A stretch of 64,000 nt of DNA from an uncultured virus (IMG/VR IMGVR_UViG_3300047548_000908) (taxonomy: Duplodnaviria > Heunggongvirae > Uroviricota > Caudoviricetes), in IMG/VR virus record IMGVR_UViG_3300047548_000908, positions 1 through 64,000 of that record; one strand, given 5' to 3'. Under the pieces are notes generated by a model. That model was not told the origin of the DNA and ran no database searches. It was given only the letters and a program-made list of their open reading frames with translations. Position numbers and translations under genes: made by a program. Positions 1 through 64,000 of the stretch are shown one piece after another. The stretch's first letter is position 1; each line of letters begins with the position of its first letter.

Positions 1-500
1 ATTTTTGAGGGTGAATCGAAGTATGCTGCAATGCCTCCTCCTATTCCAGACGAACCTGGTCCGCCATCGCTTGATGAATTTGCCGGACTACCTCCTGCTC
101 CGCCGTCACCACCTTTACCAATAATGTATCCGTAATTGTTTAAGAATAACCCATTTGGGTAAGTGCCGTTTACTATTAGTGCCGGTGTTCCGGAAGAAGT
201 GGAATAAAACCCATATGTACCTGCACCGTTGCCATCAATAACAAATTCTAATTTTGTGCTACTGTTCCATCCGTTTCCTGTTGCAATACTTCTTAAGTTG
301 CCGTTTGGTGTAATAGAGGTTATGTGTAAGGTTTTTCTATAAGAATCCGCTGCTAACCGAATCTCAGTATTCGCTTCTCGCTTCATTAGCCGAACCCTAA
401 CGTCAGACTCACTTAGTTTTGTTTGTCTTCCTGCTGGATAGCCCAACACTACGTTTAGATCCGCTATCGAAAATTTTCCAGATTCTGGGAAGTCAGGCAT
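1..500 (-). CDS. Glycine-rich tail-fibre adhesin, T-even gp38-like (truncated by window edge)
   Basis: Manual translation from ATG at 500: MPDFPESGKFSIADL...TPALIVNGTYPNGLFLNNYGYIIGKGGDGGAGG; glycine-loop pattern typical of gp38 adhesins. Confidence 0.6.
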   Translation of the reverse strand, partial: MPDFPESGKFSIADLNVVLGYPAGRQTKLSESDVRVRLMKREANTEIRLAADSYRKTLHITSITPNGNLRSIATGNGWNSSTKLEFVIDGNGAGTYGFYSTSSGTPALIVNGTYPNGLFLNNYGYIIGKGGDGGAGGSPANSSSDGGPGSSGIGGGIAAYFDSPSK

Positions 501-536
501 TTATAAGTCTCCAAATCATTACTTATTTATGCGAGG

Positions 537-825
537 TTGACATCAAACCTGCTCGGGGCTATACTACTCAAAATGCAGCTACGACAAATCAAGTCTAGGT
601 AAAAGTTTTTCCGAAATTTAAACAAAGGCTTGACATCTGTAAATAAGTAATGCATAATACGAAAATCAACTTCTGATCAATTTGCCCAAAATTGAAAAAT
701 AATTGAAAAAGAGGTTGACGAAGGAATAAATAAGTTATATACTGATAACTTCTGTAGCAAATTTTGTTCGAAGGAATAAATAAGTTATCAGAAGGCTTGA
801 CAGAAATGTTGAGCAGTGTTAGAAT
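537..825 (+). promoter_or_regulatory. Four tandem sigma70-like promoters upstream of the tRNA array
   Basis: TTGACA-17-TATACT (537-565), TTGACA-17-CATAAT (630-658), TTGACG-17-TATACT (715-743), TTGACA-17-TAGAAT (797-825); TAAATA motifs embedded. Confidence 0.8.
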
Positions 826-867
826 AGCAAAACTGAGAAATTTGAACGAAGGGATTTAACGAAGAAA

Positions 868-999
868 ATGTTTACGAAGTCAGGCAAGTATTATAATTGC
901 TGCTCCAAGCAGGTGTCAAATATGTCACCTCTCTGGTTTGCGATTAATGCACATGCCGATCGTGAACCTAGTAAAAGGGTCTTAGGAGATCGAATGTAA
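868..999 (+). CDS. Putative attenuator leader peptide (43 aa, contains all 20 amino acids)
   Basis: MFTKSGKYYNCCSKQVSNMSPLWFAINAHADREPSKRVLGDRM*; lies between the promoters and a terminator and overlaps the antiterminator arm. Confidence 0.7.
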   Translation: MFTKSGKYYNCCSKQVSNMSPLWFAINAHADREPSKRVLGDRM

Positions 1000-1022
1000 C
1001 TAAAAATTACGTTCACACACTC

Positions 1023-1062
1023 AAAAGACCCTGGAACTAAAAATCCCAGGGTTTTTGTTTTT
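1023..1062 (+). terminator. Intrinsic terminator (attenuator)
   Basis: AAAAGACCCTGG-loop-CCAGGGTTTTT followed by GTTTTT; 5' arm AAGACCCT is complementary to AGGGTCTT at 976-983. Confidence 0.8.
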
Positions 1063-1479
1063 CTACTTGCAAAGGAGTGAAAAATAGAGTATACTGAACA
1101 AGTCAAAGTTAGACGATTTGAAGATTGTTTTCTGACGCAGGAGCAACGGCAACGTTTGCTTCGTGCGAAAGTAGAACGCTACTTGAAATTAGTCAAACTA
1201 ATTAAGGGCGAGAGGACACCTTAAGTGTCTGTTGAATCGCAAAGTGTGTACAGGGAACGCGGTCCTGCAAGGCACTTAAAACATCTTGCTACTAACGAGG
1301 GCGGAGACAGGGATGATAAGTTCGTGGCGATAACACGAATGCGTAAAAACTGTCTTGTAGTAAAGCACATTACCACTGAGCCGAAAGCTAGAAAGATAAT
1401 TTCACTAGGTTAAAACGGGAGACTCAGAAAGGATAGTGTGTTTTACTACACGCACTGGAAACAGTGCGTTAATGAATAA

Positions 1480-1568
1480 GGGTGGTGCCCCGGTCAGCGG
1501 TCTGTAAAACCGTCGGCATTGTTAAGATCGGAAGTTGCCTCGTGGAGCGTTACCATCACCACCCACCA
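1480..1568 (+). tRNA. Atypical tRNA-Tyr(GTA)-like RNA
   Basis: Acceptor GGGTGGT/ACCACCC-ACCA, anticodon loop CTGTAAA, almost no D-arm, long variable region, T-loop AGCGTTA. Confidence 0.6.
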
Positions 1569-1574
1569 AACATC

Positions 1575-1649
1575 GGGCCTGTAGTGATAATGGGAGCACA
1601 GGGGCTTTGCAAGCCTTTAGTGGGAGTTCGATCCTCCCCAGGTCCACCA
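1575..1649 (+). tRNA. tRNA-Ala(TGC)
   Basis: Cloverleaf, loop TTTGCAA, G3:U70 pair, CCA. Confidence 0.9.
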
Positions 1650-1656
1650 AAACAAT

Positions 1657-1732
1657 GTCGGTATGGCAGAGCGTCTTATGCATCGGATTGCAAACCCGAT
1701 TTAGGTAGGTTAAACTCCTACTGCCGACTCCA
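1657..1732 (+). tRNA. tRNA-Cys(GCA)
   Basis: Cloverleaf, loop TTGCAAA, U discriminator, CCA. Confidence 0.85.
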
Positions 1733-1740
1733 AATGAATT

Positions 1741-2250
1741 ATGAATGATTTTCTAAAACTTCAACTTCCAATTAATGAAAGGTTTCTTTCATCTAAGTTA
1801 AGTAAAGGTGCATTCAAGTATAACTTGGGAGATTTTTTGTATTATAATCTCTTGCAGCCTTACAGAATTTTTGATGCCAAGTTCTTCTCTATCATGCGAC
1901 CTGATTCATTGTCTTATGTTGAGATACTAGGAAAAGAAACGGCTGCTCATCTAGACGTTAACGTCAATGTTAACTTGAACGTTTATGTTAACGGCAATGG
2001 CGGAGTAACTGAATTCTATACGTCAAGTGTAGAGTCAGAAAATAATTGGTTTGATTTAAAAAATCTAACTAAATGCAATGAATTTGTAGCAAATGAAAAT
2101 GACATTTACCTACTGAATGCACAGGAAATCCATCGAGTGAGTTCTATGGGTAATAGTCGAAGAGAAATAATTCAAGCTTGTTGGCACAATAAATCATTTC
2201 AAGAAGTGAAATTGTTGTTCCAACAAACATATGGTCTTATCTCGGTGTAG
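1741..2250 (+). CDS. Hypothetical protein, cupin/2OG-Fe(II) oxygenase-like
   Basis: HxD (HLD) ... distal H (EIHRV) ... R spacing; resembles 5075-5611. Confidence 0.45.
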   Translation: MNDFLKLQLPINERFLSSKLSKGAFKYNLGDFLYYNLLQPYRIFDAKFFSIMRPDSLSYVEILGKETAAHLDVNVNVNLNVYVNGNGGVTEFYTSSVESENNWFDLKNLTKCNEFVANENDIYLLNAQEIHRVSSMGNSRREIIQACWHNKSFQEVKLLFQQTYGLISV

Positions 2251-2319
2251 CTTAGTCCGGCTTAAAGCGCCTGCTTTGGGAGCAGGAGATCGTGAGTTCG
2301 AATCCCACCTCCGAGACCA
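2241..2319 (+). tRNA. tRNA-Pro(TGG)
   Basis: Cloverleaf, loop TTTGGGA, TTCGAAT, CCA. Confidence 0.9.
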
Positions 2320-2327
2320 ATATTAAT

Positions 2328-2402
2328 GCAGCATTCGTCTATCGGTTAGGACACGACCCTTTCACGGTCGGAAGAGGGGTTCGATTCCCCTATGCTGTAC
2401 CA
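2328..2402 (+). tRNA. tRNA-Glu(TTC)
   Basis: Cloverleaf, loop CTTTCAC, CCA. Confidence 0.9.
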
Positions 2403-2408
2403 AACTTC

Positions 2409-2496
2409 GGGTGATCGACTACGTTGGAGTGTAGTGGCGGGCTGTAACCCCGTTGCCCTCAGGGCTTAGTAGGTTCGACTCCTACATCACCCACCA
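2409..2496 (+). tRNA. tRNA-Tyr(GTA)
   Basis: Cloverleaf with long variable arm, loop CTGTAAC, CCA. Confidence 0.9.
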
Positions 2497-2503
2497 AAAA
2501 TAT

Positions 2504-2578
2504 GCTTGGTTCGTCTATCGGTTAGGACGCTAGACTTTCAATCTGGAAAGACGGGTTCAACTCCCGTACCGAGTACCA
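2504..2578 (+). tRNA. tRNA-Glu(TTC)
   Basis: Cloverleaf, loop CTTTCAA, CCA. Confidence 0.9.
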
Positions 2579-2587
2579 AATAATCAT

Positions 2588-2665
2588 CTGGGTATATTGT
2601 CAACCTGGTAGACGGCCGGGCTTGGAACTCGGAGGCTGCAGGTTCAAATCCTGCTACCCAGACCA
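2588..2665 (+). tRNA. tRNA-Pro(TGG)
   Basis: Cloverleaf, loop CTTGGAA, CCA. Confidence 0.9.
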
Positions 2666-2674
2666 ATTATTATT

Positions 2675-2751
2675 GCCTCGTTGGATCAGTTGGAGTGATC
2701 GTCTGCCTGTCACGCAGAAGGCCACGGGTTCAAGTCCCGTACGAGGCGCCA
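2675..2751 (+). tRNA. tRNA-Asp(GTC)
   Basis: Cloverleaf, loop CTGTCAC, G discriminator, CCA. Confidence 0.92.
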
Positions 2752-2758
2752 AATTTGA

Positions 2759-2835
2759 TGCGGAGTGGAGCAGTGGTTAGCTCGTCGGTCTCATAAGCCG
2801 AAGGTCGGGGGTTCGAATCCCTCCTCTCGCTACCA
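2759..2835 (+). tRNA. tRNA-Met(CAT), initiator-like
   Basis: Loop CTCATAA, unpaired 1:72, fMet-like D-arm, CCA. Confidence 0.8.
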
Positions 2836-2841
2836 GTTTTA

Positions 2842-2956
2842 GCCGCTGTCGTCTAATGGTAGGACGCTTAAAAAGCGAATCTGTCAAGATTACGTTCAGC
2901 AATTACAATTCCATGTCAAGGAAGATATCTAGGTTCGATTCCTAGCAGCGGCGCCA
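2842..2956 (+). tRNA. tRNA-Asp(GTC)-like RNA with a ~40-nt insertion between the D-arm and anticodon arm
   Basis: Acceptor GCCGCTG/CAGCGGC-GCCA, D-arm, TTCC-ATGTCAA-GGAA, T-arm CTAGG-TTCGATT-CCTAG; insert AATCT-GTCA-AGATT-ACGTT-CAGCAA. Confidence 0.65.
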
Positions 2957-2962
2957 GTTTAT

Positions 2963-3045
2963 GTGTGTTTGGTCAAAATGTTAGGGCATCACGACGCAGG
3001 GCTAACAACCTTGAAGTGCGGGTTCGAATCCCGTAACACACACCA
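2963..3045 (+). tRNA. Atypical tRNA-Val(AAC)-like
   Basis: Acceptor GTGTGTT/AACACAC-ACCA, loop CTAACAA, canonical T-arm, irregular D region. Confidence 0.55.
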
Positions 3046-3050
3046 GTTTT

Positions 3051-3112
3051 AGGATGCTTTCAGCAAACTTTATACATTAGACTTCTAATCTAAACCGTAA
3101 AAAGGCATCCTG
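3051..3112 (+). ncRNA. Stem-CAGCAA small RNA displaying an Arg(TCT) anticodon-like hairpin
   Basis: AGGATGC/GCATCCT closing stem, CAGCAAACTT, TTAGA-CTTCTAA-TCTAA. Confidence 0.6.
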
Positions 3113-3122
3113 TTTTGTTTAT

Positions 3123-3197
3123 TCCGGAGTAGCACAGCGGTAGTGCAGTTGACTGTTAATCAATTGGTCGTAGGTTCGATCCCTGCCTCCGGAGCCA
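3123..3197 (+). tRNA. tRNA-Asn(GTT)
   Basis: Cloverleaf, loop CTGTTAA, CCA. Confidence 0.92.
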
Positions 3198-3203
3198 AAT
3201 TGT

Positions 3204-3278
3204 TGGGGTATGGTGTAATGGTAGTCACAACGGATTTTGATTCCGTTAGTCTAGGTTCGATTCCTAGTACCCCTGCCA
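3204..3278 (+). tRNA. tRNA-Gln(TTG)
   Basis: Cloverleaf, loop TTTTGAT, CCA. Confidence 0.9.
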
Positions 3279-3283
3279 AAGTT

Positions 3284-3349
3284 TCACTGTGTACTTGGTA
3301 GTACGAGATTGGCGCGCAACTCGACTAGGTTCGATCCCTAGACAGTGAT
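3284..3349 (+). ncRNA. Degenerate tRNA-like element
   Basis: TCACTGT/ACAGTGA stem, D-like hairpin, T-arm CTAGG-TTCGATC-CCTAG; no proper anticodon loop or CCA. Confidence 0.5.
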
Positions 3350-3358
3350 TTAAGTTAT

Positions 3359-3434
3359 TACGGTGTAGTTCAATTGGCAGAACCCTGGTCTCCAAAACCA
3401 GATGTTGGGGGTTCAAGTCCCTCCACCGTAGCCA
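3359..3434 (+). tRNA. tRNA-Trp(CCA)
   Basis: Cloverleaf, loop CTCCAAA, CCA. Confidence 0.9.
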
Positions 3435-3548
3435 TATTAAAGCACACTAAGGCGCAGGCCGCGCTGATATGGGTGGTGCATAGCTTTGCCCTTAGAGCAA
3501 AGTCGGTAGGTTCAAGTCCTACAAGTGTGCTTCAATATGGTAATCGAT

Positions 3549-3624
3549 GGTGGCTATAGCTCAACGGTAGAGCCTCGGATTGTGATTCCGATAGATGTCG
3601 GTTCAAATCCGACTAGTCACCCCA
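3549..3624 (+). tRNA. tRNA-His(GTG)
   Basis: G-1, loop TTGTGAT, C discriminator, CCA. Confidence 0.9.
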
Positions 3625-3633
3625 AGAATTTTT

Positions 3634-3717
3634 GCCCCGGTGGTGGAATGGTAGACACGCTGGTCTTAGAAACCAGTGCCGAGAGGCGTGAGGGTTCGAA
3701 TCCCTCCTGGGGCACCA
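3634..3717 (+). tRNA. tRNA-Leu(TAG)
   Basis: Long variable arm, loop CTTAGAA, CCA. Confidence 0.92.
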
Positions 3718-3724
3718 AGAATAT

Positions 3725-3799
3725 GCGGGTATAGCACAGTGGTAGTGCATCTGCTTGCCAAGCAGAAGGTCGTCGGTTCGAACCCGACTACCCGCTCCA
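3725..3799 (+). tRNA. tRNA-Gly(GCC)
   Basis: Cloverleaf, loop TTGCCAA, TCCA end. Confidence 0.92.
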
Positions 3800-3897
3800 A
3801 AACGAAAGTTGCCTAGACGCAACAGCAACGGCTGTGAACTACTCATGATTTATTGAGTGTACAAGCAGCGCCGGAAAGCGTAACCGGTGCCCTTTTT

Positions 3898-3955
3898 AGG
3901 ATGCATTCAGCAAACTTAATTCTACTTCTTATTGGAAAAAGAAAAGCGCATCCTG
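3898..3955 (+). ncRNA. Stem-CAGCAA small RNA (second copy)
   Basis: AGGATGC/GCATCCT stem, CAGCAAACTTAATT, weak hairpin with a TTGGAA loop. Confidence 0.6.
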
Positions 3956-3965
3956 TTTTATAATT

Positions 3966-4039
3966 GGCCCTTTAGTTAAAAAGTATAACACCGTGCTGAT
4001 AACGCGGAGTCGGAGGAGCGTTACCTCCCGGGGCTACCA
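3966..4039 (+). tRNA. tRNA-Ile(GAT), non-canonical T-loop
   Basis: Loop CTGATAA, T-loop AGCGTTA, CCA. Confidence 0.8.
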
Positions 4040-4058
4040 AATTTTTAAGGAGATTGAC

Positions 4059-4079
4059 ATGAAACGAGGTAAGATGTAG
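4059..4079 (+). CDS. Putative micro leader peptide MKRGKM
   Basis: Strong SD AAGGAG at 4047-4052; followed by alternative RNA structures that overlap the tRNA-Lys 5' end. Confidence 0.45.
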   Translation: MKRGKM

Positions 4080-4142
4080 TGTCGCTCTAGATCCCATCGT
4101 AGGTCTAGAGTTGGCACGGTAAATCAACAATACGATCTATGA

Positions 4143-4217
4143 TGGGGTATAACTCAATGGTAGAGTAACCGGCTTTTAACCGGTAAGTTGGGGGTTCAAG
4201 TCCCCCTGCCCCAACCA
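4143..4217 (+). tRNA. tRNA-Lys(TTT)
   Basis: Cloverleaf, loop CTTTTAA, CCA. Confidence 0.9.
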
Positions 4218-4305
4218 TATTAAAGTGCATTATCCTGGCAAACACTGATCAGCAGGACCGAAAGGATATGAAAATAGTGTACTTCAATATGGTCAAGTAC
4301 GTTAA

Positions 4306-4382
4306 AGTGACGTAGTATTAGTGGAAATACGCAGTCCTCATAAGGCTGAAAGAAGCGAGTTCGAACCTCGCCGTCACTACCA
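4306..4382 (+). tRNA. tRNA-Met/Ile2(CAT)
   Basis: Cloverleaf, loop CTCATAA, CCA. Confidence 0.85.
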
Positions 4383-4395
4383 TCATATATACAAC

Positions 4396-5007
4396 ATGAA
4401 ACGATTTAACAGCTTAGTTCATTACATTTGGGTAGGAGAGAATTCTACCCCAGATAGTTTTTACGGTAACTATAGAAACACTATTGCAATGAATCCTTCT
4501 TATGGATTTATTCTATGGAAAGACTCAGATATTTTAGAGAACTTTCCGCATATCAAAGAATTGTACTTGAAAAGCACCTTGTTTCATAAGTTGCAATTAG
4601 CAAGGTATTCGGTGTTAGACAAATTTGGCGGTATCTATACTGATTTTGATATTAGGTGGAAAGTAGATTTCGATCATTTGTATTCCTTGTTTGATGAAGT
4701 AGATATGATATTTCCTAAAAGAAGAGGATTATACTTCTACAATCGAGGAATGAAAACCACGATGATTGATGACTTTGTGATTATTGCCAAAAAACATAAA
4801 ACTTCTGACTTCTTAAAGTTTTGCCAGTCACCTTGTGTTCCTAAACTCGATGAGACCTTTCCTTATGGAACACCCTCATTAACAGAATGGTTAATGACTA
4901 AGGAAAGTGTTGGGTATATAACACCTGAACAAATCTATGATGAGGAAACGTGTGAACTAGCTGTTCATGAAAATAAAAAAACTTGGCAAAAACTTAATGC
5001 CCCTTAA
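4396..5007 (+). CDS. Glycosyltransferase, DXD sugar-binding (GT32-like)
   Basis: VHYIWVG and ARYSVLDKFGGIYTDFD motifs; start moved to the ATG downstream of the tRNA. Confidence 0.75.
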   Translation: MKRFNSLVHYIWVGENSTPDSFYGNYRNTIAMNPSYGFILWKDSDILENFPHIKELYLKSTLFHKLQLARYSVLDKFGGIYTDFDIRWKVDFDHLYSLFDEVDMIFPKRRGLYFYNRGMKTTMIDDFVIIAKKHKTSDFLKFCQSPCVPKLDETFPYGTPSLTEWLMTKESVGYITPEQIYDEETCELAVHENKKTWQKLNAP

Positions 5008-5074
5008 GCTAATCTAGTGAAAGCATATGCCTGAAGAGCATGGGAGTCTGGAGCGTAACCAGAAGGGGGCACCA
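4999..5074 (+). tRNA. tRNA-Phe(GAA), non-canonical T-loop
   Basis: Loop CTGAAGA, T-loop AGCGTAA, CCA. Confidence 0.8.
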
Positions 5075-5611
5075 TTAAACAATCAGATCAGAAAAAATAG
5101 AGATAGCATCGCGCATAGATAAAAATTGATTATGCTGGTTTTGTAAAACTAGGCTGATACAATATCGTTCTGCTTTTGAATTTATAACTGCATGCGGGAC
5201 TCCTACTTGAACTAGGTAAGCTCCTCGTAGTTGTTCTTTGTGTACAAGATTGACTTCATCTCGTTTGTAGTACAAGTAGTTGCTGTTTATAGCCGTTTTA
5301 AATGGAATCTTTACAATAGAAGGATCTTTTGGTGCAAACCAAAACATTGTGCTGTTTTCTCCGCCGTATATCCAGTTGATTTTAACAATGTCTCCCCCTA
5401 GATCATCGGTGTGAATATTGACAATATCAAATGGTTTTCTATAGAAAATTTCTGCCCAGCTTATGGAAATGTTTCTTTCCGATAAAAATGATTGAATTTC
5501 AGGGTTGATTTCTGACTTATCTAATACGGTGTGTTCTTTCTTTATAGAATATAGATCGAAAGTACTAGAGACGGGAGAAAGATCAAGGTTAAGTTTATTG
5601 CAGTAATTCAT
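5075..5611 (-). CDS. Hypothetical protein, cupin/2OG-Fe(II) oxygenase-like
   Basis: IHTD ... VPHAV ... RYCISL spacing. Confidence 0.5.
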   Translation of the reverse strand: MNYCNKLNLDLSPVSSTFDLYSIKKEHTVLDKSEINPEIQSFLSERNISISWAEIFYRKPFDIVNIHTDDLGGDIVKINWIYGGENSTMFWFAPKDPSIVKIPFKTAINSNYLYYKRDEVNLVHKEQLRGAYLVQVGVPHAVINSKAERYCISLVLQNQHNQFLSMRDAISIFSDLIV

Positions 5612-5630
5612 GACAATATTTATTGGAGTT

Positions 5631-5704
5631 GCCCCTGTGGTTTAATAGTAAAATACATCTTTGGTAAAGATGAGTAGGAGGAGCGTAACCTTCCTGGGGC
5701 ACCA
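5631..5704 (+). tRNA. tRNA-Thr(GGT), non-canonical T-loop
   Basis: Loop TTGGTAA, T-loop AGCGTAA, CCA. Confidence 0.8.
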
Positions 5705-5711
5705 AACATAA

Positions 5712-5801
5712 GGAGAAGTGGCCGAGTGGTTTATGGCTCTAGTCTTGAAAACTAGCGTAGGGGAAACTCTACCGTGAGTTCGAATCTCACCTTCTCCGCC
5801 A
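5712..5801 (+). tRNA. tRNA-Ser(TGA)
   Basis: Long variable arm, loop CTTGAAA, GCCA. Confidence 0.92.
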
Positions 5802-5808
5802 AAAATAA

Positions 5809-5884
5809 AGGACCTTAGCTCAGTTGGTAGAGCGTCTGCCCTACACGCAGAATGTCGTCAGTTCGAACCTGGCAGGTCCTACCA
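5809..5884 (+). tRNA. tRNA-Val(TAC)
   Basis: Cloverleaf, loop CCTACAC (C33), CCA. Confidence 0.85.
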
Positions 5885-5890
5885 AACTCT

Positions 5891-5967
5891 ACTTCCTTAG
5901 TTCAGTGGTCAAGAACGCTTGCATGACACGCAAGAGGTCAGAAGTTCGATTCTTCTAGGAAGTACCA
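5891..5967 (+). tRNA. tRNA-Val(GAC)
   Basis: Cloverleaf, loop ATGACAC, CCA. Confidence 0.88.
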
Positions 5968-5968
5968 C

Positions 5969-5997
5969 TTGACATACATATAAGAGATATGTATAAT
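5969..5997 (+). promoter_or_regulatory. Consensus sigma70 promoter driving the ncRNA cluster
   Basis: TTGACA-17-TATAAT. Confidence 0.85.
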
Positions 5998-6003
5998 TAT
6001 TGA

Positions 6004-7250
6004 CATCATATCAAAGCATATGTCCGTAAGAATCGGGGGTTTGAAATCGGAAACTTCGTGACCCGAGTATGCTTTGATATGGTGTGAAGCTGATCTGTAT
6101 GTCAGCGGTAGTCGATGAAGCGGAAACTATACACGATACTTGATAAGGTGCAATGACACCGGCGGGTCGTTGAACATAAGCAGAGGCTATGACTAGACCA
6201 CGTACTGCGAGAAATCCGGATGCATACGGAGAGTAACAAGACTCGTGGACACCAGACTAATAACAAGAGGTATCTATGAACAAAACAATAACGCTCGCCG
6301 AGTTTGAAAAGCAGTTTAAAGAGTATTACGCTAATTTGGATAAGCCTACAAGCATAGATGGATTCATGGGTAACTGGGCATGGTATCTTCATGCAAGGAA
6401 TGAGTTCAGGAAGAAGTTAGAAGAACAAGGCGTTACCATATTAAAGTAGATTGAGTGCGAAAAAGAATTCCGTTGAACAAACGGCCACTTAACAGTCTAC
6501 TTCAATATGGTTGCAACCAGGAATAAAGCCTGTCTTTGACAAGTCACTCGAGGCTCTACCCCCTCCGTTAAAAGTGGTCAGGAGAGTGACACTATATTAA
6601 AACACATTGGTTGGTATCGGAGTGGGGCAACAGCCATAAACTTCCTGCCCCTTTGAAGGGAAGTACCAGTGTGTTTCAATATGGTGAAAGCCAGTAAGAG
6701 CAGCGGTCTCTTCTCTAAGTTGCGTCCAGTATGAGCAGCACGGTAAGCTAGCTAAATCCGTGGGCAGGCAATAGTATCAAAAAGAAACTTAGATGACAGC
6801 CAGGAAAGACTGGCACCATATTGAAACATATTCTTTGAGGTCTTGGTCGTTACCAGCGTATGCGAAAACGGCGACAGAATATGTTTCAATATGGTAAATG
6901 CGTAGGCTGATACGCAGTAGCTGGTTATGCGGATTGCAGGCCCAGACCATCGTTTAGGGTAGCGTCAGGAAACAGGACGTAGCAGTGCAATCAAGTTGGA
7001 GATCAGCACCAACTACCATATTGAAGCACACTTAACACTATGAGGACTCAAGCTGGTGGTGCAGTTGTAGTCGCTGTGTGTGCGCCTAGTGTGTTTCAAT
7101 ATGGTAACAAAACCGAGGAAGGAGCCGCCAAAGAGCGACGATGCGTACCACCCTGACGTTACGGTGGCATACTATATTAGGTGGGTTCATGCATCTGCCG
7201 TCTGGGACATCCCTCGACCCAGTGTCAAGTACGAAAACCTTGACACCATT
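6004..7250 (+). ncRNA. Cluster of unannotated structured RNAs, five of them closed by a conserved ACCATATT.../...AATATGGT helix
   Basis: Helix-closed units 6004-6084, 6435-6511, 6590-6686, 6815-6895, 7014-7106, separated by hairpin-rich segments that mostly end in ACCA. Confidence 0.6.
6276..6449 (+). CDS. Small hypothetical protein (57 aa)
   Basis: SD GAGG, MNKTITLAEFEKQFKEYY...; below the ORF-track cutoff. Confidence 0.55.
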   Translation: MNKTITLAEFEKQFKEYYANLDKPTSIDGFMGNWAWYLHARNEFRKKLEEQGVTILK

Positions 7251-7275
7251 CCAACAACTCAGCTTTAGGAATAGA

Positions 7276-7461
7276 ATGAAAACTCGCAACCTTGGTCGTA
7301 AAACTAAGCAAGTCAAATTTAGTAATCAGAAGAGGTATCCAGTATTCAATAGTAACTTTACTCCTCAGAAGCAAACAGTTAAGTTTAACTTTAGTATTCC
7401 AGTTTGGAAGATTGTTCTCGTAATTATTTTCTTTATTTGCTGGGCAATGCTAGTCCTTTAA
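7276..7461 (+). CDS. Small basic protein with C-terminal TM helix
   Basis: SD AGGA, MKTRNLGRK...IVLVIIFFICWAMLVL. Confidence 0.55.
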   Translation: MKTRNLGRKTKQVKFSNQKRYPVFNSNFTPQKQTVKFNFSIPVWKIVLVIIFFICWAMLVL

Positions 7462-7463
7462 TT

Positions 7464-7539
7464 GCGCCTCTAGCTTAATGGATAGAGTCCTGGTCTTCGA
7501 AACCAGTTTGTGGGGGTTCGACTCCCTCGAGGCGCGCCA
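7464..7539 (+). tRNA. tRNA-Arg(TCG)
   Basis: Cloverleaf, loop CTTCGAA, CCA. Confidence 0.88.
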
Positions 7540-7551
7540 ACTAAATAAAAT

Positions 7552-7782
7552 ATGTATAAGGTTTATTACACTGATCCAATTGATAATAAGTGCTATAATT
7601 GGGATTGTGATGTGTTAAGTGATGCACTTTCAGTAACAGAAACTTTTCGTAAGAGAGGAATGAGTTTCGTAACAATGGTAAGCGAGAACCCTAATCAAAT
7701 AGGAAAGACTGGTGTTGATTCTGTGGAGAATGGATTATGTCCAGATGGGATCGCGTACACTTGGCGTAAACGACGAAAATAA
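7552..7782 (+). CDS. Hypothetical protein
   Basis: ORF after a TAAATA motif. Confidence 0.6.
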   Translation: MYKVYYTDPIDNKCYNWDCDVLSDALSVTETFRKRGMSFVTMVSENPNQIGKTGVDSVENGLCPDGIAYTWRKRRK

Positions 7783-7834
7783 TGTTCATTAAAAACGTTG
7801 ATGTCTAAATACCGCTGTATTTTAAGGTGAGTTA

Positions 7835-8620
7835 ATGAAAACAGTTTTAATGTGTGATCCAAAACATTTTGAAGTTTCATATGATATTAATCCTTGGATG
7901 ACATCTCATATAGGAAAGGTGGACAATCATTTGGCTCAATCAGGATGGTTCGCTTTGTTTGAAGCATTGAGTAAAATTGCTATTGTGAAATTAGTCAAAG
8001 GTGTACCTGGACTTCCTGATTTGGTTTTTACTGCAAACGCGGGTTCAGTGCATGGTGATGTAGTGGTTCTTTCTAGGTTTACAAATTTAGAACGAACAGG
8101 CGAAGAGCCTATTTTTCGTGAATGGTTTCAAAACAATGGATTTAACGTGATCCAACCTGCCTTGCCATATGAGGGAGAAGGTGATCATATCGTTGACTCA
8201 AAAGGAAGGCATTGGTTAGGTTCTGGGTTTAGAACTAATCGATTAGTGTCTTACGAATTAGAACATATTCTAAGAAAGCACATCAATGTACTTGAATTAG
8301 TTGATCCAAGGTGGTATCACTTGGATACTTGTTTTTGTCCACTGCCAAATGGTGGATTAATGTGGTACCCAAATGCGTTCTCAAAGAGTAGTCAGGACTT
8401 GATTTACAGGTCTTTTTCAGATAGTATAACCGTATCTACAGGCGATGCACTAAGATTCGGGTGTAACTGCGTAGGGATAGGTGAACACTTGTTTATTCCC
8501 AATAATACCACCGTAGCAAATCAATTGCGTTCTGTAGGATACACCGTGCATGAGTTTGAATTGAGCGAATTCATAAAATCTGGTGGTGCGGCAAAATGCC
8601 TAGTTTTAAACATCAACTGA
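7835..8620 (+). CDS. Amidinotransferase/dimethylarginine dimethylaminohydrolase family
   Basis: INPWM, PDLVFTANAG, EGEGD, YHLDT, GGAAKC motifs. Confidence 0.88.
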   Translation: MKTVLMCDPKHFEVSYDINPWMTSHIGKVDNHLAQSGWFALFEALSKIAIVKLVKGVPGLPDLVFTANAGSVHGDVVVLSRFTNLERTGEEPIFREWFQNNGFNVIQPALPYEGEGDHIVDSKGRHWLGSGFRTNRLVSYELEHILRKHINVLELVDPRWYHLDTCFCPLPNGGLMWYPNAFSKSSQDLIYRSFSDSITVSTGDALRFGCNCVGIGEHLFIPNNTTVANQLRSVGYTVHEFELSEFIKSGGAAKCLVLNIN

Positions 8621-8631
8621 GCGCAGTAAAC

Positions 8632-8637
8632 TAAATA
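8632..8637 (+). promoter_or_regulatory. T4-like late promoter core TAAATA (representative copy)
   Basis: TAAATA shortly upstream of many starts (7552, 7835, 8657, 14099, 15045, 17290, 17745, 35873, 38138, 43863, 45595) and as TATTTA for minus-strand genes. Confidence 0.6.
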
Positions 8638-8656
8638 AAACATATTAGGAGTATCC

Positions 8657-10603
8657 ATGTCAATATCCAATTTATTCAAAAGTAATTTTGAAAAGACCGC
8701 ATACAAGTCTATGACCATAGATGAGTATCTTGACCTATGCAAAAGTGACAAGATGGCTTACGCCACAGCCGCAGAACGAATGATTGCAGCGATTGGTGAG
8801 CCAGAGCTAGTGGACACTAGCAAAGATTCTCGTCTAAGCAGAATCTTCACTAATCGTACAGTAAGAATGTACCCAGCATTCAAAGAGTTCTATGGTATGG
8901 AAGATGCAATCGAACGTATTGTAGGGTACTTCAGACATGCAGCACAAGGACTAGAAGAACGTAAACAAATTCTATACCTACTAGGACCAGTTGGTGGCGG
9001 TAAGTCATCACTTGCTGAACGCCTTAAGGAGTTGATGGAGCTCAACCCTATCTATGCACTAGCAACTGAAACAGGTGAGATTAGTCCTGTATTCGAAAGT
9101 CCACTAGGGCTGTTCTCTTCAGTACCACAGTTCAGAGAACATTTGTTTGAACAATATGGAATAGAAGGACGCTATCTCAATAGCATCATGAGTCCGTGGG
9201 CTATGAAGAGGCTAAAAGAATTCAATGGTGACATCACTAAGTTCCGAGTAGTTAAGTTAATGCCTAGTAAACTAGAGCAAATTGCAGTCATGAAGACTGA
9301 GCCTGGTGATGAAAACAACCAAGACATCAGTACCCTAGTTGGTAAGGTTGATATTCGTAAACTAGAACAATACAGCCAAAATGATACTGATGCCTATAGC
9401 TATAGCGGTGGATTGAACAGAGCTAATCAAGGCCTACTTGAATTCGTAGAGATGTTTAAGGCTCCTATCAAAGTGCTACATCCTCTACTTACAGCCACAC
9501 AGGAGGGAAACTATGTCGGTACAGAAGCAATCTCTGCTATACCGTTTCAAGGAATTGTTCTTGCCCACTCTAACGAAAGTGAATGGCAAACCTTTAGAAA
9601 CAACAAAAACAACGAAGCGTTTCTTGACAGGATATGCGTTGTCAAGGTACCGTATTGCTTGCGTGTTGACGAAGAAGTTAAGATTTACGAAAAAATGATC
9701 AAGAGTTCGGGCCTAGGTGCAGCACCTTGTGCTCCTCAGACAGTCGAAATGCTAGCACAGTTTAGTGTATTGACTAGACTTCGTGAACATGAAAATAGCA
9801 CCCTCTTTAGTAAGATGCGAGTCTACAATGGAGAAAACATTCGTGACAGTGATCCTAAAGCAAAGTCTATTCAGGAATATCACGATGTTGCAGGTGTAGA
9901 TGAGGGTATGGATGGCATTTCAACTCGATTTGCTTACAAGATTCTAAGTCAGACCTTTAACTTCACTCCAGAAGAAATCGCAGCAGACCCCGTACATCTA
10001 ATGTTTGTACTTGAGAACGCAATTAAGCGTGAACAGTTTGGATCAGATCGTGAACAAAAGTATCTTGATTTTATTAAGAGTGAGTTGTCTACTAGATATG
10101 CAGAGTTTCTAGGTAATTCTATTCAACGTGCATATCTAGAATCATATAGTGACTATGGGCAAAACTTGTTTGATCGCTATGTAGATTTTGCTGATGCATG
10201 GATTCAGAACATTGAATTCAAAGATCCAGATACTGGACTAATGATGGATAGGGCTTTGCTGAACTCAGAGCTTGAGAAGATCGAGAAGCCTGCAGGGATT
10301 TCTAATCCAAAAGATTTTAGAAACGAAGTAGTCAACTTCTGCCTAAGAGCAAGAGCTAAACCCGAGAACGGTGGAAAGAATCCTGCTTGGACTAGCTACT
10401 CAGTTCTTCGTGACGTTATTGAAAAGAGAATGTTTAGTCAAGTAGAAGACCTTCTACCAGTCATCAGTTTTGATAGCAAGAAGGATAAAGAACTTGAGAA
10501 GAAGCACAACGACTTTGTGACCAGAATGATTGGTCTAGGATACACCGAAAGACAAGTAAGACGTTTGTGTGACTGGTATCAGAGAGTTCGTAAGAGTTCT
10601 TAA
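8657..10603 (+). CDS. yeaG: PrkA/YeaG family AAA+ serine protein kinase
   Basis: GPVGGGKS Walker A, EPGDENNQDIS, EFVEMFKAPIKVLHPLLTATQE. Confidence 0.95.
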   Translation: MSISNLFKSNFEKTAYKSMTIDEYLDLCKSDKMAYATAAERMIAAIGEPELVDTSKDSRLSRIFTNRTVRMYPAFKEFYGMEDAIERIVGYFRHAAQGLEERKQILYLLGPVGGGKSSLAERLKELMELNPIYALATETGEISPVFESPLGLFSSVPQFREHLFEQYGIEGRYLNSIMSPWAMKRLKEFNGDITKFRVVKLMPSKLEQIAVMKTEPGDENNQDISTLVGKVDIRKLEQYSQNDTDAYSYSGGLNRANQGLLEFVEMFKAPIKVLHPLLTATQEGNYVGTEAISAIPFQGIVLAHSNESEWQTFRNNKNNEAFLDRICVVKVPYCLRVDEEVKIYEKMIKSSGLGAAPCAPQTVEMLAQFSVLTRLREHENSTLFSKMRVYNGENIRDSDPKAKSIQEYHDVAGVDEGMDGISTRFAYKILSQTFNFTPEEIAADPVHLMFVLENAIKREQFGSDREQKYLDFIKSELSTRYAEFLGNSIQRAYLESYSDYGQNLFDRYVDFADAWIQNIEFKDPDTGLMMDRALLNSELEKIEKPAGISNPKDFRNEVVNFCLRARAKPENGGKNPAWTSYSVLRDVIEKRMFSQVEDLLPVISFDSKKDKELEKKHNDFVTRMIGLGYTERQVRRLCDWYQRVRKSS

Positions 10604-10614
10604 AGGAAAGCTAG

Positions 10615-11871
10615 ATGGCTAATATCATTGACCGAAGACTGAATCCAAAAGATAAGACGATTAAGAATCGTCAAAAGTTTATCAAGCGAAGTAAGGCACA
10701 GATAAAGGAAGCGGTAAAAGAATCAATAGACAATGGAAACATTGCTGATATCGAAAACGGAAAGGTAAAAGTTAAGGTCAAAGGTATTGGCGAACCATCG
10801 TTCGGTATTAACTCAAAGACAGGTGATAAGAAGTATGTGCTACCCGGCAACAAAGAACACGTTGTCGGCGACAGGCAAAAAAAGCCTGAGGATGAAGAAG
10901 GTGGCGGAGGATCAAAGGGTGGACTAGGTGAAGGAGAAGATGACTTTGAGTTTGTACTTAATCCAGATGAGTACCTTGACTTCATCTTCGAAGACTTAGA
11001 GTTACCTGATCTAGTTAAAAAACAAATGAAAGACATTACAAAGGTAAAGCCTAAGAGAGCGGGCTTTACTAATGTAGGCAATCCAAGTCAGTTAGATGTT
11101 GTACGAAGTCTTAAGAATAGCTTAGGAAGAAGAATAGGACTCAAGCGTCCTAAGAATGAAGAAATTCTTGAAATTGAAGAACAGCTTAAGACATGCAACG
11201 AGTATAAAGCAAAGGAACTCTTGCTACGACTTGAAGAGCTAAAGAGAAAGCAACGTGCTATTCCCTGGCTAGATCCATTTGATGTAAGATACAGAAACTT
11301 CACTCCTACCCCGCAGCCAATTACCAAAGCAGTCATGATTTGTATCATGGACGTATCTGGTAGTATGGGACAGAGAGAAAAAGATTTAGCCAAGCGTTTC
11401 TTCTTTTTCTTGCACATGTTCCTAAGAAGAAAGTATGAAAAGGTAGATGTAATCTTTATTCGACACCATGAGTCTGCTAAAGAAGTAGATGAAGAAGATT
11501 TCTTCCATAGTAGAGAAAGCGGCGGAACTGTTGTTAGTTCTGGACTAAACTTAGCTTTGGAAATTATCAAAGAACGATATAACGTCGATGACTGGAATAT
11601 TTTTGTCAGTCAGGCATCTGATGGGGACAACTTTTCCAATGACGGCGAAGACACAGTGATTGCACTTGAAAAGTTATTGCCCTTAGTTCAGTATTTTGCC
11701 TACGTCGAAATAGAGAACTTGTATTACGCAAACAGCCTAAACACTGAACTATGGGATACATATGATCCATTACGAGAAAAATACTCACATTTGGCCATGC
11801 GAACAGTCACTGAAGTGAAAGACATTTGGCTAGTGTTCAGAGAGTTGTTTGCTAAACAAGAAGCGAGGTAA
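10615..11871 (+). CDS. yeaH: YeaH/YhbH (DUF444) vWA protein
   Basis: IIDRRLN, MDVSGSM, ESGGTVVSS, QASDGDN. Confidence 0.93.
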   Translation: MANIIDRRLNPKDKTIKNRQKFIKRSKAQIKEAVKESIDNGNIADIENGKVKVKVKGIGEPSFGINSKTGDKKYVLPGNKEHVVGDRQKKPEDEEGGGGSKGGLGEGEDDFEFVLNPDEYLDFIFEDLELPDLVKKQMKDITKVKPKRAGFTNVGNPSQLDVVRSLKNSLGRRIGLKRPKNEEILEIEEQLKTCNEYKAKELLLRLEELKRKQRAIPWLDPFDVRYRNFTPTPQPITKAVMICIMDVSGSMGQREKDLAKRFFFFLHMFLRRKYEKVDVIFIRHHESAKEVDEEDFFHSRESGGTVVSSGLNLALEIIKERYNVDDWNIFVSQASDGDNFSNDGEDTVIALEKLLPLVQYFAYVEIENLYYANSLNTELWDTYDPLREKYSHLAMRTVTEVKDIWLVFRELFAKQEAR

Positions 11872-11873
11872 GC

Positions 11874-12584
11874 ATGAAGATAAGTGAGATATTACCTCTT
11901 TTTGAAAACGCATCATCTAGCATAGGTGCAATATTTCTAAATGATAACGCGGTAGTAGTAGGACAGGCGCACGGGAAACCATTACAATTATCTCCTGAAA
12001 CTCTTCAACGTGTTCAAATGATAGCCAAAAAATACGGTGCTTGGTATGAAGGCAACGGTACAGACGCTCCATTAACTAAAGGTCAAATAGACAATTATAA
12101 AGGAAGCTGGGATGATCAGGTAGCTAATGACATAGACCCAAATGATTACAAGTGGTTATATGTTTTGTTTTCTAACGTCGATGAAAATAATAGAGTTCAA
12201 CGAGTTGGAGTCGACCCAAATGATTCAATATTCAATCGTTTATTAAAGACTGCTAAGGACAATTCGTTCCAGAACATAGGATTTACTTCCAATGCCCTTA
12301 CAGAATTTTTGTCTAATGCTAGTGAGGGGAAATATGACTTCGTTGCAATGAGCAAACAGTCGGCTACAGAAGAAAACCTAGCTAACTTTTTAAAGTCAGG
12401 TGAGCAGTTAATGTGGCCTAAGAATTGGGGATCTTATCCTTATAAGGCAGGAAGAATAGCCAAAGCTGCTACAGTTGATACTAGAGATCAATATCTCGCT
12501 ACTAGAAAAACTGGTGTATATGTTACTGGTAGTGGGCACCTAATCGCGGTTAGTAAAATCAGCGGTAAACCAATAATACCCTAA
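11874..12584 (+). CDS. Hypothetical protein inserted in the yeaH-ycgB operon
   Basis: 236-aa ORF with MKISEI N-terminus. Confidence 0.7.
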   Translation: MKISEILPLFENASSSIGAIFLNDNAVVVGQAHGKPLQLSPETLQRVQMIAKKYGAWYEGNGTDAPLTKGQIDNYKGSWDDQVANDIDPNDYKWLYVLFSNVDENNRVQRVGVDPNDSIFNRLLKTAKDNSFQNIGFTSNALTEFLSNASEGKYDFVAMSKQSATEENLANFLKSGEQLMWPKNWGSYPYKAGRIAKAATVDTRDQYLATRKTGVYVTGSGHLIAVSKISGKPIIP

Positions 12585-12595
12585 AAGGAATTGTT

Positions 12596-14044
12596 ATGTC
12601 AAAGCTACTATGGGAAGGTAATGATTGGACGTTTGAGCGTCTAAAAATAGCAGATGAAGCTATTGCAGAAATCGCGTTCGATGAATTGAAACTAAACACG
12701 TATCCCAATCAGATTGAAATCATAGGATCGGATCAAATGTTAGAAGCGTATGCTTCACATGGTCTTCCACTTATGTACAATCATTGGAGCTTTGGTAAAC
12801 ACTTCATACAACAGCAATACAGTTATCGTAAAGGATATCAAGGACTAGCGTATGAAATCGTAATTAACTCTTCTCCGTGTATCAGTTATCTGATGGAAGA
12901 AAATTCGATGACGATGCAGGCATTAGTAATTGCTCACGCTGCATATGGGCATAATCATTTCTTTAAGAACAATTACCTGTTCAAGCAATGGACTGACGCA
13001 GAAGGCATCGTTGACTACATGAACTTTGCCAAGAACTACATTGCAAAGTGCGAAGAGAAATATGGGTACGAAGCTGTAGAAAATACATTGGATGCTTGCC
13101 ATGCTATCATGGATTATGGCATCGACAAGTACAAAAGACCCTCAAAGTTAAGCAAAGAAAAAGAAGAGGAACGTCAAAAACAAAGAGAAGAGTTAGTGCA
13201 GCAACAGGCTAACGAACTTTGGAGTACACTCCCTAAAAAGAAAACACAAGAGTCTAGGGTATCAAAGCAGTTTCCTGAAGAACCGCAAGAAAACATTATG
13301 TACTTCATAGAGAAACATAGTCCTATTCTTGAGTCTTGGCAACGTGAAATCGTTCGTATTGTTCGTAAGATTAGTCAATACTTCTACCCACAACGTCAGA
13401 CTAAAGTGATGAACGAGGGTTGGGCTAGCTTCACTCACTATTACATCATGAATAGACTTTGGGAAAAAGGTCTTATTAGTGATGGTAGTTATCTAGAATT
13501 TATACACAGCCACTCAGGTGTACTGACTCAGTTGCCATATGATCACAAGTATTACAATGGATATAATCCATATGCACTTGGGTTCGATATGTTTAGTGAC
13601 ATTCGCAGAATTTGTGAGTTTCCTACTGCTGAAGACGAAGAATACTTCCCTCACCTAGTTGGAAAGAACTGGCTTGATGAATGTTTGTATGCAGTAGAAA
13701 ACTATCGTGACGAAAGTTTTATTCAACAGTTCCTCAGTCCAACCATAATGCGTAAATGGAAACTGTTTGAAATTACTAACAATGAAGATGATGAGTACGT
13801 CGAAGTAACTGGCATTCAAGATAACAGGTACTATGACAGAATCAGACAGACATTGAGTAGCCAGTATAGCCTATCAGCTTATCAACCAAACATTCAGGTG
13901 TTTGATGCAGACCTTAAAGGTAGCAGAGAGCTAAGACTGAAATATACTCCAGTAAACAATGCTAAGTTACATAAGAGCAAAGCAACAGTACTGGAGTATA
14001 TTAAGATGCTGTGGGGGCACTCAGTAGTAATCATTGAAAAATAA
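12596..14044 (+). CDS. ycgB: SpoVR/YcgB family protein
   Basis: YPNQIEII, HWSFGK, LAYEIVINS, QTKVMNEGWASF. Confidence 0.93.
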   Translation: MSKLLWEGNDWTFERLKIADEAIAEIAFDELKLNTYPNQIEIIGSDQMLEAYASHGLPLMYNHWSFGKHFIQQQYSYRKGYQGLAYEIVINSSPCISYLMEENSMTMQALVIAHAAYGHNHFFKNNYLFKQWTDAEGIVDYMNFAKNYIAKCEEKYGYEAVENTLDACHAIMDYGIDKYKRPSKLSKEKEEERQKQREELVQQQANELWSTLPKKKTQESRVSKQFPEEPQENIMYFIEKHSPILESWQREIVRIVRKISQYFYPQRQTKVMNEGWASFTHYYIMNRLWEKGLISDGSYLEFIHSHSGVLTQLPYDHKYYNGYNPYALGFDMFSDIRRICEFPTAEDEEYFPHLVGKNWLDECLYAVENYRDESFIQQFLSPTIMRKWKLFEITNNEDDEYVEVTGIQDNRYYDRIRQTLSSQYSLSAYQPNIQVFDADLKGSRELRLKYTPVNNAKLHKSKATVLEYIKMLWGHSVVIIEK

Positions 14045-14098
14045 GGCTCGTCCTAGTCTACACTGCACCTAAGTTTGGTACTTTTACTAAATAGTACT

Positions 14099-15019
14099 AT
14101 GGTTAAGTTATTTGAAGTAGTAAAAGAAACAAACGAAGATTTTTGGAACAAGGTGGAAACCGAATGTTCTGATTCGGTGAGTGCTATTCGCGGCGCCGGC
14201 GGAAACCCAATATTTAGAGGTTACAAGGGAGACTACGAGCCTGGTAAAAAGTATATGACTGGGAATAGAGACCCAAAAGATACATCTAAACCAATGCAAA
14301 CTTTAGTTGATAAAGTACTTAAATTAAGTGGGTTCGAAGCTCTCAGGGGCAACTCTATTTTTGTAACTGGTGAAATATTGACGGCAAACCAATACGGAGA
14401 TGGTAAAATATACCTGATATTTCCAATCAATGGTTTTAGTTTTACTTGGAGTGAGAAGTTTAGGGATTTCTTCGAAGACTTCGCAATGTCAAAACCCAAT
14501 CCAGAATCTTTTTTAGTTAACTCAATGGAACTAAACCCAGACTTTTTGAAATTAGAAAGTGCAGTCTACTCATTTTTTAACTCGTTCTCTGACGCAATTG
14601 CCGCCGCCTCAACAGGGGAAAGTCCTGAAATTCTGAGACTATTAGATAAAATCTATTTTGAAACTGTTAAAATGAAGGAAATGCTTCGCAAAGGATCTAA
14701 GTTCAAAACTAAAGCTTACTTGGAGTCTATGTTTAGCTATTATCAAAAATATCGTACTCTTGTTTCTGATCCTAAGTTCAAGTTTAACGCAGATCAAATT
14801 AAGATATTAAGTGATATAAATAGATGGACTAAGATACCAAATCCCGTATTAGATGTGGAAACTGCGATTGCTACAGCCTCAGCTTATCGTTTTAGGAAAG
14901 ATGGGTTAGCAGACGCAATTCTCTCAAACAATGAAATTTACATTAAGGGAGAATTTTATGCGTTTGATTTTAATCAATACGGTGACTTTTTTGATAAAAA
15001 ACTAAACGATAGTAATTAG
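14099..15019 (+). CDS. Paralog family member 1 (putative ADP-ribosyltransferase-like)
   Basis: IFRG, RDPKDT, GFEALRGNSIF, YG..YLIFP..GF.FTWS, NEIYIKG. Confidence 0.55.
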   Translation: MVKLFEVVKETNEDFWNKVETECSDSVSAIRGAGGNPIFRGYKGDYEPGKKYMTGNRDPKDTSKPMQTLVDKVLKLSGFEALRGNSIFVTGEILTANQYGDGKIYLIFPINGFSFTWSEKFRDFFEDFAMSKPNPESFLVNSMELNPDFLKLESAVYSFFNSFSDAIAAASTGESPEILRLLDKIYFETVKMKEMLRKGSKFKTKAYLESMFSYYQKYRTLVSDPKFKFNADQIKILSDINRWTKIPNPVLDVETAIATASAYRFRKDGLADAILSNNEIYIKGEFYAFDFNQYGDFFDKKLNDSN

Positions 15020-15044
15020 CTTGATTATTAAGATAAATATATTC

Positions 15045-15248
15045 ATGCGTATTGTATTGTTATCATTACTACTTGCCTGTTCTTCTAGTTTTGCTGCGGT
15101 TCAGCTTAACCCGTATACCAGAACTTGGGAAGGTAATATATGCATGACCTCAATGGGTTGGTCATACGTTCCATTTCAGCCAGTTGGCAGTACATGCTCG
15201 ATCATGACGCCAAGAGGACCAATGACAGGGTTCATTGCAAACCAATGA
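15045..15248 (+). CDS. Small secreted protein
   Basis: Signal peptide MRIVLLSLLLACSSSFA. Confidence 0.6.
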   Translation: MRIVLLSLLLACSSSFAAVQLNPYTRTWEGNICMTSMGWSYVPFQPVGSTCSIMTPRGPMTGFIANQ

Positions 15249-15571
15249 TTAATATAGACCTTGTAACTAAAGTCTTGGATACGATAAAAGGGTTCACTAG
15301 CCAGCAGCTAGCAGTGATGATTTTCTTGTTTGTGTCTGGGGTATATGGCATAGTCAAGATAGATGAACGCTATGCCAAGTTTGTTGAGACATACGAAAAA
15401 CTAAAGAAAACCGAAGAAGAAATTCGCAGGCATAAAGATGAGATAATACAGATGCATGCCAAAACCCTTGAACTGATTAAGATTCAACCAAAATCAGTGC
15501 AAGAAGAAATAGATAGAAACGCAAAGCAATACATCGAACACTTCCGCAGACTGGAAGCTGAAAAAAACTAA
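15245..15571 (+). CDS. Membrane protein with coiled coil
   Basis: One TM segment, charged C-terminus; ATGA overlap with the previous gene. Confidence 0.55.
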   Translation: MINIDLVTKVLDTIKGFTSQQLAVMIFLFVSGVYGIVKIDERYAKFVETYEKLKKTEEEIRRHKDEIIQMHAKTLELIKIQPKSVQEEIDRNAKQYIEHFRRLEAEKN

Positions 15572-15586
15572 CATTAAGGAGAAACT

Positions 15587-15781
15587 ATGAGTAAGGGATC
15601 ATCACCTAGACCTTTTGCCGTCGACCAAAAAACCTTTGACAAGAATTGGGATAACATCTTCAAAAAGAAATCATCTAACATAAAGTTCGGAGAAGATAGT
15701 CTCATAAGAAAATCTGACTACCAAGACATTTTATCTACTGAAGACTGCATGTTGGATGCGTTAGATAATTACCCCAAATAA
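15587..15781 (+). CDS. Hypothetical protein
   Basis: SD AAGGAG, MSKGSSPRPF...NWDNIF. Confidence 0.65.
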   Translation: MSKGSSPRPFAVDQKTFDKNWDNIFKKKSSNIKFGEDSLIRKSDYQDILSTEDCMLDALDNYPK

Positions 15782-15790
15782 ACAATTTAT

Positions 15791-15880
15791 AGAGAGTTGC
15801 CGGAGAGGCTTATCGGCACTGATTGGAAATCAGTTGGCTGCGAAAGCGGCACGAGGGTTCGAATCCCTCACTCTCTGCCA
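15791..15880 (+). tRNA. tRNA-Ser(GGA)
   Basis: Long variable arm, loop TTGGAAA, GCCA. Confidence 0.9.
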
Positions 15881-16447
15881 TTAAACTCCATCTACACTAT
15901 CTGAACGAATAGAGATTCCAGTAAAGAGTCCTGTTGCAGTTGTGCTAAAGTCAGTTGGTCTATGTCCATCAAAGAACGGTAGTAGTTTCCATCCGTTTCT
16001 GAAACCTAGAACAAATAGATCACCGAAACGTACTGCAAACGAGAATTCAAACCACCACTTGTCCCCGTCAGTAATTGTACCTAGCCACCAAGCAGGTGCA
16101 TTTCTGAAGACGCCTTGTGTGCCATATGATTTCATGACCATGGTGTCATAGTTAGGACGAGCGGCCCATTTGGATGATAGTCCATATGCACGATTTCTCC
16201 ACAACCAAGAAATCAATGCTCTGCGTTTTCCTTTCTCATCGTAGATTTTCTGTATAGCAGGTTCATAAGTTCCTGCTCCCCAACCTAGTGCATCAGGTGT
16301 TTCAAACCATCTGAGAAACTTAGGTAGTCTACCTTCTTCGTCAGCTAGCATTACAGCGACGGGAACAATCGGTAATGCTAATATATTAAACAGCCATTCA
16401 ACTAACGTAAATAGAAAGAACTTAAAAATGATGAATAACTTATTCAT
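15881..16447 (-). CDS. Phage membrane-associated hypothetical protein
   Basis: LPKFLRWFETPD, WLWRNRAYG, GWKL motifs; SD GGAG. Confidence 0.6.
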   Translation of the reverse strand: MNKLFIIFKFFLFTLVEWLFNILALPIVPVAVMLADEEGRLPKFLRWFETPDALGWGAGTYEPAIQKIYDEKGKRRALISWLWRNRAYGLSSKWAARPNYDTMVMKSYGTQGVFRNAPAWWLGTITDGDKWWFEFSFAVRFGDLFVLGFRNGWKLLPFFDGHRPTDFSTTATGLFTGISIRSDSVDGV

Positions 16448-16474
16448 GGCTTTACTCCCCAAAGATATATTTAT

Positions 16475-16816
16475 ATGAAAGAGTTTCAAATACAAGAATC
16501 ATCTATGTGTTCAGTTACAGTTAGAACTGAGTATGCTCCAAAGATTGAAACACCGAAACAGTTGTTCGAGGTACTAAAGGGAGAAAACACTTGGGTTTCG
16601 ATTTCATCGGAAGATCATCCCGAGTTTGCAGAATTAAGAGAAACATTGGGTAGATTAGGGATTATTAAGATTGAAACAAGGTGGTGGAATGGAGATCGTG
16701 TACTACAGCCATTCAAGCTCAATGGAATGATATTTAAAAAAGATGAGACATTCCCTTGTGCAGCAGCAATTCAGTTTAATTTGGAATCAAAAAGAAGATG
16801 GAACACAAACAAGTAA
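16475..16816 (+). CDS. Hypothetical protein
   Basis: ORF track. Confidence 0.6.
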   Translation: MKEFQIQESSMCSVTVRTEYAPKIETPKQLFEVLKGENTWVSISSEDHPEFAELRETLGRLGIIKIETRWWNGDRVLQPFKLNGMIFKKDETFPCAAAIQFNLESKRRWNTNK

Positions 16817-17181
16817 TCGTGATGAGAAAAGACCTAAACATGCGAAAAGGGAAGCTTGTCGCACAAGGAGCTCATGCAAGTATGGGTGCAATTTTAGGTC
16901 AAATGAAAAGAGAGGGTAACGTAATGACGTTGGACCTTTCTGATGAACGGCTAGCACCTTGGATAACAGGTGTGTTTAAAAAGATTTGCGTATATGTCAA
17001 CTCTGAACAAGAACTTTTGAGTATCTACAATCAAGCAAAGGATGCAGGTCTAATCTGTTCTCTAATCGAAGACAATGGATTAACGGAGTTTAATGGAGTA
17101 AAAACATTAACTGCGGTTGCAGTAGGGCCTGACACCCAAGATAAGATTGATGCGATAACAAAACAATTGCCATTGTATTGA
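16798..17181 (+). CDS. pth2: Peptidyl-tRNA hydrolase, PTH2 type
   Basis: KQVIVMRKDLNMRKGKLVAQGAHA, DNGLTE, TAVAVGP. Confidence 0.92.
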   Translation: MEHKQVIVMRKDLNMRKGKLVAQGAHASMGAILGQMKREGNVMTLDLSDERLAPWITGVFKKICVYVNSEQELLSIYNQAKDAGLICSLIEDNGLTEFNGVKTLTAVAVGPDTQDKIDAITKQLPLY

Positions 17182-17186
17182 AACAA

Positions 17187-17274
17187 GGAAGGTTAAACAG
17201 GATGGTCCTGTCACTGTCTCGAAAACAGATGGTCTTCGAAAGAGGATAGAGTTCGATTCTCTAGCCTTCCGCCA
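17187..17274 (+). tRNA. tRNA-Ser(CGA)
   Basis: Long variable arm, loop CTCGAAA, GCCA. Confidence 0.85.
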
Positions 17275-17289
17275 GATAAATATATAACT

Positions 17290-17649
17290 ATGAAAAAACA
17301 AAATTACATTTATAATGCTATGGTAACTAACGTAGTAGATGGTGATACGATTGATGTTTTGGTTGATTTAGGATTTGGTATTTGTGTAGACCTAAGAGTT
17401 AGACTGAATGGCATTGATACTCCTGAGATTAACTCTTCAGATGAGGTTATAAAAAATAGTGCAAAGCTTGCAAAGAAATTCGTACTAGATCAATTGATGA
17501 AACAGCCAGTCGTTATTGAAACGTTTAAGGTTGATAAGTATGGACGTTATCTTGCTGATGTTTACCTGTTAAATGATTCAACTTCAATTAACACTCGACT
17601 ATTAAATGAGGGGCTGGCTACTCCCTACTTTGGTGGCAAACATAATTAA
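17290..17649 (+). CDS. Thermonuclease (SNase-like)
   Basis: VVDGDTID, RLNGIDTPE, DKYGRYLA. Confidence 0.9.
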   Translation: MKKQNYIYNAMVTNVVDGDTIDVLVDLGFGICVDLRVRLNGIDTPEINSSDEVIKNSAKLAKKFVLDQLMKQPVVIETFKVDKYGRYLADVYLLNDSTSINTRLLNEGLATPYFGGKHN

Positions 17650-17659
17650 CTCACCCAAT

Positions 17660-17690
17660 GACCACTGAGCATTAACTGCTCAGTGGTCTT
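17660..17690 (+). terminator. Hairpin, probable terminator
   Basis: GACCACTGAGCA/TGCTCAGTGGTC 12-bp stem. Confidence 0.55.
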
Positions 17691-17744
17691 GCCATTTCTG
17701 CTAAATACTTGTATGGTTAAACTTTAAACTAATGGGAAATCTCG

Positions 17745-19001
17745 ATGAAAATCTTTGAAATTGTTGAACCAAAAAAGATCCCACCGATTCCTTTGCCTAC
17801 GCCAATAGAAAAGACTTCATCTTTGATTTCCAATCTGCAATCTGAAGTAAAGGATATAAATGAAAAGATATTCTACATCAATGACGCATACAAGAATTTA
17901 ACATCTGATGATTCGGAAGGTTCATGGGATGCGGAAATGACAAAGTTTATAGCTGACATAGATGCACAAAAACGCCAGCTTGCGGATAAACGAGATCAAT
18001 TAGAAGAAGAATTATTTGCTTTGGAGGAGAAAAATTTCCAAGATATAGTAGACTATTACAGTAACCTAGTTGAAACTGAGTGTTCTGAATTTTTACAGAT
18101 ATCCAAATTTACAAGGGGCGAGCTATTATACAGGGGAGTAGGTGGTAGTACCACCGCTAAACAATCATTATTTCCTTCGGCATTTCCAGGTGTTCCGAAT
18201 AGTAACAGGTCACCAACCGATTCAAGTACGTTGATGCAGTTTACAGTTGACTCTGTTTTGAAAAAATCTGGATTCGAAGCACTTAGAAGCAATAGTATTT
18301 TTACAACCAGTAACTATGATATGGCACGAGAATACGGGAAAGTTTATGTTGTCTTCCCCAAAGATGGATTTGACTTTACTTGGAGTTCAAGATATCGAGA
18401 CTTTTATGAGGATTTTATACTTGGTCTATTTGGCGAGCCGCTTCAATTTTTAGATAAGGTCGACGGCCTTGATCTTCCGACTACAAGAGTAAAAGTGATG
18501 AGTTTGAAAAAAGAATTGATGTTATTGATGCAACAACTTGCAGAAGTAGTAAAGAATGAACCAAGTGAAGAATTAACAAGGTACTATACAAACCTAGAAT
18601 TTTATTTGAAGCAATTTTTACCTGATCTTGAAAAGCAAGAAGAAGATCGACTTTCCTTATTTACAAACAGAATGGAGACTCTTCTTACTGATGTGAGTTT
18701 TTTTGTCAGGAATGTAAACGTCACCTCTTTTATTGATAAGATTAGAAGTTTACTGTGGAACTTAACTCAGGTAACTGAAAAGGATATTAAAGATGTAATA
18801 GAAAAACTGACACCTATCCAAGCAAGAGAGATTGCATCTGCACATGGATTTACCAACAGTAACATAAATTGGGCGTTAGATTCAAAGCATGAACTTCTTA
18901 TCAAAGGTGCGTATTATGCGTTTGAGTTCAAGTCTCCTCACACCAATGCACTATGTAAAGAGTTAATTGGAAAGGACTTATCAAAGGTAAAAGACCAATG
19001 A
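17745..19001 (+). CDS. Paralog family member 2 (ART-like, with coiled-coil N-terminal extension)
   Basis: LYRG, GFEALRSNSIFTTS, FP.DGFDFTWS, HELLIKG. Confidence 0.55.
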   Translation: MKIFEIVEPKKIPPIPLPTPIEKTSSLISNLQSEVKDINEKIFYINDAYKNLTSDDSEGSWDAEMTKFIADIDAQKRQLADKRDQLEEELFALEEKNFQDIVDYYSNLVETECSEFLQISKFTRGELLYRGVGGSTTAKQSLFPSAFPGVPNSNRSPTDSSTLMQFTVDSVLKKSGFEALRSNSIFTTSNYDMAREYGKVYVVFPKDGFDFTWSSRYRDFYEDFILGLFGEPLQFLDKVDGLDLPTTRVKVMSLKKELMLLMQQLAEVVKNEPSEELTRYYTNLEFYLKQFLPDLEKQEEDRLSLFTNRMETLLTDVSFFVRNVNVTSFIDKIRSLLWNLTQVTEKDIKDVIEKLTPIQAREIASAHGFTNSNINWALDSKHELLIKGAYYAFEFKSPHTNALCKELIGKDLSKVKDQ

Positions 19002-19915
19002 GAATACATGAAATTATGTTAGAAGATGCAGGTAAAGAAGAATACTTGGACTTGATTGAAGCAGAATGTAGCAATGCAATTGAAGCATTTAAACAAGCAA
19101 ATGGCTTTTTGCTCAGGGGATTAATGCTTGAAAAAGGAAAATATGTACCAGGAAAATTGTATAGCACTGGTCCTCGTAGCCCAAAGGACACTGATATTTT
19201 AATGCAAAACATGGTAGACGATGTTTTGAAGCTTGCAGGATTCAAAGCTTTGCGAGGAAATTCAATATTTTGTTCTGGTGATTATGAACAAGCCGAAGGG
19301 TATGGCCCACCAGTGTATGTAATATTTCCTAAGGATGGATTTCAAATTACATGGAGTACACGTTATAAAGATTTTTTTGTAGACTTCTCTTCAATTCGCA
19401 AAGATCCAACCTCCTTTTTGGTTAACCCTTCAACTGATTTATTCATTGGGCAAAGTGTACACACTAATAAAGCTACTTATTCTCATTTGGCAAACCTTAA
19501 AAATGCGCTTTCAGCTAAAGACAATTTAGAAGGTTTCATAGATGCAATCATTTTTAGGATAGACCTTTTAACCGAGGCCATGAGTTTAAATGACAAAATG
19601 AATGCAGAAACAGCATTGAAATCACTGTTAAAACTACATCAGGAGTATGTACAAAAAACTTCAGATGATAGTCCATTTACCTCTAGTGCTGTTTACACTA
19701 GGCTGTTTAAGGAAATCCAAGATTGGATAGATTCTCCTCCACCGGAATTAAATGCAAGAACAGTTAGAAAGACAATCCTAAAACATGGATTTCAAAAAGA
19801 CAATCTAGCGGAAGCTATAAGGGCTGGAAATGAAATATACTTACATGGTCAGTACTACGCATTTGACATGGCCACATACGGGGAAACGCTTGAACGTTTA
19901 ATACAAGAATGGTAA
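18998..19915 (+). CDS. Paralog family member 3
   Basis: LLRG, GNSIFCSG, NEIYLHG. Confidence 0.55.
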   Translation: MRIHEIMLEDAGKEEYLDLIEAECSNAIEAFKQANGFLLRGLMLEKGKYVPGKLYSTGPRSPKDTDILMQNMVDDVLKLAGFKALRGNSIFCSGDYEQAEGYGPPVYVIFPKDGFQITWSTRYKDFFVDFSSIRKDPTSFLVNPSTDLFIGQSVHTNKATYSHLANLKNALSAKDNLEGFIDAIIFRIDLLTEAMSLNDKMNAETALKSLLKLHQEYVQKTSDDSPFTSSAVYTRLFKEIQDWIDSPPPELNARTVRKTILKHGFQKDNLAEAIRAGNEIYLHGQYYAFDMATYGETLERLIQEW

Positions 19916-20811
19916 AAGCATACGAAATATTAAGAGAAGACGATACCAAAAGAGAAAACCTGCAAAAGATTTTGTCTGAATGCGGAAATGCTATAGACGA
20001 AATGCGTAACGCAGGTGGGAAGTTTCTTTATAGAGGATTTAAAGGAACATACTTGCCTGGAGTAGTTTATAACACAGAAGTAAGAGGTCCAAAAGATACT
20101 TCAGTTGATGTTCAGAACATAGTTGATAGTGTGTTATCACTAGCAGGATTTACCGCTCTACGAGGCAACTCTGTATTTTGCACCAGCAATAAAGGTCTAG
20201 CAAATGAGTATGGTCCGCTATATTTAATATTTCCTAAGGATGGATTTAAGATAACTTGGAGTAAAAAGTATGAGGATTTTTATTTGAGTTATGCATTGAA
20301 TTTAAAAGACCCGAACTCATTTTTAGAAGATCCTGTTGCAACAGAACATGACATAAGAAAGGATACCAGGCTTTTTAACGAACTGGAAAAATTATCTTCA
20401 ATCGAAAGTTTTTTTGGATACCATCCGTTGTTAGTCAAAATACAAAACTATAGTTTTTCACTACCCACAGCCATTACCAAAAATGATAAAGCAAAAGCCA
20501 GCGATCTTTTATTCAAAATAATACAAACTTACAAAGAATATGTAAGAACAGCTCCAGCGAAAAAGTTTACAATATCTAAAGAATTGGCTAAAGCTATGCA
20601 GAAAATACATAGGTGGGTTAAAGTTCCTCCTCCGAGTCTAAATCTAGAAACAGCAGTTGCTACAGCGAACGCTCACGGATTCGTAAAAGGAAATTTAGCT
20701 GGTGCTTTAGCATCAAGGAATGAAATATACTTGAATGGATCATTTTATGCTTTTGGGTATGATTCTCCTTATCATAGTTTTTTTAGAAAAAATCTTTTTG
20801 GAATGTATTAA
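19909..20811 (+). CDS. Paralog family member 4
   Basis: LYRG, GNSVFCTS, NEIYLNG. Confidence 0.55.
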   Translation: MVKAYEILREDDTKRENLQKILSECGNAIDEMRNAGGKFLYRGFKGTYLPGVVYNTEVRGPKDTSVDVQNIVDSVLSLAGFTALRGNSVFCTSNKGLANEYGPLYLIFPKDGFKITWSKKYEDFYLSYALNLKDPNSFLEDPVATEHDIRKDTRLFNELEKLSSIESFFGYHPLLVKIQNYSFSLPTAITKNDKAKASDLLFKIIQTYKEYVRTAPAKKFTISKELAKAMQKIHRWVKVPPPSLNLETAVATANAHGFVKGNLAGALASRNEIYLNGSFYAFGYDSPYHSFFRKNLFGMY

Positions 20812-20858
20812 CCGATTGCGCCGATGCTATTGAAAACAAAATTGGAATTTATTTAGAA

Positions 20859-21770
20859 ATGAAGTCACATGAGATATTAAGAGAAGATGATACCCAAGAA
20901 GAAAATCCGCAACTGATGTTTACTCAGTGCAGTGATGCCATCAATGAGATGCAAGTAGCGGGTACTTTTCTTTTTAGAGGAGTAACTAGACCTTACCGCT
21001 CAGGAAGAATTTACTCGTCTGGTATACGAGCAGAAACAAAAGATACACCTGCTTCAATACAAAGAATGGTTGATCAAGTTTTGGATATGGCTGGGTTTGA
21101 AGCAAAAAGAAGTGATTCAGTTTATTGCTCAGGAGACTTCGAACAGGCTGAAGAGTACGGCGAAGTGTTTATGATTTTTCCGTTAAACGGGTATCAGATA
21201 ACTTGGAGTAGAAAGTTTAAGGATTTCTATTCAGATTTTGCAATGCATGTTAATGACCCAAATGCATTCCTAGTGCAGCCTAATGAATCGTATAAAATTC
21301 AAAACGATTACTTTCTTGTGTATTTGTTTAGAAGAATGCAAAATATACGAAAATCCTTAGGAGTATCTAATTTGTCACCTGATGATGAACGTCTTCTTTC
21401 CACTATTGAGATGTATGCCGGATCTATCCCCGAGTCTATTGCTAAAAATGACAAGATCAAGACGAAGGAAAACCTGGCTGAGATTTACTATGCTTATCGA
21501 CGATACCTGAGAATTTCTCCTGACAGGCGTTTTGTAATGACCAAAGAAATGTTGAAAGCATTACAAACTGCTTATAGATGGGCTAACAGTCCTTCTCCTG
21601 AGTTAAACTTTGAAACCGCTATTGCAACGGTTAAGGGGCATATGTTTACTGAAGGTGACTTAGCATCAGCGTTAGATTCAGGACATGAAATATATCTAAA
21701 GGGTAAGTTTTACGCATTTGACATGGACACATATGGGGAAACGTTTAAGCGTTTAATACAAGAATGGTAA
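20859..21770 (+). CDS. Paralog family member 5
   Basis: LFRG, SDSVYCSG, HEIYLKG. Confidence 0.55.
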   Translation: MKSHEILREDDTQEENPQLMFTQCSDAINEMQVAGTFLFRGVTRPYRSGRIYSSGIRAETKDTPASIQRMVDQVLDMAGFEAKRSDSVYCSGDFEQAEEYGEVFMIFPLNGYQITWSRKFKDFYSDFAMHVNDPNAFLVQPNESYKIQNDYFLVYLFRRMQNIRKSLGVSNLSPDDERLLSTIEMYAGSIPESIAKNDKIKTKENLAEIYYAYRRYLRISPDRRFVMTKEMLKALQTAYRWANSPSPELNFETAIATVKGHMFTEGDLASALDSGHEIYLKGKFYAFDMDTYGETFKRLIQEW

Positions 21771-22753
21771 AAGCATACGAAATCATAAAAGAAGAAAAGT
21801 CTCCAGAAGAGTATTGGGAAATCCTTAACAGAGATTGCAAGGAAATCTTAGATGCAATACATACCACCGGTGGGAGATTTTTATATAGAGGAACTAAGTA
21901 CGCATATGAAACTGGTGAAGTTTACCATCCAGGTGGAAGATTTGAACCTAATGACGAAGATCCATTGTTTGATCTAGATAAGCACAAGGCAGAACTTCAG
22001 AAGTTTAAACGAACCCCTAAGGATACTGCTTTTCAAATGCATGAAACTGTTAACAAGGTTCTTGAACTTGCGGGTTTCGATGCTACGAGAGAGAACTCTA
22101 TTTTCTGTACGTCAGATCCTGATCAAGCAAGAGAATACGGCCACCTTTTCTTTATTTTTCCTATTGACGGGTTTAAGTTTACTTGGAGTGGGGAATATAA
22201 AGATTTTTACGAAGAATTTGCATTTTTATATTCAGAACCAGATTCTTTCCTAGTAAACCCTTATGAAGATAGGTATAAAGAAGTACCTACAAATGGTAAA
22301 ATTTTAACTCAGTTTATGAGGCACAGAGAGCATTTACTTAGATTAGAAGACCAGATTGATGATGTAGGGGAATACAACGCAACTCATGATGTTTACCGTG
22401 AGTTGCAGGAATTGCATACTGCACTGGGAAAAAAGAACAAGCGCCTTGTTGAAGAAAACTTAGGCAGATTATTTACAGCATACAAACGATACTTATCAAA
22501 GTATACAAGATATAGATTTACTCCTGAATTGGTTCAGGCTTTGAACGACGTAAAACGATGGTCAAAATCTCCTTCCCTTTCTTTGGATGTTGATACTGCA
22601 ATCGCAACTGTAAAGGCCCATAAATTTAAAAATACCAATCTTGCTTCTGCCTTAACGAGTGAGAATGAAATTTATATTAAGGGGTTGTTTTATGCCTTCC
22701 CTAGGAATCAATACATTGAATTTTTTATGAGACGAATAAATGAAACCAGATGA
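21764..22753 (+). CDS. Paralog family member 6
   Basis: LYRG, ENSIFCTS, NEIYIKG. Confidence 0.55.
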   Translation: MVKAYEIIKEEKSPEEYWEILNRDCKEILDAIHTTGGRFLYRGTKYAYETGEVYHPGGRFEPNDEDPLFDLDKHKAELQKFKRTPKDTAFQMHETVNKVLELAGFDATRENSIFCTSDPDQAREYGHLFFIFPIDGFKFTWSGEYKDFYEEFAFLYSEPDSFLVNPYEDRYKEVPTNGKILTQFMRHREHLLRLEDQIDDVGEYNATHDVYRELQELHTALGKKNKRLVEENLGRLFTAYKRYLSKYTRYRFTPELVQALNDVKRWSKSPSLSLDVDTAIATVKAHKFKNTNLASALTSENEIYIKGLFYAFPRNQYIEFFMRRINETR

Positions 22754-23783
22754 ATTCTTACCCAAAAATGAGCTAGAACCAGGTATGATCATAAAACTTG
22801 AACCGGAAGTTTTTCCTCTCCATCCTTTGCTTGAAAAAAAATCAGCAGCGTTAGGAAATGACTTTGATGCGATCAACTACCTGAACATGATTCTGCGTGA
22901 TTGCAATCAAGTTCTGCCTTTTATAAACAAAGCAGGTCACTTTTTGTGTCATGGTAATAAAAAATTCAAAAGCGATGCAGGAGTTGGGTTACCGTTCAAC
23001 AATCGAAAGCCCAAAGATTCGACTAGAAAACAACAAAACGTAGTGGATAACATGCTACAAAAGGCAGGGTTTACTGCTTTGCGTGGTAATTCTATTTTTA
23101 CTGCAAACAAATTAATGGCATCTGATTACGGTGTCTTGTATATGATTTTTCCCTTCGATGGATTTCAGTATACATGGAGTACACGTTATGGAGACCTTTA
23201 CGCAGACTACACTGAAAACGTAGGGTTTGACGAGTTAGACTTCACTACCGTAACAGGAAGCGCAAGTTCTATCTTAAATAAAGCAGCGAACGCACTTATG
23301 CCAATCAAAAGTGAATTAGGACATATAAGGATTACTGATAAGTACAATCACGAGCAATTCAAAAAACATGAAAGTGAATTTAGAATGTTGTATAAAATGG
23401 AAGATCAAGCTCGGAAGCTCGATCTTACATTGATATATAAACCTACAAAGGCAGCTGTAAAGAGTGCGCTTGTTCCCTTCATCATGACTTATAAAGAATA
23501 CACAGAAAAATTTTCAGATGGGCTTATTCGTTTTAGTATTTCACCAAGTAGACTAGAGGATTTTAGAGCTGTTTGGGAATGGATGTCTGCATCTAAGCGT
23601 TCAGAATTGAGCAAAGAAGAGGCGCAGTTAATTGCGGAAAAACATGGATTCACCAATACGGATCTTGATAAAGCGATAGAAAAAAATCGTGAAATTTATC
23701 TGCGTGGTAAATTCTACGTTTTTAACTACGAAAGATTTGTTAAGCCCTTTAGAAAGGTCCTGATTGCGGCTCGCCAAACCTAG
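22740..23783 (+). CDS. Paralog family member 7
   Basis: LCHG, GNSIFTA, REIYLRG. Confidence 0.55.
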   Translation: MKPDEFLPKNELEPGMIIKLEPEVFPLHPLLEKKSAALGNDFDAINYLNMILRDCNQVLPFINKAGHFLCHGNKKFKSDAGVGLPFNNRKPKDSTRKQQNVVDNMLQKAGFTALRGNSIFTANKLMASDYGVLYMIFPFDGFQYTWSTRYGDLYADYTENVGFDELDFTTVTGSASSILNKAANALMPIKSELGHIRITDKYNHEQFKKHESEFRMLYKMEDQARKLDLTLIYKPTKAAVKSALVPFIMTYKEYTEKFSDGLIRFSISPSRLEDFRAVWEWMSASKRSELSKEEAQLIAEKHGFTNTDLDKAIEKNREIYLRGKFYVFNYERFVKPFRKVLIAARQT

Positions 23784-24462
23784 TAAAATCAGTCTGTGAA
23801 CTAATACCTAACTTCTTTCGACCTCGTTTGTTATACAATGGTTGATTCAAGAATACGTCAATTAGTTCTTTGGCTTCTTCATTTTTTCTAGAGAAAGGGT
23901 CAACCCATTCTGTATTCAGCGCCATTGCGAATCCTGAAAACTCGTTCCAAAAAACACTGTCGTATTTATTTCTGACTTTACTTAAGGTATCGTAAACATC
24001 TTCGATATAGTCAACGTCTGTCTTTCTTCCTTGATCCTTTGGATCAGTTGAGTGTTTTTCTCTGTATTGTGCGCGATCAATAGCAGTCTGTAGTTCAGTT
24101 AGCACATAAAGACCAAACACATCATAACCCATTGCTTGTAGGAATCTAGCATTGTATACTGTGAGTGGCAGGTCCTTACCTGTAGTAACAACTGCAAGCG
24201 GTAACCCTTGTGTTGCCCAATGCCTTCTTATTCTTCTATTCAATAAGGACCACCCTCTCTTAGTGTTTTGCTCATTGTAATCTCTTATCTTTAGAGTAGA
24301 CATTACTTTGTCTAAGTCAGCTATAACAAACTCCTTAGGGAGCCCCAAATAATCTTCTGCAAAGGTTGACTTTCCTGATCCAGGGCTGCCCATGATAAAA
24401 ATGCACTTAAACATGAGTCTTGGATCAATATCTCTTCTTCTGATTACTTCATCTATTCGCAT
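23749..24462 (-). CDS. P-loop kinase, zeta-toxin/AAA_33-like
   Basis: GSPGSGKST Walker A; GYDVFGLYV...AIDRAQYR. Confidence 0.7.
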   Translation of the reverse strand: MRIDEVIRRRDIDPRLMFKCIFIMGSPGSGKSTFAEDYLGLPKEFVIADLDKVMSTLKIRDYNEQNTKRGWSLLNRRIRRHWATQGLPLAVVTTGKDLPLTVYNARFLQAMGYDVFGLYVLTELQTAIDRAQYREKHSTDPKDQGRKTDVDYIEDVYDTLSKVRNKYDSVFWNEFSGFAMALNTEWVDPFSRKNEEAKELIDVFLNQPLYNKRGRKKLGISSQTDFTRFGEPQSGPF

Positions 24463-24742
24463 ACTTTAACCTTTAAAGTATTTATTCAAATTGGTTGACA
24501 AAAACCTCAAAATGTTGTACTATAAACACAACATAAACGTTTGGTAGTAAAAATCATGATTCTCTTTGGTCTTCAGCTTGTTTTTGCAATTTGGCTTGCA
24601 AGCGTGATTAGTGATAGTTTCATCGGGAAAACTATCCTGATCGCTCTTTGGTTGGGTTTTTGGTTCGTCTTTTTTGGTTTGTGATGGCTTGACAAATAAT
24701 CAATTCGGATGTATAATCTCTCTATACACTGAGAGAGTGAAC

Positions 24743-24991
24743 ATGACTAAGACTGAACAAGCCCTGATCGATATTGCTCGCAAGAATGGTGGTAGGTGCG
24801 GCATCACTACTACTTATGGTCGCGGGGCGTATGGAGGCAAAGTTCAAGCTGGTCTGCGTGAAAGAAACGCAATGCTCAAGCTGGAAGCTAAGGGCCTGAT
24901 CAAAATCGTGGATCGTCAACCTTGGCAAGATTACAATCGCGGATATTGCCAAGGTGGCACTTCGTTCGTGTTTGTTTTGCTTGACAAATAA
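24743..24991 (+). CDS. Early hypothetical protein
   Basis: ATG directly after a promoter module. Confidence 0.65.
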   Translation: MTKTEQALIDIARKNGGRCGITTTYGRGAYGGKVQAGLRERNAMLKLEAKGLIKIVDRQPWQDYNRGYCQGGTSFVFVLLDK

Positions 24992-25004
24992 GGAGACACA
25001 TAGA

Positions 25005-25202
25005 ATGATTCGTGGCAAGTACGACAGTCTGTGGAAATATGGTTGGGATCTCAAGACCAATCGTATCAGCAAGATCAAAGTCCCTGGTCACTTCATGACT
25101 GCTATGGACTACGCTCGGCGCACCAAAGGCGGGATCCGTATGATCGAACATGCTCGCCGTCAGCCCTGGGAAACTTGGACAGGTCGCTACCTCTACGGTT
25201 GA
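25005..25202 (+). CDS. Early hypothetical protein
   Basis: SD AAGGAG, MIRGKYDSLWKYG. Confidence 0.6.
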   Translation: MIRGKYDSLWKYGWDLKTNRISKIKVPGHFMTAMDYARRTKGGIRMIEHARRQPWETWTGRYLYG

Positions 25203-25259
25203 CAAATAATAGATTTGGGCGTATAATTACTTTATACACTGAACGAACAGGAACACAAG

Positions 25260-25472
25260 ATGGCAAAGCAAAAACTCAAGTACGATGAAATCAACGCTCA
25301 ACTCAACGAGTTTGTCAACGCCAACTACGCCAAATATGAAAGTCACGCTTACGCTGCGGGTTACCTGCAAAGTCAGCTGGCTTTGGTGATGCTGGATCTG
25401 CCCCTCATCAAGCAAAAGGAGATCATGGATGTTCTCCGTCGTGCGACCCCTGTCGTGCAAAATAATGCTTGA
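25260..25472 (+). CDS. Early hypothetical protein
   Basis: ATG after a promoter module. Confidence 0.7.
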   Translation: MAKQKLKYDEINAQLNEFVNANYAKYESHAYAAGYLQSQLALVMLDLPLIKQKEIMDVLRRATPVVQNNA

Positions 25473-25529
25473 CAAATAATTAATTTGGGCGTATAATTAC
25501 TTTATACACTGAGAAAACGGAGAAAGTAA

Positions 25530-25778
25530 ATGCTGACTGTCAAACAAGTTCGTGAGATCATGCGTAAATACGGCCGCGGCAATAACGCTCATTTGAATGG
25601 TATTTATGTCAACAAGACCGTCAAGGAGGAAATTCGCACGGTCAAGTGCTATTACATCAAAGGTGATCAATCGAGCAAGGCGATCTTGCAGGAGCTCAAG
25701 GATCTGGGTGCTGAGGTTCGACTGCTGGAACGTGAAGATTGTGTCGGCACGATTAGTGTTAGGGCAGTTATTCGTTAA
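25530..25778 (+). CDS. Early hypothetical protein
   Basis: ATG after a promoter module. Confidence 0.7.
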   Translation: MLTVKQVREIMRKYGRGNNAHLNGIYVNKTVKEEIRTVKCYYIKGDQSSKAILQELKDLGAEVRLLEREDCVGTISVRAVIR

Positions 25779-25848
25779 ACAAAAAGGTTGACAAAAAATC
25801 AATTTGGACGTATAATTACTCTATACACTGAACGAACAGGAACACAAA

Positions 25849-26010
25849 ATGTACACTCACAAAATCTCGTATCGCAAGTTCAATAACTACCTCGGTTGGG
25901 AAGTTGAAGTGTCGTTCAATACGACCGCTGACATGGTTGAAGCGCACAAGATCGGCGCTACCAAAGTCAAGGGGTTTGTCAAAGGCAGTCTCATTGTCGA
26001 AGTTCTTTAA
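25849..26010 (+). CDS. Early hypothetical protein (53 aa)
   Basis: ATG after a promoter module; below the track cutoff. Confidence 0.6.
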   Translation: MYTHKISYRKFNNYLGWEVEVSFNTTADMVEAHKIGATKVKGFVKGSLIVEVL

Positions 26011-26019
26011 GGAAAAACA

Positions 26020-26412
26020 ATGGCCTACTTTCGTCGTTCTGCTACTGATCGCAAAGCTGAAGCTGCCCGCGCCCGTCAAATGACTGAGGAAATGGCTGCT
26101 GCTATGCGTACCAATAACCCTGCTATCGTTCGTGCTCAAGCCAAACGTGAGCAGGAGATCCCCTCTGTCTCGCTGGAAGACTGCCAGTACGACAAGGTTC
26201 GTAAGGTGCTGAAGCTCACCTCTAACAAGATCGGAATGCCCGGCACCTTCTTTGTTGAAAGCCATCGCACCGGTAAGGTTGTTCGTTTTACTTCGGTCCT
26301 GCCCTGTGATATTCTTTACGATGAAGATGGTTGGGACGGCGAGATGCAAGTTTATCGACCCCTCGGCAATGTGCCTGGTGTCGACCACATGATAATTTAC
26401 AATGCTTGGTAA
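26020..26412 (+). CDS. Early hypothetical protein
   Basis: SD AAGGA. Confidence 0.7.
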   Translation: MAYFRRSATDRKAEAARARQMTEEMAAAMRTNNPAIVRAQAKREQEIPSVSLEDCQYDKVRKVLKLTSNKIGMPGTFFVESHRTGKVVRFTSVLPCDILYDEDGWDGEMQVYRPLGNVPGVDHMIIYNAW

Positions 26413-26423
26413 AAGGATTTAAT

Positions 26424-26702
26424 ATGACAGAACTTAGATGGGTAATTAGAAACGGAGAAAGGGTGTTGCAGTATCGTATCAAAGCTGATACTACCTTCTA
26501 TGCAGGACTAGGTCCGTTTGATACAAGCCAAAGAAACATTCAGTGGTCGCCTTGGGTTGACGTTCCCCTGGGAGTAGAAGATAACACCGTCACGTTTACT
26601 ACTACAACCATTGGTTGTCCGGTGTGTGGGCTAGGAGAAAACGGTGAAGTCACCGGCTATGTCTGCTACAGAAACGACTGCCCCACAAAAGCAACATGCT
26701 GA
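26424..26702 (+). CDS. Hypothetical protein with Cys motif
   Basis: MTELRW..., CPVC...C...C. Confidence 0.6.
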   Translation: MTELRWVIRNGERVLQYRIKADTTFYAGLGPFDTSQRNIQWSPWVDVPLGVEDNTVTFTTTTIGCPVCGLGENGEVTGYVCYRNDCPTKATC

Positions 26703-27037
26703 AGTGTAAAAAGTGCGGGGATGAAATTCATCCCAATTTTCCATGTGAGGAGATACGAATGCTAAGAGAAGATCCAGACGATTTGGTCTATCGACTTAGA
26801 AAGCGAGCAGAGATTCGCCGACAGATTCCCGATCGTAAAAGTGTACAAGAAGGTAAGCCTGACCGCATTGCGGATATTTTGGAAGAAGCCGCAGATGAAA
26901 TCGAACGATTGCGTCCACTTGAGGATATCCCGAAGCCAGAACAAAAGAGTTGTTGTGTGTGTGGATCTACGGAAAACCTATTTGACGATGGTTGGTACGG
27001 ATATCGATGCCGATCCGACGATTGTATTACGTTCTAG
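26696..27037 (+). CDS. Hypothetical Zn-binding protein
   Basis: CKKC, CCVC; LVYRLRKRAEIRRQI. Confidence 0.6.
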   Translation: MLKCKKCGDEIHPNFPCEEIRMLREDPDDLVYRLRKRAEIRRQIPDRKSVQEGKPDRIADILEEAADEIERLRPLEDIPKPEQKSCCVCGSTENLFDDGWYGYRCRSDDCITF

Positions 27038-27111
27038 GTAGTAAAAAATCGGTTGACAAATAATACGTTTGGGCATATAATATGCTTATAGTCTGAAACG
27101 AGGAACTGAAA

Positions 27112-27645
27112 ATGACGACTCGCAACGAAATCATCGAACTTCTCCGCACGAACGACAAAGCTGTTGCCCGCGCACTGGTGGTCCTGACTGAGCGTCAGAC
27201 TGCTGACGAGCAAAGGTCCGAGAACACGAAGTATGACAATGGTCGTGGTTTTCGTCCGTGTCATGCCCGCATGGGGACTTCGATGTCTAAGTTTTTCAAG
27301 GCTCGGGGTTACCTGACGGAAAAGCAGATTGCTTACTGGCGTGTTCCGCAGAAGGATGGCAAGATGCGTATCGAAATCTACGCGGGTCAGCTTCTGGATA
27401 TTGCCCAGCGCAAGGCTGCTGCAAAACAAGTCGCTGCCAAGTCTGGTGCTCAGTACGGTGTGTACACTCCTGCTACGAACATGAGGAAGGTCAATGGCGA
27501 GTGGACTCGCGAGGACGTTGGTAATTTTGAAGAAGCTCGCCTGGCTGAACGTGAAATCCAAGAAATGGAAGCTGCGGCTGAACGTAAGCAGACTGTGAAC
27601 GATGAACACAACAAGTTTCTGGCCCGTCTTCGGGCTGAGGGTTAA
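27112..27645 (+). CDS. Early hypothetical protein
   Basis: After a promoter module; RQTADEQ...NGRGF. Confidence 0.7.
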   Translation: MTTRNEIIELLRTNDKAVARALVVLTERQTADEQRSENTKYDNGRGFRPCHARMGTSMSKFFKARGYLTEKQIAYWRVPQKDGKMRIEIYAGQLLDIAQRKAAAKQVAAKSGAQYGVYTPATNMRKVNGEWTREDVGNFEEARLAEREIQEMEAAAERKQTVNDEHNKFLARLRAEG

Positions 27646-27647
27646 TC

Positions 27648-28100
27648 ATGAAAAAAGGTGAAATGCTGGACAAGATGCTGATGATCGCTACGAACGCGCA
27701 TCATGGGCAGTTTGATCGAGGCGGTAACCCCTACATTCTGCACCCTCTTAAGGTCATGCACTACCTCAAATCGGACGACGAAGAGCTTATGTGCATTGCC
27801 CTGGGGCATGACGTAATCGAGGACACTTCCGTCACCTACAAGGATCTGAGGGAAGCAGGCATCAGCGAGCGGGTCATCGAAGGTATTCGTGCGCTGACTA
27901 AGCAACCAGGTCAGACCTACGATGAATACAAAGAAGGCGTCTTTGCTAACGTAGATGCTATGCGAGTCAAGATGGCTGACCTTCGACACAATACCGACAT
28001 TCGGCGCCTGAAAGGCATCACAGAGAAAGATATTCAACGGATGGTGAAGTACCAGACGTTTTACATGGAACTCAAACTTAAACTGGAACAACTGAAATGA
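27648..28100 (+). CDS. HD-domain (p)ppGpp hydrolase-like protein (stand-alone SpoT/Mesh1 type)
   Basis: AHHGQFDRGGNPYILHP, HDVIEDT, VKMADLRHN. Confidence 0.85.
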   Translation: MKKGEMLDKMLMIATNAHHGQFDRGGNPYILHPLKVMHYLKSDDEELMCIALGHDVIEDTSVTYKDLREAGISERVIEGIRALTKQPGQTYDEYKEGVFANVDAMRVKMADLRHNTDIRRLKGITEKDIQRMVKYQTFYMELKLKLEQLK

Positions 28101-28318
28101 CTGAAACTGGAGTCACCCTGACCGTTTACTGTGATCTTGGCTATAAGTACGAGATTTCGGATGATGAGGTTCTCCAACTCACTTACGTCGAAGATAGGGA
28201 ATCTGGTGATTACCGCATCAACCTTTCTTTTGGTTCGATTGAGGAAATGGAAGCGGTTGCTAAGGCCATGCTGAAAGTTGCCCAACTGAAGAGGGAATTG
28301 GATGATCAAACCGGTTGA
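28097..28318 (+). CDS. Hypothetical protein
   Basis: ORF track, coupled start. Confidence 0.6.
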   Translation: MTETGVTLTVYCDLGYKYEISDDEVLQLTYVEDRESGDYRINLSFGSIEEMEAVAKAMLKVAQLKRELDDQTG

Positions 28319-28373
28319 CAGATAATTCATTTGGGCATATAATATATGTATTGATTGATTAGCGGAGCTTAAA

Positions 28374-28559
28374 ATGCTGCAAACACTGAATCAGTTCATC
28401 GTGCGTGTTGAATCCCTGAAAAACATCAGCGATGCCTACGATGTTTTCGAATTCGAATGCTCGGATAGTCTTCGTGATCATATCTATGACTTTGCCGACG
28501 AAGGTGCAACAGAGCCGTTCCGTGATGCGATGCACAACCTAGGTTTCGACACCTACTAA
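28374..28559 (+). CDS. Early hypothetical protein
   Basis: After a promoter, SD GGAG. Confidence 0.65.
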   Translation: MLQTLNQFIVRVESLKNISDAYDVFEFECSDSLRDHIYDFADEGATEPFRDAMHNLGFDTY

Positions 28560-28624
28560 AAGGTTGACAAATAATTAATTTGGGTGTATAATTACTTTAT
28601 ACACTGAACGAACAGGAGCAAACG

Positions 28625-28912
28625 ATGCGTAAGCAACAAGTGATCAAGGGTTTCAATAACAGCCAAAAAATTCGTGTCATTGTTGACGGTGTCGGCATCT
28701 ACATGACTGTCGGTGAAGTCGAGAGCAAGTTTGCTACTACCGCCCACTATCAGGCTACGAAGCAAGTCCTCGAAACTTTGGCCAAGGATCGTGCTGAAGG
28801 CAAACGTCTGCATGGTTGGTCGGGAGTTACGTCTGGTATGGCTACTAGCGTGACTGTCTATGTTCCGTCCGTCGGTTCGCGGAACATCGACGTTCAGGTT
28901 GACGTTCTTTAA
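28625..28912 (+). CDS. Early hypothetical protein
   Basis: After a promoter module. Confidence 0.7.
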   Translation: MRKQQVIKGFNNSQKIRVIVDGVGIYMTVGEVESKFATTAHYQATKQVLETLAKDRAEGKRLHGWSGVTSGMATSVTVYVPSVGSRNIDVQVDVL

Positions 28913-28923
28913 GAGGAAACAAA

Positions 28924-29202
28924 ATGACTCTCGGTATCTGTCCTGTTTGTAACGGCACTAAGGAACTCCCGCTCACTGAAGAGCAACTCACTTATTCTTG
29001 GAATAAAGGCAAGACTCACCGCGCATGTAATAATTGCGGCGGCCAAACTATGTGGGGTAAAGCCTATGGTCAAGTTCCCCTTCGTAGGGACAATGGTGAG
29101 CCCTGTGTGCATGAGTACACTTATGTTTCGCTGGGTCGTTGCCTGGAACGTTATATCTGCAAGCATTGCGGGTATCACTTTGATATCGATTCTGGAGATT
29201 AA
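28924..29202 (+). CDS. Zn-finger hypothetical protein
   Basis: CPVC, CNNC, CKHC. Confidence 0.65.
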   Translation: MTLGICPVCNGTKELPLTEEQLTYSWNKGKTHRACNNCGGQTMWGKAYGQVPLRRDNGEPCVHEYTYVSLGRCLERYICKHCGYHFDIDSGD

Positions 29203-29203
29203 T

Positions 29204-29833
29204 ATGACTGCATTGGAAATTGCAAAGCGGCGAGTAGAACTCGCAAAGGATGCGTTGGACTTTGTCAAAGACGCAGCTAATCAAGATAGAAAATTAACGC
29301 ATGAGAAGCACATCAATGGACACTATACCAAGGCTCTTCAAGAACTTGAGTCGGTCTTGAACGGTGCTCAAGCTTACCTAAAGCGTGTCGAAGTATTGGG
29401 AAGGTAAACAATGAATCAAGTCAACATTAAAAATGTAGTGGTACTTTCTTTGTTTTGGGTAAGTGTGGTGCTTTCTATCATCATTTTGCCCAGGATGATC
29501 GTAGGTCCTATTTTGATTATCATTGCATTGATCCAACTAGGATTTTGGTCAGTCTTTGTGGCAATGTGGATTACTGGCAGTAAACAAATTTGGGTAAAAG
29601 ACGAGCAACTGTAATTTCTTTTCTATAAGAAAAATAAGGAGTAAGCAATGACAGTTAAGGCAATGGTTTTTGCTTTTGCGATCATCTTCGTTTTTTGGTA
29701 CGGACTGTTGCCTATGTTCTCAGAGAAAGTAGCATTGACTATTACGTTGATGATCGCGGCATGGCAAATCGGTGGATGGGCAGCAATTCTCGGTAAGAAA
29801 GTTTTCCCTCATAACACTGATTCGGAAAAATAA
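29204..29833 (+). CDS. Three small hypothetical genes (29204-29407, 29411-29614 membrane, 29648-29833 membrane)
   Basis: SD-preceded short ORFs, two of them hydrophobic. Confidence 0.55.
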
Positions 29834-29846
29834 ACAAAGAAAATAT

Positions 29847-29875
29847 TTGACAGTGTAGATTCAAACATATATACT
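29847..29875 (+). promoter_or_regulatory. Sigma70 promoter for ncRNAs
   Basis: TTGACA-17-TATACT. Confidence 0.8.
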
Positions 29876-29890
29876 GTTAGTTAGAGCTTT

Positions 29891-29988
29891 AGATTAGATA
29901 CAGCAATTTTATATAACTATGGGTCTGGTTCGCCGGACGAGGTGAGTTTCGATTTCTCACTGTAAACAAAAAGTAGGAATCTAATCTG
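29891..29988 (+). ncRNA. Stem-CAGCAA RNA with a UUCG hairpin and T-arm-like hairpin (Y-RNA-like candidate)
   Basis: AGATTAGAT/ATCTAATCT stem, ACAGCAA, GTCTGG-TTCG-CCGGAC, GTGAG-TTTCGATTT-CTCAC. Confidence 0.6.
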
Positions 29989-29999
29989 TTTTCTTAATT

Positions 30000-30256
30000 A
30001 GGATGAGTACAGCAACAAAAAAATACTACGGCAACTGCTATAGACGGTGACTGGAGAGTAGCATAGAAATATGTTTCCCGAAAGGGACACTAAAGGAATA
30101 GATAGCGCAGGGCGAATCCTGATATGTTTCTAACGCAGACACAAGGTTAGATAGGCTACAAGAATTGTATGCTAGGGTTGCGGTGACTAGATCACACCTG
30201 TAGAGGGTGAGGGGATGAGGCAACCAGAAAATAAAATAGCGGTCAACACCATCCTG
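30000..30256 (+). ncRNA. ~255-nt multi-hairpin stem-CAGCAA RNA
   Basis: AGGATG/CATCCT closing stem, ACAGCAA, six or more internal hairpins, no plausible + strand ORF. Confidence 0.55.
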
Positions 30257-30276
30257 CAACTACTCAAAGGAATTAC

Positions 30277-30798
30277 ATGAAATATAAACCTAACTTCACA
30301 CTTCATATCACAAACCTAGAAATGGCACAAGAACTTATAAAGAGGAACTGGCATGACTTAGCCGTAACTTTGCTTGGCCCTGTTCGTAACGAATTCGGTA
30401 GAGTGAAGCCCACGCTATATAGCTCTGGAGTCAATCATCTGAGAATCGTAGTAGATGATATTGATTTTCCAATGGAAGGGTGGATTCATCCCGAACCGCA
30501 GCATGTAGAAAAGCTTCTAGCTCACACTAAGAATATCAAACCTAATGACAATGTTCTTATTCATTGTAGGGCAGGTATTAGCCGAAGTACGTCTGCTTCA
30601 ATTATCACTTTAGTGCAACATGGTGCGACACCAAAAGAGGCATTTGACTATGTTCATAGTATTAGACCTCAAATGTTTCCAAACGTTTTGCTTTTAGAAT
30701 GTGCAGACAAAGTGATGGGACTTAAACACGCCCTAGTTAATGAAATGACTAGGTGGGAAACTGAAAACCCTAATTCAGGAAGATACGTCTACCAGTAA
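30277..30798 (+). CDS. Protein-tyrosine/dual-specificity phosphatase-like
   Basis: HCRAGISRS (CX5R) motif. Confidence 0.85.
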   Translation: MKYKPNFTLHITNLEMAQELIKRNWHDLAVTLLGPVRNEFGRVKPTLYSSGVNHLRIVVDDIDFPMEGWIHPEPQHVEKLLAHTKNIKPNDNVLIHCRAGISRSTSASIITLVQHGATPKEAFDYVHSIRPQMFPNVLLLECADKVMGLKHALVNEMTRWETENPNSGRYVYQ

Positions 30799-31239
30799 TG
30801 CTTTTGGCACAGCACCTAGTACCCTTGTTGTAGCTTGTCTAGTATTGCCAGCCATAATCCATAAACCACGAGAACCTTTTAATATTATAGGCAATGGAAG
30901 TTTAGCATTGTTGGTTATACCTGCAACTATTCGGTTTACATTCCTTGGCATATGATAAGAACTTACCATGTCTTCGATATCTTCAATGGAATTGTTCTTT
31001 GTCAAGTTTTGAACATCAGGTAATGCGTCAATCTCAACAACTTTTGCTGAGTCCAATCCTTGTTTAAAACTTTCTATGTCAGGGAAGAGTGGAAACCTTG
31101 CTCCTATCCGCGATGCTCTTGCCTTCCACTTTGACATTTCTTTGAGTTTGTATTCCTCAAAGTCATCGTTCAAACTCTGTTCGTTATAACGAACCCAATT
31201 GTTGTAAAGTTTGGGAGATTCTATTTCAAATATTTTCAT
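30775..31239 (-). CDS. Hypothetical protein, ParB/Srx-like C-terminus
   Basis: PIILKG...IMAGNTR; MKIFEI N-terminus. Confidence 0.5.
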   Translation of the reverse strand: MKIFEIESPKLYNNWVRYNEQSLNDDFEEYKLKEMSKWKARASRIGARFPLFPDIESFKQGLDSAKVVEIDALPDVQNLTKNNSIEDIEDMVSSYHMPRNVNRIVAGITNNAKLPLPIILKGSRGLWIMAGNTRQATTRVLGAVPKALLVDVSS

Positions 31240-31356
31240 GGTATAGTATTTAGTATTTGCCCAAAATAGTTGAAGTTATTATAGAATGACAATATAATAT
31301 ACTCATAAGTTTAGAAACAGCAAACTTAATTTAATCACTAAACTGAAAGGAAACAA

Positions 31357-32775
31357 ATGAACTCTTTTGCAAACGCAGTAGCAAATCAAGAAGCTCGTAC
31401 CGCAAATGGTATGAAGGCTCGTAAATCCACAACTAACGCCTGTGTGGACCTGTTCTATAAAATTGGCGCTTCACGAGGAAAGGACATTGTTCCTGACTTC
31501 GTAGCAGCAATGGTTGAAAGCAAAGACCTTGCGCTTAGAATTGTGCAATGGGCGCGAGATGCGCGTGGCGGCGCAGGTGAACGCCAGATTTTTCGTGACG
31601 TTCTAATCTTTTTGGAAAAGAATGATCCCGATAGTGCGTTGAAACTTATCGCCAAAGTTCCTGAATTGGGGCGATGGGACGACCTGCTGATCTTTACCGA
31701 TCCTGTTCTAAAGAATGCAGCATTTGCGTTCATAGGTAATGCACTCAAGGCTGAAAATGGTCTTTGTGCAAAATGGATGCCTCGGCAAGGAAAGGTTGCG
31801 GTCGAACTTCGCAAATTTCTTGGACTGTCTCCTAAGCAGTATCGCAAGACGCTGGTCAATCTGACCAAGGTTGTCGAGCAGCAAATGTGTGCGAAGGACT
31901 GGGACAACATCAACTTTAGCCATGTGCCTTCTGTGGCTGCTGCACGTTACAAGAAAGCATTTAACCGCAATACTACCAAGTATGCGGAATATGTGCAGGC
32001 TTTGGTAAACGGTGATGTTGACGTTAAGGTCAATGCAGGTGCGGTATTCCCCTACGATGTCCTGAAGGGTATGATTACTCGTTATGTCAGCTACGACAAA
32101 ACTGAAACTTCACTTGTTGAAAAACAATGGGAAGCTTTGGAAAACTTCGTAGGTGACGCGAACATCCTACCAATGGTAGATGTCTCTGGTTCTATGACCT
32201 GCCCGGCAGGTGGTTACAGCTCCAAGAGCAAGTTGACTTGCCTTGAAGTGGCAGTTTCGTTGGGGCTGTATCTGTCGGACAAGAACACAGGTGCTTTTAA
32301 GGACATCTTTGCGACTTTCTCGGGCTCGCCGACTCTAGAAAATCTCAAAGGCACGATTGTTCAAAAGGCTCAACAAATGAACACCTCGTCTTGGGGAATG
32401 AACACGGATGTTATCAAGTGTTTTCAAAACATCTTGAATGTGGCGAAGAAAGGCAAAGTTCCTCAAGATGAAATGCCTGATATTCTGTTGATTCTTTCGG
32501 ACATGCAGTTTGACCAATGTGCTAAGTTTGATGATTCTGCACTAGAATCCGTAAAACGGCTGTATGCTGAAGCAGGATACGATGTGCCGAAGGTTGTGTT
32601 TTGGAATTTGAATGCATCGGATAACGTTCCTGTAAAGAGCAACGAAAAAGGAGTTGCTTTGGTGTCTGGGTTTTCTCCTGCAATCGTTCGTGCAGTGCTT
32701 GCGAATGATCTGGACGATTTTACCCCAGAAAATATTATGCTTAAAACTGTCATGATCGAAAGGTATGATGTATGA
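31357..32775 (+). CDS. DUF2828-type TROVE/vWA (Ro60-related) protein
   Basis: RDARGGAGER, GRWDDL, AKWMPR, DVSGSM MIDAS, SDMQFD, VFWNL, VSGFSP. Confidence 0.75.
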   Translation: MNSFANAVANQEARTANGMKARKSTTNACVDLFYKIGASRGKDIVPDFVAAMVESKDLALRIVQWARDARGGAGERQIFRDVLIFLEKNDPDSALKLIAKVPELGRWDDLLIFTDPVLKNAAFAFIGNALKAENGLCAKWMPRQGKVAVELRKFLGLSPKQYRKTLVNLTKVVEQQMCAKDWDNINFSHVPSVAAARYKKAFNRNTTKYAEYVQALVNGDVDVKVNAGAVFPYDVLKGMITRYVSYDKTETSLVEKQWEALENFVGDANILPMVDVSGSMTCPAGGYSSKSKLTCLEVAVSLGLYLSDKNTGAFKDIFATFSGSPTLENLKGTIVQKAQQMNTSSWGMNTDVIKCFQNILNVAKKGKVPQDEMPDILLILSDMQFDQCAKFDDSALESVKRLYAEAGYDVPKVVFWNLNASDNVPVKSNEKGVALVSGFSPAIVRAVLANDLDDFTPENIMLKTVMIERYDV

Positions 32776-32999
32776 ACATGATTCTGCTGAGTGAAACAAG
32801 CGGATATCGAGTGTATGCAGAGGTGTTAAAGCCTCTGCATCCTAAAGATGCCGTGTGTCTTAAGATACACACCCAATGGGAAGACGCAAAAGATCCCGAA
32901 GGATTGCAAAACAAGCTGTCCCTCATGATCGATAAAAAGGCGTTGTCCAATTTAGAAACTTTGCTTTCCGTAATATCTAAGCAACTGAGGGAAAAATGA
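32772..32999 (+). CDS. Hypothetical protein
   Basis: ORF track, coupled start. Confidence 0.6.
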   Translation: MNMILLSETSGYRVYAEVLKPLHPKDAVCLKIHTQWEDAKDPEGLQNKLSLMIDKKALSNLETLLSVISKQLREK

Positions 33000-33430
33000 G
33001 TAACGAAAATAAAGTTTGGTCTATCCCAGTTCAAGAAGACAAGAACGGTGATGCATTCATTGAATTTCCTCCTGAACTAATCGAACAGGTTGGTTGGAAA
33101 GAAGGTGATCGTTTGAAGTGGACAGAACAGAAAGACGGTTCGTTCGTGCTGGAGAAAAAAGACACAGAAATGGTGCTAGTAGAAACTGTTTCTATGTTTA
33201 GAATTAGATACATGGTTGAGGTGCCTAAAGGTAAAGCAGAGTGGGCGCTTGATACAGTGACTTTGAATGAGGCTCAAGAATTCAGCCAAGTTCATTTGGA
33301 TGAAACTATTGTTTCTCATCGAGTTGTTTCTAATGAGGAAGCTCTACAGCTTTGCGACAAGGATAATGAATATGCTCAATCGTGGCCAGCAGACAAAAAG
33401 ATAGACATATTTTTCACCACTGTTAAATAG
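32996..33430 (+). CDS. AbrB/MazE-like domain protein
   Basis: IEFPPELIEQVGWKEGDRL. Confidence 0.6.
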   Translation: MSNENKVWSIPVQEDKNGDAFIEFPPELIEQVGWKEGDRLKWTEQKDGSFVLEKKDTEMVLVETVSMFRIRYMVEVPKGKAEWALDTVTLNEAQEFSQVHLDETIVSHRVVSNEEALQLCDKDNEYAQSWPADKKIDIFFTTVK

Positions 33431-33483
33431 TTTACCTGCGTTATACAAGTTATTGTATAACGCAATTTTATTTAGGAAAAAAT

Positions 33484-34329
33484 ATGAAAATTGCAATTGC
33501 CAGTGACCTTCATTTAGAGTTTGGGCCAATTGAGTTCAAAAACGAAGGTGCGGATGTTTTAATTTTGTCCGGTGATATTTTGGTTGCATCTGACTTTGAT
33601 CGCAACCTTCCTCTATTCGAAGAATGGAAAGAAGGTAAAGTCGATCATTTGGGCAAACGTCAGAATGCAGCGATGAAGTACTTAACCTTTTTGGAAATGT
33701 GCAGTAAAGAGTTCCCTCATGTTATCTACGTCGCAGGAAACCATGAGTTCTATCAGGGTAAATGGGTAAAGTCTTTGTCTTTGTTGAAGGAAGTAACCTC
33801 CTTTTTTGGTAACATTTACTTCCTAGAAAGGGAAGTCAAGGTCATCGATGATATTACTTTTGTTGGATCGACTCTTTGGACAGACCTGAATAAGGGAGAT
33901 CCTCTAACTCAACATGCAATTTCTGACATGATGAATGACTACCGAATGATAGTCAACGATGAAGCTGGGTTCACAAAACTTCGTCCATCTCATACCATTA
34001 CTCGACATAAACAATCTTTGGATTACATTAAACTAGTTACAGAGGGGAAAGACAACGAAAAATTTGTTGTAGTAGGACATCATTCACCTAGTACTAGAAG
34101 TATTCCAGATTGGTATCGAAACGACACCTTGATGAATGGAGCGTACAGTAGTGATCTTAGTGATTTTATTTTAGATCGTCCTCAAATTAAACTTTGGACT
34201 CATGGACATACTCATGAACCTTTTGACTACGAAATCGGGAGTACAAGAATCGTATGTAATCCAAGGGGTTATATTGGGTATGAAACTCAAGCCAAAAACT
34301 TTAAACTTAAGTATGTGGATGTTGTATGA
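33484..34329 (+). CDS. Calcineurin-like metallophosphoesterase
   Basis: SDLHLE, GDI, GNHE, HH, HGHTH. Confidence 0.9.
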   Translation: MKIAIASDLHLEFGPIEFKNEGADVLILSGDILVASDFDRNLPLFEEWKEGKVDHLGKRQNAAMKYLTFLEMCSKEFPHVIYVAGNHEFYQGKWVKSLSLLKEVTSFFGNIYFLEREVKVIDDITFVGSTLWTDLNKGDPLTQHAISDMMNDYRMIVNDEAGFTKLRPSHTITRHKQSLDYIKLVTEGKDNEKFVVVGHHSPSTRSIPDWYRNDTLMNGAYSSDLSDFILDRPQIKLWTHGHTHEPFDYEIGSTRIVCNPRGYIGYETQAKNFKLKYVDVV

Positions 34330-34342
34330 ATAAATATAAGCT

Positions 34343-35551
34343 ATGTCAGATGAAAACGAAAAATCCACAGTGTGTTCATTTTGCGGGAAAAACAAATCCG
34401 TAGTCAAACGCCTGGTCGTAGGACACTCCGCGTCAATATGCAATGAATGCATTGATCTGTGCGGTCATTTAGTACACGGTAACACGATATCTCCTGCGAA
34501 ACAAGAAGAGTCTTCGGAACTCTTTGATCCTAGAAAAATCAAAGAGTTTCTAGATGAATATGTGATTGGACAAGATGATGCTAAAGTTGTTCTTAGCGTA
34601 GCCGTTGCAAATCACTACAAACGTATAAACAAACCTTCATTGGATCTAGAGATAGAAAAAGGCAATATTCTTTTAATGGGTCCCACGGGTAGTGGAAAAA
34701 CATATCTTGCTAAGACTATAGCCAAATACCTAAATGTTCCTTTTGTAGTCGCCGATGCCACTGGATTAACTGAAGCAGGTTACGTAGGGGATGATGTCGA
34801 GAGTATCATTGGTATGCTTTTTAATGCATCGGGAGGAAGCAAAGAACGAACTGAGCGAGGAATCGTTTTCATCGATGAGATTGACAAGATTGCAAAGAAA
34901 CAGGCTAGAAATAGTGCAGGTAGAGATATCTCGGGCGAGGGAGTTCAGCAGGGTCTCTTAAAGTTAATAGAAGGAACTAAGTGTAGATTACCTGTTACTA
35001 AGACATCAAAGAAACAATCTACCAATGAAGTAATAGAAATTGACACGACCAATATTCTTTTTATTGCAGGTGGAGCCTTTGCAGGGTTGACTGAAGTCAT
35101 TGCAGAAAGAATGAATGAGGTTACTATAGGGTTTAATGCTCCATCTAAAATCGAAAACGTCGCCGGCAATCTCAAATACGTCACTACAGATGACCTGTTA
35201 AAATTTGGAATGATTCCTGAATTCGTAGGTAGGTTTGCGACAAAGGTGAGCATAAATGAACTTACAAAGGATGACATGGTTCACATCTTGACTGAAGTCA
35301 AGAATAACTATATATTGCAATATAAACACCTGTTTAGTATAGATGAAATTCAGTTGTCATTTACGGACGAGGCAATTGAATTGATAGCGGAAAATACGTT
35401 AAAGCATAAAACAGGTGCTAGGGGGTTGCACGAAGAACTTGAAAAGGTTCTAATGCAGCATATGTTTAACGTTAAAAAATACTACGATCAAGGACTAAGA
35501 GTGCTAAATATCGATAAGGAGAAGGTGATAACACCAACAGCATTATGTTAA
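34343..35551 (+). CDS. clpX: ATP-dependent Clp protease ATPase ClpX
   Basis: C4 zinc finger, GPTGSGKT, EAGYVGDDVE, IGF loop, TGARGL. Confidence 0.95.
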   Translation: MSDENEKSTVCSFCGKNKSVVKRLVVGHSASICNECIDLCGHLVHGNTISPAKQEESSELFDPRKIKEFLDEYVIGQDDAKVVLSVAVANHYKRINKPSLDLEIEKGNILLMGPTGSGKTYLAKTIAKYLNVPFVVADATGLTEAGYVGDDVESIIGMLFNASGGSKERTERGIVFIDEIDKIAKKQARNSAGRDISGEGVQQGLLKLIEGTKCRLPVTKTSKKQSTNEVIEIDTTNILFIAGGAFAGLTEVIAERMNEVTIGFNAPSKIENVAGNLKYVTTDDLLKFGMIPEFVGRFATKVSINELTKDDMVHILTEVKNNYILQYKHLFSIDEIQLSFTDEAIELIAENTLKHKTGARGLHEELEKVLMQHMFNVKKYYDQGLRVLNIDKEKVITPTALC

Positions 35552-35766
35552 TAAAGGGACTAAAAGTAACAGTACATGACGACAACGTTGACCGCGCTCT
35601 GCGAAAGTTTAAAAAGACAGTTGCAGACGCAGGTCTACTGCAAGAAGTAAAAGAACGTCAGGAGTTTATAAAACCAACTACGAAAAAGAAAATGGCAAAG
35701 AACCAAGCTATTCGTAGATGGAAAAAGTATCTTAGGGATCAAACAGTCCCTAAGAAGAATTTTTAA
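35545..35766 (+). CDS. rpsU: Ribosomal protein bS21
   Basis: NVDRALRKFKK...GLLQEVKERQEFIKP. Confidence 0.85.
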   Translation: MLIKGLKVTVHDDNVDRALRKFKKTVADAGLLQEVKERQEFIKPTTKKKMAKNQAIRRWKKYLRDQTVPKKNF

Positions 35767-35872
35767 CCAAAATAGTATACTATACTGCCGTAAAGTAGTA
35801 TAAATAGATATGAGGTGCTCATGGTGAGGCCTCATTTATGTCATAACTTGCTTATTATAAAGGAGAAAACAC

Positions 35873-36313
35873 ATGACAAATCTATCATTGCGTTCGCTTA
35901 ACCTACCTGAGATTCATCGGTTTGCGTTAGGGTTTGAATCTCTATTTGATGAACTAAGCCGTTCTATTCAAAAGAATCCTACGTATCCTCCGTATAACGT
36001 ATTGAAGATCGACCAAGATCAATTCGCTATTCAGATGGCAGTTGCTGGATTCAAAGAAGGCGACATCGAAGTTCAAGTTGAACGTAATCAACTTGTGGTT
36101 AAAGGAACACAGTCTCACTCAGACGAAGAACCTAAACCACAGTATCTGTATAGGGGTATTAGTTCTAGATCCTTTTCACTATCGTGGCCTATCTACGATA
36201 ATATCAAAGTAACTAATGCCGAAATGGCAAACGGGATTCTGACGATCAACTTTGAAAGAGTTGTTCCGGAAGAAGAAAAACCCAAGAAAATTGCAATCAC
36301 CTACACTAAATAA
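35873..36313 (+). CDS. Small heat-shock protein (IbpA-like)
   Basis: YPPYN, AVAGF, YLYRGIS, NGILTI, PEEEKPKKIAI. Confidence 0.92.
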   Translation: MTNLSLRSLNLPEIHRFALGFESLFDELSRSIQKNPTYPPYNVLKIDQDQFAIQMAVAGFKEGDIEVQVERNQLVVKGTQSHSDEEPKPQYLYRGISSRSFSLSWPIYDNIKVTNAEMANGILTINFERVVPEEEKPKKIAITYTK

Positions 36314-36373
36314 TATAATAGTGTAACAACTACGAGAGGGGATTCTCCCCTCTCATCTTAGATAGGGAAAAAA

Positions 36374-36682
36374 ATGACTACAAAATCGGACATTAAAACT
36401 AGAATTAAGCCTAACCTAAGCATCACAGAACCTCCAATGTTCAAGGTTGTCTACATGAATGATGACAAAACTACAATGGATTACGTTATTGAAAGCTTAG
36501 TTAATTACTTCGACTATTCTTATGAAACAGCCGAAAATATTACGACTGGGATTCATGAAGAAGGTAGTGCAGTGGTAGCAGTTCTTCCGTATGAAATTGC
36601 AGAACAAAAAGGAATTGAGGTAACCATTGATGCTCGTAGCAAAGGTTACCCCTTAGTAGTAAGAATCGAACAAGACGCTTAA
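36374..36682 (+). CDS. clpS: Clp adaptor ClpS
   Basis: PPMFKVVYMNDDKTTMDYV, IHEEG, EIAEQK, YPL. Confidence 0.9.
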   Translation: MTTKSDIKTRIKPNLSITEPPMFKVVYMNDDKTTMDYVIESLVNYFDYSYETAENITTGIHEEGSAVVAVLPYEIAEQKGIEVTIDARSKGYPLVVRIEQDA

Positions 36683-37377
36683 TCTAACTCTATTCGCTTT
36701 GCCCAATATGGGTTTGCATTAAAACACCCATTGTTTACATACTTAACGCCATCGTCTCCGATGGCGTTTATCATTTTATCGTATGATCCAAACACCCAAG
36801 TAGAAACCTTATGTTCCGTATCGAAGGTTAAACTAAATGCAGGATACGGTGCTAAATCAGAAAGATCACCGTTGTCTTCAAGACAAACTCCTTTACTCGG
36901 TATACTACTAGTAACTACTATAATCTGTTCTACATCGTTATATAGTTGAAGTTTCTTTATAGTGTTGGTTAGGTATACCAAATCTTGAAAGTTTAGCATA
37001 CTTAAATTTAGGAGACTATCTTCATCCTCATTTACTACTACGTTTCCATACCAACCATTGCATCCTACAATCGCAATTCCATTTAGGATAGCTACGTTGT
37101 CATAAAGATATATCACGTTTTCTAGATTACTGCATATCTGTTCAATTGTCGTAATAGTTCCCATATGATTGAACAAATCTTTGTGCTCCAAAGAACCTTC
37201 AATGAAGAATACCTTGTTATAAACTTTACTTAACTTAGTCAGTACATCATCAACTATACTAAGGTCATTGCTTATATTTCCACATACTAAACAAAATAGA
37301 CTTGTTACTTTTCCGTCCCAATCAAATGAGTTGTCGGTTAAGTACAGGTCGCTAATAACATCGAATCCCAATTTCAT
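36679..37377 (-). CDS. Degenerate metallophosphoesterase-fold protein
   Basis: DVISDLY, GNIS, GSLEH, WVFG; metal ligands substituted. Confidence 0.6.
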   Translation of the reverse strand: MKLGFDVISDLYLTDNSFDWDGKVTSLFCLVCGNISNDLSIVDDVLTKLSKVYNKVFFIEGSLEHKDLFNHMGTITTIEQICSNLENVIYLYDNVAILNGIAIVGCNGWYGNVVVNEDEDSLLNLSMLNFQDLVYLTNTIKKLQLYNDVEQIIVVTSSIPSKGVCLEDNGDLSDLAPYPAFSLTFDTEHKVSTWVFGSYDKMINAIGDDGVKYVNNGCFNANPYWAKRIELD

Positions 37378-37607
37378 TTTTCGGTAGCTTTTGGTTTCTT
37401 TGGTGTTCTTGGCTTCATTGCTTTCGGCTTTGAAGGTTCAGGTTTAGTCGGTTGCTTCGCAACTGTGGTTCTTCTTTTTCTAGGAGGCTTACTTTCCGCT
37501 TCAACTGGGGAAGGTGCAGCTACAGGCGGTGGCTCGATCTTATAGGGTGCTAACTCATCCTGTGATTGCTCTTTTTTCTCGAAAAACTTCTTGATAAATT
37601 TAAACAT
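37374..37607 (-). CDS. Small Lys/Pro-rich protein
   Basis: SD AAGGAG; similar in style to 61272-61772. Confidence 0.65.
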   Translation of the reverse strand: MFKFIKKFFEKKEQSQDELAPYKIEPPPVAAPSPVEAESKPPRKRRTTVAKQPTKPEPSKPKAMKPRTPKKPKATEK

Positions 37608-37655
37608 GTTTTCTCCTTGTAAACTATTTATTTTTCGTTCCCTCTATATAAATAT

Positions 37656-38117
37656 TTGATGATCCAATCGATGAATTTGAAAGAAATAATGAGTTCTCCG
37701 TTGCCCCCTAAAACAGATCAATACAGAAGAAAGTATAGACCCGAGTACAAAGATATCTTTCATATGTTTGAACTGCTGAACCAAACCATATTCAATTCGG
37801 AACTCTCAACACCTAGTATACAACTAAGGACAAGATGTAGAGGATATTGGGGAATGTGCTTTGGTAATCAAAATTGTCAAATAACGCTGTCTGATAAATG
37901 GTTTTGTCCTCAATGGACTCTTATGATCCTCGCACATGAGTTATGTCACCAATATCAATATGAGATACTAGGACCAACGAAAGGGAAAAAAGATTTCATG
38001 AATCATGGCCCTACTTTCTTCTCGTTTAAAGAACGAATGCTTGTGCATAATATCCCTCTAAAAATAAGCTATTGCGCCAAAAAATGGTTTGAGCACCAGA
38101 ACTTTTTTAAAGTTTAA
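37656..38117 (+). CDS. SprT-like metalloprotease
   Basis: LAHELCH, HGPTF. Confidence 0.75.
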   Translation: MMIQSMNLKEIMSSPLPPKTDQYRRKYRPEYKDIFHMFELLNQTIFNSELSTPSIQLRTRCRGYWGMCFGNQNCQITLSDKWFCPQWTLMILAHELCHQYQYEILGPTKGKKDFMNHGPTFFSFKERMLVHNIPLKISYCAKKWFEHQNFFKV

Positions 38118-38137
38118 CTTTAGATAAATAGTTCACT

Positions 38138-39661
38138 ATGCGTGATTTAATGAATATTTTAGACCTGCTTGTTGAAAGCAAAGGAATGGCTAATAGAAAG
38201 CCAGGTGATGTCTTCAAGAACCCAGAGGGGAAACAATTAACGTTTAACAATATAGAATTCTATCCTGAAGGGGGAGGAAAATTTTCCCCTGAAGACATGG
38301 AAGAAGCGGTAAGTCAATTCTTAGATATAACTTGGGAAAACAACTTGACTGCTGGTATGGGAGGATTTGGTATTGCAAGTTTTACAGACGAGGATGGAAA
38401 TGAAGTTTTGTTTGGTAGATTCCTTCAAAAGATCAACCCATTAAAAACAGCCAATGCATTTCCTAACAAAGTCGGTGATTACAGTTTAGCGTCAAAGTCA
38501 GCAGTTAAATCACAATCTGGTTTAACTCCTCAGGATCTTTTGACTAATCGTATTGATTTAAGTATTGCTGATGTAATGAATCAACTTGCTGTCAGCAAAT
38601 TAGGAACTGATAGCCCTCTTTACTACGTTGCTCATCGTGTAGCATTGGGCGAAGAGCTTCCTTTGTCCTTCAATGCACCAGAAGAAGAAGAGGTCAGCTT
38701 TACTGCATTTAGGGACTATTTCTGTGAAATTCTTCAGCCCATTGCAATTTTAAACGGGCTAACTACTGGAAACGCTCAAGAAGCGATTGATCTATTTTTT
38801 GATGGGTCAGTAGAAGGTGCAACTATCTCATTCGACTCCTCAAAAACAGCAGGATTGAGTGATTCGGTTTTAGAGTTGCCTGATGGAAGGCAAATCAAGG
38901 TAAGTAGCAAGGGAGGAAAAGGAGCTACTGCTAGTGTTTCTAATATTCTCGACAGTATCGAAGAACTCAAGCTTACAGAGAGAGGAAATCGTCTACTTAA
39001 AAAGCATAGAGAGGTAATTGAACTTATCGAAGAAATAAAAAATCAGGGGCAGGCTAATTCTCCTTTATTTTTAGGAGTCAAGTTCAAAGTAATTAGTGAA
39101 GAAGAGGCAGAGATTGTCCGTTCTTTAAAAGGACAATCTCCAATAAACTTAGAGAACTTAGATAAGTTAAGGTTGCTTACTCCTAGGTTAAGGAAGTTAG
39201 CAAAAGAAAGGACGTTAAAAAATAACACCGATAATGTCTCTTTGTTTCATCACTTACTAGCTGCAATCGCCCATAAGGCGGTTCGTGAAGTAAATGAAAA
39301 CACTAACTTTAGTAAAGCTGCCGCCGAAATACTAAACAATAGTGCGCTAGTTCAAGTATATACCAAGGCCACTAAAAGCAAAGCTGAATGGACTTTGCAA
39401 AAGTTCGACGCAGTGTACCCTAGCAATAACATCAAGGGTGTTTACTTGACTGCGGATAAAACGCACTATAGCACTGGTATAAACGGGAATCTAACTTTCA
39501 AGATTGACAAAGGTTCTGACAAACCAGCAAACGTACCTAATAGTGATCCTGAAATATCTGAACCATCTGAGCCTTTAGCCGACATAGCTACCCGAATAGT
39601 TGACCCAATGTTAGGCAAACGGGAAAAATCAAAGTCGGTTGGTAGAGAAAAACGCAAGTAA
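38138..39661 (+). CDS. Large hypothetical late protein
   Basis: 507 aa after TAAATA; LSDS...IKVSSKGG may be PD-(D/E)xK-like. Confidence 0.65.
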   Translation: MRDLMNILDLLVESKGMANRKPGDVFKNPEGKQLTFNNIEFYPEGGGKFSPEDMEEAVSQFLDITWENNLTAGMGGFGIASFTDEDGNEVLFGRFLQKINPLKTANAFPNKVGDYSLASKSAVKSQSGLTPQDLLTNRIDLSIADVMNQLAVSKLGTDSPLYYVAHRVALGEELPLSFNAPEEEEVSFTAFRDYFCEILQPIAILNGLTTGNAQEAIDLFFDGSVEGATISFDSSKTAGLSDSVLELPDGRQIKVSSKGGKGATASVSNILDSIEELKLTERGNRLLKKHREVIELIEEIKNQGQANSPLFLGVKFKVISEEEAEIVRSLKGQSPINLENLDKLRLLTPRLRKLAKERTLKNNTDNVSLFHHLLAAIAHKAVREVNENTNFSKAAAEILNNSALVQVYTKATKSKAEWTLQKFDAVYPSNNIKGVYLTADKTHYSTGINGNLTFKIDKGSDKPANVPNSDPEISEPSEPLADIATRIVDPMLGKREKSKSVGREKRK

Positions 39662-39714
39662 TCTGTTGATCTCCTTGAAAACAACCTGTATAATATAGTT
39701 TTCAAGGAGATCTT

Positions 39715-40308
39715 ATGTCAAGTCTAGTACCTATCGTAGTCGAACAAACTTCCCGTGGTGAACGCAGTTATGACCTTTATTCAAGGTTAATGCGGGATCG
39801 TCTTATTATGTTAGAAGGTCCAATCGATGACCATATGGCTAACCTAATTGTTGCTCAACTGCTTTTTCTAGAAAGCGAAGATTCAACTAAGGACATCAAT
39901 TTATATATCAACTCGCCAGGTGGAGTAGTTACTGCGGGCATGGCAATTTATGACACTATGCAGTTCATCAAGCCCGATGTATCAACCATTGTGATCGGAC
40001 AAGCATGTTCGATGGGAAGTCTTTTAGCACAAGCAGGTGCAAAAGGCAAACGCTACGTTCTACCCAACTCTAGGACAATGATTCATCAGCCTAGTGGCGG
40101 CGCACGAGGTATGGCTAGTGACATCGAAATTTCATACAAGGAAATCATGAAGTTGAAAAAACTTTTAACTGAGATTTACGTTCAACACAACACGAAAGGT
40201 AAGTCCTTTGCAGAACTTGAACGAGATATGGATCGTGATTATTTCCTGTCAGCAGCCGAAGCAGTAGAATATGGACTAGCAGACGCCATTCTGGCAAAAA
40301 GAGTCTAA
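39715..40308 (+). CDS. clpP: ATP-dependent Clp protease proteolytic subunit
   Basis: [24 protein letters not shown]. Confidence 0.97.
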
Positions 40309-40371
40309 ATTCGGTTGACAACAATTCCTATTTGTACTATACTGTAATCTACAGTTCGTAGGAGATCAATT

Positions 40372-40767
40372 TTGGGCACTAGAGCATTGGTTTATATTTA
40401 TTCGGATGAAGATAAACCTCGCCCATTAGTATGTATGTACTATCAGTACGATGGTTATCCATCTGGGCTAGGTGCGGACATTGCAAAGTTCCTTCAACCT
40501 ATCGATATCGTCAACGGATTTTCTCCTGGTGATGAGTCAGGTATCGTAGCTAATGGAATGGGATGCCTTGCTGCACAACTGATTGCACACCAAAAACAAG
40601 GGGTTGGCGGTGTCTATATCGTTCATTGCAATCCAGGATCAGATCATTGGCAAGACTTCGAATATCATATCTATAAAAAACGTGTCGAAGTAAAAAATCC
40701 CAAAAATCTGATGTTTTCGGGTAGCTGGGAGGACTTTCGTTATTTCTGTGAAGAGGATGATTCGTGA
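40372..40767 (+). CDS. Hypothetical protein
   Basis: TTG start with SD AGGAG; YDGYP, NGMGCLAAQL; promoter at 40315. Confidence 0.65.
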   Translation: MGTRALVYIYSDEDKPRPLVCMYYQYDGYPSGLGADIAKFLQPIDIVNGFSPGDESGIVANGMGCLAAQLIAHQKQGVGGVYIVHCNPGSDHWQDFEYHIYKKRVEVKNPKNLMFSGSWEDFRYFCEEDDS

Positions 40768-41147
40768 AGATTCCTACTGTTGATAGTCAAGTCAAAATCC
40801 GTGTTAGGTATTCGCAAGGTCCTAAGATGTTTCCCCCTCAACCCGACTTTATCGAGTACACTGGTAAAGTTGTCAAACCCTACAAATGGGTTAAAGCAGG
40901 CGAGTTCTGCATCACTGGTGATGCAGACTTTCCGATTCGTGTCATTGCAGTCGAAAACGTTACTGACCTGCAACTGATTAGTGGTTCTGCTACCGATGTT
41001 CCTGACGATGTTCAAGTGTTCAACGTCAAGGGGTCAAAGGGCGACAGTTATACTGTTACCCGCGCTAAAGGTTCGTATACTTGCACTTGTCAGGGCTTTC
41101 AATGGAGAAAGTCATGCAAGCACATTACGTCTGTGGCATCCAAATAG
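40764..41147 (+). CDS. SWIM zinc-finger protein
   Basis: CTCQGF...CKH. Confidence 0.75.
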   Translation: MKIPTVDSQVKIRVRYSQGPKMFPPQPDFIEYTGKVVKPYKWVKAGEFCITGDADFPIRVIAVENVTDLQLISGSATDVPDDVQVFNVKGSKGDSYTVTRAKGSYTCTCQGFQWRKSCKHITSVASK

Positions 41148-41224
41148 TTTGAAAATGATTCTCACTTTCTATATAATAGTATCACTCTACTGAGAAGTAG
41201 ACATTTATATAGAAAGGAATTTTT

Positions 41225-41473
41225 ATGAACAAACAACAACGTCTATTAGAAGCACTAACTTCGGGTGAAAAACTGACTGCAAAGCAAATTGCCGCACGAT
41301 TTAAAATTGCAAATCCTACTGCAACTATTAGTAATCTTAGGTACAGTGGCTATGCTATCGACACTAACCAATACACTGATTCAAAGGGTAGAATCACTAC
41401 AAAGTATGAATTGGTGACTCCTTCTCGTGAGCTAATTGCAGCAGGATATCGTGCATTAGCAGCTAGTCTCTAA
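41225..41473 (+). CDS. Winged HTH DNA-binding protein
   Basis: LTAKQIAARFKIANPTATISNLR. Confidence 0.65.
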   Translation: MNKQQRLLEALTSGEKLTAKQIAARFKIANPTATISNLRYSGYAIDTNQYTDSKGRITTKYELVTPSRELIAAGYRALAASL

Positions 41474-41509
41474 TAAATAGAGACATAGTTTTCCAAGGTT
41501 GAAACATTT

Positions 41510-42097
41510 ATGGATATTATCTTAGTTGGTTGTATTGTAGTTTCTTTTATCATTGGGTGGGTTCTTGGTGAACTATCCATCGTATATAGGTTTAAGGATG
41601 TATTTATCAAAGAGCTAGAACAAAAAACGGAAAAAGATCCATCAGATGTTTCAATCTACACACTTGAGCAAATGAACGATAACTACTTTCTTTATAACAA
41701 AGAAGGAACGTTCATTTGCCAAGCCAAAACCATGGAAGAACTGTCAGAACCGTTATCTAAAGTAACAAGTATTGCAGGAATCGTAGGACCTTCTGATAAA
41801 CTATTTTGGTTTGAGAACGGTTGTATCAAAGACGTTAGTCATCTAGCAAAGAGTAACTAAATGGACCCCTTTGTCTGGATGGTAAGAACATCAAAACCCA
41901 AGGTTGAGAAAACGATCTCAAGGGCAGAATACGATGAATTTTGTAGAGATTTCCTTTTCAACTTACTAAAAGGTGAAAAATTTGGAACTGCCTTTTCGAA
42001 AAGATTTGGAATTGAGGATGGGATATTGGATTTGGGGTTGTCTACAGAAGCTACAAAAGATCACATAAAATCAATGGGATATGTTAAGGATCTATGA
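41510..42097 (+). CDS. Two hypothetical proteins (41510-41860, 41861-42097)
   Basis: ORF track. Confidence 0.55.
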
Positions 42098-42612
42098 AAG
42101 AAAAGTTTATAAACCTATATATGTCTATCGCAGAGTTGACAAGTAAACTTAGTCATGCGGTTAGATTGCAAGTAGGTGCGGTAATTGTTAAAGATAACAG
42201 AATCATAAGCATTGGGTATAATGGGATGCCTGCAGGTTGGGATAACAATTGCGAATCGAAAGAAATATGCCTTTCAAAAGATTTGAATGGAAACTATTTT
42301 GCTGGGGCAAAAGAAGAATATCCTTTGGTTGAATATTCAGATGAGGATAACTCGCCTATTTTTAGATATCGGCTTAAGACCAAACCTGAAGTTCTCCACG
42401 CTGAACTAAACGCCATTGGAAAGCTGGCAAAATCTCACGAATCCGGAGAAGATGCAGATTTGTTTTGCACTCACGCACCTTGCATTGAATGTGCAAAGTT
42501 AATTCATGCCTCTGGCATTAAGCGTGTTTTTTATCGTAATCAATACAGAAGTACTGAGGGTTTGGATTTTCTTGCTAAAAGCAATGTAGAAGTCATTCAT
42601 CGTGCAGAATAA
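42094..42612 (+). CDS. dCMP deaminase
   Basis: GYNG, HAELNA, PCIEC. Confidence 0.9.
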   Translation: MKEKFINLYMSIAELTSKLSHAVRLQVGAVIVKDNRIISIGYNGMPAGWDNNCESKEICLSKDLNGNYFAGAKEEYPLVEYSDEDNSPIFRYRLKTKPEVLHAELNAIGKLAKSHESGEDADLFCTHAPCIECAKLIHASGIKRVFYRNQYRSTEGLDFLAKSNVEVIHRAE

Positions 42613-43029
42613 ACCATATCATACTAAGATTGACATAAAATATGGTGATCTTAAAAATGTTATGCAATGGTGCAAGGATAATTGCGCTAATGAATGGACG
42701 TTCAATGTAGAAGACTACGCTGGAGAAAAAGCTGGCACTTACGAATTTAGATTTGCATCTGAAAAAGACTACGTTTCTTTTTTAGTTTGGAAACGATAGC
42801 TTCAGGGATAAATTTTCATAACAAGTTCTAATGCTTTTTCCCTAGCAAAGTCAAGTATCATAAATATCATTATACATATGATAATTGCAGTTCGCATCAA
42901 AAACCATACGGAGATTAGGTGAAGAAATTTTTTAAATGTCACCCTTATACAACGCTTGAGTTTTGTGGGTAAATTACAATTCATTGTGTTGTATTTAATG
43001 ATTCTACTAAAAAGAACAAAGCACAATAT

Positions 43030-43200
43030 ATGCAAAAAACTACCTATGGTGTGATAACACAAGAAGACAGTAACGGTGACCTTTTGTTACCTATTCCTCC
43101 CATTTTGCTAGAACAACTAGGTTGGGTAGAAGGAGATGAAATTTCTATTGACATCGATGACAAAGGGCGTTATATTTTATCTAAGGTGACAGATAAATGA
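43030..43200 (+). CDS. AbrB/MazE-like small protein
   Basis: LPIPPILLEQLGWVEGDEI; paralog of the 32996 N-terminus. Confidence 0.6.
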   Translation: MQKTTYGVITQEDSNGDLLLPIPPILLEQLGWVEGDEISIDIDDKGRYILSKVTDK

Positions 43201-43604
43201 ATGATGAAGATGATCAATTGTATCTAGACTTAGATTTTTCAGACGATCTTGCGGACGACATGGATTCAATAAGTATACTAAATACGAGTTTGAGTACCGG
43301 GACATGGTCCATAACTGACACAACGTTATCTAATACTGGTAATTTCTCTATCTATTCAGATACCACATGGGATAGGTCTCCCTTGACAGTTAATGGGGAT
43401 TCTATATTCAATGGAGATGTAAGTATCAAAGGGAAATCCATAATGGAAACCCTTGAAAAGATCGAAGAACGATTGGGCATTCTAACCCCCAACGAAGAAC
43501 TTGAGTCTAGGTGGGAAGACTTGAGAAATCTAAGAAAGCAGTACCAAGAGTTAGAGAAAGAAATTTTAGAAAAGGAAAAAATATGGAAGGCTCTACAAAA
43601 ATGA
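43197..43604 (+). CDS. Hypothetical protein
   Basis: ORF track, coiled-coil C-terminus. Confidence 0.65.
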   Translation: MNDEDDQLYLDLDFSDDLADDMDSISILNTSLSTGTWSITDTTLSNTGNFSIYSDTTWDRSPLTVNGDSIFNGDVSIKGKSIMETLEKIEERLGILTPNEELESRWEDLRNLRKQYQELEKEILEKEKIWKALQK

Positions 43605-43616
43605 CTGGGATTTATA

Positions 43617-43832
43617 ATGGCTAAGGAAGAAGGTATCAAAGTTGATGGTAAAGTTATCGACGTTTTACCCAATGCAATGTTTCGTGTCACACTTGATACT
43701 GGATCAACGGTGATTGGATATATTTCAGGTAAAATGCGACAGCATGATATCAAGATACTATTAGGCGATACAGTTGAAGTAGAGTTTAGTCCATACGATA
43801 TGACCAAGGGCAGAATCACCCGACGAAGATGA
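43617..43832 (+). CDS. infA: Translation initiation factor IF-1
   Basis: [32 protein letters not shown]. Confidence 0.95.
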
Positions 43833-43862
43833 GGTTAACGCATGATGAGATAAATACTCATT

Positions 43863-44417
43863 ATGCGTGAATTTATAGACTTACTTGAGGACAAAGCAAA
43901 GTCTCAAGACATAGAAATCATAAACCTTAACTTTACTGAAAACGAAGTTAAAGGTGTAATGAGTTCAGATACGCTAGACTTACACTATGGTAAGCTAGCC
44001 AAACGATATGCTCAACGGTTCAATGACGGGGAAGGCGACAGTGATTTCAATTATGCTGGCGCCTTCCTCCACAACCTTTTATTCACTCAGTATCGTGAAG
44101 TAAGAACTAACAACAAGCCCAATGGCCCAATGGAAGGCTTCATTAAGAAGCACTTTAAGAGTTGGGACGGGTTCAAAGAGCAGTTTGAAATAGAAGCCAT
44201 GCAGGTTCAAGGATCTGGATGGCTTTACCTTTCGTACAGCGGGGACATAAAGCAGATAAAAAACCATGAAGTTAGGGATGACATACTCATTCTAGTTGAC
44301 CTTTGGGAACACGCCTTCCTTCTTGACTACGGACCAGACAAGAAAAAATATATCAATGAATACTGGAAAATACTGAACTGGAACGTAGTTAACACGAGAT
44401 GGGGAAAGAGCCTATGA
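43863..44417 (+). CDS. Fe/Mn superoxide dismutase-like
   Basis: LHYGK, LHNL, GSGW, DLWEHAF. Confidence 0.8.
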   Translation: MREFIDLLEDKAKSQDIEIINLNFTENEVKGVMSSDTLDLHYGKLAKRYAQRFNDGEGDSDFNYAGAFLHNLLFTQYREVRTNNKPNGPMEGFIKKHFKSWDGFKEQFEIEAMQVQGSGWLYLSYSGDIKQIKNHEVRDDILILVDLWEHAFLLDYGPDKKKYINEYWKILNWNVVNTRWGKSL

Positions 44418-44977
44418 GAGCCAGAGAGTTTATAACAGAACTACAACTTCCAAAGAATAAATGGGAATTGTTGGTGTCTACATCAGCCAAACATGAAGCG
44501 GGGCATGAGCTAATCGATTTAGTCAAAACAGCATACGCAAATACACCACAAGGTAGTTTTGTCAATTCATTGAAGGATGTTATTCCAAGCGACTGGAATG
44601 TCATTGACTGGGACAAAGACCCCGACATTGACTCTGCTATATTTTATCGTATTAGCCGTCCTAACGAATCTTGGACAGGGTACAAAATACAAGGAATTGG
44701 CCACGACGGAGCAAGACCAAGCAAAGACAAGGCAATCAGCAAAATGACAGAGCTATTATCCAGGGATGGATGGTGGATAGAATCAAGTGATGCGTTGAGA
44801 CATATTTTTAAGAAGAACAACTTAGCACCTGTAACTGATGAAGATTTACTAAAACGATTGTTCTCAGATCCTAAGTTGAAAATGATCGATGTTGATACAT
44901 ATCGTCGCCAACTTGAAGGTGGAGTATATATCACTGAGACCGTATTTGGCAAACCTAAACTAAAAGGTAATATATGA
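44414..44977 (+). CDS. Hypothetical protein
   Basis: [10 protein letters not shown]-terminus. Confidence 0.65.
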
Positions 44978-45567
44978 GATCGTATGAATTTATAGTAGAG
45001 AATGCAGTACCGGGGATAGATGGCCCTTTCAAAGTTACTAGTTTTGATCCAAAAACAAGGATGGTGAGATTAGAAAATCAATCAGCAATTCAATTAGCCG
45101 ATAACATAAAAGATGTACCAACTCCTGGTTATAACTATTCCTTTGTCATAAAGGGAAACCAAGCACTAAGAATGCTTCTGCTTACAGTAGACAACGTAAT
45201 TACTACTGGAAGAGAAATTCTATTGATCAAACGAAAAAAAGATCCTTTTGCAGGACATTGGGCGCTTCCTGGTGGATTCATAGATCCAGGTGAGTCTCCT
45301 GAGGAAGCCGCACATCGAGAACTACAAGAAGAAACAGGACTTACAGTAAATGCGAAAATGAAGTTTGTTGGCAGGTTCGATGAAGTCGGTCGAGATCCTA
45401 GAATGTCTAGCACTTGGAGTTATGCATTTACTGTTCAGATACCAAAAGAGGCAGTAGTCGCAGGAGATGACGCTAGTGAGGCAAAATGGATACCAATTAG
45501 TAGTATTTCTTCTTTGCCTATGGCGTTTGATCATAAGAAGATCATTCAGGCTGCCTTGCGTATTTGA
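44974..45567 (+). CDS. Nudix hydrolase
   Basis: [35 protein letters not shown]. Confidence 0.9.
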
Positions 45568-45594
45568 GCTAAATAAAGATACAAGGGTTTTTAT

Positions 45595-46644
45595 ATGATC
45601 ACCGGTCAACAAGTTATAAGCATAGGGCAACCTAATCAGTCATCAAACAGTGATACGCTATTCAATGCATTCACTAAAATTAACAATAACTTTACCACGT
45701 TATTTACTAACGCACATCCTGCATTTTCATTTGAGAGTGGAAATGGAATATCCGCAGTTTTAAATGGAGATACTCTCACGATAACGAACACAGGCGTTTT
45801 GTCATTGGTTCAAGGTAGTGGAATTTCACTAGATCAAGCGAACGGAACGGTGACTATATCTGTGGTTGGTGATTCTAGTGGAAACATAATTGCAGGTGTA
45901 ACTAAAGTAGGTGTCAATTCTAACACCTTGAATGTCACTGGATCCCCGGTAATCAGTGAAGGGAACATCAATGTCAACTTGCCAGAGACAGGTGTAGTAG
46001 AGGCAACTTACACGGCACCTACTATCGTCGTTGATAAGTATGGTAGGATTCTATCTGCAACTAGTACAGAATCAGTAGGTACAGTGACATCGATCCAAGT
46101 GTCCGGCGGCGCTGGAATTGCAGTTGAGGGAAGTCCAGTCACCTCATCTGGAAATATAGTGATCACTAATACAGGGGTAACCAGGCTTAGACAAGGCACT
46201 GGGGTGGTATTGTCTGGTACGAGTGGAGAGGTAACTGTATCAATGGCAGTACCTACAATAGGTCTATATAGTAATTCAATGGCGATATTTTCTTCACCAG
46301 GCGCCAATACTATAACCTCAGATATCAATTTTCCAGTATACGGTGCAGCAACAGGAATAACAGCAAACGGAACAACTGCATCGACCGCACTTGAACTGAC
46401 AAAACATTTAAATATCGTATCTATTGTTTCTGCTACCAACAATGGAGTAAAACTTCCGGTGATGCCACCAGAGGGAGTAGGATTCTCAGTTAAGATAGTC
46501 AACACCTCTGCTAATGTACTGAGTGTCTACCCTCCTACTAGTCACTACATAAATGCGCTACCTATAAACAGTGGATTCCCGATGGCAGGCAATGCTAGAG
46601 TAGAATTCTCGTTTGCTGGCGCGAACAGGTGGTACACTTTTTAA
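45595..46644 (+). CDS. Virion structural protein (baseplate/fibre-like)
   Basis: DTLFNAFTKINNNF N-terminus, Gly/Thr/Val beta repeats, VDKYGRI. Confidence 0.65.
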   Translation: MITGQQVISIGQPNQSSNSDTLFNAFTKINNNFTTLFTNAHPAFSFESGNGISAVLNGDTLTITNTGVLSLVQGSGISLDQANGTVTISVVGDSSGNIIAGVTKVGVNSNTLNVTGSPVISEGNINVNLPETGVVEATYTAPTIVVDKYGRILSATSTESVGTVTSIQVSGGAGIAVEGSPVTSSGNIVITNTGVTRLRQGTGVVLSGTSGEVTVSMAVPTIGLYSNSMAIFSSPGANTITSDINFPVYGAATGITANGTTASTALELTKHLNIVSIVSATNNGVKLPVMPPEGVGFSVKIVNTSANVLSVYPPTSHYINALPINSGFPMAGNARVEFSFAGANRWYTF

Positions 46645-46652
46645 CCAAAAAT

Positions 46653-46674
46653 AAACCGCTCAAATGAGCGGTTT
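46653..46674. terminator. Bidirectional terminator at the strand switch
   Basis: AAACCGCTCA-AA-TGAGCGGTTT between convergent gene blocks. Confidence 0.75.
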
Positions 46675-46694
46675 GTATTTTGAGAGAGGTTGTT

Positions 46695-47111
46695 TTACAC
46701 GGCATCAGGTTCTGCTTCGGATTGTTCAGCCGCTACTGCGACCAGATCCTCAGCAGTTACATCTGCTTTTTTACCACGAGCTTTGATAGCATCAAGGCTG
46801 GGTTTCTCTTTTTTAGAGACTTTAACCTTCACCTCTTTGACTTTCTTTTCTTTCTTGGGAGAAGGTTCTCGATCGGCAATAGCGTCAGAGATGACAGCCT
46901 GATCGTCAGGAGATTGAAACATTTCGTGAGATTGGAGATACTTCAGTGCATCCAGTTTGGACATTGCGCTCGGAAGTTCGATAAGGTCGACCCGAGAAGC
47001 TTGCCCTTTCGTAAATTGCTTTACCCTGCGAATGAGATCGTCAGTAAAGCGGACTTTAGTAACTTCACCATGAGTAGTGATACCTGCGACTTTGAAAGTT
47101 TGATTAGCCAT
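46695..47111 (-). CDS. Hypothetical protein
   Basis: SD AAGGA; KVRFTDD. Confidence 0.7.
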   Translation of the reverse strand: MANQTFKVAGITTHGEVTKVRFTDDLIRRVKQFTKGQASRVDLIELPSAMSKLDALKYLQSHEMFQSPDDQAVISDAIADREPSPKKEKKVKEVKVKVSKKEKPSLDAIKARGKKADVTAEDLVAVAAEQSEAEPDAV

Positions 47112-47541
47112 TGTGTTTCCTTTACGTTAGCTAGGGTTAAGGATTGTGCGTTTGCACAGTTATAATGATAACATCAATGCAAGATAAAGTCAAGCATTGA
47201 TTTTACCAAAATTCAAGATTGAAGGGTGGGGGAAGAAATGAGTTGTTTTCCGTACAATGCCTTAAGCATTTCGGATGCTGCATATAGATTAGGAGCTTGG
47301 ATAGTCACTTTGATAAATGACCCGACACCTGTTTTTACGAATGCCCAGTAAGTGTTCATATCACAACCAAAAAGTAACATCCCGATTATTTTTCGGGCGA
47401 CGCTTGTACTTGTTTTTCGCCTGAACCGACTTCGGTTTGAAAGGCGAATTTTCCTCAAAAAGGACGCGGTGTGCGCGGTGCTTGATTTGAGGGGCTTCAA
47501 AGGTGAACTTATGCTTCATGATTTTCCTTTAACTATTTATC

Positions 47542-47859
47542 TTACTTGAACGTGTTAAGTGCAGGGTTAAGTTCTTTGATCAGTTCAGTCTCGCGGGCAT
47601 GAGCTTCCTTCTTACCACGAAGAATCTCCAAGACACCATACGTAAAAGCTTCCGGGCCAAAGAATCGAAGAGACTCACAAAGTCCCCAACCCTTGTCTTC
47701 AGTCATCGCACGTTGCAAGTGCTTCTGCATCCGACGATGAAGCGAACGCTTGACCGTCGTGCCAGTCTTTGCAGTCAGACCAATGTACTGTTCTTCCGTC
47801 AGCACGTTAGTGATAACGTAGATGATATGCGTGCGGTCGCTGCGAACTTTGCGGGTCAT
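47542..47859 (-). CDS. GIY-YIG domain protein
   Basis: IIYVITN...QYIGLT...R, ETELI...LN. Confidence 0.7.
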   Translation of the reverse strand: MTRKVRSDRTHIIYVITNVLTEEQYIGLTAKTGTTVKRSLHRRMQKHLQRAMTEDKGWGLCESLRFFGPEAFTYGVLEILRGKKEAHARETELIKELNPALNTFK

Positions 47860-48467
47860 GTCTTGCTTCCGATGTCTTACTATACCCATATTATAACACC
47901 GAATCTATTAATTGTCAACCGTTTTCGTTAGGCTGCATTCCTCTTCAGGATATCCTGAACGACAGCCATTTGCTTGTCGGTGAGCTTACCGTAGTAGTCA
48001 AACGCGCGGATCATCTTGCCCGCAAAGATGTTATCCTGCTTGGGGAGGGAAGCACAAATGTCAGCCAGGTCGCTGATAGCTTCAAGTTGTTCCAGTTGAT
48101 TGTCGTTGAACATCAGTTGCTCCGTTTGATTCACTATAAACGTATTATAGCACCAAAATCTTTTATTGTCAAGCCTTTACGAACAGGCCAACTGCATAAA
48201 TTCCGAGCAAAACCGCGTTCACGATCACCAAATTCCACTCTTTGATACGCAACGCCCAGACCAAATAGAGTCCCGCTCCCAAATTGAGCAACCAAATGTT
48301 CGCAGGATCGATCCTGAGGCTCGTAAAAAGAGCACCCAAAACGACGGAGAACATTCCCGACCACTTCAAAATTTTATTCAGCATACAAGTATTGTAGCAC
48401 CAAAATCTTTTATTGTCAATCCTATCGATCCAATTATATTAATAGGTGTTGTATAAAAACAACACTC

Positions 48468-48773
48468 TTAGATCGAGTACTCCACGAACCTGACACCAGC
48501 TTTCTTGATGGCAAGTTCACAGACAGGGCAGGGTTTGGCTAGTTTAAATTGTCCTCGCTTATTGACTCGCTCGACTTTGATCTTGTAGGGCTCTCCACGG
48601 CACTTGATCAGTGCATCTATCTCAGCGTGTAGAAATTGCTTTTCGGGCTGACCTACTGCTTTGGCCATTTCAGCTTGATAAGGGTGAGTTTTGGTATAGG
48701 AGTTCCTGCCTACGCTCAGAATACGACCTTTCTTGTCATACACCGTAGCGGTAATTTCGTGCTTTACGCTCAT
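48468..48773 (-). CDS. Cytidine deaminase-like protein
   Basis: HAEIDAL, PCPVC. Confidence 0.75.
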   Translation of the reverse strand: MSVKHEITATVYDKKGRILSVGRNSYTKTHPYQAEMAKAVGQPEKQFLHAEIDALIKCRGEPYKIKVERVNKRGQFKLAKPCPVCELAIKKAGVRFVEYSI

Positions 48774-49225
48774 TCGTTATGTTGTTTGTTGTGTTTAGAT
48801 GACAATATCTGAATTGCCTTCGAAAGTACTTCCTTTTGAGTATCATATGCTTCTGCTTCCCATGGAAGCTTTTTGTATTCCTCAAAAGTTAACTTATCGG
48901 GCAATGAGTCTGTGTAGTAAACTTTGTTCCAAAAATATTTACCAGATGGTGTTATTTTTAATTTTCCTGTCTTTCTTTGATGTACATGTATTAATTCATG
49001 TGCCAAGACGATAGGCAGCTCTTCATAGGTTAACGCAAAATCAATTCCTATTCTGTTTGCGTGTATGATGTCAATACCCCCGTACGCATTGTTCAAAGGA
49101 TACAGACACACATCTATTTTGTCAGGTAATTCTAAGAACGTGGAAATAGCATTGCATAGCGCAGAAATCACTATTTCCTTTTTGTAGCTATGTTGATTGT
49201 TCTGGTAGAAGAACGCAACTTGCAC
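48770..49225 (-). CDS. Zn metallopeptidase-like
   Basis: LAHELIHVHQ, PWEAEA. Confidence 0.7.
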   Translation of the reverse strand: MQVAFFYQNNQHSYKKEIVISALCNAISTFLELPDKIDVCLYPLNNAYGGIDIIHANRIGIDFALTYEELPIVLAHELIHVHQRKTGKLKITPSGKYFWNKVYYTDSLPDKLTFEEYKKLPWEAEAYDTQKEVLSKAIQILSSKHNKQHNE

Positions 49226-49562
49226 TTTAATGTAAGACTATGTTATTCCCTGTTTCTATAAGGTCCTGAATGTACTCTGTCAGGTCTTCCACTGTGTAAC
49301 CTAATTGACCTAACTTTGGCAATAGTTCCATAAACAGTACAAAGTGAGCAGTGCCTTTGACATAATTTTCATCTTTGTTATCAAAGTCAAATGCTTCTAG
49401 TTTAGGAAAGATTTCATTTTCTATAAAGGTTTGTGATTGGTTTCCGCTTTTTTCATATTGCCAATCTTCAAATTCATCTTCGATTCTTACTTCACATGCA
49501 GCTTTAGACATAGCGAAAATCCTTATTAAATTATTTAGACTTTACGTTTAGTTAGTATTAGT

Positions 49563-50978
49563 CTATTTTTTAGTTTCTCTTGCGCCCATCAAGTTTTTTT
49601 CTATTTCTGTTAAGTCACTTTCTTTATCTACTTCTATCCAAGATTTTCCGTTGAACCTAAAAATCTTATTTGGCATCGTATCTACTCTTACGAATATGTC
49701 TCCTTCGAATGCAAACTCAGGAAACTTAGTTCCAAAGTCTGCTCTCGGGGATCCCAAATCTTCAGCATTTAGTTTTAACTCAGGGAACATACTTACGAAA
49801 ACTTGCTTATGCATTTGTTTTCCGTTCCGTTCAACGTAATCAGATTCCGGTAAAATATGGCAAAGTTTTTCTGTTACACCCTCAGTTTCAATAACCACTT
49901 CCTTTGTTACGTTGTCAGAGTGATCCTCTGCTTGTATTATATCACTCCCTGTATCGAATAGCTCTTCTTTGTTTTCCCTAAAAATAGGTTCAGGCCTACT
50001 GGGAAATTTTACCCAAGGTTTGCTGAGATATGGGTAGTCAGAGAGACTGAACTCTTTTTCTTTTGGCAGTTCAGGTTCTTGTTTATATTCGGTAAGTGGT
50101 TCAACCGGCTGATTCGGTATAATTGAATAGTTGTCTTCGACTTTTTTGTCTGCAACATGTATTGGTTGTTCGGTAGGTTCAACTTTGTCGAGTAAATTCT
50201 TGGATGAGTCTTCTTTGTCCCATTCTTTACTTTGGTTCGCTGCTAACACAAGTGAGATTGCAAGAGGATCAAATACTAGAACTAGAAGAATAATGACCCA
50301 TCTGACTGATTTTTCTAACAGATTTTGGTCAATATTGTCCCCATATATCAATGCGGCAATATACTTTACTGGACCAACTTCAAGTTCTACTTTTCTTAGT
50401 TCAGATGCGATCGGTGCCCTTTCTTCATTTAGTTTAGCAATTTCCGCATTTGCCCGTTCAATCTCAGCTTGTAGTTGCGCTCTTTCTTTTGCTTGCTGCC
50501 TTCTAATTTGAACACTTCTTTCGACTGATCGTTCTGAATCCCCTTTAGACATTACGTTGTTTACTTGGGCATCCATTTGAGCGAGTGCTGCTCTTGCAGA
50601 GTCAACTGTGTCTTTTTGAGTTTTTATTTTTTCATCAAACAAGGCAACTTTGGCTGCAATATCTCCTATAGGGGCACCTTGTTCCATGTGTGCCTTACTT
50701 AGGAATCCAAATATACCCATGCTAGTTAAGATCGCAATTGCTACTACGGCTGGGATCAAGTATGCCTTTAGTTTCCAGCTGCACCTTTCCCAATACTTTC
50801 TTAACCACACTGAAGTTGTTATCTTAGTAACTTCTAAGATAGAACCCATTATGATGATGGGAATCACAGCACCGGCAAATATTGCGGTTAAGCCTATTAT
50901 ACTGTAATAGGCTGCGACAGTACTTAAAGCAAGTGCGACGAATAAAGTGAAATTTGAGAGATTTATTTTAAGCATCAA
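49563..50978 (-). CDS. Membrane protein with coiled coil
   Basis: Three N-terminal TMs, TSMGIFGFLSKAH, VFDPLA. Confidence 0.7.
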   Translation of the reverse strand: MMLKINLSNFTLFVALALSTVAAYYSIIGLTAIFAGAVIPIIIMGSILEVTKITTSVWLRKYWERCSWKLKAYLIPAVVAIAILTSMGIFGFLSKAHMEQGAPIGDIAAKVALFDEKIKTQKDTVDSARAALAQMDAQVNNVMSKGDSERSVERSVQIRRQQAKERAQLQAEIERANAEIAKLNEERAPIASELRKVELEVGPVKYIAALIYGDNIDQNLLEKSVRWVIILLVLVFDPLAISLVLAANQSKEWDKEDSSKNLLDKVEPTEQPIHVADKKVEDNYSIIPNQPVEPLTEYKQEPELPKEKEFSLSDYPYLSKPWVKFPSRPEPIFRENKEELFDTGSDIIQAEDHSDNVTKEVVIETEGVTEKLCHILPESDYVERNGKQMHKQVFVSMFPELKLNAEDLGSPRADFGTKFPEFAFEGDIFVRVDTMPNKIFRFNGKSWIEVDKESDLTEIEKNLMGARETKK

Positions 50979-51766
50979 ATATTTATCGCCGACCTACTCA
51001 AATTTTACATATCCCGCCTTTTCCAAGATACACTAGAATTGATAGAACGTTTATAGTTATAATAAGAGTCAACGCAGGCTGAAAATATAGCGTCTACTAT
51101 TAATAATCCTCCTGCAATGACAGACAATAGCATTGAATGTAGTGGAAGTGTTATAATGAAGAGTGCAGTCCATAGGATATTTCTACGCTCCCACCTTCTA
51201 CTGTTTTTCCATTTCCAAGAAATATATCTAAACACAACAACACCTCCCTTGTGTTTAGATATTTATCGGAAATCAAGATTTTACATCAAACAGGTGCCCG
51301 AATTGAGTTAAAAACGTCTCAAGTGGTAGAACAAACTTCCTAGGGAGACTTGGTCCTTGCCGTTGTGTGTAAGTGACTAGTTGAACCGTTTCGTTGTCGA
51401 TTTCCTTTGATTTTATCTGAAGGACGGAAAGCTCACTGCCATCATCAAACGTGTACGTTTTTCCTATCAGATCGGTCATTTAATCTTCCAATACATCATA
51501 TGTAACTTCATAACCACCTTTTCGGTCAGTGTACCAGTCATCATATTCACGATCCCATTCTAGGTCAATGTCATTTTCCATTGCATCCTCAATTACCGTT
51601 TCAATGTCAACTTCTCCGCTTTTGAGATTTTCAATCAGCTCCTTGATTTCTTCATCAGAAGATTCAGGGTAAATTTCACTAAGAAGATCCTCAGTGAATT
51701 CTAGAATGAATTGACTATCTACACTATGCCACTCATGCTTCATAACTTTAATCATTTAGACTCTCC

Positions 51767-53101
51767 TTATTTGTCATCACGGAATCGAACAAATCGAGGG
51801 AAACGAAGGCTATAAGTCCCATCCTGATTCTGCGTAATCACATCGCAGAGAATTTCCGCAGTTTTGCCAATCACATACTGACTGTCTTTCCAGTAGGAAT
51901 CACGATCTTCATCACTAAAACCACTACCTACGTTTACAGTAATTTCCTTACCATCGTCCACTCCATTGCAAATCAATGCTCCTAGCCGACCTTTGTTACG
52001 CCCAGTGCCCTCTTCAACACCTACCACCTCCAGATCAACTGTAATAGTCGGCTTCCACTTCATCCAAAAAGTATTACGTTTGCACTCATAGGGTGAATTA
52101 ACATCCTTGATCATAATACCTTCGAACCCTGCATTAACCTGATCTTTAGCATAACGATGCATTTGATCTTGGCCTGCAGCGGTACTAAGATCAACCATGA
52201 TGTGAGGAAGAAGTTCGACGTTTGCCATAGTATCGATAATAGGACGTAGAGACTCCAAGAGTTCTACCCTTTTGCTAAGTTGAGCGTTCCAGAATCCGCG
52301 TCGAAAATCAGTTAGCGGGATGATATCAAACACGTTGAATACAGAATCGTCTGCTTGAACATTTTCTTTGCGACGAGCCTGCCGCATAAGTTCTTGGAAC
52401 GTATTTCCGATAACCTCTCCGTCGAGAACAAATCCACCGATAAGAGCAGTGGACTTAGCGCCACGAATCATCTTTACCCAGTTGTCAGCAATTTGCTCCT
52501 CGATATGAGTGAAGTTCTCAAAAATCTTTCCGTTCCTAGAAAAGCTGGTAACGGACACTCCTGAGTCTGAAGGAACAATGGTCATCAGAACACGAACACC
52601 ATCTAGCTTCGGTTCAAGACGTTTAGTCCCCTTCATTTCGGGCCTGCCCTCACTATTAGTAGCAAGCTGACAAGCAAAGATAGGAACCTCATATTCAGTC
52701 TTTTTGCAAACTTTGTTGATAGTCTTATCCGAAATGCCCGCACGAAGATCCCGACGAAGTACCGCGGCGCAGAATTTGTTCCACTCTTCACTATCGAAGC
52801 GTTCACTCATTTCCGCAATTGCATCACGGGCAGAATTACCCGTAAGATTTCTATCACGGAGTTCGATAAGGAGATCATTGAAATCTTCCCAGGGATTTTC
52901 TGCATCCACGATTCCGATAGTCTCAGGAATCTGTTTGACTCCAAACGTCAAGAAGGGATTGTAGCAAGCCTTAGTCAGTTCCAAGAAGGTCTTTGCATTA
53001 GTACTGCCTACGTTTGCGGCAGTAAGAGCCTGCTTCAGTACATCCTCTTTATGAAGTCGGCTGTCAGATTCGTTCAGTTTGTTAATCCACGATGCACTCA
53101 T
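51767..53101 (-). CDS. ATP-dependent DNA ligase
   Basis: EPKLDGVR, LDGE, EGIMIK, VGSGF, SLRFPRF. Confidence 0.95.
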   Translation of the reverse strand: MSASWINKLNESDSRLHKEDVLKQALTAANVGSTNAKTFLELTKACYNPFLTFGVKQIPETIGIVDAENPWEDFNDLLIELRDRNLTGNSARDAIAEMSERFDSEEWNKFCAAVLRRDLRAGISDKTINKVCKKTEYEVPIFACQLATNSEGRPEMKGTKRLEPKLDGVRVLMTIVPSDSGVSVTSFSRNGKIFENFTHIEEQIADNWVKMIRGAKSTALIGGFVLDGEVIGNTFQELMRQARRKENVQADDSVFNVFDIIPLTDFRRGFWNAQLSKRVELLESLRPIIDTMANVELLPHIMVDLSTAAGQDQMHRYAKDQVNAGFEGIMIKDVNSPYECKRNTFWMKWKPTITVDLEVVGVEEGTGRNKGRLGALICNGVDDGKEITVNVGSGFSDEDRDSYWKDSQYVIGKTAEILCDVITQNQDGTYSLRFPRFVRFRDDK

Positions 53102-53113
53102 ATTTTTTCCTTG

Positions 53114-56100
53114 TCACTCAATTAGGTTATCAGAGTCTTTAAGAATTGCAAAGACTTCTGTTTCAGAAATTATTTCAGCGGCTTGATCCAACTCTTTGAT
53201 GGCCTGCTCTAACGCACGTTTTGTGCTTTCTATAGTTTTAGGACGCAAACTCCTCACAAACTTGCTAGTATTGACCATTTTGACTAGATTACACTCAGCA
53301 TTAACCTTGCTTGCGTTTTCCCTGTTGAACCCGTTACTGAATGGACTTTGAAATCCATTCAAAAAAGCAAGTTCATCCATAGACACTTCGCATAGTACAC
53401 GGTTGATGTCAATTTTTGCAATAACTTTCATTTTATTTTTTCAGCGTATTTGCCAGTTCTCGATTACGATGGTCCTGCTCTTTGCGTTCTCGTTTCTTGT
53501 CATCCGACAAGCCGAGCATTCTATCATAGTTCCTAGCCCACTCTACCCCTCTGAGGAAGTTGTCAACTGCCTCCAAATCGCCAGTAAACAAGCTAGCATC
53601 CCTAGAGAAGATAGGGAGGTTTTCTTGATCAAGAGGATACAGCGTAATCATTTCTTGGTCGTATCCGTGTTTGGGGTATCCAAAGTTAAACCCCAGTTTA
53701 TTTGCAAATTCATGAACACGGATAAACTCTCGGTAAGTGCGAAAGCCGAGCATTAGACCACTTTCACATAGTTGAGTTGGGTTTGATTGTCACGATGCGA
53801 CTTGACCTTCCCTTGAATTTTAATCTTTTGGCCGACGCTGAACTGACCCTTACCGGTGAAGAAAAACAGGGCTTGTTCTTGATCGTTGATCGCATTCACG
53901 ACAAACGAGTTCCAACGCTGGCTGAAAATGACTTTCAGAATTTCCACGTTGCAAGTGATCTTTTCGCCCACTGCACCAGCATACCCGCCCGAAGCAAAAC
54001 GAATTTTGCTCATAGCGTTATCCATAGCCTTAGCCTTTTCGTAAGACTGGGGCAGGGACGCGATGACGGCAATGTCGAACTTGTCATCGATGACATCACG
54101 ATTGGCAATCGTGAGTGCGGTATTGAGGAAGTCGTTCAGCTTCTTGCCCGAAATGATTTGGAACATCAGGCCCTTGAAGTAGCTACGAACTTCTTCGCCG
54201 ACTTCCTTGTCCTCGTCGGTGAGCTGTTCGGGCGAAGCGATCAGGCGCTCCATAATCTGACGATTGGTCTCGTCATTTTTACCAGGTTCGATGAACTTCA
54301 GATAACCATCGTTGATGCGATGAGCAGCCACAGCAGCAGCCCAAGCAATCGAAGGGTCGATGTTCAGAGCAACCTTCTTGATACGAGCCATTTTACTTCT
54401 CCGTTTTCTCAGTGTATGAAGCTATTATACACTCAAAATTACTTTTTGTCAACCGTTTTTGTTAAACAAACATCCAGCCATTAACTTTGACGCCAAATGC
54501 ACGACATTCTGCGTCAGGCAACCACTGCCCAACGATGTTGCCACGACTGTCGATTGCGTTGACCCAACCAACCGAAGGTCCTTCTTCAGTAAGGAGTTGA
54601 GTTTTTTCTGCTTCCTGAAACCATTTGGAAAGATCAGAGAAGCGTTCTTTACGTTTAGCCATTTGATTCTCCGTTTTTTCAGTGTATAAAGCTATTATAC
54701 GCCCGAAATTACTTTTTGTCAACCGTTTTTGTAGCCAAGGCATGCTCAATGTCGCGGGTTTCGACGTTCAGTTGAGCAATCCTCTTTTCACGTTTTTCGA
54801 TGTCCTTGGGCTTTCCCTGACTACGAACCTTATTCAGGGAGATAAGTTCTTCATACAGTGCCTGCAGGTTGACACGCAGGGACTGCTCGGTAGGTGTAGC
54901 TTTAGCTCTCGTTGCCATTCTTACTCCTTAGATTTTAGACTGATATTCTACGTCTCTGAGGGCCTCAGCTTTGGAAGTACCGTAACCAGCATTCCCGACT
55001 TGGAATTCGTTCTCGTCAACGTAGATAGCAGTCCACAGACGAATAGAACGATCATACCAAACGATTGCTTTCATGGATTCCTCACTATCGACTATGTAAA
55101 ATTATAGCAAACTTTGGACTATTTGTCAACCGAATTTTCTCTTCCTGCGGTGAATGCCGCCTCCAGCCATTGAACGATGCGACTAGGAGGAAACATATTT
55201 AGGTCAACGTAGAATCGTTCAGACCTAAAAGTGATGAACTCTCTTTCATTGAACCATTCGTTGAAGTCGGCATACTTGTAGGTATTCTCCATGGAGCGCC
55301 TTGTGATAGGAGGAATGGGTATAAATACCCATTCCTAAATTTTGTTTTAGGTTACTTTTTGTTACCAGCAGTTACAAAGGCGTACATCTTTTCTGCGGTT
55401 TCTAGTACTTTATCGAGACCAGGAAATTCAGGCATTTCAACCTTAGTAACAACTTTTCCTTCTTTGTCTCGTTCTACTGTAGTTTCCCACCCTAACCATT
55501 TGTAGTGGAAGTCTTGGCCTACGATATCTTTAGCCATGTGCAGAATTTCTGTTCTGATTTCATAGCCGTTTTTGTTGAATTTTACTTCTGGTAATGCAGT
55601 TAGTTTTTTTGAATCAGTCATGATAAGTCTCCTATGTGTGTGAGTGTAGTTTACAACAAGCTATTAGAAGTAACAAGAAAATCGGTTGTATAAGTTATTC
55701 CTAACTTTTTCATCAAATTCTCTTTCTAACTTTTCTACTTCAATGCCACTTTTTGGGTTGTGACGATTGATGTAATCTTCTAGTTCTGATGTGAAACCTC
55801 TAGCAGATCCGAGGCGTTCAAACAAGGTAATGAAGGGTAAGAATATATTAATCATTGTGTTTTCCTGTGTGTGTTAGTGTAGTTGCCTACACTTTATTTA
55901 TCATCACAGGTTACGTTTTGATTTTTAGCAACTCGATATATTTAAAAACGTCATCATATAACGTTACCATCATTGCAACTTTGGAATCATAAAGCCTAAT
56001 CTTTACACCCCCTGAACTATTTTCACAAAAAATGTAATAAGGACATGGCATTTTTTTGTTCAGTTTCAGCATCATCGCATTCCATCCTTCGACGTTGTTG

Positions 56101-58542
56101 GATGGGTTTTTGAAATCGCAATTAACTGCTTCTATATTCGCAAGTGTAAAGACAGCGGCTCCCAAATCAGTAAGTCGCAGTCCACTACCTGCTCTCCAAA
56201 AATACCACCATTTCCTCATCGCATCCTCTTTTGTAACAACGTAGTCGGGAGGAAGTTGCTTGAGTACTATATCTGTTATTTTACTTTTAGATGGGATGTA
56301 GTCATTCATCTGGATAAACCTTTGTTCCTGAACTGTAGAACACTACCGAAAACTTATCAGTCTTGAACTGTTTGTTCAGTTTTCTGCACAAGTTTCTGGC
56401 ATGACCTGGATTACTAAAACTGGTCTTTTTATAGGTAGGAATAGAGTTACTGTCTAAGTAATGTTGTCTTTTTAGGTTTATTGGTTGACCGTCGTAAGTC
56501 ACCGCCCAAATACCAGGTGCTTCCACTATCTGATCACACTGGTACGTTGTTTTATCAACCATCTCCATTATAACTTTTGTCTTAGACCTACTCATACTAT
56601 CACCATTTATTACCCACTAGCTTTACTTCAATCACTTCCTCTTTTTTCGTTGTGTTGGAAAGTTCCTTATTTTCTACTAAGAGCCTCGTTATCTCATCAC
56701 GAAGTAGTTTTGCTTCTGATAAGGGCAAAATCAAATCTTTTGCTTGTCTACCTTCTAAACTGGCTATTCTATCAACGAATCGTTTAATGTTAATCATGAT
56801 AGATTATTTATCGCCACATTAGCCTCTTCTTTAGTCTTGTATGGACCTGAGTACGGATAACGCTGTACAAAGATATACTTCGGGCAAAATACCACTTCTG
56901 TAATTTCGTTTTGTTTAATGGCGAACCATCCTGCCGCATAAAAACATTTACTTTTTGCAGTTTTAGTGAACAGGTGTAGTTTTTTTCTGACATCCAAAAT
57001 ATTGTTGAATGTCTTAGCTGGCGTGGGGAAGTGAGCAAAAACAGGATTTAAAGGTTTCGATCTAACCGATATTGTTTCAAACCTAATATTGGAAATTTCC
57101 TTCGTGTCTTCATATCTATCAACATGTTTTCCTATCTTTACATTGAACGAAGACCCGTCGAATTCTACGTTTCCTACCTTTTTGTCGCCATCAGTGATGA
57201 CCCAAAATTGATTTTTTATAATAGGTTTTGCAATCAAGCTCATTCAGAAATCCTTTATGTTAGTAAAAGCCTAGTGAGTGCGATAATGTCAATTGTCACT
57301 AGAAGTCCATAGTTTGCCACCATTCCTGTACTTTTTCTAGTCCATGCAGCCCAACCAAAAATCATACACTGAGCTATAAACATAGGATAAAGTAGCAGAA
57401 AAGGAGGATTAGGCACTGTGAGTGCCATAATCACACTACAAGTTATACTTCCAAACCATGCAATGATCTCTAGGCAAAATCTAAGAGGCCATGCTTTGTA
57501 GTCGTTCTTAGCCCAAGCATATATGTTATTGAATGTGTTAGTTATCTGATCCATTGTCTTTTTTAGTTAATTCGCATACCATGATGAAATGATCGTATGC
57601 TTTCTTTACTGCGGGGTTTTTCAAAAGTTTCTCAGCTTCTTCCATCATAGCTTTAACTCCCTCTTCCGCAGCTTCGCGGGCGCTGGGCCATTCCAAACGA
57701 CTTGCCCCCTCACCAAACTCTTTTACTAGATTTTCCCATGCAGCCTTTTGTGCCGGGGTAATAGGTTTTGATCGTTCCTGATATCCCAATCTAATGTCAG
57801 TCGCTTTAACTAAAGATGCGGCAATTGCATCCTCAGCAACGATTCCTGCGGCAATCATGGCTGCATACCCAGGATCAACCTTGAAACGATAACTGACCCC
57901 GCCTGGAACTACATTTACTAAGTGACTACCTTTTGGAAGAGCATCTAGCAGAGTAGAATCGTATTCGGCCACTGGAATATATCGACTACCTACCTTCTCG
58001 TAATAGATTTTTTTCATAGCATGAATTTTTTGCAAATTTCTTTGCCAATCGGAAACTCAGCTTCGTCGGCAAGCTCAGAATCAATGATCTCAAACATCAA
58101 CAGATCCTTAAGCATTGATGCTTCTTTTGCTTCAGATACTGAAAGAGTTTCTGACCAGTCTTCAAATTCTTCTAGAGTTTGGAAGTTCCAAAGCTTGTTC
58201 AAAAGAACAACCTGCTTCATAGTGAGACCATCGATCTTGATTTCTTTGTTCACGTTATTCTCCTAGTTGTTGCCAAATAAGTTCTTTATCAGGGACGACT
58301 GCGACAGGAATAAGCCACTTACGTTCAATGCATTCCGTAATTATTTTCTGATATTCTTTGGGGCATGTAGGCTTGATTGCAAACCCTGCTCTTGAGTGAG
58401 AAGTAAAGGCGGTGTTAATAGTAAACCCTGGATCACCAGGAAACAACGTCTTGACGTTAGTCTGATGTACTTTAATTTTCATTAAGGATACCTTTGTAGG
58501 GAGAGTTGAGCCACTTAGCATAAGTCTCCGCTTGTTCACCAA
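53114..58542 (-). CDS. Block of ~15 minus-strand hypothetical genes (e.g. 53753-54391, 55352-55621, 56302-56595, 56794-57243, 57538-58035)
   Basis: Tightly packed co-oriented ORFs, several headed by the early promoter module. Confidence 0.55.
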
Positions 58543-59476
58543 TTTTAGTCAATTCATACTTTGCACAAAACTTCATGAAGTGAATACCAACTTGAGAAAC
58601 GTTAGCCTGTTTCAGTCCAGTCTTGATACTAGTATCAACCGCTTCTTTAACATGATCAGGTTGAGCAGTAAGATCGATGAGAACACGGTTACGTTCATAG
58701 TCATCTTTGACACGATGTTCTTCACCAGTGTGATCGGTCCAGCGCTGGAGCATCATGTTATTCCAGTTAAAGCCCTGTTTATGACGATCAGCATATGCTT
58801 CGATTAGTCCGACTTTGTTTTTGCTACCTTTAGTACGAACACCAGGGTATGCGCTGAAAACATTATCAGTAGTGTCACCCCTCATACATTTTTCAAACAA
58901 AACGAACTGAGGATCACCAAGTAGTTTTGGTTCTTTTGTTTTCTTGTCGAGAACAAGTCTGCCCTTCTCATCATGATATCCCTCAGGAGTAATCAACTGA
59001 TTAGACATTCCGTTGTATTGATGCACGTTATCGGAAATCAGTTGAACATAGTCAGAATCCGAACTGATAATGTAGTGATGATCCTCAGGGTGCAGATGAA
59101 TGAACCTAGCAATGATATCGTCAGCTTCAGCGTTGGGGTCACGCAGTACGCTCACGTTGGTTTTTTCATTCAAATAAGTGGTGAATACTTCATAGGTATC
59201 CCAAAACAATTTATTTTCTTCAACTTCTGCCTGGGTCATAGCAGATTCATCGAGCTTCCTGTGAGCCTTATAAGGCTTGTAAAACTCTTTTCGCCAGCTA
59301 CGACCCTCAAGAGCAAAGACAACGTGATCAACACCGAATTTTCTGACGACCTGATTGACTGATGCAAGTGTCAAGTGAAGTGCCATGCCCACTTTTTCCC
59401 AAGCATCACTGTTTCGGGATGCGATGTGACGGGCGCGGAAGAAGGTATTTGCAGTGTCGATGATTGCGTATTTCAT
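58472..59476 (-). CDS. 5'-3' exonuclease / T4-like RNase H
   Basis: IIDTAN, EADDIIA, SSDSDYVQL, GDTTDNV. Confidence 0.88.
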   Translation of the reverse strand: MKYAIIDTANTFFRARHIASRNSDAWEKVGMALHLTLASVNQVVRKFGVDHVVFALEGRSWRKEFYKPYKAHRKLDESAMTQAEVEENKLFWDTYEVFTTYLNEKTNVSVLRDPNAEADDIIARFIHLHPEDHHYIISSDSDYVQLISDNVHQYNGMSNQLITPEGYHDEKGRLVLDKKTKEPKLLGDPQFVLFEKCMRGDTTDNVFSAYPGVRTKGSKNKVGLIEAYADRHKQGFNWNNMMLQRWTDHTGEEHRVKDDYERNRVLIDLTAQPDHVKEAVDTSIKTGLKQANVSQVGIHFMKFCAKYELTKIGEQAETYAKWLNSPYKGILNEN

Positions 59477-59539
59477 TTGTTTGGGTATGTATATAGTAAG
59501 TGTTGGAATGCAAAGTATAGCACTATTTTGTATTACATG

Positions 59540-59989
59540 TCAAGTCATCGGCTCTAGATACTTCTCCGAGTTAACTGAAAGTTCCCTGGCTGTGATTTTC
59601 TTGTGGTGCTCTAGATTGTTGAACGGAAGGTAGTCTTCTTTAAATGCTCTAATGTCAAACCCTTCCTGATCAATGGTGTCTTTGATCAAAGTTACCATGT
59701 TGTCTATAGACATATTACTTTTTGGACTTACCCATTCTACTACTTCCCCGTAAATTTTGTGTGCTTGGTGTGCAACACGCTGCTTGATGATTGATTCAAG
59801 TGATTTTATTTGAAGACTAGGCCCATAGAATAAATTACAAAACTCTTGCTCTACTCCTGTATGATCGCTATATTGTTTTGACCTCTTCTTGGGATTAATC
59901 GTAATACCAAACCCAAGAAGCTGAACAAATTTGTCACCGTATTTTATAAAATGTGAAGTTTCAATGACATACAGAAAAGATCCACTCAT
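59540..59989 (-). CDS. GIY-YIG/T5orf172-like protein
   Basis: LYVIET...GFGITINPKKR...LE. Confidence 0.45.
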   Translation of the reverse strand: MSGSFLYVIETSHFIKYGDKFVQLLGFGITINPKKRSKQYSDHTGVEQEFCNLFYGPSLQIKSLESIIKQRVAHQAHKIYGEVVEWVSPKSNMSIDNMVTLIKDTIDQEGFDIRAFKEDYLPFNNLEHHKKITARELSVNSEKYLEPMT

Positions 59990-61206
59990 GGTTTCATCGC
60001 TTTTTTGACAGATGCAGACAGATACTTAGTTAGATCTCCTGCCCTAATGTTATCATACAAATCAACAATATCAGGGAGTTTGTGCGTACCGCCTAGATCA
60101 CGATAGATTTTCATCAATAGCACGAATGACGCCTGCGATTCAACCTTGTTGTCCGCATCATCTACACTGATATCCCATGTTTTCGCGTACCAACGCTTAA
60201 ACGTGTTCGCACTCTCGCTACTTAGTTGTTCCGGGGAACTAAACAGACATTGTATAATTGCATGTACGGGCTCAAGAAATTCTTTTTCAAATGCCTTTGA
60301 ATACACGTTAGTTTTTTGTTTCACTTTGAAGTATTCATACATGAAACCATACAAGTCAATTTCCATACCATGAAGCTCAATATTAGGCCAATACTTTGAA
60401 TGAGTTTTTAGGATAAATTCCCAATGCTGAGGTTTTCCTTTATACTTACGCATAGCACTAACGTGCGAGATACATTTAGGGTGACCACGGTTTTCATCCT
60501 CGTCGCCGTAAAGTGGCTCATATCCGTTTTCCTCACAAATAGATTGCAATTCAGCAGCCTCTTTGTATTCAGTATCTAGATTACCATCCACACGATAAAA
60601 CAACACTTCCATTTTATGATGATCTGCTGGCCCAATCGGCTTGGAATACTTGCCGTTATAAATGTCAAATTGGCGCCGAGCAAACGATCGATCATCGGTT
60701 TCAATGTAAGTAAACGGAACTTCTAGCTCCTGCCAATCTCCGCTATAACCATCCCAAAGATTATTAAATGCTAGCGCAGCTTCAAGAACTAGAGTGTGCT
60801 GGGCGTTAGTAGAATGAAAACGCCATTTACCAACCTCTTTCGTTCCTTGAATTGCTGACATAAATTCAACCCGAAAACGTTCCATGTTAGCAATTTTTAC
60901 AATATGCTTAACATCTAAATCACGCTGAATGTCATCGTCAATGTAAATATCTTTGACCTTGACCATAGCAAACTGCAATCGAAGTTTTCGGTTGTATTTG
61001 ATACCTTTTTTTATCAAAGCTGCAACATGCTTGTGCCAAGCTCCGTTACTAGGATCAAACAATTGGTTCAAGCGATCTTGTACACTTGCCTCTGCGTACT
61101 CACCTTTTTTGCGAATCAATCGATGCACGATTTTACGCATTTGTTTTACTGCTTTGGGTTTAGTATAGACTAGAGGAAAAGACACAGACGAGACTTTAGC
61201 AGGCAT
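59986..61206 (-). CDS. Hypothetical protein, ParB-like N-terminal region
   Basis: IDDDIQRDLD ... NAQHT. Confidence 0.5.
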   Translation of the reverse strand: MPAKVSSVSFPLVYTKPKAVKQMRKIVHRLIRKKGEYAEASVQDRLNQLFDPSNGAWHKHVAALIKKGIKYNRKLRLQFAMVKVKDIYIDDDIQRDLDVKHIVKIANMERFRVEFMSAIQGTKEVGKWRFHSTNAQHTLVLEAALAFNNLWDGYSGDWQELEVPFTYIETDDRSFARRQFDIYNGKYSKPIGPADHHKMEVLFYRVDGNLDTEYKEAAELQSICEENGYEPLYGDEDENRGHPKCISHVSAMRKYKGKPQHWEFILKTHSKYWPNIELHGMEIDLYGFMYEYFKVKQKTNVYSKAFEKEFLEPVHAIIQCLFSSPEQLSSESANTFKRWYAKTWDISVDDADNKVESQASFVLLMKIYRDLGGTHKLPDIVDLYDNIRAGDLTKYLSASVKKAMKP

Positions 61207-61271
61207 ATAATGCTCCAGTTCTGTTATTGAATATATGAATTATATACTCCGTCTTAGTATTTGTCAACCGT

Positions 61272-61772
61272 TTAGCTTACCTCTGTTCGCCCATTTCCCA
61301 AATCTCTGCTTCTTATCATCATCATTTCACTTATCGAGCGGTTTACAGGGTCGGCTTGGTCCTGTTCGTAGAATTCCAAAGCAATATTTCTACAAACTGT
61401 TTGAAACCATCTGTCTACGATGTCACTATCCTTGTCATCTTCTTTTAATTTGTACCCGGCTCGAACTAAGTTCAGTACAAATTTATCGTTCCAATCAAGC
61501 TCAAATGCACCGTTGTTGATATTTTCGGGATCTACATCTACGCTTAAAATGGCAATATAGGGTTCTCCTGCTTCTGTAGCAAGTTCCTTTGCTGTTTTGG
61601 GTGCATTGGTTTCTTGCTTTTTCTTTTTAGCTCTTGGTTTTCTTGGTTTTTTGGGTTTTTGCTCTTCAGGAGTTACTTCAGGCTCAGTTTTTACTTCTTC
61701 CTTTACCTCAACTTTAGGTTCTTCTTTGACAGGTTCAGGCACCTTAAATAGTTTCTTGATTGAATCGAACAT
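61272..61772 (-). CDS. Hypothetical protein
   Basis: FELDWNDKF...GY...IVDRWF. Confidence 0.7.
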   Translation of the reverse strand: MFDSIKKLFKVPEPVKEEPKVEVKEEVKTEPEVTPEEQKPKKPRKPRAKKKKQETNAPKTAKELATEAGEPYIAILSVDVDPENINNGAFELDWNDKFVLNLVRAGYKLKEDDKDSDIVDRWFQTVCRNIALEFYEQDQADPVNRSISEMMMIRSRDLGNGRTEVS

Positions 61773-62599
61773 TATTTTATCCTTAGTAATTCTTCTATAG
61801 AATACAGGTTCTTCATGTAGGGAGAAACCAAGTTCAGAACACTAGACTCTTGATCTCCGTCTCGCCTAGGACCTACATCTATCTGTATGTGACAGTTATT
61901 TACTTCTTGAAAGATATCCGCGATTTCTTTTACTGAATATCCTTTTCCATGTCCTAAGCATTCAATACTGTTAGAAGGATTTTCGATAGCCTGTAGAATG
62001 GATGAGCATATCTCGTTTACATGTACATAATCTCGGATGCAAGTGCCATCTTTGGTATTATAGTCAGTGCCATAGATAGTAAACTTACCAGTATCTTTAG
62101 ATTCTAGTAGCTTGTAGAAAAGACCATCCGGGTTAGTAGGAGGATATCCATCACTCCCTATTACGTTGTAGAATCTAAAGATGGTAAAGTCAACGTCTTT
62201 GATTTTTTTGTTGAAGTCCTGTACTAACCCTTCTGCTATCTGTTTAGTTTTTCCGTAAATACCCGGTGATCCTTCAGCAGCACCAGTCGATGCAAAAACA
62301 AAGTTTTTAGTTCGGATACTTCCTAGAACATTGGAAGTTCCTGAGACATTGGTTAAGAAGTAATCTAATGGTCTAGTCTCTGCTTCACCTACTCGTACCA
62401 ATGCTGCTAGATGTACAACACAATCGTATTCATGTTGTACATCTAATCTACTTGTGATATCACTAAGATAGAAGGTTCTTACCGAAACATTAGGCATCTT
62501 TCTGTCCATCCCATCTACATGATAGCCATGTTTTATTAACATATCACATAGATGAGACCCTATGTACCCTGAACAACCTGTAACTAATACTCTTTTCAT
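61772..62599 (-). CDS. NAD-dependent epimerase (GalE-like)
   Basis: GCSGYIG, YGKTK, RFYNV, DGTCIRDYVHV. Confidence 0.9.
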   Translation of the reverse strand: MKRVLVTGCSGYIGSHLCDMLIKHGYHVDGMDRKMPNVSVRTFYLSDITSRLDVQHEYDCVVHLAALVRVGEAETRPLDYFLTNVSGTSNVLGSIRTKNFVFASTGAAEGSPGIYGKTKQIAEGLVQDFNKKIKDVDFTIFRFYNVIGSDGYPPTNPDGLFYKLLESKDTGKFTIYGTDYNTKDGTCIRDYVHVNEICSSILQAIENPSNSIECLGHGKGYSVKEIADIFQEVNNCHIQIDVGPRRDGDQESSVLNLVSPYMKNLYSIEELLRIK

Positions 62600-63930
62600 T
62601 CGAATAGATCGTCAATCAAATTTTCTTTCGGGGTGAAAGACGGGTCTTTGCTTAGGTAAGAGTTGTTATCAGTATAGATGACATTGAACTTATGTTTGTT
62701 CCCCAATACAGACTTTACATCATCAATACATATTAGTTTTCGATTCAATGACTCGATGTATTCATCATATCTTACTTCATGTAAAGAACAAATTTTGGCT
62801 GTGTTTCCGTTAGACTGCCTAGATTTAAATTCGTTGAAGCAAGTATTCCATTTGTGAAAGACGCCTTCTTCTTTCTTTTTTACATGCTCTAGATGTCCCA
62901 TAGCATACCAGGATTCGGCTGTAGGGAATCTTTCATATGCCCCTTTTATGTCTTCAGCCATATCCTTCTTGTCAGTCTCAAAGAAGAATTCACTATTAAA
63001 GTTCTTAGTCCATCTTTGGTTTGCCAAAACAAATGTAGGTAATTGAGTGATCTGTTCATAAAAGGCAATACCATAACTCTCCACTGTACTTGGATTGAAA
63101 GCAACTCTACAGCTAGTAATAAAATCTACCTTTTCTTTGCCGATAATGCCTGTTGCAATCTTATAATCTGCACTTATCTTCTTCAACCGTTCTTCGAATT
63201 TCTTTGCACCGTTCGCGTTAGTCATCACACGGGCAGGTAATCCAGTTTGTTCAATAAGAGTTAGGTATGTTTCTGGACCTTTTCCCTCTTCCCATCGACC
63301 GATAAAGAGTACCCCCTCACGAGGCTTAATATGTTTTTCTAGCAACCCAAGTTCAGTAAATGGAATCGGAAGTTCGTATGCTGCGTCAAATTGCAATTCA
63401 TTAAATTTACTTTGAGTTCCGATATAGATGCCACTGATTTCAAGTTGTTTACGCATCATTTCGTTTACCCTTGGTAAGAAGGGATTCTTAGAGTCTTTGA
63501 ATATCTGACTCTCTAAATGGGTATAGGCAATAATTTGAATATAGTCATCTAATCCTAATGTCTCTGCGACCTGAACAGTCTCGTAAGTATTGCACACGAA
63601 AATGTCATACAGGTTATGAGATAGTGCTTTAATAATGGAGTTTCTAAAGTTAACCATTCTTTCATAACAGAAACTATCACCAAACATAAAGATAGCACTG
63701 TGATCAGAGTACGGCAAAGACTGATTAGGATAGATAATGTTCACTCCTTGCTCCTTCAAGTAGGAGATGAACTCTGAATTTGCAGGAGCTTTATCAGTAA
63801 TGATGTCCACTTTAACGTTGTGTAAGGACATCAATTCTATAAAACTTTTTGTAAATTGCCCGATGCCTCCGTGTGGAATAAGAGTCTGGTAACTTACTAA
63901 AAATCCAATTCGTTTATCGTATGTTCTCAT
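62596..63930 (-). CDS. Glycosyltransferase, GT-B/GT4-like
   Basis: GGIG, FIGRWEEGKG, PSTVESYGIAFYE. Confidence 0.8.
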   Translation of the reverse strand: MRTYDKRIGFLVSYQTLIPHGGIGQFTKSFIELMSLHNVKVDIITDKAPANSEFISYLKEQGVNIIYPNQSLPYSDHSAIFMFGDSFCYERMVNFRNSIIKALSHNLYDIFVCNTYETVQVAETLGLDDYIQIIAYTHLESQIFKDSKNPFLPRVNEMMRKQLEISGIYIGTQSKFNELQFDAAYELPIPFTELGLLEKHIKPREGVLFIGRWEEGKGPETYLTLIEQTGLPARVMTNANGAKKFEERLKKISADYKIATGIIGKEKVDFITSCRVAFNPSTVESYGIAFYEQITQLPTFVLANQRWTKNFNSEFFFETDKKDMAEDIKGAYERFPTAESWYAMGHLEHVKKKEEGVFHKWNTCFNEFKSRQSNGNTAKICSLHEVRYDEYIESLNRKLICIDDVKSVLGNKHKFNVIYTDNNSYLSKDPSFTPKENLIDDLFE

Positions 63931-64000
63931 TGTTTTGTGTCATCTTTCTTATTAATTCGACGTTTAATTGCGCCCCAAATGGGGCACCAAATGAAGCCAG

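Follow-up and report, generated by a model that had tools for sequence, protein, structure and literature searches.

The transcription attenuators of enterobacterial amino-acid operons (ilvGMEDA, ilvBN, thr, trp, his, leu and pheA) combine a leader ORF, a terminator and an overlapping antiterminator. Completion of the leader by the ribosome favors termination, while a ribosome stalled at the regulatory codons favors read-through. These regulatory codons name the product in demand, and they stand for one to three amino acids, arranged in runs. T-box riboswitches bind uncharged tRNA directly, sense one species, need no ORF and control mainly aminoacyl-tRNA synthetase genes.

We analyzed a window of 64,000 nt (positions 1 to 64,000 of the 137-kb record IMGVR_UViG_3300047548_000908 of an uncultured virus, a giant phage) that carries a comparable arrangement ahead of a tRNA gene array. 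As in the enterobacterial attenuators, a short ORF lies between promoter and genes, followed by a predicted terminator and an antiterminator overlapping its 5′ arm. Unlike them, the system is phage-borne, it would regulate tRNA genes and a structured RNA instead of biosynthetic enzymes, it covers up to 20 amino acids, each once or a few times rather than in runs, its mRNA is predicted to be leaderless in most relatives, and it has yielded no clear anti-antiterminator (1:2) element. The correspondence between regulatory codons and regulated product holds at the level of amino acids, but not at the level of codons and anticodons. The proposed switch shares with the T-box a choice between terminator and antiterminator that answers tRNA charging and acts on genes of the translation apparatus; its defining feature, however, is a conserved open frame.

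Models of the T-box riboswitch and of amino-acid leaders (RF00230, RF00506 and RF00514) gave no match at gathering score, either here or in five relatives. The Rfam Thr_leader and His_leader models aligned mainly to the terminator, with scores so far under gathering (17.8 bits against 55 and 17.3 against 49, respectively) that the locus is no member of these families. We interpret the locus as a ribosome-mediated (leader-peptide) transcription attenuator placed before phage tRNA genes, and we assign this reading a probability of roughly 0.7. What computation established is its parts and their conservation, covariation of the switch, a reading frame that has been kept open and a leader whose composition matches the downstream tRNA genes.

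Leader ORF, predicted RNA switch and downstream genes in the window

The first-pass annotation of the window described four tandem promoters leading into an ORF that uses all 20 amino acids early, then a terminator whose 5′ arm can pair with the 3′ end of the ORF, and each of these elements was recovered. The sigma-70-like promoters P1 (537-565, 11/12), P2 (630-658, 11/12), P3 (715-743, 10/12) and P4 (797-825, 11/12) all lie on the + strand, in a region that also holds a 20-nt direct repeat (719-738 = 769-788). The leader ORF (868-999, + strand) has 43 codons plus a stop and spans −157 to −28 relative to the terminator, the same place as the ORFs of its relatives. Residue 33 completes the set of 20 amino acids. 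Across all six frames of the window, only 6 of 31,333 stop-free stretches of 33 codons contain all 20, and these six fall into three regions, the leader ORF being one. A second small ORF with all 20 amino acids, at 126228-126350 of the record, has no tRNA nearby and was taken as chance. Many other promoter-plus-small-ORF units occur in the phage record.

The distance from the P4 −10 element to the leader ATG is 42 nt, giving a 36-nt leader that lacks a good ribosome-binding site; its sole Shine-Dalgarno-like motif, GAAGGGA, lies 14 nt 5′ of the ATG. The early genes of the phage, by contrast, carry GGAG or AGGA about 7 nt before an ATG that is located about 30-32 nt past the −10 element. Inside the ORF, a 12/12 promoter-like site on the − strand (919→890; TTGACA, 18-nt spacer, TATAAT) points at the leftward gene 500→3 and takes up 30 nt of the frame. 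It differs from the other 12/12 sites of the record, all 16 of which have a 17-nt spacer. Both this site and the unusual spacing ahead of the ATG speak against an attenuator in the window.

The terminator, earlier placed at 1023-1062, was confirmed as a predicted intrinsic terminator at 1024-1062 (+ strand), where a stem (1028-1034/1046-1052 plus A/U pairs) and an 11-nt loop precede a U-tract at 1052-1062. Folded alone, 1024-1056 reaches −15.5 kcal/mol. Its G+C core has just 7 bp, and the hairpin is followed by TTTTTGTTTTT; the short stem and the large loop count against the attenuator reading. The competing antiterminator hairpin (976-1032, + strand) consists of an outer helix joining the 3′ end of the ORF to the terminator 5′ arm (976-983/1025-1032), a middle helix (986-988/1020-1022) and an inner helix (992-999/1007-1014). 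This hairpin is the minimum free energy (MFE) structure of 960-1062 (−27.8 kcal/mol, z = −2.99, matched by 1 of 200 shuffles), and the fold that contains the terminator is just 0.2 kcal/mol worse. Among the terminator-like sites of the record, 17 of 19 retain their hairpin in the MFE structure. Because the predicted default of a ribosome-free transcript is read-through, the terminator would be effective only when the leader is efficiently translated.

The entire RNA from P4 to the terminator (832-1062) is exceptionally structured, with a folding energy of −71.2 kcal/mol (z = −6.16, matched by none of 200 shuffles). After regression on GC content, none of the 1,186 non-overlapping 231-nt windows sampled from the record is as extreme. 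The + strand of 832-1062 is 10 kcal/mol more stable than the − strand. In this fold, the AUG region (858-869) is unpaired. A long hairpin is predicted within the ORF (870-967) in the window's fold and is a candidate pause or 1:2 element.

The first-pass annotation had proposed that a ribosome that has arrived at the stop covers the antiterminator strand, and constrained folding agrees with this proposal. With a ribosome mask at A-site codons 2-32 the model predicts the antiterminator, and with the mask at codons 33-43 it predicts the terminator. A stall within codons 1-33 (868-966, + strand) would therefore leave the antiterminator strand free, and we treat these codons as the putative sensing window, the 32/33 boundary of which hinges on the assumed ribosome footprint.

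Immediately behind the terminator lies a weak promoter-like site (1067-1095, + strand; 9/12: TTGCAA, 17-nt spacer, TATACT). Between the attenuator and the first tRNA, a conserved structured RNA of unassigned kind (1241-1470, + strand) has a homologous stretch in the relatives, and 22 of its 28 predicted pairs show compensatory changes. Rfam searches of the leader and of this downstream RNA matched no family. Next comes a tRNA-like element (1474-1562, + strand), read by eye, with an 8-bp acceptor-like stem, GTA in an anticodon-like loop and an encoded CCA. It is 77% identical to positions 3120-3204 of three related loci (L018-L020) and was called neither by ARAGORN nor by Rfam.

The tRNA gene array itself (1575-7539, + strand) is broken up by small ORFs and a 12/12 promoter (5969-5997), and an additional tRNA-Ser (15791-15880, + strand) lies beyond it. 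ARAGORN found 22 tRNAs covering 17 amino acids. The claim that the downstream tRNAs serve all 20 holds if three further genes are counted: Ile(GAT) at 3966-4039 and Phe(GAA) at 4999-5074, both with relaxed ARAGORN and Rfam tRNA matches, and Tyr(GTA) at 2409-2492, with a sub-threshold Rfam match and a cloverleaf read by eye. The putative switch precedes the array, as proposed. Strict gating is doubtful in the window: given the promoter-like site at 1067-1095 and the promoter at 5969-5997, the array is probably not wholly dependent on read-through.

A family of related loci

Several searches for relatives returned nothing. There was no blastn match to 400-1700 in a phage collection, no related locus when the flanking proteins 1741-2250 and 3-500 served as anchors, and no match to 1297-1334 or to the exact terminator in a pattern scan of viral contigs. 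Literature searches listed no paper on leaders of this kind. The 43-aa peptide had no match in a protein collection, a weak test in which the control ORF 1741-2247 matched only itself. None of 80 loci anchored on the PrkA gene resembled the window's leader, and their tRNA blocks begin directly after a promoter or gene, without a leader. The exception is the pair L008/L009, where three tRNAs are preceded by a promoter, a 39-aa ORF that uses all 20 amino acids, a terminator and a further ORF and promoter; BLASTP detected no similarity between this 39-aa ORF and the window's peptide, and no further relatives of the pair were found. A promoter-pattern scan recovered mostly unrelated loci, with 8 candidate ORFs in 80 loci, 7 of them family-like.

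No RNA run was found to contain the stretch. Contigs from four other runs cover 970-1103 and 1238-1773, but not 836-969, which led us to search for the terminator. A terminator-pattern scan gathered 65 metagenome loci and 25 viral loci, and 62 of the 65 metagenome loci belong to the family. The leader ORF, counted as an ATG frame of 33-56 codons with its stop 24-32 nt before the terminator arm, occurs in 61 of the 65. The terminator is 85-94% identical among relatives, a conservation that is partly ascertainment since the family was collected through it. Within the family, 98.7% of the cells of its stem are paired, and three pairs are altered on both sides.

The relatives have a single promoter in place of the window's four. 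Of 43 unique upstream regions, 39 carry a 10-12/12 promoter whose end lies 0-10 nt ahead of the ATG (7 nt in 21 regions and 10 nt in 14), and the mRNA is therefore predicted to be leaderless. Compared to its relatives, the window is atypical in its four promoters, its 36-nt leader without a good ribosome-binding site and its weak promoter after the terminator.

We found that the relatives keep the antiterminator, as the attenuator reading of the window had anticipated. In all 43 unique sequences, at least 6 of the 10 bases of the terminator 5′ arm pair upstream, with the 3′ end of the ORF, before the 3′ arm exists. The stabilization of the antiterminator is −11.6 kcal/mol in the family compared to −2.0 kcal/mol in shuffles, and for 39 of 41 family sequences at most 1 of 60 shuffles stabilizes it as well. 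Across 19 diverse sequences, including four variant terminators, 85.9% of the cells of the outer helix are paired, while slid controls reach 14-56%. Changes on both sides of this helix occur at three pairs (8 cells) in the same 19 sequences, and 0 of 500 shuffles match this result. The two structures are close in energy throughout the family, and the MFE keeps the terminator in just 21 of 43 sequences.

Leader composition and tRNA gene position

The leader peptides drift while their amino-acid richness is retained, which is the pattern that the first-pass annotation had expected in related phages. Summed over 16 peptide clusters, the leaders contain 302 distinct residues compared to a null expectation of 255.2 ± 6.7 (0 of 20,000 draws as high). 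Eight of the 16 clusters have all 20 amino acids within 40-45 residues, a property shared by only 0.4-0.9% of such windows in the phage's own proteins. The description of the leader as pan-amino-acid stands for the window, which is the all-20 case. It does not extend to the relatives, whose leaders are confined to the amino acids that downstream tRNAs serve.

In the metagenome loci, the amino acids missing from the leader overlap the downstream tRNAs 0 times, compared to 15.3 expected, and the upstream tRNAs 9 times, compared to 2.6 expected. Shuffling the pairing of leaders and tRNA genes gives P = 5 × 10−5 with 22 units and P = 0.0096 with 13 clusters. The viral loci, inspected with 8-kb flanks, behave alike: missing amino acids occur among the downstream tRNAs 9 times (29.9 expected) and among the upstream tRNAs 20 times (6.3 expected). 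When the count is restricted to the sensing window, an amino acid that has a downstream tRNA is present in 214 cases and absent in 14, whereas one that has only an upstream tRNA is present in 6 and absent in 33. The Fisher P-value of this partition is 4 × 10−25 and 0 of 20,000 pairing shuffles match it, although these P-values, like those above, overstate independence because the loci are related. The exceptions are thus 9 missing-but-downstream cases in the viral loci and 14 + 6 mismatches in the sensing window. One locus, L282, illustrates the rule, as its four unsensed amino acids (C, D, E and Y) are exactly those of its upstream tRNAs, and the 15 that it does sense are exactly those of its downstream tRNAs.

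Proposed mechanism and alternative readings

The most likely role of the switch is to activate tRNA production in response to stalled ribosomes. Transcripts from P1-P4 would carry the 43-codon ORF, the last codons of which form the 5′ strand of the hairpin that sequesters the terminator 5′ arm. A leading ribosome that advances without hindrance to codons 33-43, or that rests on the stop, would cover this strand, allowing the terminator to fold and to end transcription near 1056-1062. An earlier stall, on a scarce aminoacyl-tRNA, or the absence of a loaded ribosome would let the antiterminator form, and RNA polymerase would continue through the structured RNA to the tRNA array. In this scheme, the ORF would be a test sentence holding the amino acids of the tRNA genes behind the switch, all 20 in the window's phage, and the outcome would be a demand-driven feedback on tRNA supply. 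We infer translation of the ORF, termination at 1024-1062 and stalling-dependent read-through.

A further generalization is one that we favor, if less firmly than the attenuator itself. In large freshwater phages, the leaderless "pangram" mini-ORF would be a programmable, multi-input sensor of decoding capacity, with sensed codons that spell out precisely those amino acids for which tRNA genes lie behind the switch. Those tRNAs and the structured RNA would be transcribed only when a ribosome stalls for one of them, and residues would be gained or lost as tRNA genes move behind or in front of the switch. On this reading, the transcription of tRNA genes would for the first time be seen to be under feedback from a leader-peptide attenuator.

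The attenuator could instead be real and report overall translation or its coupling to transcription (ribosome availability, initiation rate or elongation speed) and not particular tRNAs, with the richness of the leader a by-product. Leaderless starts, which couple initiation tightly to transcription, and the predicted read-through of a ribosome-free transcript would both suit such a sensor. Tandem runs of regulatory codons were not encountered in the leaders, where most amino acids appear 1-3 times and dispersed, so the response to any single tRNA is uncertain. Nor do the leader codons match the tRNA genes at the codon/anticodon level (138 of 305 codons are cognate, 133.3 expected). A sensor of overall translation nevertheless leaves unexplained why amino acids of upstream tRNAs are missing from the leaders while those of downstream tRNAs are present, and why residues are placed ahead of the antiterminator strand, with only 9 of 202 falling outside that region (+12 nt) compared to 22.5 expected. 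We therefore consider it unlikely.

We hold a similarly low opinion of a riboregulator in which a protein, a tRNA or another RNA sets the choice of structure and the ORF is untranslated. The exceptional folding of 832-1062, the weak ribosome-binding site in the window and the lack of the 43-aa peptide from the protein collection would fit an RNA element. Substitutions are distributed over the three codon positions as 31/35/45 (P = 0.25), with no clear third-position excess, and coding is consequently deduced from frame maintenance and composition only. That frame is nonetheless open in all 16 diverged cluster representatives, with 0 in-frame stops compared to 56 and 47 in the other two frames, and in 39 of 43 upstream regions transcription is predicted to start at the ATG. 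Moreover, the composition is far richer than chance and matches the positions of the tRNA genes, and no Rfam family, T-box included, matches the RNA.

An independent small gene among the tRNA genes, its peptide the product and the hairpin a stable 3′ end, would account for the unit's own consensus promoter and terminator, the abundance of promoter-plus-small-ORF units in this phage, the recurrence of a motif around the single Trp in several peptide clusters and the promoter found after the terminator in the window and in 6 relatives (at least 10/12 before the next RNA in 6 of 48 unique downstream stretches), but it is very improbable in view of the near-neutral divergence of the peptide (27 variable codons synonymous-only and 52 amino-acid-changing), the conserved and covarying antiterminator strand inside the ORF, the closeness in energy of terminator and antiterminator, the partition of composition by tRNA gene position and the 42 of 48 downstream stretches without a strong promoter.

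If the leader-peptide attenuator is correct, it bears on the old question of why phages carry tRNA genes and how they are used, for which the explanations current in the literature include codon compensation and escape from host defenses that target tRNA. Phage tRNA supply would prove to be under the control of demand, leader-peptide attenuation would reach beyond amino-acid biosynthesis into the translation machinery, and a single natural attenuator would integrate up to 20 inputs. The family supplies natural variants for direct tests, in the form of leaders that lack 1-5 amino acids, and the conserved RNA behind the switch (1241-1470) poses a further puzzle. For the phage, such a switch could counter the depletion or cleavage of host tRNAs.

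The leader unit in the window

The leader unit lies in a 1-kb gap of the virus record (137,127 bp, completeness 35% by CheckV; bases 1–64000 form the window), with a leftward gene (500 to 3) on one side and the rightward tRNA array (1575–7539) on the other. The first-pass annotation had described four tandem promoters, a leader ORF containing every amino acid, a terminator and a competing antiterminator, and each feature was recovered. There are four promoter-like sites (P1–P4), each matching 10–11 of the 12 TTGACA/TATAAT positions. The ORF at 868–999 has 43 codons and reaches 20 of 20 amino acids by residue 33; only 6 of 31,333 stop-free 33-codon windows, at 3 places in the window, do so.

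By itself, the hairpin of the predicted terminator (1024–1062, including its U-tract) has a folding energy of −15.5 kcal/mol. Once 60 nt of upstream sequence are included, the minimum free energy (MFE) structure is the antiterminator, consisting of 976–983/1025–1032, 986–988/1020–1022 and 992–999/1007–1014 (z = −2.99), and a fold that contains the terminator lies just 0.2 kcal/mol above it. As a comparison, the hairpin is retained in the MFE structure at 17 of 19 terminator-like sites of the record. We simulated the ribosome by masking a 30-nt footprint, one codon after another, and then folding the RNA. In line with the proposed stalling logic, the model predicts the antiterminator when no ribosome is present and when codons 2–32 occupy the A site, and the terminator for codons 33–43; the last new amino acid (Glu, codon 33) is on the edge of this boundary. 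The predicted RNA from P4 to the terminator (832–1062) folds at −71.2 kcal/mol, compared to −46.5 ± 4.0 kcal/mol in shuffles (z = −6.16), and after regression on G+C it remains at −3.34 SD, a value that none of 1,186 windows sampled from the record reaches. Folding of the opposite strand is 10 kcal/mol weaker, and the AUG surroundings (858–869) are unpaired in the predicted fold.

Doubts about an attenuator in the window arise from its poor ribosome-binding site, from promoter-like sites inside the ORF and just behind the terminator, and from a promoter within the array. In the phage's early genes, the ATG is found about 30–32 nt downstream of the −10 element and is preceded at about 7 nt by GGAG or AGGA, whereas the leader has GAAGGGA 14 nt upstream of an ATG located 42 nt downstream of the −10 of P4 (797–825). 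Inside the ORF, a 12/12 site on the minus strand (919 to 890) has an 18-nt spacer, while the spacer is 17 nt in every other 12/12 site of the record; many perfect TTGACA-17-TATAAT promoters precede small genes of the phage. The minus-strand site opposes P1–P4 and is directed at the leftward gene, so its transcription would possibly be convergent with theirs. The site behind the terminator (1067–1095) matches 9/12, and the promoter within the array (5969–5997, after tRNA-Val) matches 12/12. Behind the latter comes a series of long hairpins (within 5969–7280), whose arms carry repeated ATATCAAAGCATA or CCATATTGAAACA-like motifs that enclose variable inserts.

Relatives and conservation of the predicted switch

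Relatives of the leader were found neither in the phage collection, nor via flanking proteins, nor by a peptide search, for which a control protein search returned itself alone. Contigs from four other runs span bin 970–1103 but not the ORF body, and metagenome contigs were therefore searched with the terminator, using a pattern of its two arms and a free loop. Among the 65 loci returned (terminator identity 85–94%, followed by tRNA-like hits), 61 have a 33–56-codon ATG ORF that stops 24–32 nt before the terminator arm, bearing out the expectation of equivalent leaders in relatives; in the window, the ORF spans −157 to −28 relative to the terminator. In L094, promoter and ATG are present but the frame continues through the terminator, and L126, L130 and L132 were rejected for their unrelated contexts. 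Including the window, the leader set contains 62 sequences, 45 unique peptides and 16 clusters at 60% identity.

We found that 39 of 43 unique upstream regions have a 10–12/12 promoter close before the ATG, at a distance of 0 nt in 1, 7 nt in 21, 9 nt in 3 and 10 nt in 14 regions; the exceptions are the window, L097, L102 and L138. Therefore, the transcript would start at or beside the AUG as a leaderless mRNA. Over 16 cluster representatives, the ORF frame contains no stops and the other two frames contain 56 and 47. The peptides themselves drift, with variable sites distributed 31/35/45 by codon position (P = 0.25) and with 27 synonymous-only and 52 amino-acid-changing variable codons. We infer that the leader is translated.

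The switch is conserved across these sequences. When the terminator's 3′ arm is withheld, all 43 unique sequences pair the ORF's 3′ end with at least 6 of 10 terminator arm bases; folded in full, 21/43 prefer the terminator, indicating that the two states are near in energy. The upstream pairing energy is −11.6 kcal/mol, compared to −2.0 kcal/mol in shuffles, and in 39/41 sequences no more than 1 of 60 shuffles equals or betters it. Because the search pattern had fixed the terminator arm, we sought variant arms with a promoter pattern and obtained four further types (L158, L165, L183 and L187/L202), each with a cognate strand at the ORF end (duplexes of −14.3 to −20.2 kcal/mol). In an alignment of 19 diverse sequences, 85.9% of antiterminator cells are paired, compared to 14–56% in controls slid by 1–3 columns, and 3 pairs are altered on both sides (8 cells; 0/500 shuffles). 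The terminator helix is paired in 98.7% of cells and also has 3 pairs altered on both sides.

Correspondence between leader residues and tRNA genes

The leaders are unusually rich in different amino acids. Distinct residues summed over cluster medians total 302, compared to 255.2 ± 6.7 for equally long windows from the phage's own long ORFs (at least 302 in 0/20,000 draws). All 20 occur within 40–45 residues in 8/16 clusters, where the chance per such window is 0.4–0.9%, and the largest cluster keeps all 20 in 13/13 variants.

The first-pass annotation had also placed tRNAs for all 20 amino acids downstream, a set we could complete: 17 from ARAGORN, Ile and Phe from relaxed ARAGORN and Rfam, and Tyr (2409–2492) from manual reading of the sequence. 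Rfam adds two tRNA hits missed by default ARAGORN, at 2842–2956 (45.4 bits) and 2963–3042 (49.4 bits); the former has an insertion of about 40 nt and is called Trp with an intron when introns are allowed. A further tRNA-like element (1474–1562), called by neither ARAGORN nor Rfam, combines an acceptor-like stem of 8 bp with an anticodon-like loop that contains GTA; its variable region is over-long and its CCA is encoded. The element shares 77% identity with 3120–3204 of loci L018–L020, which are anchored on the PrkA gene.

In relatives, the leader unit often lies within the array, with tRNA genes on either side. Across the metagenome loci, taken with 1.5-kb flanks, residues that the leader lacks coincide with downstream tRNA genes 0 times, when 15.3 are expected (0/20,000), and with upstream tRNA genes 9 times, when 2.6 are expected (P = 1.5e-4). 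When leaders and arrays are re-paired at random, P is 5e-5 with 22 units and 0.0096 with a single unit from each cluster (n = 13). As the loci are related, all P values of this comparison with tRNA genes overstate independence, yet several lineages differ in their partition. Within one cluster, Ala and Tyr are missing from the L113 leader and both of their tRNAs are missing downstream, while L147 contains the two residues and the two tRNAs. The viral loci (8-kb flanks) mostly sample the same phages again but with far longer arrays; here the counts are 9 compared to 29.9 expected downstream and 20 compared to 6.3 upstream (each 0 of 20,000), and the pairing shuffle gives P = 5e-5.

The correspondence extends to the sensing window, the part of the ORF where a stalled ribosome would leave the antiterminator strand free. 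Downstream-tRNA amino acids fall beyond it in 9/202 cases, compared to 22.5 from permuted codon order (P = 2e-4), assuming a ribosome reach of +12 nt; this comparison is partly confounded because the sequence of the ORF tail is itself constrained. Within the sensing window of 22 units, residues whose tRNA gene lies downstream are present 214 times and absent 14 times, while those with only an upstream gene are present 6 times and absent 33 times (odds ratio 84, Fisher P = 4e-25); mismatches number 20, compared to 45.8 ± 4.7 under the pairing shuffle (0 of 20,000). L282 is partitioned exactly: the unsensed {C, D, E, Y} are its upstream tRNA set and the sensed residues its 15 downstream ones. 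Leader codons do not match the tRNA anticodons (138/305 cognate, 133.3 expected), which is either a weakness or a consequence of U34 tRNAs reading whole codon boxes.

RNAs behind the predicted switch and the overall reading

Between the terminator and the next RNA gene, 42 of 48 unique stretches have no promoter-like site of at least 10/12, and the other 6 have an extra ORF inserted there. One subfamily has a 16-codon ORF that begins in the terminator U-tract with a strong AAGGAG ribosome-binding site; another has a 52–60-codon ORF and then a promoter just after the terminator (such subfamilies include L092, L105, L112, L115, L120, L121 and others). A conserved structured RNA lies between the terminator and the first tRNA (window 1241–1470; L095:1540–1763; L096:450–623) and would be co-regulated with the tRNAs. 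Its 28 predicted pairs include 22 with compensatory changes, a 17-bp stem encloses a hypervariable insert, the AACG.G and GGGCG blocks are invariant, and it matches no Rfam family. A piece of about 100 nt (1241/1252–1354) occurs in unlike flanks in two other runs, and the hairpins within 5969–7280 look like its long stem.

Farther downstream, genes for a PrkA-type kinase (YeaG-like), a DUF444 protein and a SpoVR-like protein are consecutive at 8657–14044; such genes also occur in some jumbo phages, and the PrkA gene is common to 224 viral contigs. PrkA-anchored relatives have no such leader, except for an analogous unit in L008/L009 that probably belongs to the same class, as a distant member. 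There (L008:10905–11140, minus strand; L009 identical), an ORF of 39 codons, in which all 20 amino acids occur, has its ATG 10 nt downstream of a TTGACG/TACAAT promoter. The terminator differs, and GGGGTTC in this ORF is a possible pairing partner for its 5′ arm; farther on come a second ORF of 53 codons, a promoter and tRNA-Ser/Pro/Thr.

A full-text literature search, limited to the part of the literature it could reach, found no paper describing tRNA genes under the control of a leader peptide. The window is atypical among the relatives: it has four promoters rather than one, its transcript would have a 36-nt 5′ leader where the others start leaderless, its terminator stem is slightly weakened, and a weak promoter-like site comes after the terminator. 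Judged from sequence, the unit is best explained as a ribosome-mediated attenuator, with a leader that spells out the amino acids whose tRNA genes lie behind it; transcription would end at the predicted terminator, and read-through would depend on stalling. The window would then hold its complete 20-amino-acid version, heading a 20-amino-acid array, and we speculate that such an attenuator may act against anticodon nucleases or starvation.

What the first reader, a model, noticed from the sequence alone, without database searches (positions are those of the whole stretch)
4047..4217. Micro-ORF MKRGKM and an RNA switch over the tRNA-Lys 5' end
Seen: a strong SD precedes ATG AAA CGA GGT AAG ATG TAG, which uses both Lys codons. 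Immediately after it is a hairpin at 4078-4116 (CTCTAGATC/GGTCTAGAG core). Its loop and 3' arm CCCATCGTAGGTC (4093-4105) can alternatively form 13 bp with GATCTATGATGGG (4134-4146), which includes the first bases of tRNA-Lys(TTT). Inference: a ribosome at the stop codon melts the hairpin, so tRNA-Lys is sequestered. Stalling at a Lys codon leaves it free to fold and mature. tRNA-Lys is the established target of PrrC-type nucleases.
Basis: partly seen in the sequence, partly recalled or inferred. Interest (0 to 1): 0.72.

Follow-up and report, generated by a model that had tools for sequence, protein, structure and literature searches.

The report
Leader switch guarding phage tRNA-Lys
A six-codon mini-gene with two lysine codons, followed by two competing RNA hairpins, sits in front of a giant phage's lysine tRNA gene, recurs in dozens of related phages, and looks built to free the tRNA only when lysine decoding falters.

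Summary
In the window, a Shine-Dalgarno site (4047-4052) precedes a six-codon ORF, MKRGKM* (4059-4079). Hairpin H1 (4079-4117) starts at the G of the stop codon. A rival hairpin, H2 (4091-4148), has 22 pairs rather than 13 and buries nt 1-6 of tRNA-Lys(UUU).

Relatives:
- Two were found without using the ORF (L010/L011, L135). Both keep the ORF, H1 and H2 with different, compensating sequences.
- A scan with the ORF motif alone gave 70 viral contigs. In 69, the first tRNA downstream, 56-68 nt after the TAG, is tRNA-Lys. The tRNA upstream varies.
- Features outside the search motif are conserved in all 52 unique leaders: SD, UGUC, H1 and GGCAC.
- All 13 leaders of the window's type carry a 16-23 bp H2.

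Equilibrium folding with a ribosome placed at a Lys codon favours the tRNA fold. A ribosome at the stop codon, or none, favours sequestration.

Best reading (0.45): a trp-attenuator-like switch whose output is tRNA-Lys 5' maturation rather than termination. No experiment exists, and half of the window-type leaders fold "off" in every modelled state. No Rfam family covers the leader, and four paper searches found no such element. I rate it a new variant of a known kind, of high interest.

The parts
3966..4039 (+). tRNA-Ile(GAU)-like gene with encoded CCA, directly upstream of the leader
   Evidence: Rfam tRNA model, 41.7 bits at 3966-4036. ARAGORN missed it. The anticodon was read by eye. In 5 related loci a tRNA-Ile(GAU) ends 21 nt before the micro-ORF ATG.
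4047..4052 (+). Shine-Dalgarno site AAGGAG, ending 6 nt before the ATG
   Evidence: An SD core ending 6-8 nt before the AUG is present in 52 of 52 unique leaders although it was not in the search pattern. Anti-SD duplex energy is -7.4 against -2.1 kcal/mol for 768 control windows.
4059..4079 (+). Micro-ORF ATG AAA CGA GGT AAG ATG TAG (MKRGKM*), with Lys codons at positions 2 and 5
   Evidence: Relatives read MKSAKM* (L010/L011), MKRGKI* (L135) and MKRGK-x-* (70 loci). It is the only ATG-started micro-ORF with a strong SD found before any tRNA of this tRNA cluster.
4056..4060 (+). Segment 1: GACAU, which can pair with GUGUC 4079-4083 and would enclose the micro-ORF
   Evidence: Invariant in all 52 leaders, but partly forced by the search pattern. 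On its own it is weak: -2.3 kcal/mol, z -0.27.
4079..4117 (+). Hairpin H1 (segments 2:3): GUGUC-g-CUCUAGAUC / loop CCAUCGUA / GGUCUAGAG-uu-GGCAC. It begins at the G of the stop codon.
   Evidence: -19.2 kcal/mol, z -4.8. It folds full-length in 52 of 52 unique leaders. Covariation: 92.7% of 643 cells paired, 8 of 15 pairs changed on both sides, 0 of 500 shuffles as high.
4091..4148 (+). Hairpin H2 (segments 3:4): 4091-4107 pairs with 4131-4148 (C4133 bulged), capped by GUUGG 4110-4114 / UCAAC 4124-4128. It contains tRNA nt +1..+6 (4143-4148) and excludes both H1 and the acceptor stem.
   Evidence: -25.4 kcal/mol, z -6.25. It is the MFE and centroid of leader plus tRNA. A 16-23 bp equivalent is present in 13 of 13 tRNA-Lys(UUU)-type leaders.
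4113..4123 (+). Sequence-conserved GGCACGGUAAA. GGCAC is the 3' base of H1, and CACGGUAAA is the apical loop of H2.
   Evidence: GGCAC and a following AAA are invariant in 52 of 52 leaders and lie outside the search pattern. W and L011 would read this block in different frames past the TAG (by eye), so it is not conserved as coding sequence.
4143..4217 (+). tRNA-Lys, anticodon UUU, with encoded CCA
   Evidence: ARAGORN; Rfam 72.7 bits.
4219..4293 (+). Trailer stem ATTAAAGTGCA ... TGTACTTCAAT directly after the tRNA. It is conserved in relatives, and its role in the module is unknown.
   Evidence: Read by eye. Similar stems follow tRNA-Lys in L011 and L135, and tRNA-Trp in the window at 3436-3541.

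Best explanation
The 4047-4148 stretch is a ribosome-operated RNA switch, laid out like the trp attenuator, that decides whether the phage's tRNA-Lys(UUU) can fold and have its 5' end matured.

Four segments pair in alternation:
- segment 1: SD/AUG region (GACAU)
- segment 2: GUGUC plus the 5' arm of H1
- segment 3: the loop and 3' arm of H1
- segment 4: the pre-tRNA leader plus tRNA nt +1..+6
- segment 4 can also pair with the 3' strand of the acceptor stem.

Proposed operation:
- If 2:3 (H1) forms, segment 4 is free. The acceptor stem closes and RNase P can cut.
- If segment 2 is unavailable, 3:4 (H2) forms and the tRNA 5' strand is locked away.
- A ribosome that finishes the six-codon ORF sits on the UAG and opens the base of H1, which favours H2 (off).
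- A ribosome stalled at AAA (codon 2) or AAG (codon 5) for want of usable Lys-tRNA covers segment 1 only and leaves H1 intact (on).

The result would be feedback supply of phage tRNA-Lys when lysine decoding fails, for instance after host tRNA-Lys is cleaved by an anticodon nuclease.

Shown here: the sequence elements, their conservation and covariation, their exclusive linkage to tRNA-Lys genes, and the energetics. Inferred: translation of the ORF, stalling, the effect on RNase P processing, and the physiological trigger.
For: 1. Relatives found without using the ORF keep it. L010/L011 came from a PrkA protein scan. L135 came from a loop-plus-tRNA pattern. Both have an SD, six codons, K2, K5 and UAG, and H1 and H2 built from different sequences.

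2. A scan with the 24-nt ORF motif alone gave 70 viral loci. In 69 of 70, the first downstream tRNA is tRNA-Lys, 56-68 nt after the TAG. The exception is cut 59 nt after the motif start. Of the 69, 52 have Lys(CUU) followed by Lys(UUU), and 17 have Lys(UUU) first. The upstream tRNA varies over at least 12 identities.

3. Features outside the motif are conserved in 52 of 52 unique leaders: SD; UGUC, GGCAC and AAA; a full-length H1 with mean z -4.5.

4. H1 covaries. 92.7% of cells are paired against 85.5% in shuffles. 46 cells are changed on both sides against 11.9. 0 of 500 shuffles reach the observed value. Slid controls pair 22-46%.

5. H2 is present in 13 of 13 Lys(UUU)-type leaders, with mean -25.8 kcal/mol, z -6.2 and 4-7 tRNA nt paired. 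24 of 28 anchored positions show changes on both sides.

6. In the 39 Lys(CUU)-type leaders, a 7-nt stretch of the H1 3' arm pairs with leader -4..-1 plus tRNA +1..+3. 88% of cells are paired against 30-55% in slid registers. One pair reads T-A 21, A-T 12, G-C 1.

7. Equilibrium model with the ribosome unwinding to P-site +10, giving acceptor-stem probability for free RNA / stall at codon 2 / stall at codon 5 / stop:
- window: 0.07 / 0.91 / 0.87 / 0.00
- Lys(CUU)-type, n=39: 0.39 / 0.80 / 0.85 / 0.30
- Lys(UUU)-type, n=13: 0.28 / 0.43 / 0.46 / 0.08

8. In the window the two states are near-degenerate (-56.5 off, -54.6 on). Findpath barriers between them, in 7 window-type (Lys(UUU)-type) leaders, are 14-25 kcal/mol (on to off) and 21-36 (off to on). 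The choice would therefore be made during transcription.

9. Metagenome contigs laid on the window vary at codon 6 and in H1, but not in the SD or codons 1-5. One contig end reads ATG AAA CGT GGT AAA CGT, where the codon 3 and codon 5 changes are synonymous.

10. The leader is single-copy in 5 of 5 large relatives' records. It is the only ATG-started, strong-SD micro-ORF found before a tRNA of the window's cluster.
Against: - No experiment supports it. No usable RNA ends were obtained; the RNA run laid held only contigs of a relative.
- In 7 of 13 Lys(UUU)-type leaders (L011, L146, L153, L180, L181, L208, L210) the equilibrium model never brings acceptor-stem probability above 0.5; it stays at or near 0 in six of them and peaks at 0.34 in L210. 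In L135 (the same contig as L181), H2 beats the tRNA fold by about 10 kcal/mol. Control would therefore have to be kinetic.
- With a longer assumed footprint (+15), a stall at codon 5 gives 'off' in the window.
- Segment 1:2 is weak on its own (z -0.27).
- There are only two Lys codons. AAA as second codon is common in well-translated genes (recalled).
- The ORF start resembles the start of a longer ORF in relatives (L101/L120). MK..K may therefore be inherited rather than selected.
- Codons 1-5 of the 70 loci were fixed by the search pattern. Their constancy there is not independent evidence.
- In Lys(CUU)-type leaders both Lys codons are AAA (39 of 39). The tRNA-Lys(CUU) immediately downstream should not read AAA.
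- Plain folding also mispredicts other tRNAs of the cluster. Mean acceptor-pair probability is 0.13 for Trp and 0.25 for Thr.
- The model omits pseudoknots, tRNA tertiary structure and base modifications.
Confidence: 0.45

Rival explanations
1. Processing or stability element. H1 and H2 are RNase III/E-type processing stems or protective hairpins that cut tRNA-Lys out of a long multi-tRNA precursor. The micro-ORF is a relic of a longer upstream ORF, or merely loads ribosomes. Lysine is not sensed.
For: - The cluster holds other long conserved stems between tRNAs: 3050-3112 and 3899-3955, and trailer stems after tRNA-Trp and tRNA-Lys.
- H2 is a 16-23 bp duplex, of a length I recall as typical of RNase III substrates.
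- H2 is thermodynamically dominant in several relatives whatever the ribosome position.
- Relatives L101/L120 carry a 51-codon ORF at the same place with a similar SD and start, AGGAGATT..ATGAAACG.
Against: - A simple processing stem does not need a second, mutually exclusive hairpin (H1) kept by covariation in 52 of 52 leaders.
- It does not explain an SD at fixed spacing in 52 of 52.
- It does not explain a stop codon whose last base is the first base of H1 in every leader.
- The other stems of the cluster do not overlap tRNA bodies (by eye). H2 always takes in 4-7 tRNA nucleotides.
- A relic ORF would not keep start, frame, length and stop across the diverged lineages found independently of the ORF.
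Confidence: 0.25
2. The H1/H2 switch is real but is set by something other than Lys-codon stalling. Candidates are a protein or RNA binding the invariant GGCAC..AAA loop, tRNA-Lys itself (T-box-like, with the loop AAA as specifier), RF1 availability at the UAG, or general translation rate.
For: - GGCAC and AAA are sequence-invariant in 52 of 52 leaders while the stems vary. This suggests specific recognition.
- UAG, read only by RF1 (recalled), is the stop in every leader. It ends 6 of 75 long frames (at least 600 nt between stop codons) of the record.
- Equilibrium models do not give Lys-position dependence in 7 of 13 window-type leaders.
Against: - There is no Rfam T-box or other family hit at E<=1 over 4040-4142.
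- UAG is the only stop codon ending in G, so it is also forced by the H1 base pair.
- GGCAC invariance is explained by its two alternative partners.
- Lys2 and Lys5 are the residues kept in the most divergent leader, MKSAKM.
Confidence: 0.17
3. The conserved xTGACA-N17-TAGTGT is a sigma-70-type promoter for tRNA-Lys, and the ORF is coincidental.
For: TTGACA (4054-4059) lies 17 nt before TAGTGT (4077-4082) in the window. The spacing is constant in all leaders.
Against: - The second hexamer matches TATAAT at only 3 of 6 positions, and the promoter scan did not list the site.
- The first hexamer is TTGACA in only 8 of 52 leaders; ATGACA occurs in 32 and other forms in 12.
- A start about 7 nt after TAGTGT would fall inside the 5' arm of H1, whose complementarity is maintained by covariation.
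- A promoter does not explain the SD.
Confidence: 0.05

Closest known systems
Leader-peptide transcription attenuators (trp, his, leu, thr, pheST operons of enterobacteria)
   Same: An SD-led short ORF carries codons cognate to the controlled product. It is followed by overlapping alternative hairpins 1:2, 2:3 and 3:4. A ribosome stalled in segment 1 favours 2:3. A ribosome at the stop codon, or no ribosome, favours 3:4. This is the same direction as in the models.
   Different: - 3:4 is not an intrinsic terminator; no U-run follows H2. It contains the first 6 nt of a tRNA instead.
- The controlled product is the tRNA itself, not an amino-acid biosynthesis or synthetase gene.
- The ORF has six codons with two separated Lys codons.
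- The element is phage-borne and sits inside a tRNA cluster.
T-box riboswitches
   Same: Both are cis-acting leader RNAs with mutually exclusive helices that report on one tRNA species.
   Different: T-boxes bind uncharged tRNA directly, need no ribosome, and control aminoacyl-tRNA synthetase or amino-acid genes. No T-box model hit occurs here.
Translational attenuation leaders (ermC, cat)
   Same: The position of a ribosome on a very short leader ORF remodels a downstream hairpin pair.
   Different: There the output is exposure of the SD of a downstream protein gene and the trigger is an antibiotic. Here there is no downstream ORF before the tRNA.
Phage lambda bar minigenes (recalled)
   Same: Both are phage-borne SD-led ORFs of a few codons connected with tRNA availability.
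   Different: As I recall, bar minigenes act by peptidyl-tRNA drop-off that traps the tRNA of the last sense codon. Here the last sense codon is the variable one, with 13 different codons in 52 leaders, and the structure downstream is conserved.

Membership tests
Leader-peptide (trp-type) transcription attenuator | Short leader ORF with its own ribosome-binding site | tested here: met
   AAGGAG ends 6 nt before the ATG. An SD is present in 52 of 52 leaders. Translation itself was not tested.
Leader-peptide (trp-type) transcription attenuator | Regulatory codons cognate to the controlled product within the leader ORF | tested here: inconclusive
   There are two Lys codons (positions 2 and 5) before a tRNA-Lys gene. 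They are kept in L010/L011 and L135, which were found independently of the ORF. There are only two, they are not adjacent, and in the 70 loci they were fixed by the search pattern.
Leader-peptide (trp-type) transcription attenuator | Overlapping, mutually exclusive hairpins 2:3 and 3:4 | tested here: met
   H1 and H2 share 4091-4117. Both are supported by covariation.
Leader-peptide (trp-type) transcription attenuator | 3:4 is an intrinsic terminator (GC-rich stem followed by a U-run) | tested here: not met
   H2 is followed by AUAACUCAAUGG, which is tRNA body. No + strand terminator-like site was listed there. The element works like an attenuator but is not a member of this family.
T-box riboswitch | Match to the T-box covariance model (specifier loop, T-box sequence) | tested here: not met
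   No hit at E<=1 in 1-9000.
Sigma-70 promoter | Two hexamers with at least 4 of 6 matches each at 16-18 nt spacing | tested here: not met
   TAGTGT matches TATAAT at 3 of 6 positions and the site is not listed by the scan. TTGACA occurs in 8 of 52 leaders.
RNase III processing site | Cleavage of a roughly 20 bp duplex by RNase III | not testable with these tools
   H2 is 16-23 bp in 13 of 13 window-type leaders. No cleavage data exist.
Minigene (lambda bar type) | Effect tied to the tRNA of the last sense codon | tested here: not met
   The last sense codon is variable, with 13 different codons in 52 leaders.

The most novel reading that the evidence does not exclude
This is the first leader-peptide attenuator whose output is a tRNA. 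It would be a phage-encoded sensor of lysine decoding that holds its own tRNA-Lys precursor in a misfolded state that RNase P cannot cut. It would release the tRNA only when ribosomes stall at Lys codons, for example after a host anticodon nuclease has destroyed cellular tRNA-Lys. Independent phage lineages may reach the same end more directly, with Lys-rich ORFs that terminate at or inside tRNA-Lys (L097, L098, L101/L120).
Probability: 0.35. Interest if true: 0.9.

Novelty: new variant of a known kind. Interest (0 to 1): 0.8.

Why it matters
Phage tRNA genes are now seen as counter-measures against host nucleases that cut tRNAs, with tRNA-Lys a prominent target. PMC10264068 (passages read) states this for PrrC. 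The title and abstract start of PMC11464382 (listing only) state it for PARIS. How phages control their tRNAs is essentially unexplored.

A conserved, translated leader that couples lysine decoding to maturation of the phage's own tRNA-Lys would have three consequences:
- It would extend ribosome-mediated attenuation from protein-coding operons to a tRNA gene.
- It would add a new output, sequestration of the acceptor stem instead of termination.
- It would give a compact natural sensor of tRNA-Lys function.

The idea is directly testable with a roughly 180-nt construct in a laboratory strain.

Tried and rejected
- An exact 26-mer of H1 had no match in viral contigs.
- Exact or degenerate tRNA-Lys patterns in viral contigs gave only L010/L011's contigs. 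A pattern I mis-specified gave an unrelated locus, L089, with no leader.
- The first ORF pattern (codon 6 fixed as ATG) gave only L010/L011's contigs and one chance hit inside a coding region, L086.
- An ORF-start plus tRNA D-arm pattern gave 8 loci. Five were unrelated: four lie before a different, non-Lys tRNA (anticodon read by eye), and one, L138, lies before another non-Lys tRNA.
- The metagenome scan with a tRNA-Lys 29-mer gave 44 loci. None carries the window-type leader. Only L101/L120 are clearly of the same lineage, and they have a long ORF and no anti-acceptor helix (acceptor probability 0.86 and 0.93).
- Cultured phages gave no match to the window's leader beyond the tRNA itself, and none to a Lys(CUU)-type leader.
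- Genome contigs gave 0 hits for the loop-plus-tRNA pattern. The ORF pattern gave 2 short MAG contigs, L215 and L216, titled Planktophila and Crocinitomicaceae. No host can be inferred from them.
- Mobile palindromic element: rejected, because the motifs are single-copy in the 137-kb record.
- UAG read-through: no suppressor tRNA was found in the 137 kb, and the conserved GGCACGGTAAA would be read in different frames in W and L011 (by eye).
- Start-stop (AUG UAG) idea: rejected, because codon 6 varies.
- The plain acceptor-stem probability test across all tRNAs was not discriminating. Several other tRNAs score low, and some ARAGORN ends lack CCA, so their indices are unreliable.
- The small-protein family of L101 has no Pfam, NCBIfam or PDB match and only weak PHROG hits. 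The Atlas lists only unnamed viral clusters.
- The RNA run X19 holds contigs of a relative covering 4047-4083 only. That does not show transcription of this leader.
- Earlier notes of this scan: none for this genome.
- One translation request failed on a frame error of mine and was not repeated.

Full report
**Setting**

The window is the first 64 kb of a 137,127-base viral record that CheckV estimates as 35% complete, so it is a fragment of a jumbo phage. Bases 1575-7539 hold a + strand tRNA cluster. ARAGORN finds 22 tRNAs in the window and none beyond it in the rest of the 137-kb record. Rfam adds further tRNA-like hits, one of them at 3966-4036.

Downstream lie a glycosyltransferase-like ORF, a PrkA/DUF444/SpoVR trio and other phage genes. 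No cultured phage resembles the region beyond the tRNA itself. The nearest PrkA matches in the cultured and uncultured phage collection are at most 67% identical.

The small minus-strand ORFs over the finding (3972-4130, 4105-4245) overlap tRNA genes. I found nothing to support them.

**The observation**

All elements are present as described:
- SD AAGGAG at 4047-4052
- ATG AAA CGA GGT AAG ATG TAG at 4059-4079
- a hairpin
- an alternative pairing that reaches into tRNA-Lys(UUU) (4143-4217)

Both structures are larger than reported.
- H1 runs from the G of the stop codon to 4117. GUGUC pairs with GGCAC beneath the CUCUAGAUC/GGUCUAGAG core. It folds at -19.2 kcal/mol with z -4.8.
- H2 spans 4091-4148 and folds at -25.4 kcal/mol with z -6.25. 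No shuffle out of 200 did as well for either hairpin.
- H2 is the MFE and centroid fold of leader plus tRNA, and it replaces the acceptor stem.
- Its leader-junction duplex is the strongest among the 22 tRNAs of the record (-28.8 against -21.1 for the next best; 1 of 2000 shuffles reached it).

**Relatives found without reference to the ORF**

Scanning viral contigs with the PrkA protein gave 80 loci. Only L010/L011, two near-identical contigs, carry this tRNA-Lys at 93% identity. Their leader reads GGAGAGUGAC AUG AAA UCU GCG AAG AUG UAG UGUC. It is followed by:
- a 14-bp H1 of entirely different sequence
- a continuous 21-bp H2 that takes in tRNA nt +1..+6
- the same apical loop GGCACGGUAAA

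A pattern made only of that loop and the tRNA D-arm found a third lineage, L135. It has MKRGKI*, with H1 and H2 again built from other sequences. The junctions differ between lineages (GAUCUAUGA|UGGGGU, CAGCAUC|GGGGGU, CACUAUGC|GGGGG), and the H1 loop of each is complementary to its own junction.

**A widespread module tied to tRNA-Lys**

The last viral scan used GACATGAAACGNGGTAARNNNTAG, which contains no tRNA sequence. It returned 70 loci with 54 unique cores.
- In 69 of 70, the first downstream tRNA is tRNA-Lys, 56-68 nt after the TAG. The exception, L184, is cut 59 nt after the motif start.
- In L193, ARAGORN missed the first tRNA. By eye it matches the tRNA-Lys(CUU) of L207.
- 52 loci have tRNA-Lys(CUU) followed 3-6 nt later by tRNA-Lys(UUU). 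17 have tRNA-Lys(UUU) first, as the window does.
- The upstream tRNA is Ala, Met, Ile, Asp, Thr, Phe, Cys, Arg, Gln, Pro, Leu or Val.
- The leader is single-copy in 5 of 5 large records, of 159-367 kb.

Features outside the pattern hold in all 52 unique leaders:
- an SD core ending 6-8 nt before the AUG
- UGUC after the TAG, GGCAC, and a following AAA
- a full-length H1

H1 covaries:
- 92.7% of 643 cells are paired
- 8 of 15 pairs are changed on both sides
- 46 such cells are seen, against 11.9 in shuffles
- 0 of 500 shuffles reach the observed values
- slid registers pair 22-46%

RNAalifold on the plain MAFFT alignment also returns H1.

**Two forms of the anti-acceptor pairing**

- Lys(UUU)-type leaders (13, including the window). 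All have a 16-23 bp H2 with mean -25.8 kcal/mol, z -6.2 and 4-7 tRNA nt paired.
- Lys(CUU)-type leaders (39). No long H2 exists (mean -11.9 kcal/mol, z -1.4). However, the 7 nt ending at the GG of GGCAC pair with leader -4..-1 plus tRNA +1..+3. 88% of cells are paired against 30-55% when slid, and one pair reads T-A 21 / A-T 12 / G-C 1.
- Also in the Lys(CUU)-type, the H1 loop CCGUAU is complementary to UACG just 5' of that junction stretch in 39 of 39 (mean z -2.2). The order of the partners implies a pseudoknot, which I could not model.

In both forms, the strand that closes H1 is also the strand that can capture the tRNA's 5' end.

**How it most likely works**

The arrangement matches the trp attenuator segment for segment, with one difference: '3:4' holds the first nucleotides of a tRNA instead of forming a terminator.

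I placed a ribosome on the ORF, assuming it opens pairs up to P-site +10. That figure is recalled from the literature on ribosomal helicase activity. I then asked for the acceptor-stem probability.

| Set | Free RNA | Stall, Lys codon 2 in A site | Stall, Lys codon 5 in A site | Stop codon |
|---|---|---|---|---|
| Window | 0.07 | 0.91 | 0.87 | 0.00 |
| Lys(CUU)-type, mean (n=39) | 0.39 | 0.80 | 0.85 | 0.30 |
| Lys(CUU)-type, leaders above 0.5 | 16 | 34 | 36 | 10 |
| Lys(UUU)-type, mean (n=13) | 0.28 | 0.43 | 0.46 | 0.08 |

In the window the two states differ by only 1.9 kcal/mol. Estimated refolding barriers, computed for 7 window-type (Lys(UUU)-type) leaders, are 14-25 kcal/mol from on to off and 21-36 from off to on. 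The decision would therefore be taken while the RNA is being made, as in attenuators. Prefix folding of L135 shows H1 forming first and H2 taking over once the junction is transcribed.

**What argues against, or limits, this reading**

- Nothing here shows translation, stalling or an effect on processing.
- In 7 of 13 window-type leaders the equilibrium model never brings acceptor-stem probability above 0.5; it is at or near 0 in six and peaks at 0.34 in L210.
- With a +15 footprint, a stall at codon 5 gives 'off' in the window.
- GACAU:GUGUC alone is not significant.
- Codons 1-5 in the 70 loci were imposed by the pattern. The independent support for the ORF is L010/L011, L135 and the read-laying.
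- In the read-laying, metagenome contigs at 80% likeness or more differ from the window at codon 6 (4074-4076) and in H1 (4084, 4092, 4093, 4096, and single-base gaps). They do not differ in the SD or codons 1-5. One contig end reads ATG AAA CGT GGT AAA CGT.
- In Lys(CUU)-type leaders both Lys codons are AAA (39 of 39), a codon the adjacent tRNA-Lys(CUU) should not read. If lysine is sensed, it is the UUU isoacceptor's function that is sensed.
- The ORF start resembles that of a longer ORF in L101/L120, so part of MK..K may be ancestral.

**Rivals**

- Pure processing or stability role for the hairpins. This remains possible, because the cluster has other long conserved stems. It does not explain the maintained competition between H1 and H2, the SD, or the fusion of the stop codon to H1.
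- Promoter reading. It fails the scan's own criteria, and TTGACA is present in only 8 of 52 leaders.
- Control by another ligand of the invariant loop. This cannot be excluded.

**Known systems and novelty**

- No Rfam family other than tRNA covers 4040-4142 at E<=1.
- Four full-text searches listed no paper whose title or abstract start describes a leader ORF or attenuator in front of a tRNA gene.
- Passages of PMC10264068 give the PrrC/tRNA-Lys context but no such element.
- The PARIS papers were seen as a listing only.

The element works like a leader-peptide attenuator but fails that family's defining terminator feature. I file it as a new variant of that kind, with a tRNA as output.

**Verdict**

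The conserved, covarying, tRNA-Lys-specific leader is real with high confidence. I hold the Lys-stalling mechanism at about 0.45. Interest: 0.8.

Noticed in passing
L101 and L120 (tRNA-Lys loci); proteins P0001-P0012: A family of 45-69-residue basic proteins (consensus ..RNPFVVAAL.RKAGSHRKSNKALR..) has no Pfam, NCBIfam or PDB match. In L101/L120 the gene has a consensus promoter and an SD, and its stop codon lies inside tRNA-Lys(UUU). Five other members end in PLGV, which would also fit reading into a tRNA-Lys 5' end (my inference). RNase P cleavage would leave a message without a stop codon, a logic recalled from arfA.
   Followed up: partly
L097 and L098: Other phage lineages have SD-led micro-ORFs ending at tRNA-Lys. 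MKRKQKRKYRKPK* stops 4 nt before the tRNA and is overlapped by the stop of an upstream ORF. MDSDKVRKHMRA* stops inside the tRNA. This may be a direct-occlusion version of the same idea.
   Followed up: no
window 2409-2492, 2842-2953, 2963-3042, 3966-4036, 4999-5071: Rfam reports tRNA-like hits that ARAGORN does not list. 2842-2953 is 112 nt long, so it may carry an insertion. 2409-2492 scores only with the tRNA-Sec model, below its threshold.
   Followed up: no
window 3047-3116 and 3894-3959; also L135: A long stem, AGGATGC...GCATCCT followed by GTTTT, is repeated between tRNAs (74% identity between the two window copies). In L135 a similar stem encloses tRNA-like fragments. It may be a terminator or a processing stem.
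   Followed up: no
window 3436-3541 and 4219-4293; L011, L135 and many of L145-L214: A conserved trailer stem starts right after the CCA (ATATTAAAGCACA ... TGTGCTTCAATATGG). It follows tRNA-Trp and tRNA-Lys and encloses inserts of varying length. After tRNA-Trp the insert looks tRNA-like.
   Followed up: no
window 537-825 and 5969-5997: Four near-consensus sigma-70-like promoters stand in tandem upstream of the tRNA cluster (11, 11, 10 and 11 of 12 matches). A perfect 12 of 12 site follows tRNA-Val. They are likely drivers of the cluster.
   Followed up: no
window 8657-14044: A PrkA kinase, DUF444 and SpoVR-like trio lies in a phage genome. 224 of 233 candidate viral stretches encode a PrkA relative.
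   Followed up: no
L004, L008, L016, L023: Some PrkA relatives, including the two closest (L004 86%, L008 85% identity), carry a tRNA with anticodon CUA, which ARAGORN labels 'Pyl'. This may be an amber suppressor. None is seen in the 137 kb of this record.
   Followed up: partly
window 31357-32775: An ORF has DUF2828 and DUF7788 domains. Its function is unknown.
   Followed up: no
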